From Geosiphon pyriformis uo1 (taxonomy: Eukaryota > Fungi > Glomeromycota), in NCBI GenBank assembly GCA_016748015.1, contig JAAOMT010000303.1, positions 620,001 to 684,000 of the forward strand: a DNA stretch of 64,000 bases. The letters are read 5' to 3'. The position numbers and the translations under genes were made by a program. The notes under the pieces were generated by a model. The model was not told the DNA's origin. It saw only the letters and a list, made by a program, of their open reading frames with translations, and ran no database searches. Positions 1 through 64,000 of this stretch are shown piece by piece. How positions within the stretch are numbered: position 1 is the first letter of the stretch; the number at the start of each line of letters is the position of its first letter.

Positions 1-1211
1 TTTGATTATGTTTTTCTACAGCTAAGAGACTCATTACTTATATAGCTATTAAAAATAGTTAATAGTTAGGTTAATGATTAGGTTAATGGTCAGGTCATTG
101 ATTAGATCAATAATTATTATCTAAAAATAGGGTGGCTAATTATATGATATCAGTGGCTAATACATGTAATAACTAATAAAAAGTATGGGTTTTAATCATA
201 ATATTATCCTCTTTAAAAAGATTGAGCTCCAACAAAATCAAGCTATTCATAGAGTAATCTATTTAAAGGGTTTTGTTTAACTCAAAGGTAACTAGTTTGT
301 TAAATTTTTTGTGGATAGGGTATATAATACTTGAAACAAAATGAGTTTTGTATTCAAGAAACCAAATCTTTGTATTAGAGTTTTGGCTCTTTTAGCAATA
401 ATTAAAACTCTTAGGACATCTAATTGTATAATGCTCAAAATTTCTACTTGTATTTCTAAAATTGTTTTCTTTAGGAGTTTCATGTTCTCTATGATTTCAC
501 CAAGATGACTATAGACGAGTTTTTGTCTATGGGCAAGATTTTTTAGATTGTTTTTTCAATTGTGCTGAAAGATAGGAATATAACTGTTATTATACTTTCT
601 AACAAATATTTATCTATTTTGCTACCAATTTTTTTTTTCTGGTAGTGGTTTTTTTTGGTCTAGTGACAGTATGTGTTCTACTGTTATCAGTTATGGTGGT
701 CTGTTTTCTAATAGTCAAAGTAGTATTTGAATAGTTTTTGATCCAATATTCATAAAGAGTATAGAAAGTGTTTTAAATGTTTTGATCCAGAAAATAATTG
801 TTTATGTTGATTGAAAATACTTTTATTTTGGAAATGGTGCATTTATTTATATCTAATTTTTGCTGATCATTTGGGTTGCTATTATCACAATAGACAACCA
901 ATTAGATTATTTATGATATTTTTTGAGTCATGTACCATGAACAGAACAATTATTGAAAATTGTTCTAGATTGATCTTAAAAAATATAAGAACCATTGTTC
1001 AAAACTATGTTGACTAAAAAGAGTTCTTTTTACCAACTAGAAAATTTATTACCATAAACATTGTTTCTATCTGAATGGTATTCCAATATTAAGTTACCAA
1101 CACTTAAAGAAAGTGTTTTATAGATTTTTTTTTTCTTAAGTTTTTCTTAGAACTGTTTTATCTTTTCAAAAGCAATTATTTGTGTTTCTATCAAAAAGTC
1201 AAAAATAATAC
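1..1211 (-). mobile_element. Gypsy family A copy A, 3' part: end of 3' LTR (<1-203), PPT, ORF3 remnant (~173-805), integrase C-terminus; cut by element B
   Basis: LTR end ...CATAATA at 203, then the PPT complement. The region is colinear with 2035-3066 of copy C. The integrase sequence stops at ATAC 1208-1211 and resumes at 16674. Confidence 0.9.
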
Positions 1212-2003
1212 TGTTATGGGTTGGAGTAACAAGCTAATAGATAACAAGGGAAAACAGAATTGTAGGGTCATAGAAATAATCAAAAGAATTTCAACTTCAA
1301 AGAGCGAATTGAATAAGTAAGGATTCAATGCGTGAGATCAGTCTCATAAAATATCTCAATTACTTTACTGTTATGAGTTGAAGTAACAAGCTAATGGATA
1401 GCAAGGGAGAACAAAATTGTAGGGTGATAGAAATAATCAAAGGGATTTCAACTTCAAGAAGCAAATTGAATAAGTAAGAATTCAATGTGTAAGATCAGTC
1501 TCATAAAATATCTTAGTCACTATACTTTTTAAAAGATAACTGGAAATCTGAAGGTAGAGAGATAGTCTGTACTGTCAACAAATAATTATGTCTGGTATAA
1601 TTCTATGTCTCATGTTGGCATTCTTAAAATTTAATATCAAGTATCAGATGTATTCCTCAGTTATGTTTTTATTCAATAATCTTTAAATACTACAATTATA
1701 CAAGTCAGAAAAAGGATAGATGAATGCCAACAAGTAATCTTTTATCCCAAGATGTTCAGATACTTGAAGGTAAGAAAAAAAAGATTAGCAATAAGAAAAA
1801 GATTGAGATAAAGTTGTTATTTTATTTATTTAATTTCTTTGATTTCTACATGTTTTTCTATAGCTAAGAAATTCATTACTTATATAGCTGTCAAAAGTGA
1901 TCAATGATTAGGTCAATGACTAGGTCAATAATCAGATCAATGATTATTTTCTAAAAATAGAGTGGCTAATTTAAATGACATCAGTGGCTAATACATGTGA
2001 GAA

Positions 2004-2660
2004 TTAATAAGAAGTATAAGTTTCAACCATAACATCATCTTCTCTAAAAAGATTAAGCTCCAGCAAAATCAAGCTATTTATGGTGTAATCTATTTGAAAA
2101 GTTTTATCTAACTTAAAGCTAACTAGTTTGTTGAAGTTTTTTGTGAATAGGGTATATAATACTTGAGGTGAAATAAGTTTTGTATTTAAGAGACCAAATT
2201 TTTGTATTAGAGTTTTGGCTCTTTTAGTAATAGTTAAAACTCTTGGGACATCTAACTGTATAATGCTCAAAATTTCTGCCTGTATTTCTGAAGTTGTTTT
2301 CTTCATGAGTTTCATATTCTCTATAATTTTACTAAGGCAACCATAGAGTTCTAATTGCTTTCCATATGACAAGTTTTTGTCTATAGATAAGATTTTTTAG
2401 AGTGTTTTTCCAATTGTGCTGAAAAGTGGAAGTATAGCTGCTGTTATACTTTCCAACAGATATTTATTCATTTTACTACCAATTTTTTCTCTTCTGGTAA
2501 TAGTTTTTTTTGGTTTAAAAACAGTATGTGTTCTACTGTTATCAGTTATGGTGGTTTGTTTTCCAATGGTCAGAGTAGCATTTGGATAGTTTTTGATCCA
2601 ATACTCATGGAGAGTATAGAAGGTGTTTTGAATGTTTTAATCCAGAAAATAATTGTTCAT
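2004..2660 (-). pseudogene. ORF3 of copy C (218-aa unknown protein, env position)
   Basis: ATG at 2660 (MNNYFLD...) to TAA at 2004 inside the LTR, 657 nt, with internal stops. Track ORF 2004..2372 is its 3' part. Confidence 0.8.
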
Positions 2661-2701
2661 GTTGATTGAAGATATCTCTGTTTTGGGAATAGTGCATTTA
2701 T

Positions 2702-5700
2702 TTATATTTGATTTTTGCTGATTATTTGAGTCAATATTACCACAACAGACAACCAATCAGGTCATTTATAATATTTCTTGAGCTGTGTACCATAAATAAG
2801 ATGATCATTAAAGATTATTCCAGATTGATTTTGAAGAATATAAAAACCATTGTTCAAAATTTTGTTGACTATAAAGGGTTTTTTCTACTGGCTAGAAAAT
2901 TTATTACCATAAACATTGTCTCTGTCTGAACAGTATTCCAATACCAAGTTACCAATACTTAAAGAAAGTGTTTTATAAGTTTTCTTTTTCTTAAGTTTTT
3001 TTTGGAACTGTTATATCTTTTCAAAAGCAATTATTTATGTTTCTATTAAGAAGTCAAGAATAATACCAAGTCTTCTTTGCAAAATGTTTTTGTAATTTTT
3101 TATTGTAATTTCTTCAAAGGGTATTGTCTCAATGTCAATTTCTATTGGTAGTATTGCCATGCATCCATAAAGCAGATAAAAAAGTTCATAACTTGTTATG
3201 TCATGATTCACAGTTCTATAAGCAAACAAAGCTGAAGGCAGTACTTTGTTCCATAAGTTTGTTTCTTTATTGGTTTTGGCTAAGGTTTTACATAGTGTTT
3301 TATTGAAATGTTCAACTAGATTATTTGTTTAAGAGTGGTAAGAGGAGGAAAGTTTATGATGTATTCCCATTTTTCTGCAAAGTTTTTCAACCAGTGTACT
3401 GAGAAAAGCTCTTCTTTTATCAGATAAAAGTTCTTTAGGGCAGCCATGATAACAGATGATATCTTCATAAATAAAATTGGCTATTAAGATTGCTGTTTGG
3501 TCAGAAATGGCTCTTGCTTCTACCCATTTTGTAAAATAGTCAGTAGCTGTAATAATATATCTGTTGTTATCAGGAGTTATTGTTAAAAGTCCAACATCTA
3601 TACCAATTCTGTTAAATAGTTAACCAACAGAGATTGAATGAATATCTTCTTTGCAATTGGGTTTGTCTTTTCTTTGGCAAATATCACAAGTTTTGATGTA
3701 TTTAACAATGTCTTTTCCTAAGATTGGCCAATAATAGCAAGCTAAAGTTTTCTGAATTGTCTTTGTTTTTCCAAAGTGTCTAGCTAATAGGTCAGTATGC
3801 ATGTTATATATTACAATTTCTTTTTCTTCAAATCTGATGACTCTTTGGGGGTGGTTATGATCATTTCTGTTTTTTTTATACAACTGGTTCTGATGCATCA
3901 AATAAAAATTTGATTGTTTACACAAATGTTCTCTTTGCTGTCAAGTGTATTCTGATGGGTATTGTTCTTTACCCAAAAATTCCATTAAGACAGAGTAGTT
4001 GTTCAAGTCTATTATCATGTTTGTTTGTAAAGAAGTTACTAATAATTAAGTTGGTTTGGTTTGAGAAGTTGTATTGTCACTAGATAGTAAGTCTAGAAAG
4101 AGCATTTGTATTTTGATAATTTACTTCTTTGCAGTATTGAATATCATAGTTGAATTTATCCAAGTAGAGTATTCAGCAAATTATTCATTTGTGTTCGAGC
4201 TTCTTTTTATTGTGCAGCCAAACCAAGGCTTAATGATCTGTTACCACTATAAATTTTGCACCAAGAAGATATTAATTTCAGTAACTAATAGTCCAAACTA
4301 CTGCTAAGTACTCCTGTTCAGTAATTGAATAGTTTTTTTCTGCTAGTATGAAGAATCTACTGGCATATGCTATGACATGTTTTCTGCTATTTTTATCTTT
4401 CTGTAAAAAGACAGCACCAAGTTTATAGTCAGATGTATTAGTGTGGAGAATAAAAAGTTGATCCAGATCAGGTTGCTTGAGAATTGGTTTAATAACAAGT
4501 TTTTTCTTCAGAATCTCAAAAGCTTTTTGTTGATGAGTATCCCAGTAATAATTGACATTTTTCCTGAGTAGCTGATTAAGAGGAAAGGCTATTTTAAAGA
4601 AATTTTTAATAAATTTATGGTAATAAAAGGCCAAACTAAGAAAAAAGCATAGTTCAGGAACATTTATTAGTTGTCTAATGTTCTGAACTTTTTCAACTTT
4701 AGCTGGATCAGAAAAGATTCCATTTTTTGTAATAAAATGACCAAAAAACTGGGTGGATTGATATTCAAAGAAAGATTTAATTGGGTTGATCTTAAAGCCA
4801 GCATTTCTAAACAGGTCAAAAACCTTCTGCAAATGTTCAAGATGTTCATCCCAGGTTTTTGAGTAGACCATTATGTTATTTAAGTAGACCAGAACAAAGT
4901 TTTTTTTTACTGATTCAAATACTTTGTCCATCAGGCATTGAAAGGTAAGAAGAGCATTAGTAAGACCAAAAAGCATAACTATGAATTCATAGGTACCATA
5001 CTTGGTAATGAAAGCAGTTTTTTTTCTGCTTTCTGGATCCATCTCTACTTGCCAGAATCCAGCAGTTAAAGTCAATAATTGAGAAAAAAGCAGCACTATT
5101 GAATTTATTTAACATTGCATCAATTTTGGAGAGTGAGTACATGTCTCTTATAGTAATGACATTTAGTTGGCAATAGTCAACACAGAAGTGTAGGATTCCA
5201 TCTTTCTTGAATACTACTACAACTAAGAAAGCCTATTCACTCTTGGTTTCTTGTATAAAATTAAAATCTTTCATCCAGTTTATCTCTTTCTTAATAAACT
5301 CATTATTACATGAATTAGATTAATAAGACTTTAAATAAATAAAACGAGTTTCTTTTGTGGTGATGGTGTGTTGTATCACATGAGTTTATCCAGGGGTATC
5401 ACCTTTTTTTGAAATAACTGGGCTATTCCTAGCCAACAGATTTTTAATGTCCACTTTTCTTTCTTCAGAAGAAGGTTCTTTTTGTTTTACAATTAGTAAT
5501 TGGATTTCAGGTGGTTCACTCTTAAAGAACTTCTGTACTTCTTTTAGTTCTTCTTGAGTTATCAAGCTAATTGGTTCCCAATCTTTGTAATAGATTAGGC
5601 AGGATTTGCATTTATTATTTGGTGAATACAAAGATTTATTATACCAGCATCATGTATAAAAGCTATGCCATTAATAACTGTATTTAGCTTTCTTGCCAGG

Positions 5701-6772
5701 TTTTCTGTCAAAGGTTCTTCTGAGGATATCATAGTAGGGCCAGCAGATCAGCTTGCTATTTACTATAATTTCTTCTTTGTCAGCTTTAACATTGTTCAAT
5801 GACTTGTCATTGCTGATAAAAATAGTATAGGCAAATTCAGCAGTTTTTTTTTGTTCTTCTTGATTTTTTTTATCATCACTCTCATTATTATTTAATTTAT
5901 CTGATTGTTTTTCTTTTTGGTTCTGTTTGGTTACTGGAAGAGTTGTTCAATAACAGCATTTAACCACAATGGGTTTTTCACCACATCTGATGGTTAGTTT
6001 ACAAAGTTCATAGTCAAGTAATGCTTTGGCTTTCTTAAGCCATTTATTATCAACAATGATAATATACTCTTTTGTTTCAAATACTTCCATATCTGTTTCA
6101 ATACTGATATCATTAATGCGAACAGAAACAGCTTTGGCTATACTCAGACCTTTTTTTTTGTCACCATGTACATTGGTTATAGGCCAGATAGAAGATTCAT
6201 CAATTTTTCTTCCAATGGCTTCCAAAAAGTGTTTGGCAATTACACTAACAGATAATTCATTGTCCAGGATCAAATCAATAAAGTAGCCAGCCACTTGGGC
6301 TTTGCAAATCAAAAGAGTAACATTGCTGTTATTAGCAAGTCCAGCTTGACAAAAGTGTTTGTTGGTTTTTGGTGTTTTTTTCTTTGGTATTAATGATTTG
6401 CAAAGATTTTTTCTGAACTGTAGATGGGTCATTAGTTGGCCAAATATAATATGTGCTAGGGTTTTCATGAAATCTTTAACAACAGAATAGGGGCCAGATT
6501 TTTGTACAATTTCTGGAAATTCCAACTTTAGAGGATTTCTTAAAAACTTTAGTCTTTGGTGGCTCATTGTTATCAGCAGTTGATGTGGATGCTTTTTTTG
6601 GATTTAGAACGAAATCAACCTTGGTTTTTTTCTTCTTTTTTGTTAGTTCAGAAGTATTGATTGCCAGTTTATTCATGTTATGGTCATCATCAATTAAATT
6701 AAAAGTAAAAAAGAGGTTTTCTTCTGGTTGGCTTGCACTCTCACCCTTTGGAGCTGCATCTACCAGTTTAAA
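2702..6772 (-). pseudogene. pol: pol of copy C: aspartic protease, RT, RNase H, integrase
   Basis: Protease LILDNELSVSVI (degenerate DSG). RT motifs LTAGFWQV, KTAFIT, FGLTNA, YLNN (from YLDD). RNase H VIAYASR/NYSITEQEYLA. Integrase zinc finger H..HFGKTKT..CDICQ. The PR-RT-RH-IN order is Ty3/Gypsy. Confidence 0.93.
6724..6772 (-). promoter_or_regulatory. -1 ribosomal frameshift signal (T TTA AAC plus downstream hairpin), copy C
   Basis: The heptamer is in gag frame two codons before the stop, and pol continues in the -1 frame (FKLV...). The CTGGT...ACCAG hairpin follows. Same signal at 14379-14385, 26876-26882 and 30773-30779. Confidence 0.8.
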
Positions 6773-8313
6773 GACTGATAAACAGTGACTTTAACTAAAA
6801 GATCCTCTCCAAAGAAATTGATGTTGGCATGATTGGGTCTTTGGTTGGAGACATTGTTGTTGATGGTTCTGTTGTTTTGATTGTTATTGTTTCTGGGAGC
6901 TGGAGAAGGCAGGGGAGAATTGTTGCAATTTCTGGAGAAATTTCCAGTTAATTCATAGCAATAATATACAGGTGGGCCATAATTTTGTTGTCTTTGATAT
7001 AGAGATTGCTGAGGCTGATTAAAACAGAATTCAAATCTGGGTCTTTAAGTTTGTTAATTCTCTCTAACTGCTTGGGCCAAAGATTCTAATAGCCAGACAA
7101 GATTTGCTGTAAGCCTATTTATTAATTGTTCATTTGGATCTGGAGTTTGAGCAACAAAAAAGATAGCAGCCATTTGTGGAGCAGGTGCCATAATAAGAGC
7201 AGAAGCAAAAACTGGAAAAATAGATCTCAGATGCATCCTTTGGTTATCTTCTATTCTCTGGACAAGTTCAATAGCCATATCTATTATGGAATTATCTTTC
7301 AAGACCAGGAGAAGCCAAAAAGCATATAATAGATTAGTTTTCAGTCTTTTTGTAAAGGAATGTATTTTCTGCTCTTTTGTCTAATTTCTTCCAGAGTCTA
7401 CCTATTTAATAAGTTTTCTTATTGCTTTGGCATATTCTGTTACAACTTTACCAGAGCCTTGAGTTCTTCTTTCTAATTCCATATGCCATTTTGAGATTAA
7501 GATGGAAGTTCTAAATTTTATTTCAAACCAGGTAGTAAAAGAAGTGTTATCTTTTTCAGCATTTACCAGTGTTCATCTAATGATTTTTTGCTGAGCATTG
7601 GTATTGGTTTCTTGTGAAAACCAAGTAGCAAAAGAGTCTTGGAGATAGCCACCAATGATTTGAAACTTGTATTCATTATCATATTGGTTTGCTGTGACAG
7701 CTCTCTTAAAGTCATCCAACCATTCAATTGAATTTTGAGCATTACCTCTGAATAATGGTAATGGGGTGTTGTTTTTTTGCCCTAAAGCAGTCTGTATATC
7801 TTAGAGGGCAATTAGAATGTTTTGTTGTAGAAGGTCTTAAGCCATTGGTTCAGGTGTAACTGTTTGTGTAAAGTGTTCTGATTTACTTGAAAAGAGATCA
7901 AAAATGGGAGCAGTTTGATAGCTTTCTTCTTCTGTTTTAAGAAAAGTTTCAATTGATTGATGAGCAGTAAAACAAGTATGGATTTGATGATTAAGATATT
8001 CGAAATCAGGGGGCTGTTATTCAAAGATTGTGGAATATAAAAGCTGATTAACGCTGTTGTTTCTTTCTTCAAAGTTGTCTTCAAAATAAGCTTGATCAAA
8101 ATAATAAGTTGTATAGACTGTGTAAGTTTCAGCTGAATGCTTGTTCAGAAACCAGTTCTAAAAGTCTTGAAATTGTCTACTGGATTGTTCTTCAATGGGA
8201 AAGCAAATCAAGCAAGAGAGCAAAAAATTGAGTTCAATAAAGTTTGGATTGTTTTTGTTATGTGCTTCAAAGTGTTCTTCTGATTGTTATGGCAGATATG
8301 AATAATTACCCAT
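6760..8313 (-). pseudogene. gag: gag of copy C
   Basis: ATG shortly after the PBS. Capsid-like region (PIEWLDDF.RA..ANQYD) and a degenerate CX2CX4HX4C knuckle near 6925-6970. Ends at the TTTAAAC-TGG-TAG junction. Confidence 0.85.
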
Positions 8314-8340
8314 ATAATAGGAAACAAAATAGATTTTGAC

Positions 8341-8359
8341 AACCTTACAAAAAGCACCA
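8341..8359 (-). promoter_or_regulatory. Primer binding site of copy C (probably elongator tRNA-Met)
   Basis: Plus strand reads AACCTTACAAAAAGCACCA, a tRNA 3' end ending CCA, 6 nt from the LTR. Homologues at 15954-15972, 24683-24701 and 29186-29204 give the consensus AACCTCACAGGAAGCACCA. Confidence 0.8.
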
Positions 8360-8896
8360 CTTTTATGTTATAAGTTGGAGTAACAAGCTAACAGATAGCA
8401 AGGGAAAACAAAATTGTAGGGTAATGGAAATAATCAAAGAGATTTTAATTTCAAGAAGTGAATTAAATAAGTAAATATTCAATGTGCAAGATCAGTCTCA
8501 TAAAATATCTCAGTTGCTATACTTTTCAAAGAGTAACTGAAAATCTGAAGGTAGAGGAATAGTCTATATTGTCAACAAATGATCACATCTGGTATAATTC
8601 TATGCTTCATGTCAGCACTCTTAGAATTCAATATTAGATATCAGATGTATTCTTTAGTCACATTTTTATTCAATAATCTTCAAATGCTACAATTATACAA
8701 GTCAGAAAAAGGGTAGATAAATGCCAACAAGTAATCTTTTATTCTAAAATGTTCAAATACTTGAAGGTAAGAAAAAAAAAATTAGCAATAAGAGAAGGAT
8801 TAAGATGAAGTTGTTATTTTATTTATTTTATTTCCTTGATTTCTACATGTTTTTCTATAGCTAAGAAATTCATTGCTTATATAGCTGTCAAAAGTA

Positions 8897-9063
8897 GTCA
8901 ATTATTAAGTCAATGACTAGGTCAATGATCAGATCAATGATCAGGTCAATGACTAGATTAATGATCAGATCAATGATTAAGTCAATGATCAGGTTATTGA
9001 TCAGGTCAATGATCAGATCAATGATTAGGTCAATGGTCAGGTTATTGATCAGATCAATAATCA
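8897..9063. repeat. 12-bp minisatellite (GTCAATGATCAG)n in the LTR U3, about 14 units
   Basis: Tandem units visible directly. Shorter or longer arrays occur in the other family A LTRs that include this region (e.g. 1900-1945, 18185-18340, 28552-28650). Confidence 0.9.
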
Positions 9064-9625
9064 TTTTCTAAAAATAGAGTGGCTAATTTATATAACATTA
9101 ATGGCTAATACATATAATAATTAATAAGAAATATAAGTTTTAATCATAACAGTACTTTTAAAAAGGTAATCGGAGAATCTGAAGGTAGAAGGAGAGTCTG
9201 TACTGTCAACAAATGATTACACACTGGTATAATTCTATGCCTCACATTAGTGCTTTTAGAATTTAATATCAGATATCAGATGTGTTTTTCAGTCATGTTT
9301 TATTCAATAATCTTCAAATACTACAATTACATATTTCAAGAAAAGGATAGGTAAATACCAACAAGTAATTTTTTATCTTTAAAATATTCAGATACTTAAA
9401 GGTAGGAAAAAAAAATTTTAGCAATAAGAAAAAAATTGAAATGAAGTTGTTATTTTATTTATTTTATTTTTTTTGATTCTTACATACTTTTCTACAGCTA
9501 AGAGATTTATTGCTTATATAGCTATCAAAAGTGGTTAATGATCAAGTCAATGGTCAGGTCATTAATCACTTTCTAAAAATAGAGTGGCTAATTTATATAA
9601 CATCAGTGGCTAATACATATGATAA

Positions 9626-10282
9626 TTAATAAGAAGTATAAGTTTCAACTATAACATTATCCTCTCCAAAGAGATTGAGTTCTAGTGAAATCAAGTTATT
9701 CATAATATAATCTATTTGAAGAGTTTTATCTAACTCAAAGCTAACTAGTTTGTTGAAGTTTTTTGTGGATAGGGTATATAATACTTGAAGTGAAATGAGT
9801 TTTGTATTCAAGAGACCAAATCTTTGTATTAGAGTTTTGGCTCTTCTAGCAATAGTTAAAACTCTTGGGACATCTAACCATATAATGCCCAAAATTTCTG
9901 CCTATATCTTTGAAGTTGTTTTTTTCATGAGTTTTATATTCTTTATGATTTCTCCAAGACAATTATAGAGTTCTAATTGCCTTCCATATGACAAATTTTT
10001 GTCTGTGGGCAAGATTTCTTGGATTGTTTTTCCAATTGTGCTAGAAGATAAAAGTATAAATACTATTATACTTTCTAACAAAAATTTATCCATTTTACTA
10101 CCAATTTTTTTTCTTCTGGTAATAGTTTTCTTTGGTTTAATAACAGTATGTGTTCTACTGTTATCTGTTATAGTGGTTTGTTTTCCAATAGTCAAAGTAG
10201 CATTTGGATAGTTTTTGATCCAATACTCATGAAGAGTATAGAAGATGTTTTAAATGTTTTGATCCAGAAAATAATTGTTCAT
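9626..10282 (-). pseudogene. ORF3 of copy B
   Basis: 657 nt. Track ORFs 9626..9892 and 9902..10195 are in-frame pieces separated by a stop. Confidence 0.8.
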
Positions 10283-10323
10283 ATCAATTGAAGATACCTC
10301 TGTTTTGGGAATAGTGTATTTAT

Positions 10324-13300
10324 TTATACTTGATTTTTGCTGATCATTTGAGTTAATATTACTACAATAGGCAACCAATTAAGTCGTTTATAATATTTCT
10401 TGAATCATATACCATAAACAGGATAATTATTGAAGATTGTTCTGGATTGATCTTGAAGAATATAAAAACCATTGTTCAAAACTTTGTTGACTATAAAGAG
10501 TCCTTTCCACTGGCTAGAGAATTTATCATCATAAACATTGTCTCTGTCTAAATAGTATTTTAGTACCAAGTGACTAACACTTAAAGAAAATGTTTTATAG
10601 ATTTTCTTCTTTTTAAGCTTTTTTTGAAACTGTTTTATCTTTTCAAAAGCAATTATTTGTGCTTTTACCAAGGAGTCAAGAATGGTACCAAGTCTTCTTT
10701 GCAGAATGTTTTTGTAATTTTCTATTATGATTTTTTTAAAAGATATTGTTTCAATATTAGTTTCTATTGGTAGTGATACTATACATCCATAGAGCAGATA
10801 AAAAGATTCATACTTTTTATGTCATGATTCACAGTTTTATAAGCAAACAAAGCTAAAAACAGTACTTTGTCTTATAAGTTTGTTTTTTCACTGGTTTTGG
10901 CTAAAATTTCACATAGTGTTCTATTGAAACATTCTACTAAGCCATTTGTTTAGAGATAATAAGAGGAAGAAAGTTTATGATGTATTCCTATTTTTCTGCA
11001 AAGTTTTTCAATCAGTGTATTGAGAAAAACTCTTCTTTTATCAAATAAAAGTTTTTTGAGACAGCCATAATGGCAGATAATATTTTCATAAATAAAATTG
11101 GCTATTGAGACTGCTAATTAATCTGGAGTTGCTCTTGCTTCTACTCACTTTGTAAGATAGTCAGTAGCTGTAATAATGTATCTGTTGTTATCAGAAGTTA
11201 TTGTTAAAAATCCAACAACATTTATACCAATTCTGTCAAATGATTAACCAACAGAGATTGGATGGTTATTTTTTTTGCGATTGGATTTGTCTCTTTTTTG
11301 ACAGATGTCACAGATTTTAATGTATTTAGCAATGTCTTTTTCTAAGATAGGCCAATAATAGCAAACTAAGGTTTTCTGAATTGTTTTTGTTTTTTCAAAG
11401 TGTCAAGCTAATGGGTCAGTATACATGTTGTATATTATAATTTCTCTTTCTTCAAATTTAATGACTCTTTGGGGGCAGTCAAGATCTTTTCTGTTTCTTT
11501 TATATAATTGGTTCTGGCAGATTAAATAAAAATTTGATTGTTTGCACAAATGTTTTCTTTGCAGTCAAGTGTATTCTGGTAAATATTGTCTTTTACCCAA
11601 AAATTTCATTAAGGCAGAATAGTTGTCCAAGTCTATTATTGTTTTTGTTTGTAAAGGAGTTACTAATAATTAAGTTGGTTTGGTTTGAAAGGTTGTACTA
11701 TCACTAAATAGTAAGTTTAGAAAGAGCATTAGCATTTTGATAATTTGTTTCTTTGCAATGTTGAATATTATAGTCAAATTCATTCAAGTAAAATATCCAG
11801 CAAGTTATTTGTTTATGTTTCAGCTTTTTTTTATTGCACAGCCAAACCAAGACTTGATGATCTGTTACTATTAAGAATTTTGTACCAAAAAGATATTGAT
11901 TCCAGTAACTAGTAGTCCAAACTACTGCTAAGCATTCCTGTTCAATAACTGAATAGTTCTTTTTTACTAGTATAAGAGATCTACTGGCATATACTATGGC
12001 ATGTTTTCTGCTATTTTCATCTTTCTGTGAAAGGACAACACCAAAGTCTATAGCCAAATATATTAGTGTGAAGGATAAAAGATTGGTCCAGATCAAGTTG
12101 CTTGAGAATTGGTTCAGTAACAAGTTTTTCCTTCAGAATTTCAAAAGCTTTTTGTTAATGAGTGCTCCAGTAATAATTGATATTTTTCTTAAGTAGCTGA
12201 TTAAAAAAAAAGACAATTTTGGAGAAATCCTTGACAAATTTGCAATAATAAGAGACCAAACCAAGAAAAGAGCATAGTTTATAAACATTCATTGATTGTC
12301 TGATGTTCTGAACTTTTTCAAATTTAGCTGGATCAGGGAAGATTCTATCTTTTGTAATAAAATGACCAAGAAACTGGGTAGATTGGCATCCAAAGAAAGA
12401 TTTGATTGGGTTGATTTTAAGGCCAGCATTTCTAAGCAAGTCAAAAACCTTCTGCAAATATTTAAGGTGTTTATTCCAGGTTTTTGAGTAGACTATTATA
12501 TCATCTAGGTAGACCAAAACAAAGTTTTCTTTTACCAATTCAAATACTTTGTCTATTAGACATTAAAAGGTGGAAGAGACATTGGTAAGACCAAAAAACA
12601 TGACTGTGAATTCATAGATGCCATATTTGGTGATAAAAACAGTTTTTTTTCTGCTTTCTGGATCCATCTCTACTTGCCAGAATCCAGCAGTTAAGTCAAT
12701 GATTGAGAAAAAAGCAGCACTATTGAATTTATTTAGCATTGCATTAATTTTGGGAAGTAAGTACATATCTCTTATAGTAATGGCATTTAATTAACAGTAG
12801 TTGACACAGAAGCATAAAGTTCCACCTTTCTTGAATACCATCACAACTGAAAATGCTTATTTGCTCTTGGTTTTTTGTATGAATCCAAGATCTTTCATTC
12901 AGTTTTTTTTTTTTTGATGAACTTATCATTGTGTCAATTGGATTGATAAGGCTTTAAATGAATAAGATGAGTTTTTTTTGTGATAATGGTGTGTTGTATT
13001 ACATGTATTCATCCAGGAATATCATTTTCTTTTGAGATAACTGGGCTATTCCTAGCCAACAGATTTTCAATGTCCACTTTTTTTTCTTCAAGAGAAGATT
13101 CTCTTTGTTTTACAACTAGTGATTGAATTTCAGGTGGTTCATTTTCAAAAAACTTCTGTACTTCTTTTAGTTTTTCTTGAGATATCAAGCTAATTGGTTC
13201 CCAATCTTTGTAATAGATCAGACAGAATTTGCATTCATTACTTGGTGAATACAAAAGTTTATTACACCAGCATCATGCACAAGAACTATGCCACCAATAA

Positions 13301-15926
13301 CTGTATTAAGCTTTTTTGCCAGGTTTTCTGTCAAAGATTTTTCTAAGGATATTATAGTAGGGCCAGTAGATTAGCTTGCCATTTACTATAATTTCTTCTT
13401 TGTTAGCTTTAACCTTGTCTAATGGCTTGCCATTGCTGGTAAAGATAGTATAGACGAATTCAGCAGTTTTTTCTTGTTCTTCTTGATCTTCTTCTTTATT
13501 ACTCTCATCATTATCTGATTGTTCTTCTTCTTGGTTTTGCTTGAGTACTGGAGAAATTGTCTAATAACAACATTTAACCACAATGGGTTTTTCACCACAT
13601 TTGATGATTAGCTCACAAAGTTCATAGTCAAGTAGTGTTTTGGCATTCTTAAGCCACTCATTATTAACAATGATAGTATACTCTTTTGCTTCAAATACTT
13701 CCATATCTGTTTTAATGCTGATACTATTAATGCAAACAGAAACAGCTTTGGCTATACCCAGACCTTTTTTTTTGTCATCATATATATTGGTCATAAGCCA
13801 GATAGAAGATTTATCAATTTTTCTTCCAATGGCTTCCAAAAAGTGTTTGGCAATTACACTGACAGATGATCTACTGTTTAGAATCAAATCAATAAAGTAG
13901 CCAGCCACTTGGGCTTTGCAAATCAAAAGAGTAACATTGCTGTTGTTAGCAAGTCCAGTTTGACAAAGACATTTGTTGGTTTTTGGTGTCTTCTTTTTTG
14001 GTATTAATGATTTGCAAAGATCTTTTTTGAACTGTGGATGGATCATTAGTTGGCCAAATATAATGTGTGCTGGGGTTTTCATAAAATCTTTAACAACAGA
14101 ATAGGGGCCAGATTTTTGTACAATTTTTGAAGGTTCCAACTTTGAAAGATTCTTAAAAACTTTAGCTTTTGGTGGCTCATTGTTATCAGCAGTTGATGTG
14201 GATGCTTTCTTTGGATCTAGAACGAAATCAACCTTGGCTTTTTTCTTTTTTTTTGTCAGATCAGAAGTGTTAATTGCCAGTTCATCTATGTTATGGTCAT
14301 TATTAGTTAAATTAAAAGCAAAAAAGAGGTTTTCTTCTGGTTGGTTTGCATTTTCACTCTTTGGAAGTGCACCTACCAGTTTAAAGGCTGATAAACAGTG
14401 GTTTTAACTAAGAGATTCTTTCCAAAGAAATTGATGTTGGCATAATTGGGTCTTTGATTGGGGATATTGTTGTTAATAGTTCTGTTGTTTTGATTGTCAT
14501 TGTTTCTGGAAGCTGGAAGAGGCAGGAGAGAATTGTTGCAATCTCTGAAGAAATATTCAGTTAATTTACAGTGATAACATATAAGTAGGCCACAATTTTG
14601 TTGTTTTTGATAAGGAGGCTGCTAGAGCTGATTAAAACAGAGTTCAAATCTGGGTCTTTGAGTTTGTTGATTCTTTCTAACTGCTTGAGCCAAAGGTTTC
14701 AATAGCCAGATAAAATTTGCTGTGAGCTTATCTATTAATTGTTCATTTTGATCTGAAGTTTGAGCAGCAAAAGAGATAGCAGCCATTTGTAGAACAGGAG
14801 TCTTAATAAAAGCAGAAGTGAAAACTGGAAGAGTAGATTCCAGATGCATCCTTTGGTTATCTTTTATTCTCTGGGCAAGTTCAATAGTTATATCCATTGT
14901 GAAATTATCTTTCAAGGCCAGAAAAAGCCAAAGAACATATAATAAATCAGTTCTCAGTCTTTTTGTGAAGGAATGTATTTTCTATTCTTCTGTTCAATTT
15001 CTTCCAAAGTCTATCTGTTTAATAAGTTTTCTTATTGCTTTGACATATTCTGTTACAACTTTACCAGAGTCTTGAGTTCTTTTTTCTAATTCCATATGCC
15101 ATTTTGAGATTAAGATGGAAGTTCTAAATTTTATTTCAAACTAGGTAGTAAAAGAGGTGTTGTTTTCTCTGGTATTTGCTAATGCTCATCTAATGATTTT
15201 TTGTTGAGCATTGATATTGGTTTCTTGTGAAAACCAAGTAGTAGGAGAGCCTTAAAGGTAGCCACCAATGATTTGAAACTTATATTTATTATTATATTGG
15301 TTGGCTGTGGCAGTTCTTTCAAAGTTATTTAATCATTCAATTAGATCTTGTGCATTATTTCTAAACAAAGATAATGGAGTGTTGTTTCTTCTTTCCAAAG
15401 CAGTTTATATGTTTTAGAGGGCAATCAAAATGTTCTGTTGCATAAGATCATTAGCCATTGGTTCAGAAGTAACTGTTTAAGTAGAGTGATCTGATTTATT
15501 TGAAAAGAGATCAAAAACAGAAGCAGTTTAATAGCTTTCTTCTTCTGTTTTAAAAGAAGTTTCAGTTGATTAATGGGCAGCAATCCAAGTATGAATTTGA
15601 TGATTCAGATATTCGAAATTAGGAGACTGTTGTTCAAAGATTGTGGAATATAAAAGCTGATTGATGCTGTTGTTTCTTTCTTCAAAGTTGTCTTCAAAAT
15701 AAGCTTGATCAAAGTAATAAGTTATATAGGCTGTGTAGATTTTAGCTAAATGCTTGTTCAGAAACCAGTCCCAAAAGTCTTGGAATTATCTGCTGGATTG
15801 TTTTTCAATGGGGAAGCAAATCAAGCAGGAGGACAAAGAATTGAGTTCAATAAAGTCTAGATTGTTTTTGTTATGTGCTTCAAAGTGTTTTTCTGATTGT
15901 TGTAACAGATATGAATAATCACCTAT
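10324..15926 (-). pseudogene. gag-pol of copy B
   Basis: YLDD in ORF 12155..12538, IDLTAGFWQV in 12563..12766, RNase H in 11704..12123, protease in 13561..14139, gag fragment in 14622..14915. Confidence 0.92.
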
Positions 15927-16673
15927 ACAATAGAAAACAAAGTGGATTTTGACAACCTTACAGGAAGCACCACTTTTATGTTATGGGTTGAAATAACAAG
16001 CTAACAAATAGCAAGGGAAAACAGGATTGTAGAGTGATAGAAATAATCAAAGAAATTTCAACTTTAAAGAGCAAATTGAATGAGTAAGGATTCAATATAC
16101 AAGATTAGTCTCATAAAATATCTCAGTCACTGTACTTTTAAAAAGATAACTGGAGAATCTGAAAATAGAGAGATAGTCTGTACTGTCAACAAATGATCAC
16201 ACACTGGTATAATTTTATGCCTTATGTTGGTGCTCTTAGAATTCAATATCAGATATTAGATGTGCTCTTCAGTTATGTTTTATTCAATAATCTTCAAATA
16301 CTACAATTACACATTTCAGAAAAAAGGATAGGTAAATGCCAACAAGTAATCTTTTATTTTTAAGATGTTCAGATACTTGAAAGTAGAAAAAGAGAATTTT
16401 AGTAATAAGAGAAAGATTAAGATAAAGTTGTTATTTTATTTCTTTTATTTTTTTTGATTTTTACATACTTTTTTATAGCTAAGAGATTCATTGCTTAAAT
16501 AGCTATCAAAAGTGGTCAATGATTAGGTTAATGACTAAGTCAATAATCAGGTCAATGATCAGATCAACAGTCAAGTCATTGATCACTTTCTAAAAATAAA
16601 GTGGCTAATTTATATGACATCAATGGCTAATACATGTGATAATTAATAAGAAGTATAAGTTTCAACCATAACA

Positions 16674-17662
16674 ATACCAAGTTTTCTTTGCAAAATGTTT
16701 TTATAATTCTCTATTGTAATTTTTTCAAAGAGTATTGTTTCAATGTTAGTTTTTATTGATAGTGTTGCCATATATTCATAGAGTAGATAAAAAGATTTAT
16801 AACTTGTTATGTTATGATTTATAGTTCTATAAACAAACAAAGCTGAAGACAATACTTTGTCCCATAAGTTTGTTTCTTTATTGGTTTTGGCTAAGATTTT
16901 ACATAATGTTTTATTGAAATATTCTACTAGGCTATTTGTTTAAAAATAATAAGGGAAAGAAAGTTTATGACATATTTCCATTTTTCTGCAAAGTTCTTCA
17001 ACCAGTATACTGAAAAAAGCTCTTTCTCTATCAGATAAAAGTTCTTTAGAACAGTCATAATGGCAGATGATATCTTTATAAATGAAATTGGCTATTAAGA
17101 CTGCTGTTTGGTCTTGCTTCTACCCACTTTGTAAAATAGTTAATAGCTGTAATAATGTATCTATTACTATTAAGAGTTATTGTTAAAGATTCAATAACAT
17201 TTATGCCAATTTTGTCAAATGGTTGACCAACAGAAATTGAATAGATATTTTCTTTGCAATTAGGTTTTTTTCTTCTTTAGCAGATGTCACAGGTTTTAAT
17301 ATACTTAGCAATATTTTTTTCAATATAGATCAATAATAGTGAGCTAAGGTTTTCTGTAATGTTTTTGTTTTTTCAAAGTGTTTGGCTAATGGATTAGTAC
17401 ATTACAATTTTTTTTTCAAATCTGATGACTCTTTGAAAGCAGTCAGAATTTTTCCTGTTTCTTTTATATAACTGGTTTTGGCAAATCAAATAGAAATTTG
17501 ATTGTTTGCATAAATGTTTTCTTTGCTGTCAAGTGTATTCTGATGGGTATTGTTCTTTACCTAAAAATTCTATTAAAGCAGAGTAGTTGTTCAAGTCCAA
17601 TATCATATTTGTTTTATAAAAGAGTTACTAAGAATTAAGTTGGTTTGGTTAAGAAATTGTAC
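16674..17662 (-). mobile_element. Continuation of copy A: integrase core and zinc finger, cut by element D at GTAC 17659-17662
   Basis: Colinear with ~3063-4075 of copy C. Confidence 0.9.
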
Positions 17663-18399
17663 TGTTATGGATTGGAGTAACAAGCTAACGGATAGCAAGA
17701 GAGAACAGGATTGTAGGATGATAAAATGAATCAAAGAGAATTCAACTTCAAAGAGCAAATTGAATAAGTATGGATTCAATATGCGAGATCAGTCTCATAA
17801 AATATCTCAGTTATTATACTTTTTAAAGATAACTGAAGAATTTGAAGGTAGAAGAATAGTCTGTACTTTCAACAAATGATCACACACTGGTATAATTCTA
17901 TGTCTTACATTGACGCTCTTAAAATTCAATATTAGATATCAGATGTGCTTTTCAGTTACATTTTATTCAATAATCTTCAAATACTACAATTACATGTTTC
18001 AGGAAAAAGGTAGATAAATGCCAACAAGTAATTTTTTATCTTTAAGATGTTTAGATACTTAAAGATAGGGAAAAGAAATTTTAGTAATAAGAGAAGGATT
18101 GAAATAAAATTGTTATTTTATTTCTTTTGATTCTTATATGCTTTTCTACAGCTAAGAGATTCATTGCTTATATAGCTGTCAAAAGTAGTCAATAATTAGG
18201 TTAATGACTAGATCAATAATCAGATCAATAATCAGGTCAATAATCAGGTCATTAATCAGGTCAATGATTAGGTCAATAATCAGGTCAATGATCAGATCAT
18301 TAATCAGGTCAATGATCAGATCATTAATCAGGTTAATGATCACTTTCTAAAAATAGAGTGGCTAATTTATATAACATTAGTGGCTAATATATGTGATAA

Positions 18400-19055
18400 T
18401 TAATAAGAAGTATAAGTTTTAATCATAACATTATTCTCTCCAAAGAGATTGAGCTCTGACAAAATCAAGCTATTTATGATGTAATCTATTTGAAAAGTTT
18501 TATCTAACTCAAAGTTAACTAGTTTGTTGAAGTCTTTTGTAAATAAGGTATATAATACTTAAGGTGAAATGAGTTTTGTATCCAAAAGACCAAATCTTTG
18601 TATTAGAGTTTTGGTTCTTTTAGCAATAATTAAAATTCTTGAGACATCTAATCATATAATACCCAAAATTTCTGCCTGTATCTCTAAAGTTGTTTTTTTT
18701 AGAGTTTCATATTTTCTATAATTTCACCAAGACAACCATAGAGTTCTAATTGTCTTCCATATGACAAGTTTTTGTCTATAGGTAAGATTTTTTGGATTGT
18801 TTTTCCAATTGTGCTAGAAAGTAAAAGTATAGCTGCTATTATACTTTCTAACAGAAATTTATTCATTTTGCTACCAATTTTTTCTCTTCTGGTAATAGTT
18901 TTCTTTGGTCTAATAACAGTATGTGTTCTACTGTTATCAATTATGGTGGTTTGTTTTCTAATAGTCAAAATAGCATTTGGATAGTTTTTGATTCAATACT
19001 CATGGAGAGTATAAAAGACATTTTGAATGTTTTGATCCAAAAAATAATTGTTCAT
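18400..19055 (-). pseudogene. ORF3 of copy D
   Basis: Homologous to 2004-2660. Track ORF 18699..18968 is part of it. Confidence 0.78.
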
Positions 19056-19096
19056 GTTGATTAAAGATACCTCTGTTTTGGGAATGATGCATTTAT

Positions 19097-22000
19097 TTAT
19101 ACTTGATTTTTGCTGATTATTTGAGTCAGTATTCTCACAACAAGCAACCAATTAGGTCATTTATAATATTTTTTGAGTCATATACTATGAACAGAACAAT
19201 CATTGAAGATTGTTCTAGATTGATCTTAAAGAATATAATAACCATTGTTCAAAACTTTGTTGACTATAAAGAGTTCTTTCTATTGGCTAGAGAATTTATC
19301 ACTATAAACATTGTTTCTGTCTAAACAGTATTCTAATATTAAGTCACCAACACTTAAAAAAAGTGTTTTATAGGTTTTCTTTTTTTTTAAGCTTTTCTTG
19401 GAACTGTTTTATCTTTTCAAAAGCAATTATTTGTGCTTCTACCAAAGAGTCAAAAATGGTACCAAGTTTTCTTTGCAAAATATCTTTGTAATTTCCTATT
19501 GTAATTTCTTCAAAGGGTATTGTTTTAATGTCAGTTTCTATTGGTAGTGTTGCCATACATTCATAGAACAGATAAAAAAGTTCATAACTTGTTATGTTAT
19601 AATTCACAGTTCTATAAGCAAACAAAGCTGAAGACAGTACTTTGTTCCATAAGTTTGTTTCTTCACTGGTTTTGGCTAGGGTTTCACATAGTGTTCTATT
19701 AAAATGTTCCACTAGATCATTTGTTTAAGAGTAATAAGAGAAGAAAAATTTATGACATATTTCCATTTTTCTACAAAGTTCTTCAACCGGTATACTAAGA
19801 AAAGCTCTTCTTTTATCAAATAAAAGTTCTTTGGGGCAGCCATGATGGCAAATGATATCTTCATAAATGAAATTGGCTATTGAGACTGCTATTCAGTCAG
19901 GAGTGGCTTTTGCTTCTATTCACTTTATAAGATAATCAGTAGCTGTGATAATATATCTGTTGCCATTAGAAGTTATTGTTAAAAGTCCAATAACATCTAT
20001 ACCAATTCTGTCAAATGGTTGACCAACAAAGATTGGATGAATATTTTTTTGTGATTGGGTTTGTTTCTTCTTTGGCAGATGTTACAGGTTTTGATTTATT
20101 CAGTAATGTCTTTTCTTATGGTAGACCAATAATAGCAAGCTAAAGTTTTTTGAATTGTCTTTGTTTTTCCAAAGTGTCTAGCTAATGGGTCAGTGTACAT
20201 GTTGTATATTACAATTTCTTTTTTTTCAAATCTGATAACTCTCTGGAAGTGGTTAGGATCTTTTCTATTTCTTTTATATAATTGGTTCTGGTAGATCAAA
20301 TAGAAATTTGATTGTTTGCATAAATGTTCTCTTTGCTGTCAAGTATATTCTGGTGGGTATTGTTCTTTACCCAAAAATTTCATTAAGGCAGAGTAGTTGT
20401 CCAAGTTCATTATTGTTTTTGTTTGTAAAGGAGTTACTAATAATTAAGTTGGTTTGGTTTGAGAGATTGTACTATTACTGAATGGTAAGTTTAGAGAGAA
20501 CATTGGCATTTTGATGATTTGCTTTTTTGTGGTGTTGAATATCATAGTCGAATTCATTCAAGTGGAGTATTCAGCGAGTTATTTGTTTGTGTTCCAGCTT
20601 CTTTTTATTGCATAGCCAAACCAAGGCTTGATGATCTGTTACCACTATGAATTTTGTACCAAGAAGATATTGATTCCAGTAACTAGTAGCTCAAACTATT
20701 ACTAAGCATTCCTGTTCAATAACTGAATAGTTCTTTTCTGCTGGTATGAGAGATTTACTGGCATATGCTATAGCATGTTCTCTGCCATTTTCATCTTTCT
20801 GTGAAAAGACAATACCAAGTTCATAGCCAGATGCATCAGTGTGAAGAATAAAAGATTGGTCCAGATCAGATTGTTTGAGAATTGGTTCAGTAACAAGTTT
20901 TTTTTTTAGAATTTCAAAAGCTTTTTGTTGATGAGTGCCCCAGTAATAATTGACATTTTTTCTGAGTAGCTGATTGAGAGGAAAGACTATTTTAAAGAAA
21001 TCCTTAATAAATTTGTGATAATAAGAAGCCAAACCAAAGAAAGAGCATAGTTCAAGAACATTTATTAGTTGTTTAATGTTCTAGACTTTTTCAACTTTAG
21101 CTGAGTTAGAGAAGATTCCATTTTTTGTAATAAGATAACCAAGAAACTGGGTGAATTGGCATCCAAAGAAAGATTTGATTGGGTTGATCTTAAGGCCAAC
21201 ATTTCTGAGCAGGTCAAAAACCTTCTGCAAATGTTCAAGATATTTATTCCAGGTTTTTAAGTAGACCATTATGTCATCTAAGTAGACCAGAACAAAGTTT
21301 TTTTTTACTGATTCAAATACTTTGTCCATTAAGCATTGAAAGGCGAGAGGAGTATTGATAAGACCAAAAAGCATGACTGTAAATTTATAGATATCATACT
21401 TGATAATGAAAGCAGTTTTTTTTCTGCTTTTTGGATCTATCTCTATTTGTTAGAATCCAGCAGTTAAGTCAATGATTAAAAAAAAAGCAGCACCATTGAA
21501 TTTATCTAGCATTGCATCAATTTTGGAGAGTGGATACATGTCTCTTATAGTAATAGTATTTAGTTGGTGGTAGTCAACACAGAAGCTTAGGGTTCCATCT
21601 TTCTTGGATATTACTATAACTGAAAAAGCCCATTTACTCTTGGTTTCTTGTATAAATCCAAGATCTTTTATTTGGTTTATCTTTTTTTTGATAAACTCAT
21701 TATTATGTCAATTGGATTGATAAGGCTTCAAATGAATGGGATGAGTTTTATTTGTGGTAATGGTGTGTTGTATCATATGAGTTCATCTAGGGGTATTATT
21801 TTCTTTTGAGATAACTGGGCTATTCTTAGCCAACAGATTTTCAATGTTCATTTTTCTTTTTTTAGGGAAAAGTTCTTTTTGTTCTATAACTAAAGATTGG
21901 ATTTCAGGTGGTTCACTCTCAAAGAACATTTGTACTTCTTTTAGTTCTTCTCTGGGTATCAAACTAATTGGCTTTCAATCTTTGTAATAGATTAGGCAGG

Positions 22001-24655
22001 ACTTGCATTTATTACTAGGAGAATACAAAGGTTTATTGCACCAGTACTTGGCACAAAGACCATGCCACCAATAATTGTATTTTGCTTTCTTGCCAGGTTT
22101 TCTATCAAAAGTTCTTCTGAGGATATTATAGTAGGGCCAGTAGATCAGCTTGTTATTTATCATAATTCCTTCTTTGTCAGCTTTAATATTTTTTAGTGGC
22201 TTGTCATTTCTGATAAAGATAATATAAGCAAGTTCAATAGTTTCTTTTGGTTCTTCTTGATCTTCTTCTTCATCACTCTCATTATCATCTGATTCATCTG
22301 ATTGTTTTTCTTCTTGGTTTTGCTTGAGTACTAGAGGAGTTGTCCAATGGCAATATTTAACCACAATGAATTTTTCATCACATCTGATGGTTAGCTTACA
22401 AAGTTCATAATCAAGTAGCACTTTAGCTTTTTTAAGCCACTTATTGCCAACAATTATGGTGTACTCTTTTGCTTTAGATACTTCCATATTAGTTTCAATG
22501 CTAATGTTATTGATTCGAACAAGAACAGCTTTGGCTATGTCCAGATCTTTCTTCTTGTCATCATGTATATTGCTCATTGGTCTGGTGAATAGTTTATCAA
22601 TTTTTCTGCCAATTGCTTCTAAGAAGTGTTTGACAATGACACTAACAGATAATCTACTGTTTAAGATCAGATCAATGAAATAACCAGCCACTTGGGCTTT
22701 ACAAATAAGAGGAGTAACATTGCTGTTATCAGCAAATCCAACTTGGCATGGATGTTTGTTGGTCTTTAATGTCTTTTTTTTGGAATTAATGATTTGTGAA
22801 TATTTTTTTAAAACTGTGGATGGGTTATTAATTGGCCAAAAGTGATATGTGCTGGGGTTTCTATAAGATTTTTCACAACAGAATAGGGTCCAAATTTTTG
22901 TACAATTTCTGGGGGTTCCAACTTTAGAGAATTCTTAAAAACTTTAGCCTTTGATGGTTTATTGTTATCAGCAGTGGAAGTTAAGGCTTTGTTGGAATCT
23001 AAAATGAAATCAATCTTGGCTTTCTTCTTCTTTCTTGTTAAGTCAGAGGGGTTGATTGCCAGTTCATTTATATTATGATTATCATTAGTTAGGTTAAAGA
23101 CATAAAAAAAATTTTCTTCTGGTTGGCTTGTACTCTCATCTTTTGGAGGTGTGCCTATTAGTTTAATGGCTGATAAACAGTAGCTTTAACTAGGAGATTC
23201 TCTTCAAAGAAATTGATGTTGGCATGATTGGGTCTTTGATTGGAAACATTGTTATTGATGATTTTGTTGTTTTGATTATTATTGTTTTTAGGAGCTGGAG
23301 ATGGCAAAAGAGAATTGTTGTAATTTCTTGAAAAATTTCCAGTTAATTTACAGTAGCACACAGGTGGGCCACAATTTTGCTGTCTTTAGTAATAGGACTG
23401 TTAAGGCTGATTGAAACATGGTTTAAATCTAGGGTTTTGTAATTGCTAGTTGTCTCTAACTGCTTGGGCTAATGGTTTTAATAGCCAAGCAAGATTTGCT
23501 GTAAGTTTATCTATCAACTGTTTATTGAGATCTTGAGTTTAAGCAACAAAAGAGATAGCAGCCATTTGTGGAGCAAGAGCAAGAGCAAAAATTAGAAGAA
23601 TAGATCTCAGGTGCACTCTTTGGTTATTTTCTATTTTCTGGGCAAGTTCAATAGCCATATTTATTATGGAATTATCTTTTAAGACCAAAAGGGGCTAAAG
23701 AGCATATAACAGATCTGTTCTCAATCTTTTTATAAAAAAATAAATTTTTTGCTCTTCTGTTCAGTTTTTTTCAGAGTCTATTTTTTTAATTAACTTTTTG
23801 ATGGCTTTGGCATATTTAGTTACCACTTTACTGGGACTTTGGGTTCTTCTTTTTAGTTCCATGTGCTATTTAGAAATTAAAATGGAAGTTCTGAATTTAT
23901 TTTCAAAATGAGTAGTAAAAAAGATATTTTTTTTTCCAGCATTTGTTAATGTTCATCTAATGATCCTTTGGTGAGCACCAGCATTGGTTTTTTGTAAGAA
24001 CCAAGTAGCAGGAAAGCCTTGAAAGTAACCACCAATGATTTGGAATTTGTATTCAGCATCATATTGGTTGGCAGTAGCTGTTCTCTCAAAATCATCCAAT
24101 CATTCAATTGGATCTTGTATATTGCTTCTAAATAAGAATAGTGGAATGTTGTTTTTTCATCTTAAAGCAGTTTGTATATCTTGGAGGGCAGCTAAGATAT
24201 TTGCTTGCATGAGGTCAACAGTCATTGGTTTAGAAGTAATTGTTTGTGTAGATAAGTTTGGTTCACTCGATAAAAGATCAAAAACAGAAGCAGTTTGATA
24301 GCTTTTTTTTTCTGTTTCAAAAAGAGTCTTAACTAATTGATGGGCAGCAATCCAAATAATTCAAATATTCGAAATCAGAAGACTGTTGTTCAAAGATTGT
24401 TGAATATAAAAGTTGATTGATGCTATTGTTTCTTTCTTCAAAGTAATAAGTTGTATAAGCTGTATAGATTTTAGCTAAATGCTTATTCAGGAACTAGTTC
24501 CAAAAGTCTTGGAATTGTCTACTGGATTGTTCTTCAATGAGAAAGCAAATCAAGCAGAAAGGCAAAAAATTAAGTTTAATAAAGTCTAGATCATTTTTGT
24601 TGTGTGCTTCAAAGTGTTTTTCTGATTGTTGTGCCAGATATAAATAATTATTCAT
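19097..24655 (-). pseudogene. gag-pol of copy D
   Basis: YLDD (ORF 21081..21374), RNase H LHTDASGY (20691..21032), integrase MEHFNRTL (19368..19712), zinc-knuckle remnant (23158..23361). Confidence 0.92.
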
Positions 24656-25354
24656 ACAATAGGAAACAAAGTGAATTTTGACAATCTCACAGAGAGCACC
24701 ACTTTTATGTTATGGATTGGAGTAACAAACTAATAGATAGCAAGAGAAAACAGGATTGTAGAGTGATGAAAAAAATCAAAGAGAATTCAACTTCAAAGAG
24801 TAAATTGAATAAATATAAATTCAATATGCAAGATTAGTTTCATAAAATATCTTAGTCACTATACTTTTCAAAAGATAATCAGAGAATCTGAAGATAAAAA
24901 AATAATCATACACTAGTATAATTCTATGTCTCACATCAGTGCTCTTAGAATTCAATATCAGGTATTAGATGTACTTTTTAGTCACATTTTATTCAATAAT
25001 CTTCAAATGCTACAATTACATGTTTCAGGAAAAAGATAGAAAATAATCAACAAGTGATCTTTTATTTCAAAATATTTGGATACTTGAAGATAAGAAAAGG
25101 GAATTTAGTAATAAGAGAAGAATTGAGATGAAAGTTGTTATTTTATTTTTTTTCTTTCTTTGATTTTTACATGTTTTTCTATAGCTAAGAGATTCATTAC
25201 TTATATAGCTATTAAAAGTGATTAATGATTAGGTTAACAATTAGGTCAATTATCAGGAAAATAATCACTATCTAAAAATAGAGTGGCTAATTATATAACA
25301 TCAGTGGCTAATAAATGTTATAATTAATAAGAAGTATAGGTTTCAACTATAACA

Positions 25355-27822
25355 GTATGAGTGATTATTCATACCTGCCACAAAAATCAGAAAAATACTT
25401 TGAAGCACACAACAAAAACAACCTAGATTTTATTGAACTCAATCTTTTGCCTTTTTATTTGATTTGCTTCCCCATTAAAAAACAATCTAATAGACAATTC
25501 TAAGACTTTTGGAACTGGTTCCTAAATGAGCATTCAACTAAAACCTACACAGCCTATACAACTTTGACCAAGCTTATTTTAAAGACAACTTTGAAGAAAA
25601 AAACAACAGCATCAATCAGTTTTTAAATTCCACAACTTTTGAACAACAGTTCCTTAATTTCTAATACCTGAATTACCAAATTCATATTTGAATTGCTGCC
25701 CACTAGTTACTTGAAACTCCATTTAAAACAGAAGAAGAAAGCTATTAAACTGTTCTTGTTTTTAATATTTTTTTAAATAAATTAGAACATTCTATCCAAA
25801 CAGCTACTTCTAAACCAATGGTTAATAACCCTATACAAGCAAATATTCTGACTGTTCTTTAGGATATACAAACTGCTTTAGGATGAAGAAACAACACTCC
25901 ATTACTATTACTCAAAGGTAATGCCAAGATCTAATTGAATGGTTGAATAACTTTAAAAAAGCTGCTACAACCAACCAATATAACAATAAATACAAGTTCT
26001 AAATCATTAGTAAATATCTTCAAAGCTTTCCTGCTACCTAGTTCTCACAAAAAACCAATGCCAATATCTAGCAAAGAATTATCAAATGAACACCAGCAAA
26101 TGCTGAAGAAGACAACACTTTTTTTACTATCAAGTTTGAAAACAAATTTAAAACTTCAATATTAATATCCAAATAGTACATAGAATTAAAAAAAAACTCA
26201 AGGCCTAGGAAAATTATGTTAAAGCAATAAGAAAGCTAATCAAACATGTAGACTTTGAAAAAAATTGAACAGAAAAGCAAAAGATTTATTCTTTTACAAA
26301 AAAATTGAGAACTGATTTTTCCTCTGCTTTTTGGCCCCTTTTGGCTCTAAAAAATAATCTCACAATAGATATGGCTATTGAACTTGTTCAGAAAATAGAA
26401 GACAATCAAAGAATACACCTAGAGTTCACATTTCTAGTTTTTGCTTCTGCTTTTGTTATGGCTTCTGTTTTTCAAATGACCACTATTTCTTTTGCTGCTC
26501 AAACTTTAGACTCAAATAAATAGTTAATAGATAGATTTACAGCTAATTTTGCCCAATTACTAGAACTCTTAGCCCAAGCAGTCAGAGATAACTAGCAACC
26601 ACAAAGACCCAGATTTGAACTCTGTTTTAATTAGTCCCAGCAATTCTCTTATTAAAGACAACAAAATCATAACCCACCTATGTGTTATTGCTGTGAATTA
26701 ACTGGACATTTCTCCAGAGATTACAACAATTCTCCTCTGCCTCTTTTAGCTCTTAGAAATAATGATAACCAGAACAACAAAACCAACAACAACCATGTCC
26801 TCAATCAAAATCTAATCATGCCAACATCAATTTTTTTGGAGAAAATTTTTTAGTTAAAGCTACTGTTTATTAGCCTTTAAACTGATAAATGTATCTTCAA
26901 AGAGTGAGAGTACAAGCCAACCAGAAAAAAATTCTTTTTTTGCTTTTAACCTAACTAATAATGACCATAACATAAATAAACTAGCAATTAAAACCTCTAA
27001 ATTAATAAGAAAGAAGAAGAAAACCAAGATTGATTTTGTTTTGGACCCAAACAAAGCATTTACATTAATTGCTAATAACAATAAACCACCAAAGACTAAA
27101 GTTTTTAAAAATTCTCCAAAGTTAGAACCCCCAAAAATAGTACAAAAATCTGATCTCTATTCTGTTGTCAAAGATCTTATGGAAACCCCAGCTCATATTA
27201 TTTTTGGCCAATTAATAATTCATTCATAATTCAAAAAAAATTTTCACAAATTTCTGATTCTAAAGAAAAAGACACCAAAGACCAATAAGCATTTTTGTCA
27301 AGCTGGACTTGCTAACAACAGCAATATTACCTCTCTTATTTGCAAAGCCCAAGTGGCTAGTTATTTTATTGACTTGATTTTAAACAGTGAATTATCTGTA
27401 AGTGTTATTGCCAAACACTTTTTGGAAGCCATTGGAAAAAAGATTAATAAATTTTCTATCTGGTCTATGACCAATATACATGATAACAAGAAAAAAGGCC
27501 TGGACATAGCCAAAACTGTTTCTGTTTACATCAATGGCATCAACATTAAAACTTATATGGAAGTTTCTGAAGTCAAAGAGTACATCATAATTTTTGGCAA
27601 TGAATGGCTCAAAACAGCAAAAGCCTTGCTTGATTATAAACTTTGTAAACTAACCATCAGATGTGATGAAAAACCTATTGTGATTAAGTGTTGTTATTAG
27701 ACAACTCCCCCAGTATCCAAGCAGAATTAAAAAGATGAGCAATCAAATAAATCAAATAATAAAGAGAGTAATAAAGAAGATCAAAAAAAACAAAAAAAAA
27801 CTGCTGAATTTGCCTATACTAT
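25355..27822 (+). mobile_element. Family A fragment E: gag and protease, no LTR, truncated at both ends by other copies
   Basis: Begins at the gag ATG. Track ORFs 26305..26523, 27041..27229 and 27353..27700 match gag/protease of the other copies. Confidence 0.88.
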
Positions 27823-28311
27823 TATTACGAGTTAAAGTAATAAGTTAATAGATAACAAGGAAGAACAGAATTGTAAGATGATAGAAATAATCAAAGAGAG
27901 AATTACAATAAAGAAGCAAATTGAATAAGTAAAGATTTAATATGCATAATCAGTCTCATAAAAATTACAGTTGTAAATCTTTTCTGAAAATTTGAAGATA
28001 GAAGAATAGTCCATGATTATAAATAAGTTAACATTGTTGATATTATTCTATGTTTTAACTTGGCAATTCTTAGAATCAATAACAAATATCATTGTGCTTT
28101 TCAATTATTTCTTTATTTAATAAATCACAAGAACAAGCAATTACTTCTTAAACTAATTCTAACAAATACAAATCAAAAAGAAAAAAAAATAAGATATGTA
28201 AATGCCAACAAGTAATCTTGTATCTCAAGATGTTCAGATACTTGAAGATAGAATAAGCAATATAAGAGAAAGTAATTGATAATGAGCTTTATTTTATTAC
28301 TTTGATCATGT
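27823..28311 (-). mobile_element. Partial family A LTR, variant A2 (U5 end), interrupted by the next LTR
   Basis: TATTACGAGTT (from TGTTACGGGTT) terminus. The internal sequence matches the reverse complement of ~38410-38906. Confidence 0.82.
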
Positions 28312-28454
28312 TGTTATGGGTTGGAGTAACAAGCTAATAGATAACAAAAGAGAACAAGATTGTAAAGTAATAAAAGAAATCAAAGAGAATTCAACTTCAA
28401 AAAGTGAATTAAATAAGTATGGATTCAATGTGTAAGATCAGTTTTATAAAATAT
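28312..28454 (-). mobile_element. Partial family A LTR (143 bp of the U5 end), interrupted by element F
   Basis: TGTTATGGGTTGGAGTAACAAGC terminus; stops at ATAT 28451-28454. Confidence 0.85.
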
Positions 28455-29231
28455 TGTTATAGTTAAAATCTATATTTTTTATTAATTATTACATGTATTA
28501 GTCACTAATGTTATATAATTAGCCATTATATTTTTAAATAGTGATTATTAAACTGACTATTGACCTGATTATTAACCTGATTATTGACTTGATTAATGAT
28601 CTGATCATTGATCTGATCATTGGCCTAGTCATTAACTTAATTATTGACTATTTTTGATAGCTATATAAGTAATGAATCTCTTAGCTGTAAAAAAGCATGT
28701 AAGAATCAAAGAAAAAAAAGAAATAAAATAACAACTTTATTTCAATTTTTCTCTTATCACTAAATTCTCTTTTCTTACTTTCAAGTATCTGAACATTTTA
28801 GGATAAAAGATTACTTGTTGGCATTTACCTACCTTTTTTCTGAAATGTGTAATTGTAGCATTTGAAAATTATTAAATAAAATGTAACTGAAGAATATATC
28901 TAATATCTGATATTGAATTCTAAGAGCACCAATGTGAAGCATAGAATTATACCAGTGTGTGATCATTTGTTGACAGTACAGACTATTTTTCTACCTTTAG
29001 ATTCCCTGATTATCTTTTGAAAGTATAGCAACTGAGATATTTTATGAGACTGATCTCACACATTGAATCCATACTCATTTAATTTGTTCTTTAAAGTTGA
29101 ATTCTCTTTGATTTCTTTTATCATCCTATAATCCTGTTCTCCTTTGCTATCTATTAGCTTGTTACTCTAACCCATAACATAAAAGTAGTGCTTTCTGTAA
29201 GATTGTCAAAATCTACTTTGTTTCCTATTGT

Positions 29232-32200
29232 ATGAATGATTATTTATACTTGCCACAACAATTAGAAAAACACTTTAAAGCACACAACAAAAATAATTTA
29301 GACTTTATTGAACTCAATCTTTTATCCTTCTGCTTGATTTGCTTCCCCATTGAAAAACAATCCAGTAAACAATTTCAAAACTTTTGGAACTGGTTCCTGA
29401 ATGAGCATTTAGCTGAAACTTATACAGCTTATACAACCTATTACTTTGACCAAGCTTATCTTGAAGACAACTTTGAAAAAAAAACCAACAGTATCAATTA
29501 ACTTTAATATTCCACAATCTTTAAACAACAGCCTCCTAATTCTGAATACTTAAATTACCAAATTCATATTTGAATTGCTATTTATTAGCTAGCTAAAACA
29601 CCCTTTGAAACAGAAAAAGAAAGCTATCAAACTGCTTCTGTTTTTAATTTTTTCTCAAGTAAATCAGAACATTTTACACAAACAGTTACTTCTGAACTAA
29701 TAGCTCAAGATCTTATACAACAAAACATTCTGGTCACCTTCCAAGGCATACAAATTGCTTTAGGATGAAGAAACAATACCCCATTATTATTATTCAGAAG
29801 TGATGTCCAAAATCTAATTGAATAATTGGATGACTTTAAATGAGCTGCTACAGCCAACCAATATGATAATAAATACAAGTTTCAAATCATTGGTGGCTAC
29901 TTTCAGAGCTCTTCTGCTACTTGGTTTTCACAAGAAACCAATGTCAATGCTTAGCAAAGAATTATTAGATAAACACTGACAAATGCTAAAGAAAATAACA
30001 TCTTTTTTACTATCCAGTTTGAAATAAAATTTAGAACTCTTATCTTGATATCCAAATAACATATGGAATTAGAAAAAAGAACTCAAGATTCTGGTAAAGT
30101 TGTGACTGAATATGCCAAAGTCATTAGAAAACTAATCAAATAAGTAGACTCTGAAAGTAACTGGACAGAAAAACAGAAAATTCACTCCTTTACAAAAAGA
30201 TTAAGAACTGATTTTTTATATGCTCTTTGGCCTTTTCTGGTCCTGAAAGACAATCTCACAATGAACATGACCATTAAACTTGCTCAATGAATTAAAGATA
30301 ACCAAAGGATGTACTTAAAATCCACATTACTGGTTTTTGCTCCTGTTCTTATTATGGTCTTTACTTCTCAAATAGCTGCTATCTCTTTTGCTGCCCAAAC
30401 TCAAGACTCCAATGAACAGTTAATAGATAGACTTACAGCAAATTTTGCTTAGCTATTAGAACCATTAGCCCAAGCAGTTAGAAACAACCAACAACCACAA
30501 AGACTTAGATTTGAATCATGTTTCAATCAGTCTCAGCAGCCCCTTTACCAAAGACAACAAAATTGTGGCCCACCTGTGTGCTACCATTGTAAATTAACTG
30601 AACATTTCTCAAAAAATTGCAACAATTCTTCTTTGCTATCTCTAGCTCTTAGAAATAATGATAATCAAAACAACAGAACTATTAACAATAATGTCCCCAA
30701 TCAAAGACCCAATTATGCCAACATCAATTTCTTTGGAGAGAATCTCCTAGTTGAAGCTACTGTTTATTAGTCTTTAAACTGGTAGGTGCACTTCCAAAGA
30801 GTAAAAGTGCAAGCCAACCAGAAGAAAACTCTTTTTATGCTTTTAACTTAACTAATAATGACTATGATATGAATGAACTAGCAATCAACACCTCTGAATC
30901 AACAAAAAAGAAGAAGAAAGCCAAGATTGATTTCATTCTAAACTCAAACAAAGCATCTAAATTAACTGTTGATAACAATAAGCCACCAAAGACTAGTTTT
31001 TAAAAATCTTCCAAAGTTAGAACTCTCAGAAATAGTACAAAAATTTGGATTTTATTCTGTTGTTAAAGATCTTATGGAAACCCTAGCACACATTACATTT
31101 GGCCAACTAATGACTCATTTACAGTTTAGAAAAAACTTTCACAAATCATTGATTTTAAAGAAGAAAACACCAAAAACTAATAAGCACCCTTGCCAAGTTA
31201 GACTTGCTAACAACAATAATATTATCCTCCTCATTTGCAAAGCCCAAGTAGCTGGTTATTTTATTGACTTGATTCTAAACAGTAGATCATCTGTCAATGT
31301 AATTGCCAAACACTTTTTGGAAGGCATTAGATAAACTTTCTATCTGGCCTATAACCAATATACATGATAACAAAAAGAAAGGTCTGGGCATAGCTAAAGC
31401 TATTTTTGTTTACATCAATGACATTAACATTGAAACTAACATGAAAGTATTTGAAGCAAAAGAGTATACTATCATTGTTGGTAATGAGTGGCTCAAGAAA
31501 GCCAAAGTACTACTTAACTATGAACTTTGTGAACTAACTATCAGATGTGGTAAGAAACCTATTGTGGTTAAGTACTGTTATTGGATAACTTCTCTAGTAA
31601 CCAAACAGAACCAAAAAGAAGAACAATTAGATGAATCAGATGATAATGAGAGTAATGATGATGAAAATCAAGAAAAACAAAAAAAAACTGCTGAACTCGC
31701 CTATATCATCTTCACTAGCAATGGCAAGCCATTGAATAATGTTAAAGCTAACAAAAAAAGAATCATGGTAAATGACAAGCTAATCTGCTGGCCCAACTAT
31801 GATATTTTCAGAAGAACTTTTAATAAAAAGCCTGGCAAAAAAGCCAAATACAGCTATTGGTAATATGATCTTTGTGTCAGATGCTAGTACAATAAACCTT
31901 TGTATTCTTCTAGTAATGAATGCAAGTTCTGTCTGATCTATTACAAAGATTAAAAGCCAATTAGTTTAATACTCAGAAAAAAACCAAAAAAAGTACAAAA
32001 GTCTTTTGAGAATGAACCATCTGAAATCCAATCACTAGTTGTAAAACAAAGAGAACCTTCTTCTGAAGAAAAAAAAATAGACATTGAAAATCTGTTAATT
32101 AGAAATAGCCCAGTTATCTCAAAAGAAGGTAACACTTCTAGACAAATCCATGTGATACAACATACCATCACCACTAAAGAAATTTGTTCCATCTATTTAA

Positions 32201-34787
32201 AGTCTTATTAATCCAATTAACACAATAATGAGTTTATCAAGAAAGAAATAAACCAGATAAAAGATCTTGAATTCATACAAAAAACCAAGAGTGAATGGGC
32301 TTTTCCAGTTGTAGTAGTATCCAAAAAAGGTGAAACCCTATGTTTCTGTGTTGACTATTGCCAATTAAATGCCATCACTATAAGAGACATATATCCACTC
32401 TCCAAAATTGATGCAATATTAGATAAATTTAATGGTGCTGCTTTTTTTTCAATCATTAACTTAACTGCTGAATTCTGGCAAGTAAAAAAACTGCTTTCAT
32501 TATCAAGTATGGTACCTATGAATTCATGGTCATGTTTTTTGGTCTTACTAATGCTCTTTTTACCTTTTAATACCTAATAGACAAAGTATTTAAATCAGTA
32601 AAAAAAAACTTTGTTCTAATCTACTTAGACAACATAATGGTCTACTCAAAAACCTGAGATAAACACCTTGAACATTTGCAGAAGATTTTTGACTTGCTCA
32701 GAAATGCTGGTCTTAAGATCAACTCAATCAAATCTTTTTTTGGATGCCAATTCACCCAGTTTCTTGGTCATTTTATTACAAAAAATGGAATCTTTCCTGA
32801 CCCAGCTAAAGTTGAAAAAGTTCAAAACATTAGACAACCAATAAACATTCATGAACTATGCTCTTTCTTTGGTTTGGCTTCTTATTATCACAAATTTATT
32901 AAGGATTTCTTTAAAATCGCTTTTTTTTTCAATCAGCTACTCAGAAAAAATGTCAATTATTACTAAGACACTTATCAACAAAAAGCTTTTGAAATTCTGA
33001 AGAAAAAACTTGTTACTGAACCAATTCTTAAGCAACTTAATCTGGACCAATTTTTTATTCTCCATACTGATATATTTGGCTATAGACTTGGTGCTGTCTT
33101 TTTACAAAAAAATAAAGATGGCAGGAAACATGCTATAGCATATACCAATAGATTCTTTATACCAGCAAAAAAGAACTATTTAGTAATTGAACAAGAATGC
33201 TTAGCAATAGTTTGGGCTACTAGTTATTGGGATTAATATCTTTTTGGTGTAAAATTCATAGTAATAACAGATCATCAAGCCTTGGTTTAGCTGCACAATA
33301 AAAAAAAGCTGGAACACAAACAAATAACTCACTGAATACTGCATTTAGATGAATTCAACTATGATATTCAACACCACAAAGAAGCAAATCATTAAAACAC
33401 TAATGTTTTCTCTAAACTTATTATTTAATCACAGTACAAGCTTCTTAAACCAAACCAACTTAATTATTAATAATTCCTCTTTTAAAAAACACAATAATGA
33501 ACTTGAACAACTACTCTGTCTTAATAGAATTTTTGGGTAAAGAACAATACCTACCAGAATACACTTGACAGCAAAGAGAACATTTGCATAAACAATCAAA
33601 TTTCTATTTGATCTGCCAAAACCAATTATATAAAAGAAACAGAAATGATCCTAACCATCTCTAAAAAGTTATTAGGTTTGAAGAAAAAGAAATTGTGATC
33701 TACAATATGCACACTAATCTATTAGTTGAACACTTTAAAAAAACAAAAACAATTTAAAAAACTTTAGCTTACTATTATTGACCTATTTTGGGAAAAAATA
33801 TTAATGAGTACATAAAAACCTGTGACATCTGTTAAAGAAAAAACAAACCCAATCACAAAGAAAATATCTATTTAATTTCTGTTGGTTAGCTATTTGACAA
33901 AATTGGTATAGATATTGTTAGATCTTTAATAATAACTCTTAATAGCAATAAATACATTATTATAGCTATCAACTATCTTACAAAGTGAGTAAAAGCAAGA
34001 ACTACTTCAGACCAAACAGCAGTCTTAATAGCCAATTTCATTTATGAAGATATCATCTGTTATTATGGCTGCCCCAAAAAACTTTTATCTAATAAAAAAA
34101 GAGCTTTTCTCAATACACTAGTTAAAGAACTTTGTAGAAAAATGAGAATATGTCATAAACTTTCTTCTTTTTACCACCTTCAAACAAATGGTCTAATAAA
34201 ACATTTCAATAGAATACTATATAAAACTCTAGCCAAAACCAGTAAAAAAACAAATTTATGGGACAAAATACTGCCTTTAGCTTTGTTTGTTTATAAAACT
34301 GTGAATTATGACATAACAAGTTATGAACTTTTTTATTTGCTCTATGGATGTATAGCAATACTATTAATAAAAACTAATATTAAAACAATACCCTTTGAAA
34401 AAATCACAATAGAAAATTATAAAAACATTTTGCAAAAAAAACTTGGTACCATTCTTGACTCCTTAGTAAAAACATAAATAGTTGCTTTTGAAAAAATAAA
34501 ACAGTTTCAAGAAAAGCTCAAGAAGAAAAAAACCTATAAAACACTTTCCTTAAGTGTTGGTAACTTGGTATTGGAATACTGTTTAGACAGAGACAATGTC
34601 TATAATAATAAATTTTTTAGCCAGTGGAAAAGACCCTTTTTAGTCAACAAAGTTTTAAATAATGATTTTTATATTCTTTAATAATCATTCTGTTCATAGT
34701 ACATAACTTAAAAAATATCATAAATGATCTGATTGGTTGCTTATTATGATAATACTGACCCAAATAATTAGCAAAAATTAAGTATAA
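29232..34787 (+). pseudogene. gag-pol of copy F
   Basis: Intact knuckle CYHCKLTEHFSKNC (ORF 30576..30770), TTTAAAC at 30773, protease, RT (32676..32966), integrase (34142..34477). Confidence 0.92.
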
Positions 34788-34828
34788 ATAAATACATTAT
34801 TCCCAAAACAGAGGTATTTTCAATCAAC

Positions 34829-35484
34829 ATAAACAATTATTTTCTGGATCAAAACATTTAAAATACCTTTTATACTCTCCATAAGTATTGGATTAAAAAC
34901 TATCTAAATGCTACTTTGACCATTAGAAAACAAACTACAATAACTAATAACAATGGAACACATACTGTTATTAGACCAAAAAAACCATTACTAAAAGAGA
35001 AAAAATTGGTAGCAAAATAGATAAATATCTGTTAGAAAGTATAATAGCAGCTATACTCTCATTTTTTAGCACAATTGGAAAAACAATCCAAGAAATCTTG
35101 CCTATAGACAAAAATTTGTCATATGGAAAACAATTAGAACTTTATGGTTGTCTTAGAAAAATTATAAAGAATATAAAACTTATAAAAAAAACTCCTTCAG
35201 AGATACAAACAAAAATTTTGGACATTATATAATTAGATGTCTCAAGAGTTTTAACTATTGCTAAAAAAGCCAAAACTCTAATACAAAGATTTGGTTTTTT
35301 GAATACAAAACTTATTTTGTCTCAAGTATTATATATCTTATTCACAAAAAATTTTAATAAACTAGTTAGCTTTAAGTTAGATAAAACTCTTCAAATAGAT
35401 TACACCATGAATAGCTTGATTTTACCAGAGCTTAATTTCTTTGAAGAAGATAATATTACAGTTAAAACTTATACTTCTTATTAA
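34829..35484 (+). pseudogene. ORF3 of copy F
   Basis: Start codon mutated to ATA. The C-terminus is track ORF 35299..35484, ending inside the LTR. Confidence 0.78.
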
Positions 35485-36144
35485 TTATTATATATATTAA
35501 TTATTGATGTTATATAATTAGCCACTCTATTTTTAGATAGTGATTATTAACTTGACCATTGACCTGATTATTGACCTGATCATTGACTTAATTTTTGACC
35601 TGATCATTAACCACTTTTAATAGCCATATAAACAATGAATCTCTTAACTATAAAAAAACATATAAGAATCAAAAAAAGAAAAGAAATAAAATAACAACTT
35701 TCATCTCAATCATTCTCTTATTGCTAATTTCCCTTTCTCTACCTTCAAGTATCCGAACATCTTGGAATAAAAAATCACTTGTTGGTTATTCCTTACCCTT
35801 TTTCTGAAACATGTAATTGTAGCATTTGAAAATTATTAAATAAAATGTGACTGAAGAGTACATCTGATATTTGATATTGAATTCTAAGAGTATTAACATG
35901 AGGCATAAAATTATACCAGTGTGTAATTATTTGTTGACAATATAGATTATTCTTTTATCTTCAGATTTCCCAATTATTTTTTGAAAAGTATAGTAATTGA
36001 GATATTTTATGATACTGATCTTATATATTGAATCTATATTTATTTAATTTGCTCTTTAAAGTTGAATTCTCTTTGATTTTTTTTATCATCTTATAATTCT
36101 GTTTTCTCTTGCTATCCATTAGCTTGTTATTCTAACTCATAACA

Positions 36145-38906
36145 GTATAATTTCTTAAGCAAACCAACTTAATTATTAATAACTTTTTCACAAACAAACA
36201 CAATAATGAACTTGGGCAATTATTTTGCTTTAATGTAATTTTTGGGTAAAGAACAGTACCCACCAAACTACACTTGACAACAAAGAGAACATTTACACAA
36301 ACAATATAATTTTTATTTGATTTACTAGAACCAACTTTACAAAAGAAATAGAAAAAATTCTGACTGCTCTCAAAGAGTTATTAGATTTAAAAAAAAAATT
36401 TGTGATCTATAACATATACACTAATTTATTAACTGAACACTTTGGAAAAACAAAAACAATTCAGAAAACTTTAGCTTACTATTATTAGCCTAACTTGGAA
36501 AAAAACATTACTAAATACATTAAAATCTGTAATATCTGTCAAATAAGAAACAAATCCAATCAAAAAAAAATATTCATCCAATTTTTGTTGATCAACCATT
36601 TGATAGAATTAGCATTGATGTTGTTGGATCTTTAACAATAACTCCTAATGATAATAGATATATTATTACAGCTACTGACTATCTTATAAAGTGGGTAGAA
36701 ACAAGAGCCACTTCAAACCAAACAGCAGTCTTAATAGTTAATTTCATTTATGAAGATATTATTTGTCATTATGACTGCTTTAAAGAACTTTTATTTAATA
36801 GAGAAAGAGCTTTTTTCAGTATACTAGTTGAAAAACTTTGTAGAAAAATGGGAATATATCATAAACTTTCCTCTCTTTACCATTCTTAAACAAATAGCTT
36901 AGTAGAATATTTTAATAGAATACTATGTGAAACCTTAGCCAAAACCAGTAAAGAAACAAACTTATAAAACAAAATACTGCCTTTAGCTTTGTTTGTTTAT
37001 AGAACTGTGAATCATGACATAACAAGTTATAAACCTTTTTATCTACTTTATAAACACATAACAAAATTACCAATAGAAACTAATATTGAAACAATATCTT
37101 TTAAAAAAATCACAATAAGAAATTATAAAAACATTTTACAAAAAAGACTTGGTACTATTTTTGATTCATTGGTAGAAGCACAAATAATTGTCTTTAAAAA
37201 AATAAAACAGTTCCAAAAAAAGCTTAAAAAAAAAACTTATAAAACACTTTTCTTAAGTATTAGTGACTTAGTATTGGAATATCATTCAGACAAAAACAAT
37301 ATCTATGGTAATAAATTCTCTAACCAATAAAAAGGACCCTTTTTAGTCAACAAAGTTTTGAACAATGGTTCTTATATTTTACAAGATTAATATAGAACAA
37401 TTTTTAATAATTGTTCTGTTTATAGTATGTAATTTAAGAAATATTATAAAAAATCTGATTGGTTGTCTGTTGTAATAATACTAACCCAAATGATTAGCAA
37501 AAATTAAGTATAAATAAATGCATCATTTCTAAAACAGAGAATCAAAACATTCAAAATATTTTTTATACTCTCCATAAGTATTGAATCAAAAATTATTCAA
37601 ATGCTACTCTGACTATTGAAAAACAGACCACCATAATTGATAACAGTAGAATACATACTGTTATTAGACCAAAGAAAACCACTACCAGAAGAGAAAAAAT
37701 TGGTAACAAAATGGATAAATATCTGCTGAAAAACATAATAATAGCAATACTTTTACCTTCTATCACAATTAGAAAAACAAATAAAAAAATCTTACTCATA
37801 GACAAAAACTTGTCATATAAAAGACAACTAGAATTCTATGGTTGTTTTGGTAAAATCATAGAGAATATAAAGCTTATAAAAAAAACAACTTTAGAAATAC
37901 AGATAAAAATTTTGGGTATTATATAATTAAATGTTCTAAGAGTTTTGACTATTGCTAAAAGAGCCAAAACTTTTATACAAAAATTTGGTTTCTTGAATAT
38001 AAAACTTATTTTATCTCAAATATTATATACTTTATTCACAAAAAATTTCAATAAACTAGTTAGTTTTGAGTTAAACAAAACTCTTTAATTAGATTATTCT
38101 ATGAATAACTTGATTTCACTAGAGCTCAATCTTTTTGAAAAAGATGATATTATGATTGAAACTCATATTTTTTATTAGTTATTACATGTATTAGTCATTA
38201 ATGTCATATAATTAACTACTCTATTTTTAGATAATAATTATTGACTTGATTAATGACCTAACTGTTGACCTAATCATTAAGCTAATTATTAACTTGATCA
38301 ATAATCTGATCATTAATCTGATTATTGATTTGATTATTGATCTAGTCATTGATCTGGTCATTAACTACTTTCAATAGCTATATAAACAATAAGTCTCTTA
38401 GCTATAAAAAAACATAATCAAAGTAATAAAATAAAACTCACTATTAATTACTTCTTGTTATATTACTTATTTTCTTTTTTTATCTTTAAGTATCTGAACA
38501 TTTTGGAATAAAAGATTACTTGTTGGTAATCACATACCTTATCTTTTCTCTTTCTTGATTTGTATTGTTAGAATTAGTCTGAGAAGCAATTGCTTGCTCT
38601 TGTAATTTATTAAATAAAGAAACAATTAAAAAACACAACAATATTTGTTATTAATTCTAAAAATTGCCAAGTTGAAACATAAAATAATAGCAGTGATATT
38701 ATCTTGTTAACAATCATGAATTATTTTTCTATCTTCAAATTTCTAAAAAAGATTTGCAACTGTGATTTTTATGAGACTGATCACATATATTGAATCCTTA
38801 CTTATTCAATTTACTCTTATATTGTAATTATTTTTTAATAATTTCTATTATTTTACAATCCTATTCTTCTTTGCTATTTGTTAACTTGTTGCTCCAACCT
38901 GTAACA
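36145..38906 (+). mobile_element. Family A fragment A': integrase, ORF3 and variant-A2 3' LTR (38148-38906); inverted counterpart of copy A
   Basis: Starts at the same nucleotide at which A is cut by D. Track ORFs 36989..37330 (integrase) and 37711..37926 (ORF3). Ends TGTAACA. Confidence 0.88.
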
Positions 38907-39428
38907 ATATAAGTGATGAATCTTTTAACTATAGAAAAACATATAAAAATATATATAAAAAATCAAAAATAATAAAACAATATTTATTAATTCAATCTTT
39001 TTTTTTTGTTTATTTTTTTTTTCTTATTTACAAATATCTAAACATCTTGGAATAAAAAATTACTTGTTGGCATATATCTATTTTTTTCTAATTTGTATAA
39101 TTGTAGTATTTAAAGATTATTGAATAAAATATAACTGAAAAGTTTATCTAATATTTAATATCAAATTTTAAAAGCACTAATATAAAACATAAAATTATAT
39201 CAGTATATTATTATTTATTAACAGTATAAACTATTTTTTTATTTTCAAATTCTCTAATTATTTTTTGAAAAGATTAATAACTGAGATATTTTATAAGACT
39301 GATCTTATATATTGAATTTATATTCATTTAATTTGCTCTTTAAAGTTGAATTTTTTTTGATTAATTTCATTACTTTGTAATTCTGTTTTTTTTTATTATC
39401 TATTAATTTGTTACTCCAATTTGTAACA
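38907..39428 (+). mobile_element. Old, strongly AT-shifted partial family A LTR (3' two-thirds)
   Basis: Colinear with ~28663-29179; ends TGTAACA at 39428. Confidence 0.8.
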
Positions 39429-40750
39429 TTATTATTAAATCATATACAAATTTTACAATTTTACTAACAACAACTTTAATATTCCCAAAACCAGAAAATA
39501 TTATTTTCTAAATACAAATCTTTGTTTAATACAGTATATACTACAATGTTTTATATATATATTGAAAATAATTATAAAACACAAAATATTACTTAACAAA
39601 AACTTAAAATAAATTTTTATAATTTGGTACATAATTTTAATAAATTATTACAAACAGCAAAATTTATTACATAAAAAATAATTTAAAAATTCAATTTTTT
39701 ACAATACAAATACAAAATATTAAGATACTTTTTATTAAATAAATATTTACAAATAACAATAAATAGACAGTAATACAAAAATTTTATAAAATACATATAT
39801 AAATTAGTTATTGTCTTGTTTATATATTTAGTTGCTATATAAAAATTAGAATATTAAATTAGAAATTACTAAATTTAATTAATGTTTTTAAATAAAATTT
39901 TATTTATAACTATAATATTAAGACCAATTTTCTATTATATATAATAAACAAATTTAAATATATTATAAAAAAATAGTAAATATTATTAAAAATAACTATA
40001 TTACTAACTTTAATATATTGTTTATTAATATAAACAAGAAAAATAAAATCTAAATAAACTATAATATTAGTCAATATATTAATTTTTTTATTTTTTATAA
40101 CATTAAAATATTTTTTAACTTTTACATAAGTTAGAATAAAATTTAATATTAATTATAAAAGTTATATATTATTAGATCTAATTTAAATAAACAAGTATTT
40201 AATATAGTTTGGTTATCTAAATAAATAATAACAACACAAAAATTAAGAACATATTTTAAAGCCAATATAATTGCTTAAAACTTAGCAAATATAAACAAAA
40301 ATAAATTTACAATTTTAATATTAATAGTTAAATTCAAACTAAAAAAAATGAAATAATATTATATTTTACATCAAAAATATTCAAATTTTTTTAAAAATTA
40401 TTTATATATACTTTAAACACATCTAAATTGGCTAACAAAAAATAATTTTTTATTATAAAAAATTATTTAAACTAAAAACATTAAAAAATTAAAAAAACAA
40501 ATTAAAAATAATATAATATGTTGTATTTTATTACTTAAATAATTAATTGTTAAATTAAACCAACTGAAAATAAGATTTTTAGTTTTAATTTATCATATAA
40601 TTTTTTTATAAATAATTAAAAAAGTTTTAATGTAAATTGTTTTAATATCATAAATATTTTTTTTTGTAAATTTAATAATTATTTTTTAAAATTGTAAAAA
40701 ATCCAAAATTGGTTTAATTAATTAAATTTACATATATTTAAATTTTAATA
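39429..40750. other. Extreme AT-rich tract with no recognisable coding content
   Basis: Very few G/C bases and no ORF in the track. Confidence 0.7.
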
Positions 40751-40896
40751 CTGTGTAATTTTAAGCATAATCTTTTTCTTGTCAATCCCCTGACCACAAT
40801 AAGAGCAAAAAAATTTTGGAGAAATCACTTTTCTTTTCATCTTTTTACTCTTTGTTTCCCTAAGTTATTTCATTTAACACATCCTCTTTTGTCATA

Positions 40897-43724
40897 ATGA
40901 AACAATTGAGCTTATCTGCTAGTGGTTCTGGTTCGGTTTCAGCTGGGTTGGGGTCCTGGTCTGGTGAAAAAAAAAAGGCACATGTTAAGAGTATCTACTC
41001 TTATAGTTTTTTATTTAAAAAGCCAAAAAAGCCTAAGACTTCTGGTGTTGTAGTGGATTTGTCAGCTAGATCTTTGTCTGCCAATACATTGTAAGTTACT
41101 GGTGTTGAGCATATTAAATTCTGGGGCAGTGAAATGGACAGTGAAAAAAATAGTGTTAGTGAAGTGTTAAACATGAAAAACATAAAGAACACAGTTACTG
41201 AAGAAATGAGCTACATTGATTTCAATACTTCTGAGATGGACAACATGATAGACGACACAACTCTAAGAAAAACATAAACAAGGACTTATGTGCTAGGACA
41301 GCTGCCAAAAATGCCTTCTTTCAATGCTGTGAGTAATGATGATACCAAATTGGTGCTTCTAACATCTAAGTTTTCTGGATCTCATAAGCTGTCATTGGCT
41401 GAATTACATGTTAGGGAGATTAGGAGTTTTAATTCTGCTAAGTCATTCACACTAAATATAGAGCTGTTAGCAATACCTGGAAAATCTAATGGTGATAAAT
41501 TAATTGCAATCAAAAAAATTTTCTATTAAATTGATGATTTTGGAGAGGCTTTCACTTTCTCAAAATTTTCAAGAATCATTAGATCATTGTTTACATCTGA
41601 AATAAATTTGAAAAAGGCTAGAGAAATAGCAATCAGTAAAAAAATTCTTGTTAATGATGATTTTAGGAAAGTAAACAGCCGATCAGATTGGAAAGTGATT
41701 GTTAAAGAGATCTCAGTTGATCTTCTCAAATTGGCTGTTGAGTCAGTTTTTTCCAAATTTGATAAGGTTGTATTAATCAAGATATAGCTGATTGGCCTAT
41801 GGCAAAAAGCTTTAGTAGAGTTTGATTTATCTGAAATAGCTAGTTTAGTTGCTTCCAATTGATCTGTTCTTATGAAAAAAGATTCTGTGTGTGTGGTTTT
41901 GGCTATTGATGATAAGCAATCATAGATTTCAAGGAACTAATATCAGGCATTGTTATACACATTACTAGTTAGAATTACTACTTATGATCTTTCTGACTTG
42001 TTGAATTCTTATAGTAGAAAAACATGCTTTATTGGTTGCAATCTGAGTTTATATGTTCATAACAGATGTGTAATGGTTTGTTTTGAGGATGAGACATCCA
42101 GAGTGACTGCTGTTGATTTTATTCCAGTTTTTAAGAGTGTGAATTTGTGTTGAGCTGGTCTATCTTTGGCTAGTTGTGCTTAGTGCAAACAATCTGGTCA
42201 TGTTTCCATTAATTGTGTTGTGGGTGAAAATCATGGTGGTCACAGTAAATGGGTGGTTAATTCTCAGAACTGGGTTTGCTTGGCCAATATTTATAAGAAA
42301 AAGCAGGCACTCATCATTTGTCCAGTCTCTTTTGGTGGTAAAACTTGGGCCCAAGTTGCCAGTGGTTTCTCTTCTTTTGTGGTTTCTTCATTTCCTTTTG
42401 GTACTGGTTTGTTTTTTGGTGCTAAGTTCTTTCTTGGTATTATGTCTTCTTTATATGTCTCTGCTTCTTTTGGTGTCTCTGGTTTATATGATTTTTTGGC
42501 ATCTTTGAAACACTTTTTGGAACTTTTAGCCAATCAAGTTTCTAGTGTTATGAAAAAGTTGAATTTTGTGAAACTGGTGCCTCTGTCATTTGTCTCTTAT
42601 GTGCTCTTTTCAGCTGTTCTTATATCTTTGGCTTTGAGTTTGAATTCAAACATAGTATTGAATAGTGTATTAGTGCTTTCTGTTCTCTCTTTTTCTGCTG
42701 TTGAAGATAATGTTTCTGGTTTTAGTTTGAGTAGTTCCAAGGTTCTAACCACCAAGGTGGGTGGTGTTACTCATAAAAATATAGAGAATATATATTAGCA
42801 TAGTTATTAGCCAATCAGAAGTAGACATAGTAAATGTGGAATTTCAGAATTCTTCTCAGGAATTGCAGAATTCCAGGAATTACAGGATTCTCATGAGGAA
42901 TTGCAGGATTCCAGAATTCCAAGACTCCCCTCAAAGGAATTGCAGGATTTCAGGAATTCTAAGATTTCTGTTGTAAAGAATGAAGGAATTAAGGAATCTC
43001 AATTATGTATATATAGCAGTAGTATTAAAAGCTGAAAGAAACAAATCTTCCAGTTTAGATTTCATCTAGACAACCTTCCAAACACAATAAATAACTATTT
43101 GGTATCTCAAATCTAATTCCACTATCAACACTTTATGTTGATAGTAATTGATACTTAAACACACTGGAACAATAGCTCTTGATCACAGCTATTGATGGAA
43201 TACTAATTTGCAAAACTGCCTTGGCTTATTCATTATTTTCTTTTATTTCTTTTTTTTATTTTTATTTTTTATTTTATTGTTGTACACTAATTGGTTGAAT
43301 AAAATACTAGATTACTGACATCAAGGATTGCCTGGTAAAAAACTCCTGCAAGAGAGTAGGACATGTACAGAAGATATGGAATATTTACCAGAGAATTGCC
43401 AGTCATCATGCCGAGAGAAGAATTGACAGAATTGTGATTCTGAAAAGCTACAGATAAAACAACTATTGAATTTCTGTCCATTATACAAAGAACTCAAACC
43501 AAAACCTTCAAATACAAAACCTTCAAATTATTAACATCAATGCAAATAACTTTTAGCACCAAGTTACGGGTTTGTTATTTGATTCAACATCCCAAATAAT
43601 CACTCATAACAGTGGCTTAGAATCAAAGATGGTGTCTTTGGAGACTTTAATTAGTTCAGTGCTGGTTAGATTGGATTGTTTGTGCTCTGAGTCGGGTGTT
43701 CCATTATTTTTTTCATCCCAATGA
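40897..43724 (+). pseudogene. LINE-a ORF1 (nucleic-acid binding, degenerate CCHC knuckle ~42175-42215), interrupted by a solo LTR
   Basis: CA*CKQSGHVSINC knuckle. ...VLTTKVGG|LESKMVSL... reads across the insertion. Homologous to the ORF1 at 51007-62897. Confidence 0.8.
42765..43611 (+). mobile_element. Solo LTR of a third family (847 bp)
   Basis: TGTTA...TAACA termini and a perfect TSD GTGG (42761-42764, 43612-43615). The order CCAAT ~42811, GGAATT repeats, TATATATA ~43008, AATAAA ~43086 suggests plus orientation. Confidence 0.9.
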
Positions 43725-46700
43725 ACATTTTAGTTTGGAAAGTTGTTACTTGCAACATTAGAAAAATGAACAATCCTGTGAAACAGGATGATATTATTTG
43801 TTGGTATAAGAACATGGGCAATTTAATTTCTATTTTTATAAAATCAAAACTAAAAGGAAAGGTTCATCCATGAATTGCTAATAGGTTTGATAATGTTCAG
43901 GTCTTTACTTTTGGTTTGAAATCTGGTTATCTGGATGCTAGTGTTGTTGTCATCATAAATTCTTCTTTAGTAAGGCATATGAGCAAGATTTCTGAAGTGC
44001 CTGGTTGGCTCCTTTCCATTAAATTACTTTTTAAGAATAAAATTTCTGTGTCAATTTTAGGGCTTTACATTGGTGCTTTTTCAGTGGTTTGGTTCTTTTA
44101 GATTGGTGAAATCAACTTTTTTATTGCTAAGGCTGTGAATAAATTTTTTTTCATCATCCTCAGTGGTGATTTCAATGAAGATGGCTCTTATAAGTGTGTG
44201 AGTTTTAAAAAGTGTGTTGATTTGGAACTAATTAATTCTTTGGTCAGTAGCCTGGCTGTTAAAGAATCTACTTGGGCAAACTTTAGGGGTATCATGAAGA
44301 TGATTGATTTTGTGTTTGTTTCTCCAAATCTGGTAAATGTAATAGTGTGTTGAAAAATTTTGGGGATCAGTGAGTATTTTGACATAAATCACAAAACTGT
44401 TTTCATGTCTGTGGGTCTGGATGGCCTTTTAAATATACAATTGACCTTTCTTTGTAAACAAGCAAATAGAGATTGATAGAAGTTCAATTTCAAGAATGCT
44501 GGTAAGGATAAATGGAATGATTTTAAGAATGCCACATTGGTCAATGTAGTGATGTTCTAAAAGAAGTTCACTACAGCTTTGAAGTTCTCAGATTTGAATA
44601 CAATATGAGATGTTATTCATAAAATTATGATTTTTTTGGCTAATGAAATATTCAGAAAGAAATGGTTTAAGAACCTTGGTTATGTCTTTACCAAGGAGTT
44701 TTTAAGATTTATAGATTAGAACTTTTAGTTTTAAAAATTGTTGGGGCTTTTTATAGGGATGATGTTGATAGTTTTGTTTTTCTTATAAAGTGTTGGTGCT
44801 CTTTGGACAATGCTAAGGCTTTAGTTGTTCAAGATTTAGTGGACTTTGATACAACTTTTGATCATGTTTGTTCTGCTCTCTTTGGTGCTAGGAAATCTTA
44901 TTGTGCTTTGAAGTTTGCAGAATCTTTGAGGGCTAAAAAAGTAAACATTAAGTCTGCCATAGATAAAAGGATAGAAAGCTTCAAAATAAATAAAAGTCAT
45001 ACTATTAAAAGTGTATTGAAGTGCCCATTTCACAAAGTAGTACTTGACCATTTGGTTGTTGATGATGAGCTGGTTTTGGAGCCTGGTTTGGTTAAGTCTA
45101 AGATAAATATGACTATGAAAAGTTGGACTCAGAAGCATCAGACAGTTTCTGATGTTTCTAGTGAATGGTGTTATCAGTATTAGCCTTTGGGATATGTTTT
45201 TAATAGAGCTTTTTCTGGTGTAATGTGTTTGATTGATTTTGATGAATTTTTTGGGGTGGTTTTTGGTCTGCTTGATGGCAAAACTGCTGGTCTCTTGGGT
45301 ATTTTGAATGAGCTTTGGAAGCATTGTGATAAATCTATTCTGAAAATGCTCTTAGTGCTTCTGAATTCTTGTTTGTCTGGTGAATCTGTGTTCAGTTCTT
45401 GGAAAGAGACTTGAGTCTCAATAATTCTCAAGCAATATGAGTGAAAGAGTGTTCTAATGAATACTTGCCCTATTGTATTAATTGAAACAACTTGCAAAAT
45501 TCTTTTTAAGATTCTCTCTGATAGGATTTCTTTAGCTTGCAATACTTTTAGTGTACTTTATAGAGACAATTTTTCGGTTTTAAAGGGTACAACAACTTAG
45601 TCTTCCATTTTTGTAATTGGGTCAATCATTAAAGATGCTTTGGAGAAAGACTGGGAGCTCTGACTAGTTTTGCAGGACATGCAAAAAGTGTATAATTTGG
45701 TTGGCTGGAAACATCTTAAGAAGAATTTGGTCAGAATTAAAATTTGTAATAGATTTATTCAATTTTTTAGTAATATTTATAGAAATCATATTAACTAAGT
45801 TATAACAGATTTTGGTTTAACAGACAATTATTGTGTGTATGATAGTTTAGACCAAAGAGAGGTTTTTTCTTTCTTTCTGTGGCATATATTTTATGATCCT
45901 CTGTTGTGTGAAGTCAAGTGTTAGGAAAGTGTGTATGAATACAAAATCAATTCTTATTTTATTTTCAAAAGTGGTTGTGCTGAATTTCAGACTGGAATCT
46001 TTTCTTTTTTTGCTGCTGGCGCTTTCATTGATAATACAATTTGGGTTGGTAGTAGTCAAAATACTACTCAACACATTTTTAATGTTGCTAGTGAATTTTT
46101 CTGAATCAATGACATTTCTATTAATAACGAAAAAACAGTGGCCATTCCCATCAATAGCAGAATTGGCAATCTTTCTCTTTTTATTAGTGGTTTGCCCATC
46201 TCTATTGCCAAAAAAGAGGAATCTCATCAGTATCTGAGTATTTTTTTTTTGACTGAGGGTCTTTCAAAGCCTAATTTGGCCAAGACATATTCGGATGTTT
46301 GTTTTTTTACCAATCTGGTCCTGAGGAAAGCTGTATCAAATAAGCAGTTCCTATATTTGGTGTTTGTGGTTTTCCATCCTATTGTCAACTACAGAACACA
46401 ATTTAGCTTTGTTCCTTTTGGTGTGTGCAACAAGTGGGATGCTCTGATTTGTAAAGGCTTGAAGCTTAAGTCTGGTTTGTCTCTTGATTTTTCTGGTAAT
46501 ACAATTCACTATCCTTTCTTTTATGGTCTGAAATTCTTTTTGCAAATTCAATCTAAAAGTAAGATTGTTTCACTTGTTAGCTTTGTAAACTCTGGTGGAA
46601 TTTTGGATTACTTGTTTTCTTACTGGTTTTATGACTTGCAAGTTTGGTGTTGGCATTCTGTTCATCCATTGGTTTTTTTTGTTTGTACTTATGTCAGTAC

Positions 46701-48407
46701 TTCTAATAATTTTTTGGCAGGCATGGTTTGTATTTTTTTTGATTGTAATTTGTCTCTGAATGATCTTGTAGCCAGTTTTTTTTGGTTTTATGGTGAAGTG
46801 CCTATGTTTGCTGTTCTGGTGAATCAAAGTTTATCAAATTTCCCTTTTTTTTTTAGTGATACAGTATTGCCTTTGTGGATCAACTTTGTGATCATTATGG
46901 TGCTGTTTTTAATTAGTACACTTTTAAGTGGTAGAAGAAATTAGACCCCCATGGCCCTATTTCAAAATGGTTCAAGCTGTTTGCTGCATTTCTCAACAAT
47001 GTAACTTTTTCTCCAACTTATTCTTTGGCTTTGTGTGGTGTTGGTTCTTTGAACATTTTTAGATTTAATAACTTTGTGTCTGTTTGTAATCATTTTTTAT
47101 GAGTTGATACTGGTATTTTATCTGTGTACACGAATGGATCCTTGAAGAACTTGGGCACAGTTAGCTATAAGGCTGGTGCTGCTGCTTTTTTTAAGGACAT
47201 TGGTTTGGATTTGGGTGTTGGTGTATTGGGTTTGATGTCTTCTACTCTGGTAGAATTGCAGGCTATTGTATTGGCTCTGAAGTGTGTTCTCTTATCTAGT
47301 TCTATTCGCTTGTTTTTAGATAGTCAATCTGCTTTGAATACTTGTAAGTTAAAACTGGGTTTAGTGTGTCCTAACTTTTATAATCAGTGTTGGATTGAGC
47401 ATCAATATATTTTTAATGTTATTTGCAGTAAGAATTTGAGAGTTAGTTGGCACAAGGTGAAAGATCACTCTGGTGTTTTGGGGAATGAGTGCACCAATAT
47501 AATTGCTGGTGCTGCTTTTTTTTCAGGTTGGTATCTTCCTCCTCACTTGAATGAACATTTTATTGTGGCTGATGGTGGTGTAGTTTCTGGCAATTCTAAA
47601 TACTTTGTTCATAATATCTATTATTCCATTTGTTATGCATATTAGAAGATTGGTTTTGGATCTAAGTTTTCGAAGAGTGGTTTGCTTTCTGAAATTGACT
47701 GGATCCACTTTTCATTGGTGTGGCATCCTGATTTGCACATGGCTACTGGTTTTACCAGCCAACTCTTAGCTAATGCATGCACTTATTTTATAAAAGCTTT
47801 GTATCATTATCTGTCTGTTGCCATTCAGAAGCATCTTTATAGTAGACTTTATTCCAGTGTTTTGTGTTTATATTGTGATGATGTGGAAGTATCAGATCAT
47901 GTGTTTTTTTGTAGAATTGATAAGTTTGCTCACCATCAGTTATTGAACTCTTATGTAGATTCTTAGTGGGTGCTTTTTGGTTTCACTTATTTTTTTTCAT
48001 GTGTGTTATAACTGTTGTCATCCTGTACTTTTGATTCTTCTATGTCTACAGCTCTTTTCAAAAATTTTGTTTTTTGTGATTGGTTTTATGAAGCTGTTTC
48101 CGTTTTCCATGATCCCAAGTTAGCTGGTTTGGAGATTGTTAAATTTGTGTACTCTCTTAGTATGGCTTTTAGAAATGATATCTGGTTAGTTCATATTAAG
48201 CACCACACCTATATGAAAAAGAATAGTTTAATTTCCCTTAATAGTTTGGCTCTCATCTTGGTTTCTGGTTTGGCTTTGGAGTTTTCTGCTGGTGTGGTGA
48301 AGCTGCTTAGTGTTACTGATGTTTTTGGTATATATTTTAGCTTTCACAAATTTTGTTCATTTTTTTCAGGTATTAGTAGTTCAGTGTTAGTTCATATAGC
48401 TGCATAG
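43721..48407 (+). pseudogene. LINE-a ORF2: AP endonuclease, reverse transcriptase, RNase H, C-terminal zinc knuckle
   Basis: APE: VTCNIR, GDFNE, IDFVFVS. RT: PIVLIE, QDMQKVYN, AFIDNTIW (from FVDD). RNase H: YTNGS, ELQAI, FLDSQSA, WHKVKDHSGVLGNE. Knuckle: CLYCDDVEVSDHVFFC. Confidence 0.92.
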
Positions 48408-48547
48408 TGTTGTTTTGATCAGCCTAAGTGGCTAGTTATGTGTAAAAAGTACATGATTCACACCTAGTTTAGATTATTTCTTTAATGTATAACACTAGGC
48501 TGTGTTTGGATCTCATTCATTAAAATATAAAAAAAAAATACTGTATA

Positions 48548-50812
48548 CTTTTTGTCTTCTTAATTTTATGACTACAACTAAAACAAAGAGTTAAAAAGCT
48601 ATATCTAATATTTTTTCTAAGATACCTAATAAAATTTCAACCAAAAAAGCTTTTTTTGTTGTAAAAGCAATTAAACAAAATGTTTTAAAAGCCTTTTTTT
48701 TACTCAGTAATTGTGAAAAGCTGTTTTTAATAGCTACTAAAGCAACTTCTTTATCTTTGGCTGGTTTTTTATTAATCAAAATTCCTTCAAAGAGACACAC
48801 TTGAGTTAATCTTAGTATTGCCTTTATCTTTTAAAAAGCCCAAAAATTTTTAATAACAGACCAGTCAACAAGCTGGTTTTTATTTTCATAGCTTCTATAC
48901 CAGATGCTGCTAACACTTCTTTAAAAAAAAATAGTCAAAAAAACCAAAAGTTCAAAAAAATAGGAGCAGTCACTTGTCTCTACTATTGTTACACCAAACT
49001 CATTTGTGGTTCTAACTGAGATTTCTACTGTTTCATCCAGCATATTATCTAAGATAGGCCAAGATCAACCACTGGCTGTATTGTCAAATATGGTGTTTTC
49101 TGGCAGATCCTTGCCAGTTCTAAAAGCAAAGCAACTATTTTCTATTGGGTTATCTATTTTTAAAAACTAAGCTGACCAAATAAAAACTAAATTATTTTCT
49201 TCTTTGGTTTCTGGTGCTATTGCTAATGGTGTTTGGAAAACTATTGCTAATTATTAAAGATTTGCTGGATAAGTGGTTTTTACTCTGGTGTCTAATACTA
49301 CTTTCAAGATTAAATTGGTTCATATTAAGGCTGTTTTTCAATCTGTGCATAGTTTTCTGGATGTAAAATCAATGTTAAAGGACAATATGAAGCTTTTCTG
49401 TATGGAGTCTGCTTTTTATGTGTTTTTGAAAGCTGTATTTTTGGTTAAGCTTACAAGTTCTATTTATTTGGCCACTTTCAAAATTGTAAAATCTTTGGTG
49501 GTTTTTGAGTCTGGTTCTTTTTCTGCTGTTGTTGTGCTATATAATATGCTTTTGGGTATATCTGTTGCTAATATTAAGACAATTTTTAATGTGTTTGGTA
49601 GTATTACTTATATTGTGTTAAAACCTACTGGTGTTTGGCAATATGTGGTTGTTTATTTTAAAAAGTTAAACTTTGTTGTGTCTGCTTTTAGTTATTGGTC
49701 AGTTTTGGTGAACAAAAATAGTGTTAGAATCCTTTCTTTGGTAAATCAGAATAAAAATATTCTGTTTCATGATAAGTTTAAGGCCAAGCTGATCAATTTT
49801 TTTTCTGGTTGTACTGTTTTTGAAATCAGTAATATGGTTTTTCAGATTGGTGGTCAAACATGCTTTATTCTTTGCTCTCCTAATTCTGGTCATTGTTCTC
49901 AGTTTGTTTTGGTTACATTTGGATCTTAGGTTGATTTGGATACTGTTATTATTAAGACTAATACACTAAGAAAGTGTTATATCTGGTAAAAAATACTTGA
50001 TTGTTGGTGCTTTTTTAGGTGTCAAGAAATAGACCACTTGGGTGTAAATTGTAAAATGTTTCTGTTTCTTTTTTTCAAGGCTTTCAAAATGTTTGTTTTA
50101 TGCTTTGTAGGCACAAAGTTTTATGTTAAGGTGTCTGCCCCTCTGGGCTCTTCTGAATTCCTTTCATTAATAATTTTTACTTTTTTTGGGGGGGTTGAAA
50201 ATGATCCTTTAATTTTGCCTTAGCTTATGTCTTTGTAATTTAATTTGGCCAAGTTGTTAATGTTAGTTGAATCTATTGTTAAGTTTGTTGGTGAATTGGT
50301 AACTGCTTTTGAACAATTTATTAAAGATGATTTTGTGTTTAACAGCAATCTTAAAAACAAGATTAATAAGCTTATAGTATATTTGAGTGCTTTTAGCAAA
50401 TCTGTTGATAAGTTAAAAAGAAAGGTGGTAGCATTAAAAACTGAGTGTGACATGGAAAATATTGATTTGTCTAGTAATTTTGGTGTTCTAGTTGGAATAA
50501 ATAATAAGGTGTTTGGTAAGTTAATAACACTCTGAAAATTTGAATCTCTTGAAATTAGGTCCAGTTTTATGAAAACAGTTAAGTGATTTGTTGAATTAGT
50601 TTCTAGTAGTTTTACTTTGTTTGATATAATTTAAAATATGTTTATTTTGGACAAGTTTTCTTGTAAGTTGTCAATGTAATATAGTTTGAACTGGTTCAAG
50701 TAGCTGGTTGTATATAGAAAGTACATGAACTTCACTTAATTTAAAATACTTAGTTTGTTTTAAAGTACTAAGTAGTAATTGGGTCATACTTGTTAAACTT
50801 AATAAAAAAAAA
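48548..50812 (+). mobile_element. ORF1-only polyadenylated element (non-autonomous LINE derivative); degenerate ORF ~48568-50679
   Basis: ORF1-like segments (IKTIFNVFGSIT..WQYVVVYF..GGQTCFI; knuckle ..FRCQEIDHLGVNC) parallel those of the flanking LINE ORF1s. No APE or RT. The 3' UTR motif is shared with LINE-a. Poly(A) at ~50804-50812. Confidence 0.72.
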
Positions 50813-53309
50813 TTTTTATTATTAAAATTAAGAAAATAAATTATAAATAATTTTGGAACAATGCTTTTTTTATAATAAGTTAAACAAAAAAACTTCTTTC
50901 TTTCCTATGTCCAAAATTTTCCAAAAAGCATTTTTTTAAAAAAAAAGTTTTTTTGTTTTTTCTGTTGTTATTTTTCAATATTTTACAACTTAATAATTCT
51001 TTCATTATGGATTTAAAAACTGTTTCAGACAGTAGTATGACTAAAAAAAAGACATATAAGAAAGCTTTTCATGGTTTTATTAAAGATTTTTTTCTCAGAA
51101 AAAAAGTGTTGTGTTAGAAAATATTAAGCACTTAAGTAATAAAAAAGATGTTTCTTTGGTGAAGTTTAATTCTAGTAGTGATGTCTATTCTGATATAGGC
51201 AGTGAGTCTAGTAAGGATAAAAACAGTAGTTTTATGACTAATATACATGATGAGTCTTCTTTGGATTTGACTACTGCTATTTTTAAAGTAAAAAGAGTAA
51301 ATACTAGTATGGCTTATGGCTTATTTTTCAGTTCTCTGAATTTTAAAATAGATAATGAAGTTGAATTCTCTCTATTTCCTCTTGGTATCTCTTTGAATAA
51401 AAGATGGGTTGATCTTAAAATTATTAAAACTCAAGTAAAAGTACCAATTAGAAAGTTTTTTGTCTTAAATATTAATCTCTTCATAGTAAAAAACAAATCA
51501 GCTACAGCAAAGACTCAAATAATTAAAAAATTTTTTCAACTGTCAATGGTTTTAAAAGGGTCACTACTTTTTCAAAATTTAAAAAGATTATTAAATCGAC
51601 ATTTACATTAAAAAAAAGCATAGAAAAGACTGCTTTATTGGCCAGAAAAAAAAATTATCATAAACAGTAATCTTAAAAAACAAAAAATTTGTTCAGATTA
51701 AGCTGTAGTAATCAAAAAAATTCTTATAAATATGCTAAAAAAAATGATTATTGCTGCAGTATTTAAGTTTGAACAAATTAAGTTGATCAAATTGCAACTA
51801 ATTAGGATATGGCAAAAAGCTATAGTGAAGTTTGCCAAATTGGAGCAAGCAAATTAATTGGCAGCAAGATAGTTATTTTTAATCAGAAAAAATTCAGTTT
51901 GTATAGTTAAAGCTATGAGTGATCATAATATTTGGACATTAAAAAATTGGTTTAGTGCACTTTTGTTTACTTTGTCAGTAAAAACAACTGCACATAATCT
52001 TGGAACTCTTCTGAATAGAACTGGTGGAAAAACTTGTATTATAAATTGGTTATTTAAAACTGGCAATAAAGTTTGCTATGTTGTAATTGGCTTTGAATTA
52101 GAAAAAAAACTGAATTTTGCCTTTTACATAGAACCTATTTTTGGTGGTGTCAAACTTTTATGGACTAGATTGGATTTGGTTTGGTATAAAAAGTGTAAAA
52201 AGTTTGGTCATTTTGCTTTAGAATGTGATGTGCTAAATGTATCCATTTTTACACTCTTAAAAATATTTAAGAAAGTTGTTTTTAATGCAAATTGCATTTA
52301 GCTTACCAAATTATATATTAAAAAATGTGTTTTAATCTTTTATTGTTACTGATAAACTTGGTAGTATATAGTGGTAATATTTGGTGCTCAAGATTTTGGG
52401 TTTCTAAAGAGCTTTTAATAATTTTTTTTCAGTAGGTTTGTTTGTTATGTTAGTGTTATTAGTTTCTAAAAGTCTGCTTGATTGTTATAAATTTACCCAT
52501 AGAGTTTTTTGATTATAAGGCACAGAGAGATATTTTATGATGTTGCAACTTTTTGTATGTAAATGTGAGCTATCTTTTCTAAGCTAACAAGCACAGTCAT
52601 TAGGATTTGGTGGTGTCTTTTTGCTTTTCTGGTAAGCTACCAAGATAATATTAATATCTAAACTTAAGAGAAGCTTCTTTTTTTTACCAGACTATTACAA
52701 AGTCTATTCTTAAACAGTCAATTTTTCTATGTTGCTACTCTATAAAAGAAAATAAAAAAAAATAAATTAGTATTATTAATTACTATAATCAAGAGTGATT
52801 GGTCTAGGTTATTAAAGATTCGAGATGTTTATGCTAAAAGCATCTATTTTAAAATAAAAGTATGACTCAAGAATTAGTTTGATTCAAGTATGGAATGATT
52901 AATAACCATGTATTAATAATTTTAAGTTTTTTAAATAAGCCTTTTATTTTTATACAATGTAATAATTATAAGAAAGAGAAAAATTAATTCTTTTTTGGCT
53001 GTTTTTCTAACTTTTACAACTATTTATTTTTATATATATTTTTTGGTTCTATAAGATTGTTTTTTTAATTGTTTTGTTCTTGTTAACTATTGCTTCACTA
53101 TTTCTGTTATTGCTTTGTTCTTTTATGTTATTACTAGTTATCTTATGTTTTAACTAGTTATTTTATATTATAACATATTATCAAGTTTTGTATTATGTTA
53201 TCTTAAGTTATTACATATTATTCTGTGTTCTTTTATGTTATTTTGTGTTATTTCATGTTATTATGTTTTTAGTCACGTTTTTTCTATAACTTTAGATTGG
53301 TTTTTCTAT

Positions 53310-54040
53310 TTAGATAATATTATTTCTTTTTTTTAGGAATTGAGCTCCTGCAAAATTGTATGTATCTGTAAAATTTGTGTTCTTTGTGTAGTGTTCAATT
53401 ATAGCATTAAGTATTGTTTTTTGTAGGTTTTCAAATTAATTATTTGTTATTCATCCTATGTTGTTAACCATAATAGTTGTTAATAAGCTGTCTAATAGTA
53501 TAACTGAACAGTATTTGAATGCTAAATATAAATAATATGCTGCTTTGTAATTCAGTGTAGGTTGTTTCTTTCTATAAATTCTTCTACTTGTTTGAAAGCC
53601 ACTTTGTTAAATGTTTGATGGTTGAGGTTTTTGTATGGTGTAATTAATTCTAGTTGTTCATCAATTTTATAGAACTAGTAGACTAGTGGAAGTCTTTTTT
53701 TCCACATTCTGAAGTTTTCAGATGTTTATTCTTTTATTACTGGTTTCAATGCTGGCTTATTAAAAGCTTTTTTGATTTTTTTGAGCTTTGCCCAAGACAT
53801 ATTTTTTTTTTTTGTTTTCTCTTTTCCTTAATTATTGTGCAGAACACTAACCATCAGGATAAAAAGTTGTTTATAGAAATAGGATTGTTCAGTTTTAATT
53901 GAACTTTCACTTTTTTTTCTGATTTTATCTTTGTATTATATATCTTTTTTATCAATGGTAATTTCTATTTGAGTGGTAAATTGTTGAATTGTGTTAAATA
54001 GTTGTTTTGAAAGTTGTAGAATTTGATCCAAAAAATCCAT
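53310..54040 (-). pseudogene. ORF3 of family G (~240 codons, degenerate), candidate homologue of family A ORF3
   Basis: Manual translation: MDFLDQILQLSKQLFNTIQQFTTQIEITIDKK...FYKIDEQL...NYKAAYYLYLAFKY...NIG*ITNN*FENLQ...NFAGAQFL, with stops and at least one frameshift. Confidence 0.6.
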
Positions 54041-54121
54041 GTTGTAAGTTTTATTGATTTATTTTTGTTGTTTTGATGGTTATATATACTTAAATTTTCT
54101 AATTAAATAGTTTTGTATTGA

Positions 54122-57100
54122 TTATGTTTCAATAATAATGATTGGTTTCAGATATCATAATATATCTTCAGATCTAATTAATGGAATTTGTGTTTTTATT
54201 TGAGATACAAATAATAATAACTCTTGTTTTGTATGATAAATTTTTAACTGATTTTTATGTACTACTTTCTTTAAAATCTTGTTTTTCAATCATAATTTGT
54301 AAGTTTCATTGCCTAAAACTTCATGTATATGGAATGGACCATTCCATTTTGAGTCAAACTTTCCATTTTACTGTTTCTTAGTTTTTATACAATATAACAG
54401 TACTTGGTCTTCAATCTTGAATTCAATTAGTTGGTCAGATAAGTGATTATCATGTCTTTTTTTTGTTGTTCTTAAGCTTTGCTAATATTGTCAGCTGCTG
54501 TTCTATAATTGTTTTTCAATGTTTCTATAAGTTAATATGTTTTTTGGTGTAAGATAGTTTTAAAATTTTTCTCAGTGATAGTTTCTGTTAAAAAAGAAAG
54601 TATTTTTTATTCAATAGATAAGGTAGCTTTTTTTTTATAGACTAGTTTAAATAATGTAAATTAAATAGTATTTTGCTTTAATGTTTGGTATGCAAATAAT
54701 ACAAAAAGTATAAATAAGTCTCATTTTTGCATTTTTGTAACTTATTTTTGCTAATGCTTTACACAATGTTTGGTTAAATTGTTATACCAATCTATTTGTT
54801 TGTGGATAATATTGTAATAATAAGAGTTGTTTTATTCCAAACCATTAACTTAGCTTGGTTAACATATTATTAACAAAATGCATTTTTTGATCTAACAACA
54901 ATTCTTTTGAGTATTCATGTTAGCAAATTAGATCTTAATGTACAAACTCAGTTATTGTTTTAGTGTTGACTACTTGAATTGCTTTGGCTTTTGGCCATTT
55001 GGTAAGGTAGTCTACTGCTATAGCAATATACTAATTTCTTTTGGTTATAATTAAGAGAAGACCAATTAAATTGATCCTAATTCTATCAAATAGATTTTCA
55101 ACTAGAATGGATTGAAGTGGTTCTGTGAATCTGGCTTCTTTTTTTCATTGGTATGAGTCACAATTAAGAATGTATTCAAAGATATCTTTATACATTATTG
55201 GCCAATAGTATAAATTTATTGTTTTTTCTAAAGTAATGTCTTTGTTAAAATGTCTTACAGTGAAGTCAAAATGCATGCTATGTAGAATAGTTTTTTTTTG
55301 TTGTTTTTTATAACTTGTTATGAGGTGGTGCAGTTTCAATGTTCTTTACAATATAGTTGATTGTTTTGAATAAAGTAATTATAAGCTTGTTTCCATATAT
55401 TACTTTGTTCTTGTTGAGATAATATCTCCTTAAACTGCAGTATTAATAAATACTGATATAATTGCTGATAAGTGTTTGTATTTATGAATTTGAGATTAAA
55501 TTTGTATTATCCTTGACAAACTGTCAGCATTAATGTTTTTGGATTCTTTCTTATAATAAATCTTGTATGAAAATTGTTGCAGATAAATACTCTATTATGT
55601 GTATTTTTTTTTTAGTTGTGGTTTGCTGAATAACCAAATAAGTCTTTTATGATTGGTGTATAGATCAAACAACTGTTTAAGATAGTGTCTTCAATTTTGT
55701 ACTGCCCAGTAGATAGCAAGACATTCCAAATTTGTCATGCTGTATATTTTTTCTACTGGGCTGGTACTGTGACTAGCATAAATAATCAACTGCTTTTTGT
55801 TGTCTGGCTTTATTTAAAACAGGATCACTTTTAAAGCATTTTTTGAGGCATCTGTTACAATAATAAACTGCTTATTAAAGTCAAGATAAATCAGTATTAG
55901 TGCTATAATAAGGCATTGTTTAAGATAGTTAAACACTTTTTGTTAATTTTTTTTCTATATATATGGTATGTATTTTGACAATAGATAGTAAAGTGGTTTT
56001 GCAAGTTGAAAAATTCTTTAATGAATCTGCAATAGTATTTAACCAGTTCTAAGAATTTTCTCAGTTCTTATAAATTAGTTGGAGCTGAAAAATTTTTGAC
56101 TTTTTGTACTTTGTCTGGATCAGACTTGATTTTGTTCTTGCCAATTATGTATTCTAAAAATTTCAGTTTAGTTTTCTCAAAGAAATATTTGTCAAGATTG
56201 AGTTTTAATTCAGCTTCTCAAAGGTGTTTAAAGACTTGTTGTAAGTGAAATAAGTGATTGTCAGACATTTTAAAAAACACATTGGTGTTGTCCAAGTAGA
56301 TTATAACTGATTTCTAAAGAATTTCTTTGTATAATACATCCATAAAACATTGAAAGATAATAAAAGCATTACACAATTCAAAGAGCATTACATTAAACTT
56401 GAAGTTTCTGTCTTATATGATAAAGACTATTTTCTCTTTATCTTTGGGATTTATTTTTACTTGTCAATATCCACTGGCTAAGTCTAATAATGAAAATTAT
56501 TTTTTGTTGTCTAAATTATTCAATATTTTTTGTATAAGAGAAGTAAGATAATTATCATTATAAGTAATGCTGTTTAGTTTTTAGTAATCTACACAGAACC
56601 ATATTTTTTTATTCTTCTTGGTAACTAATAAAACCAAAAGCTTAATGATTTTTGATCAATTTATGATCTAACATTTATTGTATTTCTTTCTTAATTAAAT
56701 TATTACCTATTGGATTTACTTGATATGTTCATTTTTTAATAGGACAGGCATCTTTTGTATTAATCTGATGTTTTATAATGTCTGTGTGTTCAAACTTATT
56801 TTTGCTGGCAAAGACATTAACATATTGATTTAGAAGAACTTTAAGCTGTATTTGTTGTAAGATACTTAAGTTTTCCAAATTAAGTTTATTGATTTCTTTT
56901 GATGTAAACAAGTAATTCTCTTTTGGTAGATTTTATTCTTGTGAAATAATGTCACAAAATAAGAACAATTATGTGAAATTTAAAATAGACTGGAGTTGTT
57001 TAGGATTCTGTATATTAGAAAAAATAGATCCAACAAGGATATCTTTGGAGATTTTGATGATATCTTCAGTGTGATTATGAATGGAAATTTTTAAATGTTT

Positions 57101-59300
57101 ATAAGCTTTGACAGGTATATATATATTTATAATATTGACTAAAGAGCAGATTTTGGAGTCAGCTTTAAATAATAAGACTTGGTTTTGGATTTTCTTATCT
57201 ACTTTGAAAATGTATTGTCGATATAAAAAAATAAAGATAACTGTATTAGTGTAGATAAGTTCTATTTTGTCACTGTCTTCTCCAGTAAAATTGATTAATA
57301 TGTTTTCTCTTTTACTTGATCCAAACCCATTAATTTTTTGGTGATAAGACTTAATTCTTTTTGGGTAGTAACTAAAGTCAACTATGGTATTTTCAAGAGA
57401 GGTAGAAAAATAGCTTGGGCAATTTTTTCTTGTAATTTTATTTTGTAAAATTTGTTAGAATTGTTTTGTGGCATTATGATAATGTTTTTCATATAATCAG
57501 TATTAATAACTTCTTCTTTTATATCAATTTCTTTCTTTGTAAGACTAAACTAAGATGTGACTTGTACCATTATGCTAATAGAAATTTCCAAAGCTATTTT
57601 GAGATCTATTTTACAAGAGAATATGGAACTATAATAATAAGTAATTGTTCTGGATATCTCAAGTCAAAGCCAGCATTGATTTTATGTGTTTTTTCTGGAC
57701 ATATTTTTTTATTGTTGTTACTATATTACTTCAATTTTAATTCTTTGAAGAGATCTAGATAGGCAAAGTACTGTTCTATTTCAGTAGTTTCTCTTAACTC
57801 TTGAAATAACATGTTTTCTATGATGGATTTATATTCTTTCTTGGATTCTGGTAGTTTAATAATAGGATATAGTGTTTTTGGGAGTGGATTAAACAAGAAA
57901 TTACACTCATTACAGTACTGAAAATAACAAAAAATCAGACAATAATTGCACAGTTTTATGTTTAAGTTAGCTAGTCTTTGTTTCTGCTTTTTTCAAGTAG
58001 AAGCCAAGTCTTGGTATCAATCTTGGAATGCTTTCAGATCATCTATAAATGGATTGTATTCAGGTTCAAAAAGTGTTAAGAAGTTGTCTTTGATTTCTTG
58101 TATTTTTTGGAGTAAAGTATTTTTAGCTTTAGTACTTGTTATTCTTCAAAGTTCACTTTTATCATGTAAATAACTGTTTAACCAATTTAATACTTGTTTT
58201 TAGGCATTATCAATTAGAGTTCTTTTTTATATCCAATTGTTAACTAACATTATGTATTGACACATTTTATTACATATTCTTCTTCTGTCAAGGATATCAT
58301 TCCACAATCTTTTATCTAATAAGATTTTGCTACATGTAAGACATAGTATATTGTCCTATTTATCTTGTCATTTTGGATGTCTAAACCTTTTCAATATGTA
58401 AGATCTGTAATAATATCTGGTGGTAATTGGCCATTCTTCATTATTTCCAATACATATATTCATTAAAAATAATTTTTTTCACAATCAACACAGATTAGTT
58501 TCAAAAATTGGTATAATTGATCTCTTTAATATAATGTTTGGTAAATTAGTAATGAAATCTGGTGTTTTTTCTCAGTCTTTTTTTTTTTTTATCTTTTCAA
58601 GTAGGAATTGATAATAGCTCTATTCGAAAATCATCTGTTCAAAAAATCTGGTATGTTTCTAAGATTGGTTGAAAAATCAGTTTGTTGAATTTAATTAAGG
58701 GTTGTTTTGAAATTGTTATTTAGAAGTGTCTACACATTATGAGTACTTAAGCATATTGTTCTTTAAAAGTGATTTGAAGTTCTTGTGTATTCCAGTCTAG
58801 AGTAGTGTGGACTTTTGTTAGCCAATTGTTTCCTATAAGAGCCTAATATTATGTGGCTTCCATGATGAGCACTTTGATAGAAATTTGAATTCCACTAATT
58901 TTAAAGAGAAAATTATTAATTTCTTTGATTAGAATCTTGGTATTGCTATCTGTAGTAATAATTCAGACAGTGGCAATACAATCTACTTGGTAACCTAATT
59001 AATTCATAAGTTGTTTTATGATTATACTACTTACTGATCTGTTATTGAGAATTAATTTAATGTCTATGTTTCTGATTTTAGCATTAGTGTACATTCCCAT
59101 AATTAGTTTGTTCTAATTAATGGCAGCTCTACTAAACAGACTAGTTGTGTTTAGGTTGTTAATGTTAAAAAGGAAGATAGCAGCCAGAATAGTGTTTTCC
59201 ATAATAGTAGTAGATGAAATTGTATTGTTGGTTTGGTTTAGAGTTAAAGAATTATAAGTTTTTTTTATATTTTTTCCTTTTAAAAATGTAGTATTACCAA
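54122..59300 (-). pseudogene. pol: pol of family G: protease, Cys-rich insert, dUTPase, RT, RNase H, integrase
   Basis: Protease IKLILNNRSVSSII ~59020-59065. RT FCVDY ~56584, DLASGY ~56470-56487, YLDN 56287-56298. RNase H TDAS ~55845. Integrase H..HF..YYWPIMY..CDS (ORF 55145..55339), DYLTKWP ~54995, WNGPF ~54335. Confidence 0.88.
57314..57705 (-). pseudogene. dut: Trimeric dUTPase domain within family G pol
   Basis: All five motifs in order: AGFDL (57660-57674), S*FSL (from SRSSL), EEVINTDYMK (from GGVIDxGYxG), KIAQAI, INGFGSS (GFGSS at 57314-57328). Confidence 0.88.
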
Positions 59301-61250
59301 AATTTAGAGTTTTTATAAGACTAAGATACAATGCTTGATTAGAATATCTGGCTTGTATTAGTCACAATGGTAAACTATTATGCTGTACTGGCCAGAATAG
59401 TCTGCTGTTAATTTGCATCTAATTGTCACTGGCATTTTTTCATCCTTAATTATAGTCAATTATTTAAGATCTGAGTTAGTTGTAAGTAAGCACTTGGTAT
59501 TAAGATGTTATTAGCATTGTTTTAGGTGGCTAATAGTAATTTTGTGATATTTGTTGTATCTACTATGGTGGCTAATATTGAGATACAGTATATTAGAGTC
59601 CTAAGATTTAAAGATATCTCTGTTGTTGTAGATGTTAATTTTTTTGGTTTTGGTCTATTACTTTTTTTCAGCAATCCCAGACAATATGTCCAGATTTCTG
59701 ACAGTAGTAATAGTTGCAAAGATCTGATCTTCAGAATTGTTGTGATTGTTAATAATTCTGTTGCTGTTGATATCTGTTGTTGTTGTTGTCTTTTTATTAA
59801 AGTGGTTAATAGGTTCCAGTAGTACTGATTAAAAATCTCTTAATTTTCTGAGTTAATGTCTTATTTAATTGGGTTATATTTGTGTTAATATCTAAAATTC
59901 TATTGATGGCCAAGTTAATGACTTGAGTATAATTAGCTTCTTGTTCTGTCAACTTAAAATTATAAGCAAAAAGGACTGCTTCTTGTAGATTTGTTAGATA
60001 ATAGAGTTTTACAGATTGTAGGATACTGTTCCTTAATTCCTTAACAAATTGATTGAGAATTTGTGTTGTAGTGTAGTAATCTCTTTCAATTGCCAGTATT
60101 TGTTAAAAAACTTAATTAAACTGTTTGAAGTAGTTACTGTTTTATAATTTTTTTGTTTTATTATGCTAAACTGATTTTGTAGTTAGATAAGTGTGTTAAA
60201 ATTACAAAAGTATTGTAAGAAGACTTGTTTAAAAATGATAAAGATGGTAGGTTTTTCTTTGAGATTTTGGTACTATAAGTTTGTAATTCCTGTTAAAAAA
60301 AACAGCAGTGCTTGAATTATTTAGTTATTATCTCAATTATTGACAATAATTGCTTTTTCAGCTTCTGTTATTCAGGTATATGTATTATCTTTTTCACTAA
60401 AAAATTTCTCTAATTTAGCAATATCTCAGTAAGCTATTATCTAAGGAACAAAAAATAGTTGACTTATTAATAACAAGAAGTTTAGTAATAGTGTACTATA
60501 TTGTTCTTTGGGTGTTAATATTAATTGTTTCTCTTTGTTAAAACCAATAAGTAGTAAGATGGCTGTTTCTTTAGTAAGAGTGATTGCTAACTCTATTAGG
60601 AGCTGTGCTAGTAATAATGTTCAAGAGGATGTGCTTCTGCTGAATTGGCTGGCAGTTGGAATAAGATTCCTAAATAGTGATTCATATTTTTTTAAAGATT
60701 TTGTTTAAAGATTATTATTGTGGCCTCAGAGATACAGAGTTTCAGAAGTTCTTGGAGTTTTTGTTTATGTTTTTATAGGTTGGTTAAATAGGATTCTACT
60801 TTCTGGTGTCTAATGATATAAAAAAGTGGTTGGTAAAAGGAATCTTGATTTCTTGTTGACCATGAGTTGGGCTTGTTCTTGTGTAACTGTTGTATTATCA
60901 GATTTGAACTCAGATTCTGTGGAGTCAGGCTTTACTATTTGTCTTTCTTTTACTTAAGGGTACTATTGTGCTGTGTATTTTTTGATTTTTCTATCAATTA
61001 TACAAAAGATCTTAGTTATGATTCAAGTAGTAATTTTTGTTGAGTATTTCAATAATTTTTGGTGTATTTGTTTTTTGATTCTTCTTGTGTCTGTTGTTTT
61101 GGCCTAGCAAACAATCAATTTTTGCATGTAGATATTAACAAAAATTTTTTTAGTGGTAATGGCTTCAAGTAGTATTTCTAAATCTTTTTTAAAGTATTAA
61201 AATAAGACTTTTCTGTACAGTGAATAATCTTTTTTTACTGTTTCAATGGT
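59300..61250 (-). pseudogene. gag: gag region of family G
   Basis: Capsid-like segment AKLEKFFSEKDN..EAEKAI..IQALLFFLTG..FKQVFLQYF near 60200-60420, lying between the PBS and the protease. Boundaries approximate. Confidence 0.7.
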
Positions 61251-61297
61251 CACCACTTTTGTGAATTTCCAGAGTGTTATGTTTCTGTGAATTTTAT

Positions 61298-61316
61298 AAC
61301 CTCACAGAAAGCACCA
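61298..61316 (-). promoter_or_regulatory. Primer binding site of family G, same tRNA as family A
   Basis: Plus strand AACCTCACAGAAAGCACCA, 2 nt from the LTR. Confidence 0.85.
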
Positions 61317-64000
61317 AATGTTATAAGTAAACTTGGTAGTATATGGTAATAATGTTTGGTGCTCAAGATTTTGAGTTTTTAGAGAGTTTTTAATAGTTTT
61401 CTTTTGGTAGGCTTGTTTGTTGTGTTAATGTTATCAGTTTCTAAAGATCTGTTTAATTGTTATAAATTTATCTATGAAGTTTTTTGGTTATAAGGCACAG
61501 AGAAATGTTTTATAGTATTACAATTTCTTGTATGTAAATATGAGCCATCTTTTCTAAGCTAACAAGCACAGTTATTAGGGTTTGGTGGTATTTTTTTGCT
61601 CTTCTGATAAGCTACCAAGATAATATTAATATTTAAACTTAAAGAAAGCTTTCCTCTTTTACTAAGCTATCACAAAGTCAATTTTTAAACAATCAATTTT
61701 TTTATGTTACCACTTTACAAGAAAGAATAAAAGAAAAGAAAATAAAATAAAATAAAATAAAATAAAAATAAAAGAAAATAAAAAAAGATAAATTAATATT
61801 ATCAATTGCCATAATTAAGAGCAATTGGTTTAGATCATTAAGGATTTAAGATATTTATGCTAAGAACATCTGTTCTGAAATAAAAGTATGAAACAAGAAT
61901 TAGTTTAATTTAAGCATAGGATGATTGGTAACCATATATCAATAATTTCAAGTTTTTCAAATAAGTTTTTTATTTTTATACAATGTAATAATTATAAAAA
62001 AGAGAAAAATTGATTTTTTTTTGGCTGTTTTTCTAACTTTTATAACTACTTATTTTTATACATTCTTTTTGGTTCTACAGAATTGGTTTTTTAATTGTTT
62101 TATTCTTGCTAGCTATTGCTTTGCTATTTCTGTTATTGTTTTATTTTTCTATATTATTACTAGTTATCTTATGTTTCAATTAGTTATTTTGTGCTATAAT
62201 ATATTATTGAGTTTTGTATTATGTTATTCTGAGTTATTATGTGTTATTCTGTGTTCTTTTGCATTATTCTGTATTATTTCATGTTATCACATTTTTGGTT
62301 ATGTTTTCTTTATAACTTTAGATTGGTTTTTCTATTCAAATAATATTATCTTATTGCCTTTGGTAACAAATCTTGGATTTAAGTGGTTTCACTTACTGTC
62401 TTTTCTAATGATTCTTATTTTGGTTTAAGTTTTGGTTTTGGTTCCTCTTCTTTTTTTGATGCATCATACTTTAAAAAAAGTATTTTAGTTATTCAAAATA
62501 ATTTGTTTATTGCTGCTCATCTGGCCACTTTAGAATGTTCTTTGAAGTTATTTGCTAACCAAGTGTTGAGTATTGTTAAAAAGTTAAATATTGTTGATCT
62601 AATACTATAAGTGTTTGTCTCTCAACTTTTTTCTTATATTGTATCTGTACTTTTGGTTTTAGATTTAAAATTAAATATGGTTTTGAATGTTTTACAAGTG
62701 CTTTTTGCAATTCTTTCCTCAGTTATAATTGATACAATTTTGATTTTAGATGTGAGTAGTTTAAAAGTCTTGACCACTAAAGTAGATAGTTTAAAGTCAA
62801 AGTTGTTGGCTCTGGATGCTTTTGTGTATTTAGTTTTGGTAAAATTAGATCAGTTGTGTACTAGTTCAAATTTGTCAATGCTTCTTTTTTCTTAATAAGT
62901 AATTTCATTTGAAAAATTGCTATGTGTAATGTCTAAGAGATGAACAATTTGGCTAAACAGAAAGACATAATTAGATAACACAGTAAGTTTGGCAATTGGA
63001 TCTTTTTTTTTACCAAAACTAAGCTAAAAAGTTAGATTAAGTTTTGGATTAAAGATAAGTTTTAAGATGTGAAAGTTTTTGTTTTTGGTTTGAATACTGG
63101 ATACATGAGTATTGGAATGGCAATTTTAATAAATGATTCCTTGGTTTAGCATATGTATAAAGTCTTTAAGATTTCAGATTATCTTATTTCATTATGTTTG
63201 CTGTTTGGCAATAAATATTTTATAACACTAATAGATTTGTATACAAGTGTTTTGCCTAATATGTGATTTGATCAGGCCAATAAAATAAACTTTTTTATTG
63301 TTAAAGAGATTAATTTAAGCTTTTATGTTGTTTTGGATGGTAATTTCAATAAAAACAGAAAAAAATACAATGCAAGTTTCAAAAAATGTTTTGATTTGAG
63401 TTTATGCAATTTTTTTCAAATAGAATGGCTTTCAAGCTTTCAATATAATCCAATTTATAGAATGTAAAGAAAACTATTAACTACATTCTTATCAGTAAAC
63501 ATATCTTGTTTTCTGTAATGATTCAGAGTATTGATAGTGTGTTTAAGTTTTTTAATACTAATTACAAGACTGTTATAATATTTTTTGGTCTAAACAGTCT
63601 ATTAAACAAATATCTGCTTATAATTTATATACAAGTTAATAAGGACTATTGGAAGTTTAGGATTAAAGATATAAATAATGCTAAATAGGTTAGTTTTTAA
63701 GAGTGTGTCTTTATCAGTCTGTTAAAAGTTATGAATAGTTTTAATTGTGCTAGTAATTTTGGCAATTTAGACACTATATAGAATGTTTTAAAAGGGATAA
63801 TAATAAGTATGGCAAATAAAATTTTTTTTAAACACTAGTACAATGAGTTTAAGTATATAAAAAATAGTTAATTATCAAAATTTTATAATTTGGAGTTACT
63901 AGTTTTAAAAATTGTAAAGAAAGTATGTGCAAATTATAAATTTGAATATAATTATTTTATCAGAATATGGTCTATTCTTGATGATAAAAAAGCTTTCAAA

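Follow-up and report, generated by a model that had tools for sequence, protein, structure and literature searches.

A decayed copy of a selected accessory gene with a candidate internal promoter in Ty3/gypsy elements of Geosiphon pyriformis

Ty3/gypsy elements of plants and fungi are known to carry additional open reading frames (ORFs) of unknown function after pol and ahead of the 3' LTR (PMC7264820; PMC2864245; accessible sections), and the former source, in the same sections, reports that non-enveloped retrotransposons commonly have extra ORFs where env would lie, almost all of them without function. The third ORF considered here (hereafter designated ORF3) resembles the group termed aORF-3S, as far as these sections describe it, in being a conserved ORF in sense orientation that is placed between integrase and 3' LTR and is present in all copies; it was found in six of the six copies with a 3' end in our window and in two further loci (L003 and L004), with a dN/dS of 0.20. 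On the same description, it differs from the env-like members of aORF-3S in having no membrane domain, and from the known aORFs in that its protein family has no Pfam or PDB match, that it overlaps the polypurine tract (PPT) and the start of the LTR, and that it is preceded by a positioned TATA box in a lineage with a separate integrase ORF. The foamy-virus protein Tas, made from an internal promoter, is described in the accessible text as an activator of the LTR (PMC8670036, PMC13220597, PMC7828637), and ORF3 is similar to Tas/Bet as a 3' accessory gene, with a candidate internal promoter, that adjoins and enters the 3' LTR (PMC7828637, PMC4929722; accessible text). Unlike the foamy-virus genes, however, it belongs to an element without an env gene, no sequence similarity to Tas/Bet was found, and no response element common to U3 and the candidate internal promoter was detected. 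CERV of the C. elegans element Cer1, according to the accessible part of its report, is made from a spliced RNA and exports genomic RNA (PMC10309623); ORF3 can be likened to it, by description alone, as another novel and putatively soluble accessory protein of a Ty3/gypsy element, but differs in having a candidate internal promoter in place of the spliced RNA. Errantivirus Env and MDG1 sORF2 are also extra ORFs in Ty3/gypsy elements, Env in the same position (bioRxiv 10.1101/2025.03.14.642691, the accessible part of which also supplied the sORF2 fusogen criteria applied below), whereas ORF3 lacks a signal peptide and a membrane domain as well as the myristoylation Gly and any conserved furin site.

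The window, that is, the whole stretch of 64,000 nucleotides of G. pyriformis DNA analyzed here, is a nest of decayed LTR elements with about 29% GC, in which CpG is strongly depleted (observed/expected, 0.04); in the genome as a whole, LTR elements make up 41%, according to the accessible text of PMC11952901. Element A lies on the minus strand, as do all of its features given below, and extends from the 5' LTR (8366–9151, read from 9151 to 8366), which has a 12-nt tandem array of about 14 copies in U3, to the 3' LTR (1369–2034, read from 2034 to 1369), with a 4-bp target duplication; it is inserted within the 3' LTR of copy B. The two LTRs are identical at 587 of 662 aligned bases. Between them follow a primer-binding site (PBS; 8343–8359) near-identical to that of family G, a decayed gag-protease-RT-RNase H region (4080–8340, the 5' limit being approximate) that ends in a stop at 4082–4080, an integrase with H2C2 and rve domains in a separate frame (2702–4018), and the PPT (2035–2046), which is located within ORF3. 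The Pfam domains appear in the order RVT_1, RT_RNaseH, Integrase_H2C2, and rve, that is, the Ty3/gypsy order, and the succession of RT, RNase H, and integrase between LTRs, with PBS and PPT present, agrees with the layout of Ty3/gypsy elements (Metaviridae). Several features of the nest itself were also recorded. Family A elements have inserted into one another at GTAC-like sites with 4-bp duplications (9152–9155, 16667–16676, 17656–17660, and 36146–36150), and copies C and D occupy the same site, namely, the RNase H-integrase spacer of another family A copy. A large inverted arrangement, C plus E versus D plus F, covers 16675–37154, and the similarity of the 5' LTR of C to the 3' LTR of D suggests an inversion between opposed copies. 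The stretch 41500–52300 on the plus strand holds a separate decayed element, probably a LINE, in which RNase H was matched (E = 2e-5) and some stretches resemble endonuclease and RT.

As had been proposed in the original prediction, a 657-nt frame follows pol at 2660–2004 in element A, with its ATG 41 nt past the integrase stop; it continues across the PPT and terminates 31 nt within the 3' LTR (starting at 2034), the first 31 nt of which code for the ORF3 tail. In the 41-nt spacer (2661–2701), a CAG may serve as initiator or splice acceptor. The further statement that the ORF is present in every family A copy that has kept its 3' end was borne out in that six copies, four of them of 656–657 nt, carry it, but none is an open frame. 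Copy A (2004–2660, minus strand; 218 codons) is decayed, with stops at codons 8 and 88; copy B (9626–10282, minus; 657 nt) has two internal stops; and copies C (18400–19055, minus) and D (34829–35484, plus), of 656 nt each, are frameshifted by a 1-nt deletion, D having also ATA in place of ATG. Copy A', belonging to element E (174–805, minus), has several indels and likewise ATA for ATG, and copy F (37522–38177, plus) has lost the start region. Nevertheless, the column majority of the six copies gave only one internal stop in the ORF3 frame as compared with 12–21 in the other five frames, the same contrast of one open and five stop-rich frames as found for integrase and RT. Transversions within the window gave no signal of selection (22 non-synonymous and 6 synonymous, with about 4 synonymous expected), being too few, and 68 of the 74 differences between copies A and B are transitions.

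Evidence for selection came from relatives of ORF3. The best 120 of 128 homologues are all annotated G. pyriformis hypothetical proteins with 60–86% identity, and 20 among these 120 are intact proteins of exactly 218 aa. Many gene models of this species fuse parts of ORF3 with stretches of integrase, Gag, or LINEs (P0012, P0021, P0077, P0123, P0124, and P0138), and these fusions look like annotation artefacts on nested dead elements. A search of the ORF3 profile against 1.84 billion representatives yielded 27 matches, of which four were distant, and a fifth distant one was found later; these relatives come from metagenomic records and show 20–34% identity, the full-length ones having 28–33% identity to P0007 and the same start Met. 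The two complete distant relatives also share the C-terminal tail, for which the PPT and the LTR start provide the codons in family A. Since scans of viral contigs and metagenomes at the DNA level with ORF3 as bait found no locus, integrase was used as the bait instead (80 of 106 confirmed loci kept), and the proposed location of homologues between integrase and PPT was hence checked from the integrase side only. Among 2692 ORFs of all loci, the 197-aa ORFs directly 3' of integrase in L004 and L003 were the top matches to the ORF3 profile (E = 6e-8 and 2e-6, respectively; next best, 0.02), and their hhalign probability with family A ORF3 was 92%. In the integrase tree, the nearest four loci, L002–L005, and family A form one clade (SH-aLRT 98 by a quick method; L048 was dropped for its length, and family G, with 43% coverage, took no stable place). 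An intact homologue therefore occupies the same place in both close integrase relatives with enough downstream DNA, L003 and L004, the sequences of L002 and L005 ending before this position. Between L003 and L004, the pN/pS of ORF3 was 0.41 (95% interval, 0.33–0.51), and its dN/dS of 0.20 compares with 0.076 for integrase, indicating that ORF3 evolves faster; the L004 protein belongs to a cluster of 40 members. From the homologues in place, the integrase clade, and the dN/dS value, we conclude that ORF3 is a real accessory gene under purifying selection, co-inherited with integrase in this clade.

Outside the clade, sense ORFs of 109–149 codons follow integrase in L007, L013, L024, and L025, and those of L013, L024, and L025 are also under selection (pN/pS, 0.42–0.54). 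Kinship of the L013 group of post-integrase ORFs to family A ORF3 was not significant, with L007 being borderline (9 of 500 shuffles), and no ORF matching the ORF3 profile was found in the plant-like and other distant loci listed. L001 proved to be a plant-type element and unrelated.

The faster evolution of ORF3 would suit an anti-silencing factor acting against DNA methylation or RNAi, for which we take VANC to be the model. The CpG depletion of the window (0.04 of expected) and the dominance of transitions (68 of 74 between copies A and B) indicate that methylation pressure is high, and a factor of this kind would profit from being expressed independently of the LTR. Against this, the protein has no similarity to any chromatin or nuclease domain, and the heavy decay of the window copies means that any protection was not lasting; we regard this role as unlikely.

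The pol region of these elements is split. Integrase is not the C-terminal part of a single Pol polyprotein, as it is in the Ty3/gypsy definition: a stop after RNase H and a separate integrase ATG were found in all four family A junctions, in family G, and in L003, L004, L005, L008, L009, L011, L016, L026, and L034, the separate frames being intact in L003, L004, and L005. The integrase ATG lies 4–150 nt after the RNase H stop, or overlaps it, across the lineage. In element A, integrase has its own start near 4018–4012, about 60 nt past the RNase H stop (junction, 4080–4018 on the minus strand), and further junctions were located in the 55500 region of the window (minus strand), at 3112–3158 in L003, and at 4796–4848 in L004. 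In 10 other loci (L006, L007, L012, L013, L014, L018, L022, L023, L025, and L035), the integrase ATG is preceded by sequence other than the end of RNase H, and two further loci in this survey were unclear. In L004, a single frame of 1457 codons extends from Gag to RNase H; with the separate integrase and ORF3, the element therefore consists of three cistrons. Other features were noted at these junctions. A purine run identical to the 3' PPT core follows the RNase H stop (L003, 3112–3125; L004, 4796–4810; and L005) and is possibly a central polypurine tract. In one sub-lineage (L011, L016, and L026), a small ORF of about 45–55 codons fills the RNase H-integrase spacer. In L006, L007, L014, and L018, a conserved motif is located about 45 nt before the integrase ATG, with an upstream ORF that is not RNase H; it may represent a splice acceptor, a structured RNA, or a non-autonomous layout.

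The split pol bears on what the ORF3 product might do. An integrase encoded by a separate ORF, as in A, G, and the nine loci with RNase H directly upstream, needs a packaging route, and the same gene and promoter could serve a post-transcriptional role, namely RNA export or packaging in the manner of Rev or CERV, or the bringing of integrase into the particle. A DNA motif 33–35 nt before the LTR is kept, whatever the reading frame, in A, G, L003, and L004, and CERV, as described in the accessible text of PMC10309623, provides a precedent. In Atlas comparisons, P0160 matched a closterovirus coat protein (0.92; 148 shared features) and a translation repressor (0.91; 123), both below same-family level. 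These matches are leads only, however, Pfam scans show neither RNA-binding family, and nothing connects the pre-LTR motif to the ORF3 protein, so that this role appears possible but less than probable.

With regard to expression, TATAWAW starts at −46 from the ORF3 ATG in all five family A copies that retain the start region; in element A, this TATA-like box, a candidate internal promoter, is at 2700–2706, 46 nt before the ATG, overlapping the integrase stop at 2704–2702. It is also present at −46/−48 in family G (54080–54088, minus strand), −38 in L003, −46 in L004, and −43 in L025. Thus, five of nine families have the box 38–48 nt before the ATG, as compared with a background of 0.8–4.4% per 16-nt interval, this interval having been chosen after the data were seen. 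The other four do not fit: the box is at −70 in L013 (across a long A run), at −72 in L024, and at −87 in L048, and is absent from L006/L007, the start codons of the last three being uncertain. The gene had been predicted to need its own expression route, through either a subgenomic or spliced RNA or recoding, and the positioned TATA box lends support to the subgenomic RNA; judged from these sequences, an internal promoter is the simplest reading and a likely one.

Recoding, in contrast, is excluded in L003 and L004, where the spacers between integrase stop and ATG (52 and 56 nt; frame offsets, +1 and +2) each contain an in-frame stop. The family A frame is indeed open upstream as predicted, for 32 codons in four of the five copies and in −1 relative to integrase, but this stretch has no in-phase slippery heptamer: the heptamer CCCAAAA is located after the integrase stop, and another, in two of five copies, is out of phase by inspection. 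Splicing was also considered, in which ORF3 would be translated from a 5'-LTR RNA joined to an acceptor in the spacer, as for insect gypsy env, the TATA-like word being incidental. In A, L003, L004, and L025, a YAG or AAG precedes the ATG by 11–20 nt, with a pyrimidine run in L004 and L025, and env-like aORFs (PMC7264820) and CERV (PMC10309623) use spliced RNAs according to the accessible parts of these sources. By inspection, however, no fungal branch-point word was found at a usable distance, the G spacer has no AG in its last 47 nt, and the TATA box is kept at a constant distance in five families, so that splicing appears improbable as compared with the internal promoter.

The original prediction that the protein is not an Env was supported: it has no signal peptide, membrane anchor, conserved furin site, or known family. 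Retroviral and errantiviral Env proteins are characterized by a signal peptide, a C-terminal TM anchor, and a furin site, R-x-K/R-R. In 11 proteins examined here, the best 10-residue hydropathy within the first 32 residues was −0.7 to 1.1 on a simple scale, giving no indication of a signal peptide, and R-x-K/R-R was present in only one. The highest 19-residue hydropathy was 0.79–0.85 in P0132, P0135, and the L003 and L004 proteins, so that no C-terminal TM anchor was detected in them; it reached 1.1–1.8 in 25 mutated Geosiphon copies, with the peak in mid-protein in the four examined. The single membrane domain and MGxxxS/T start of sORF2/FAST-like fusogens were also absent, as was an N-terminal Gly. 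A role as an Env or a small fusogen in spread between cells, or production as a frameshift fusion with integrase, might still be invoked from the location after integrase, the 32 open upstream codons in four of five family A copies, and the hydropathy above 1.6 in 4 of 25 Geosiphon copies. This is largely refuted, and hardly credible now, given the missing signal peptide, furin site, and N-terminal Gly, the hydropathy of 0.8 in intact relatives, and, for the fusion, the in-frame stops of L003 and L004 and the position of CCCAAAA behind the integrase stop.

Searches of Pfam, PHROGs, and PDB gave no credible family match to the ORF3 proteins; a match to the Cmr2 PDB sequence (E = 0.015) was taken as chance. 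In the freely accessible literature searched, no description of this protein family or promoter was found. Structure prediction, as suggested originally, yielded two AlphaFold models of A-type proteins, both of unreliable quality (pLDDT, 42.8 and 42.2); their agreement is limited to a helix at the N terminus, a short region of strands, and a series of helices. Foldseek with these models of pLDDT about 42 against PDB and viral structures gave no E value below 0.001, and a wide fold search (VIA) reached at best Z = 6.5 with generic three-helix bundles, which was not taken as evidence. Atlas feature matches (best, 0.86 for P0132 and 0.93 for P0160) are leads only. The isoelectric points range from 5.7 to 9.7, and basic residues of the conserved core are predicted to lie on a helix (I-A-x-R-x-x-x-L); nucleic-acid binding found no support in family, structure, or motif matches. 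The product is predicted to be soluble and mostly helical.

Family G carries a third ORF in the window (53310–54040, minus strand), decayed and frameshifted, and this ORF is also real in that two Geosiphon proteins match it with 46% identity, one of them, P0122 (244 aa), apparently whole. Because the frame (54040–53310) is shifted near 53560–53600, its C-terminal part needs another frame. Like that of family A, it had been described as ending in the LTR; the window ORF does so, stopping 10 nt within the 3' LTR (52344–53319, minus strand), but P0122 stops just before the PPT. The CAAC|ATG start context proposed as common to A and G is indeed present in both. On the other hand, the short motifs proposed as a link fail, both intact G-type proteins reading SDQ rather than LDQ, and neither FLDQ nor TIGK is kept in distant A-type relatives. 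Homology of the A and G proteins was not borne out by hhalign (probability, 0.1–0.2%), by shuffling (z at most 1.7), by a glocal profile (z, −0.6), or by a leave-one-out comparison in which 346 of 500 shuffles scored as high, and, with seven tests negative, a single protein family was rejected as unsupported. Since only two G proteins, one full and the other partial, entered these tests, their power was low. A three-block pattern can be aligned by eye, and by MAFFT of hand-cut segments, across A, L003/L004, L007, L013/L024/L025, and G, in which significance was reached only for A versus L003/L004; with only two G sequences and a pattern that can be aligned, A and G may be remotely homologous. 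The lineage-wide accessory gene of the original prediction therefore stands in part: ORF3 is selected and extends past a single family, to L003, L004, and metagenomic proteins, but its homology with the G gene is unsupported.

What A and G have in common is a DNA architecture, consisting of the PBS, a 4-bp target duplication, CAAC|ATG, the TATA box at −46, and the pre-LTR motif, and their RT regions are about 43% identical. The pre-LTR motif, located 33–35 nt before the LTR, is identical at 16 of 22 nt between A (2049–2070, minus strand, ahead of the PPT) and G but is read in different frames, and seems likely to be a cis element for reverse transcription or packaging. Its positions are 2049–2070 and 53336–53357 (both minus) in the window, 5033 in L003, and 6730 in L004. 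Family G also shows a weak dUTPase match (E = 1.7e-4) before RT at about 57350–57600 (minus strand), and its integrase has an SH3-like tail.

Taken together, we favor, though tentatively, the reading that ORF3 of element A is a decayed copy of a selected accessory gene with an internal TATA promoter of its own and a helical product that regulates LTR transcription. In this Ty3/gypsy lineage of Geosiphon and related hosts, with the gene between integrase and the 3' LTR, the TATA promoter at the integrase end would direct a short mRNA ending at the 3' LTR, and the soluble, mostly helical product would act on nucleic acid of the element itself, regulation of LTR transcription being its most plausible task. 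We infer that the TATA box is a working promoter. The regulator role is hinted at by the analogy with foamy-virus Tas, by the basic residues on the conserved helix, and by the U3 tandem arrays, which were found in all eight LTR sequences tested, with near-palindromic 20-mers in L003 and L004; words common to U3 and the region before the internal TATA box did not exceed background. A broader version, in which a three-cistron lineage would resemble a complex retrovirus by having a third gene with its own promoter and a product that switches on the LTR in the manner of Tas, and in which the third genes of A, G, and the other sub-lineages would form one fast-evolving helical superfamily, seems doubtful.

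Collectively, it may be concluded that ORF3 is a solid gene, the expression of which through an internal promoter is probable from its sequence context, and over a hundred "hypothetical proteins" of G. pyriformis are copies or fragments of it. ORF3 is directly testable, as intact elements (L003 and L004) are known and both a promoter candidate at a fixed distance and arrays that are candidate targets have been located. If true, a fungal retrotransposon with a self-promoted regulator would parallel the complex retroviruses.
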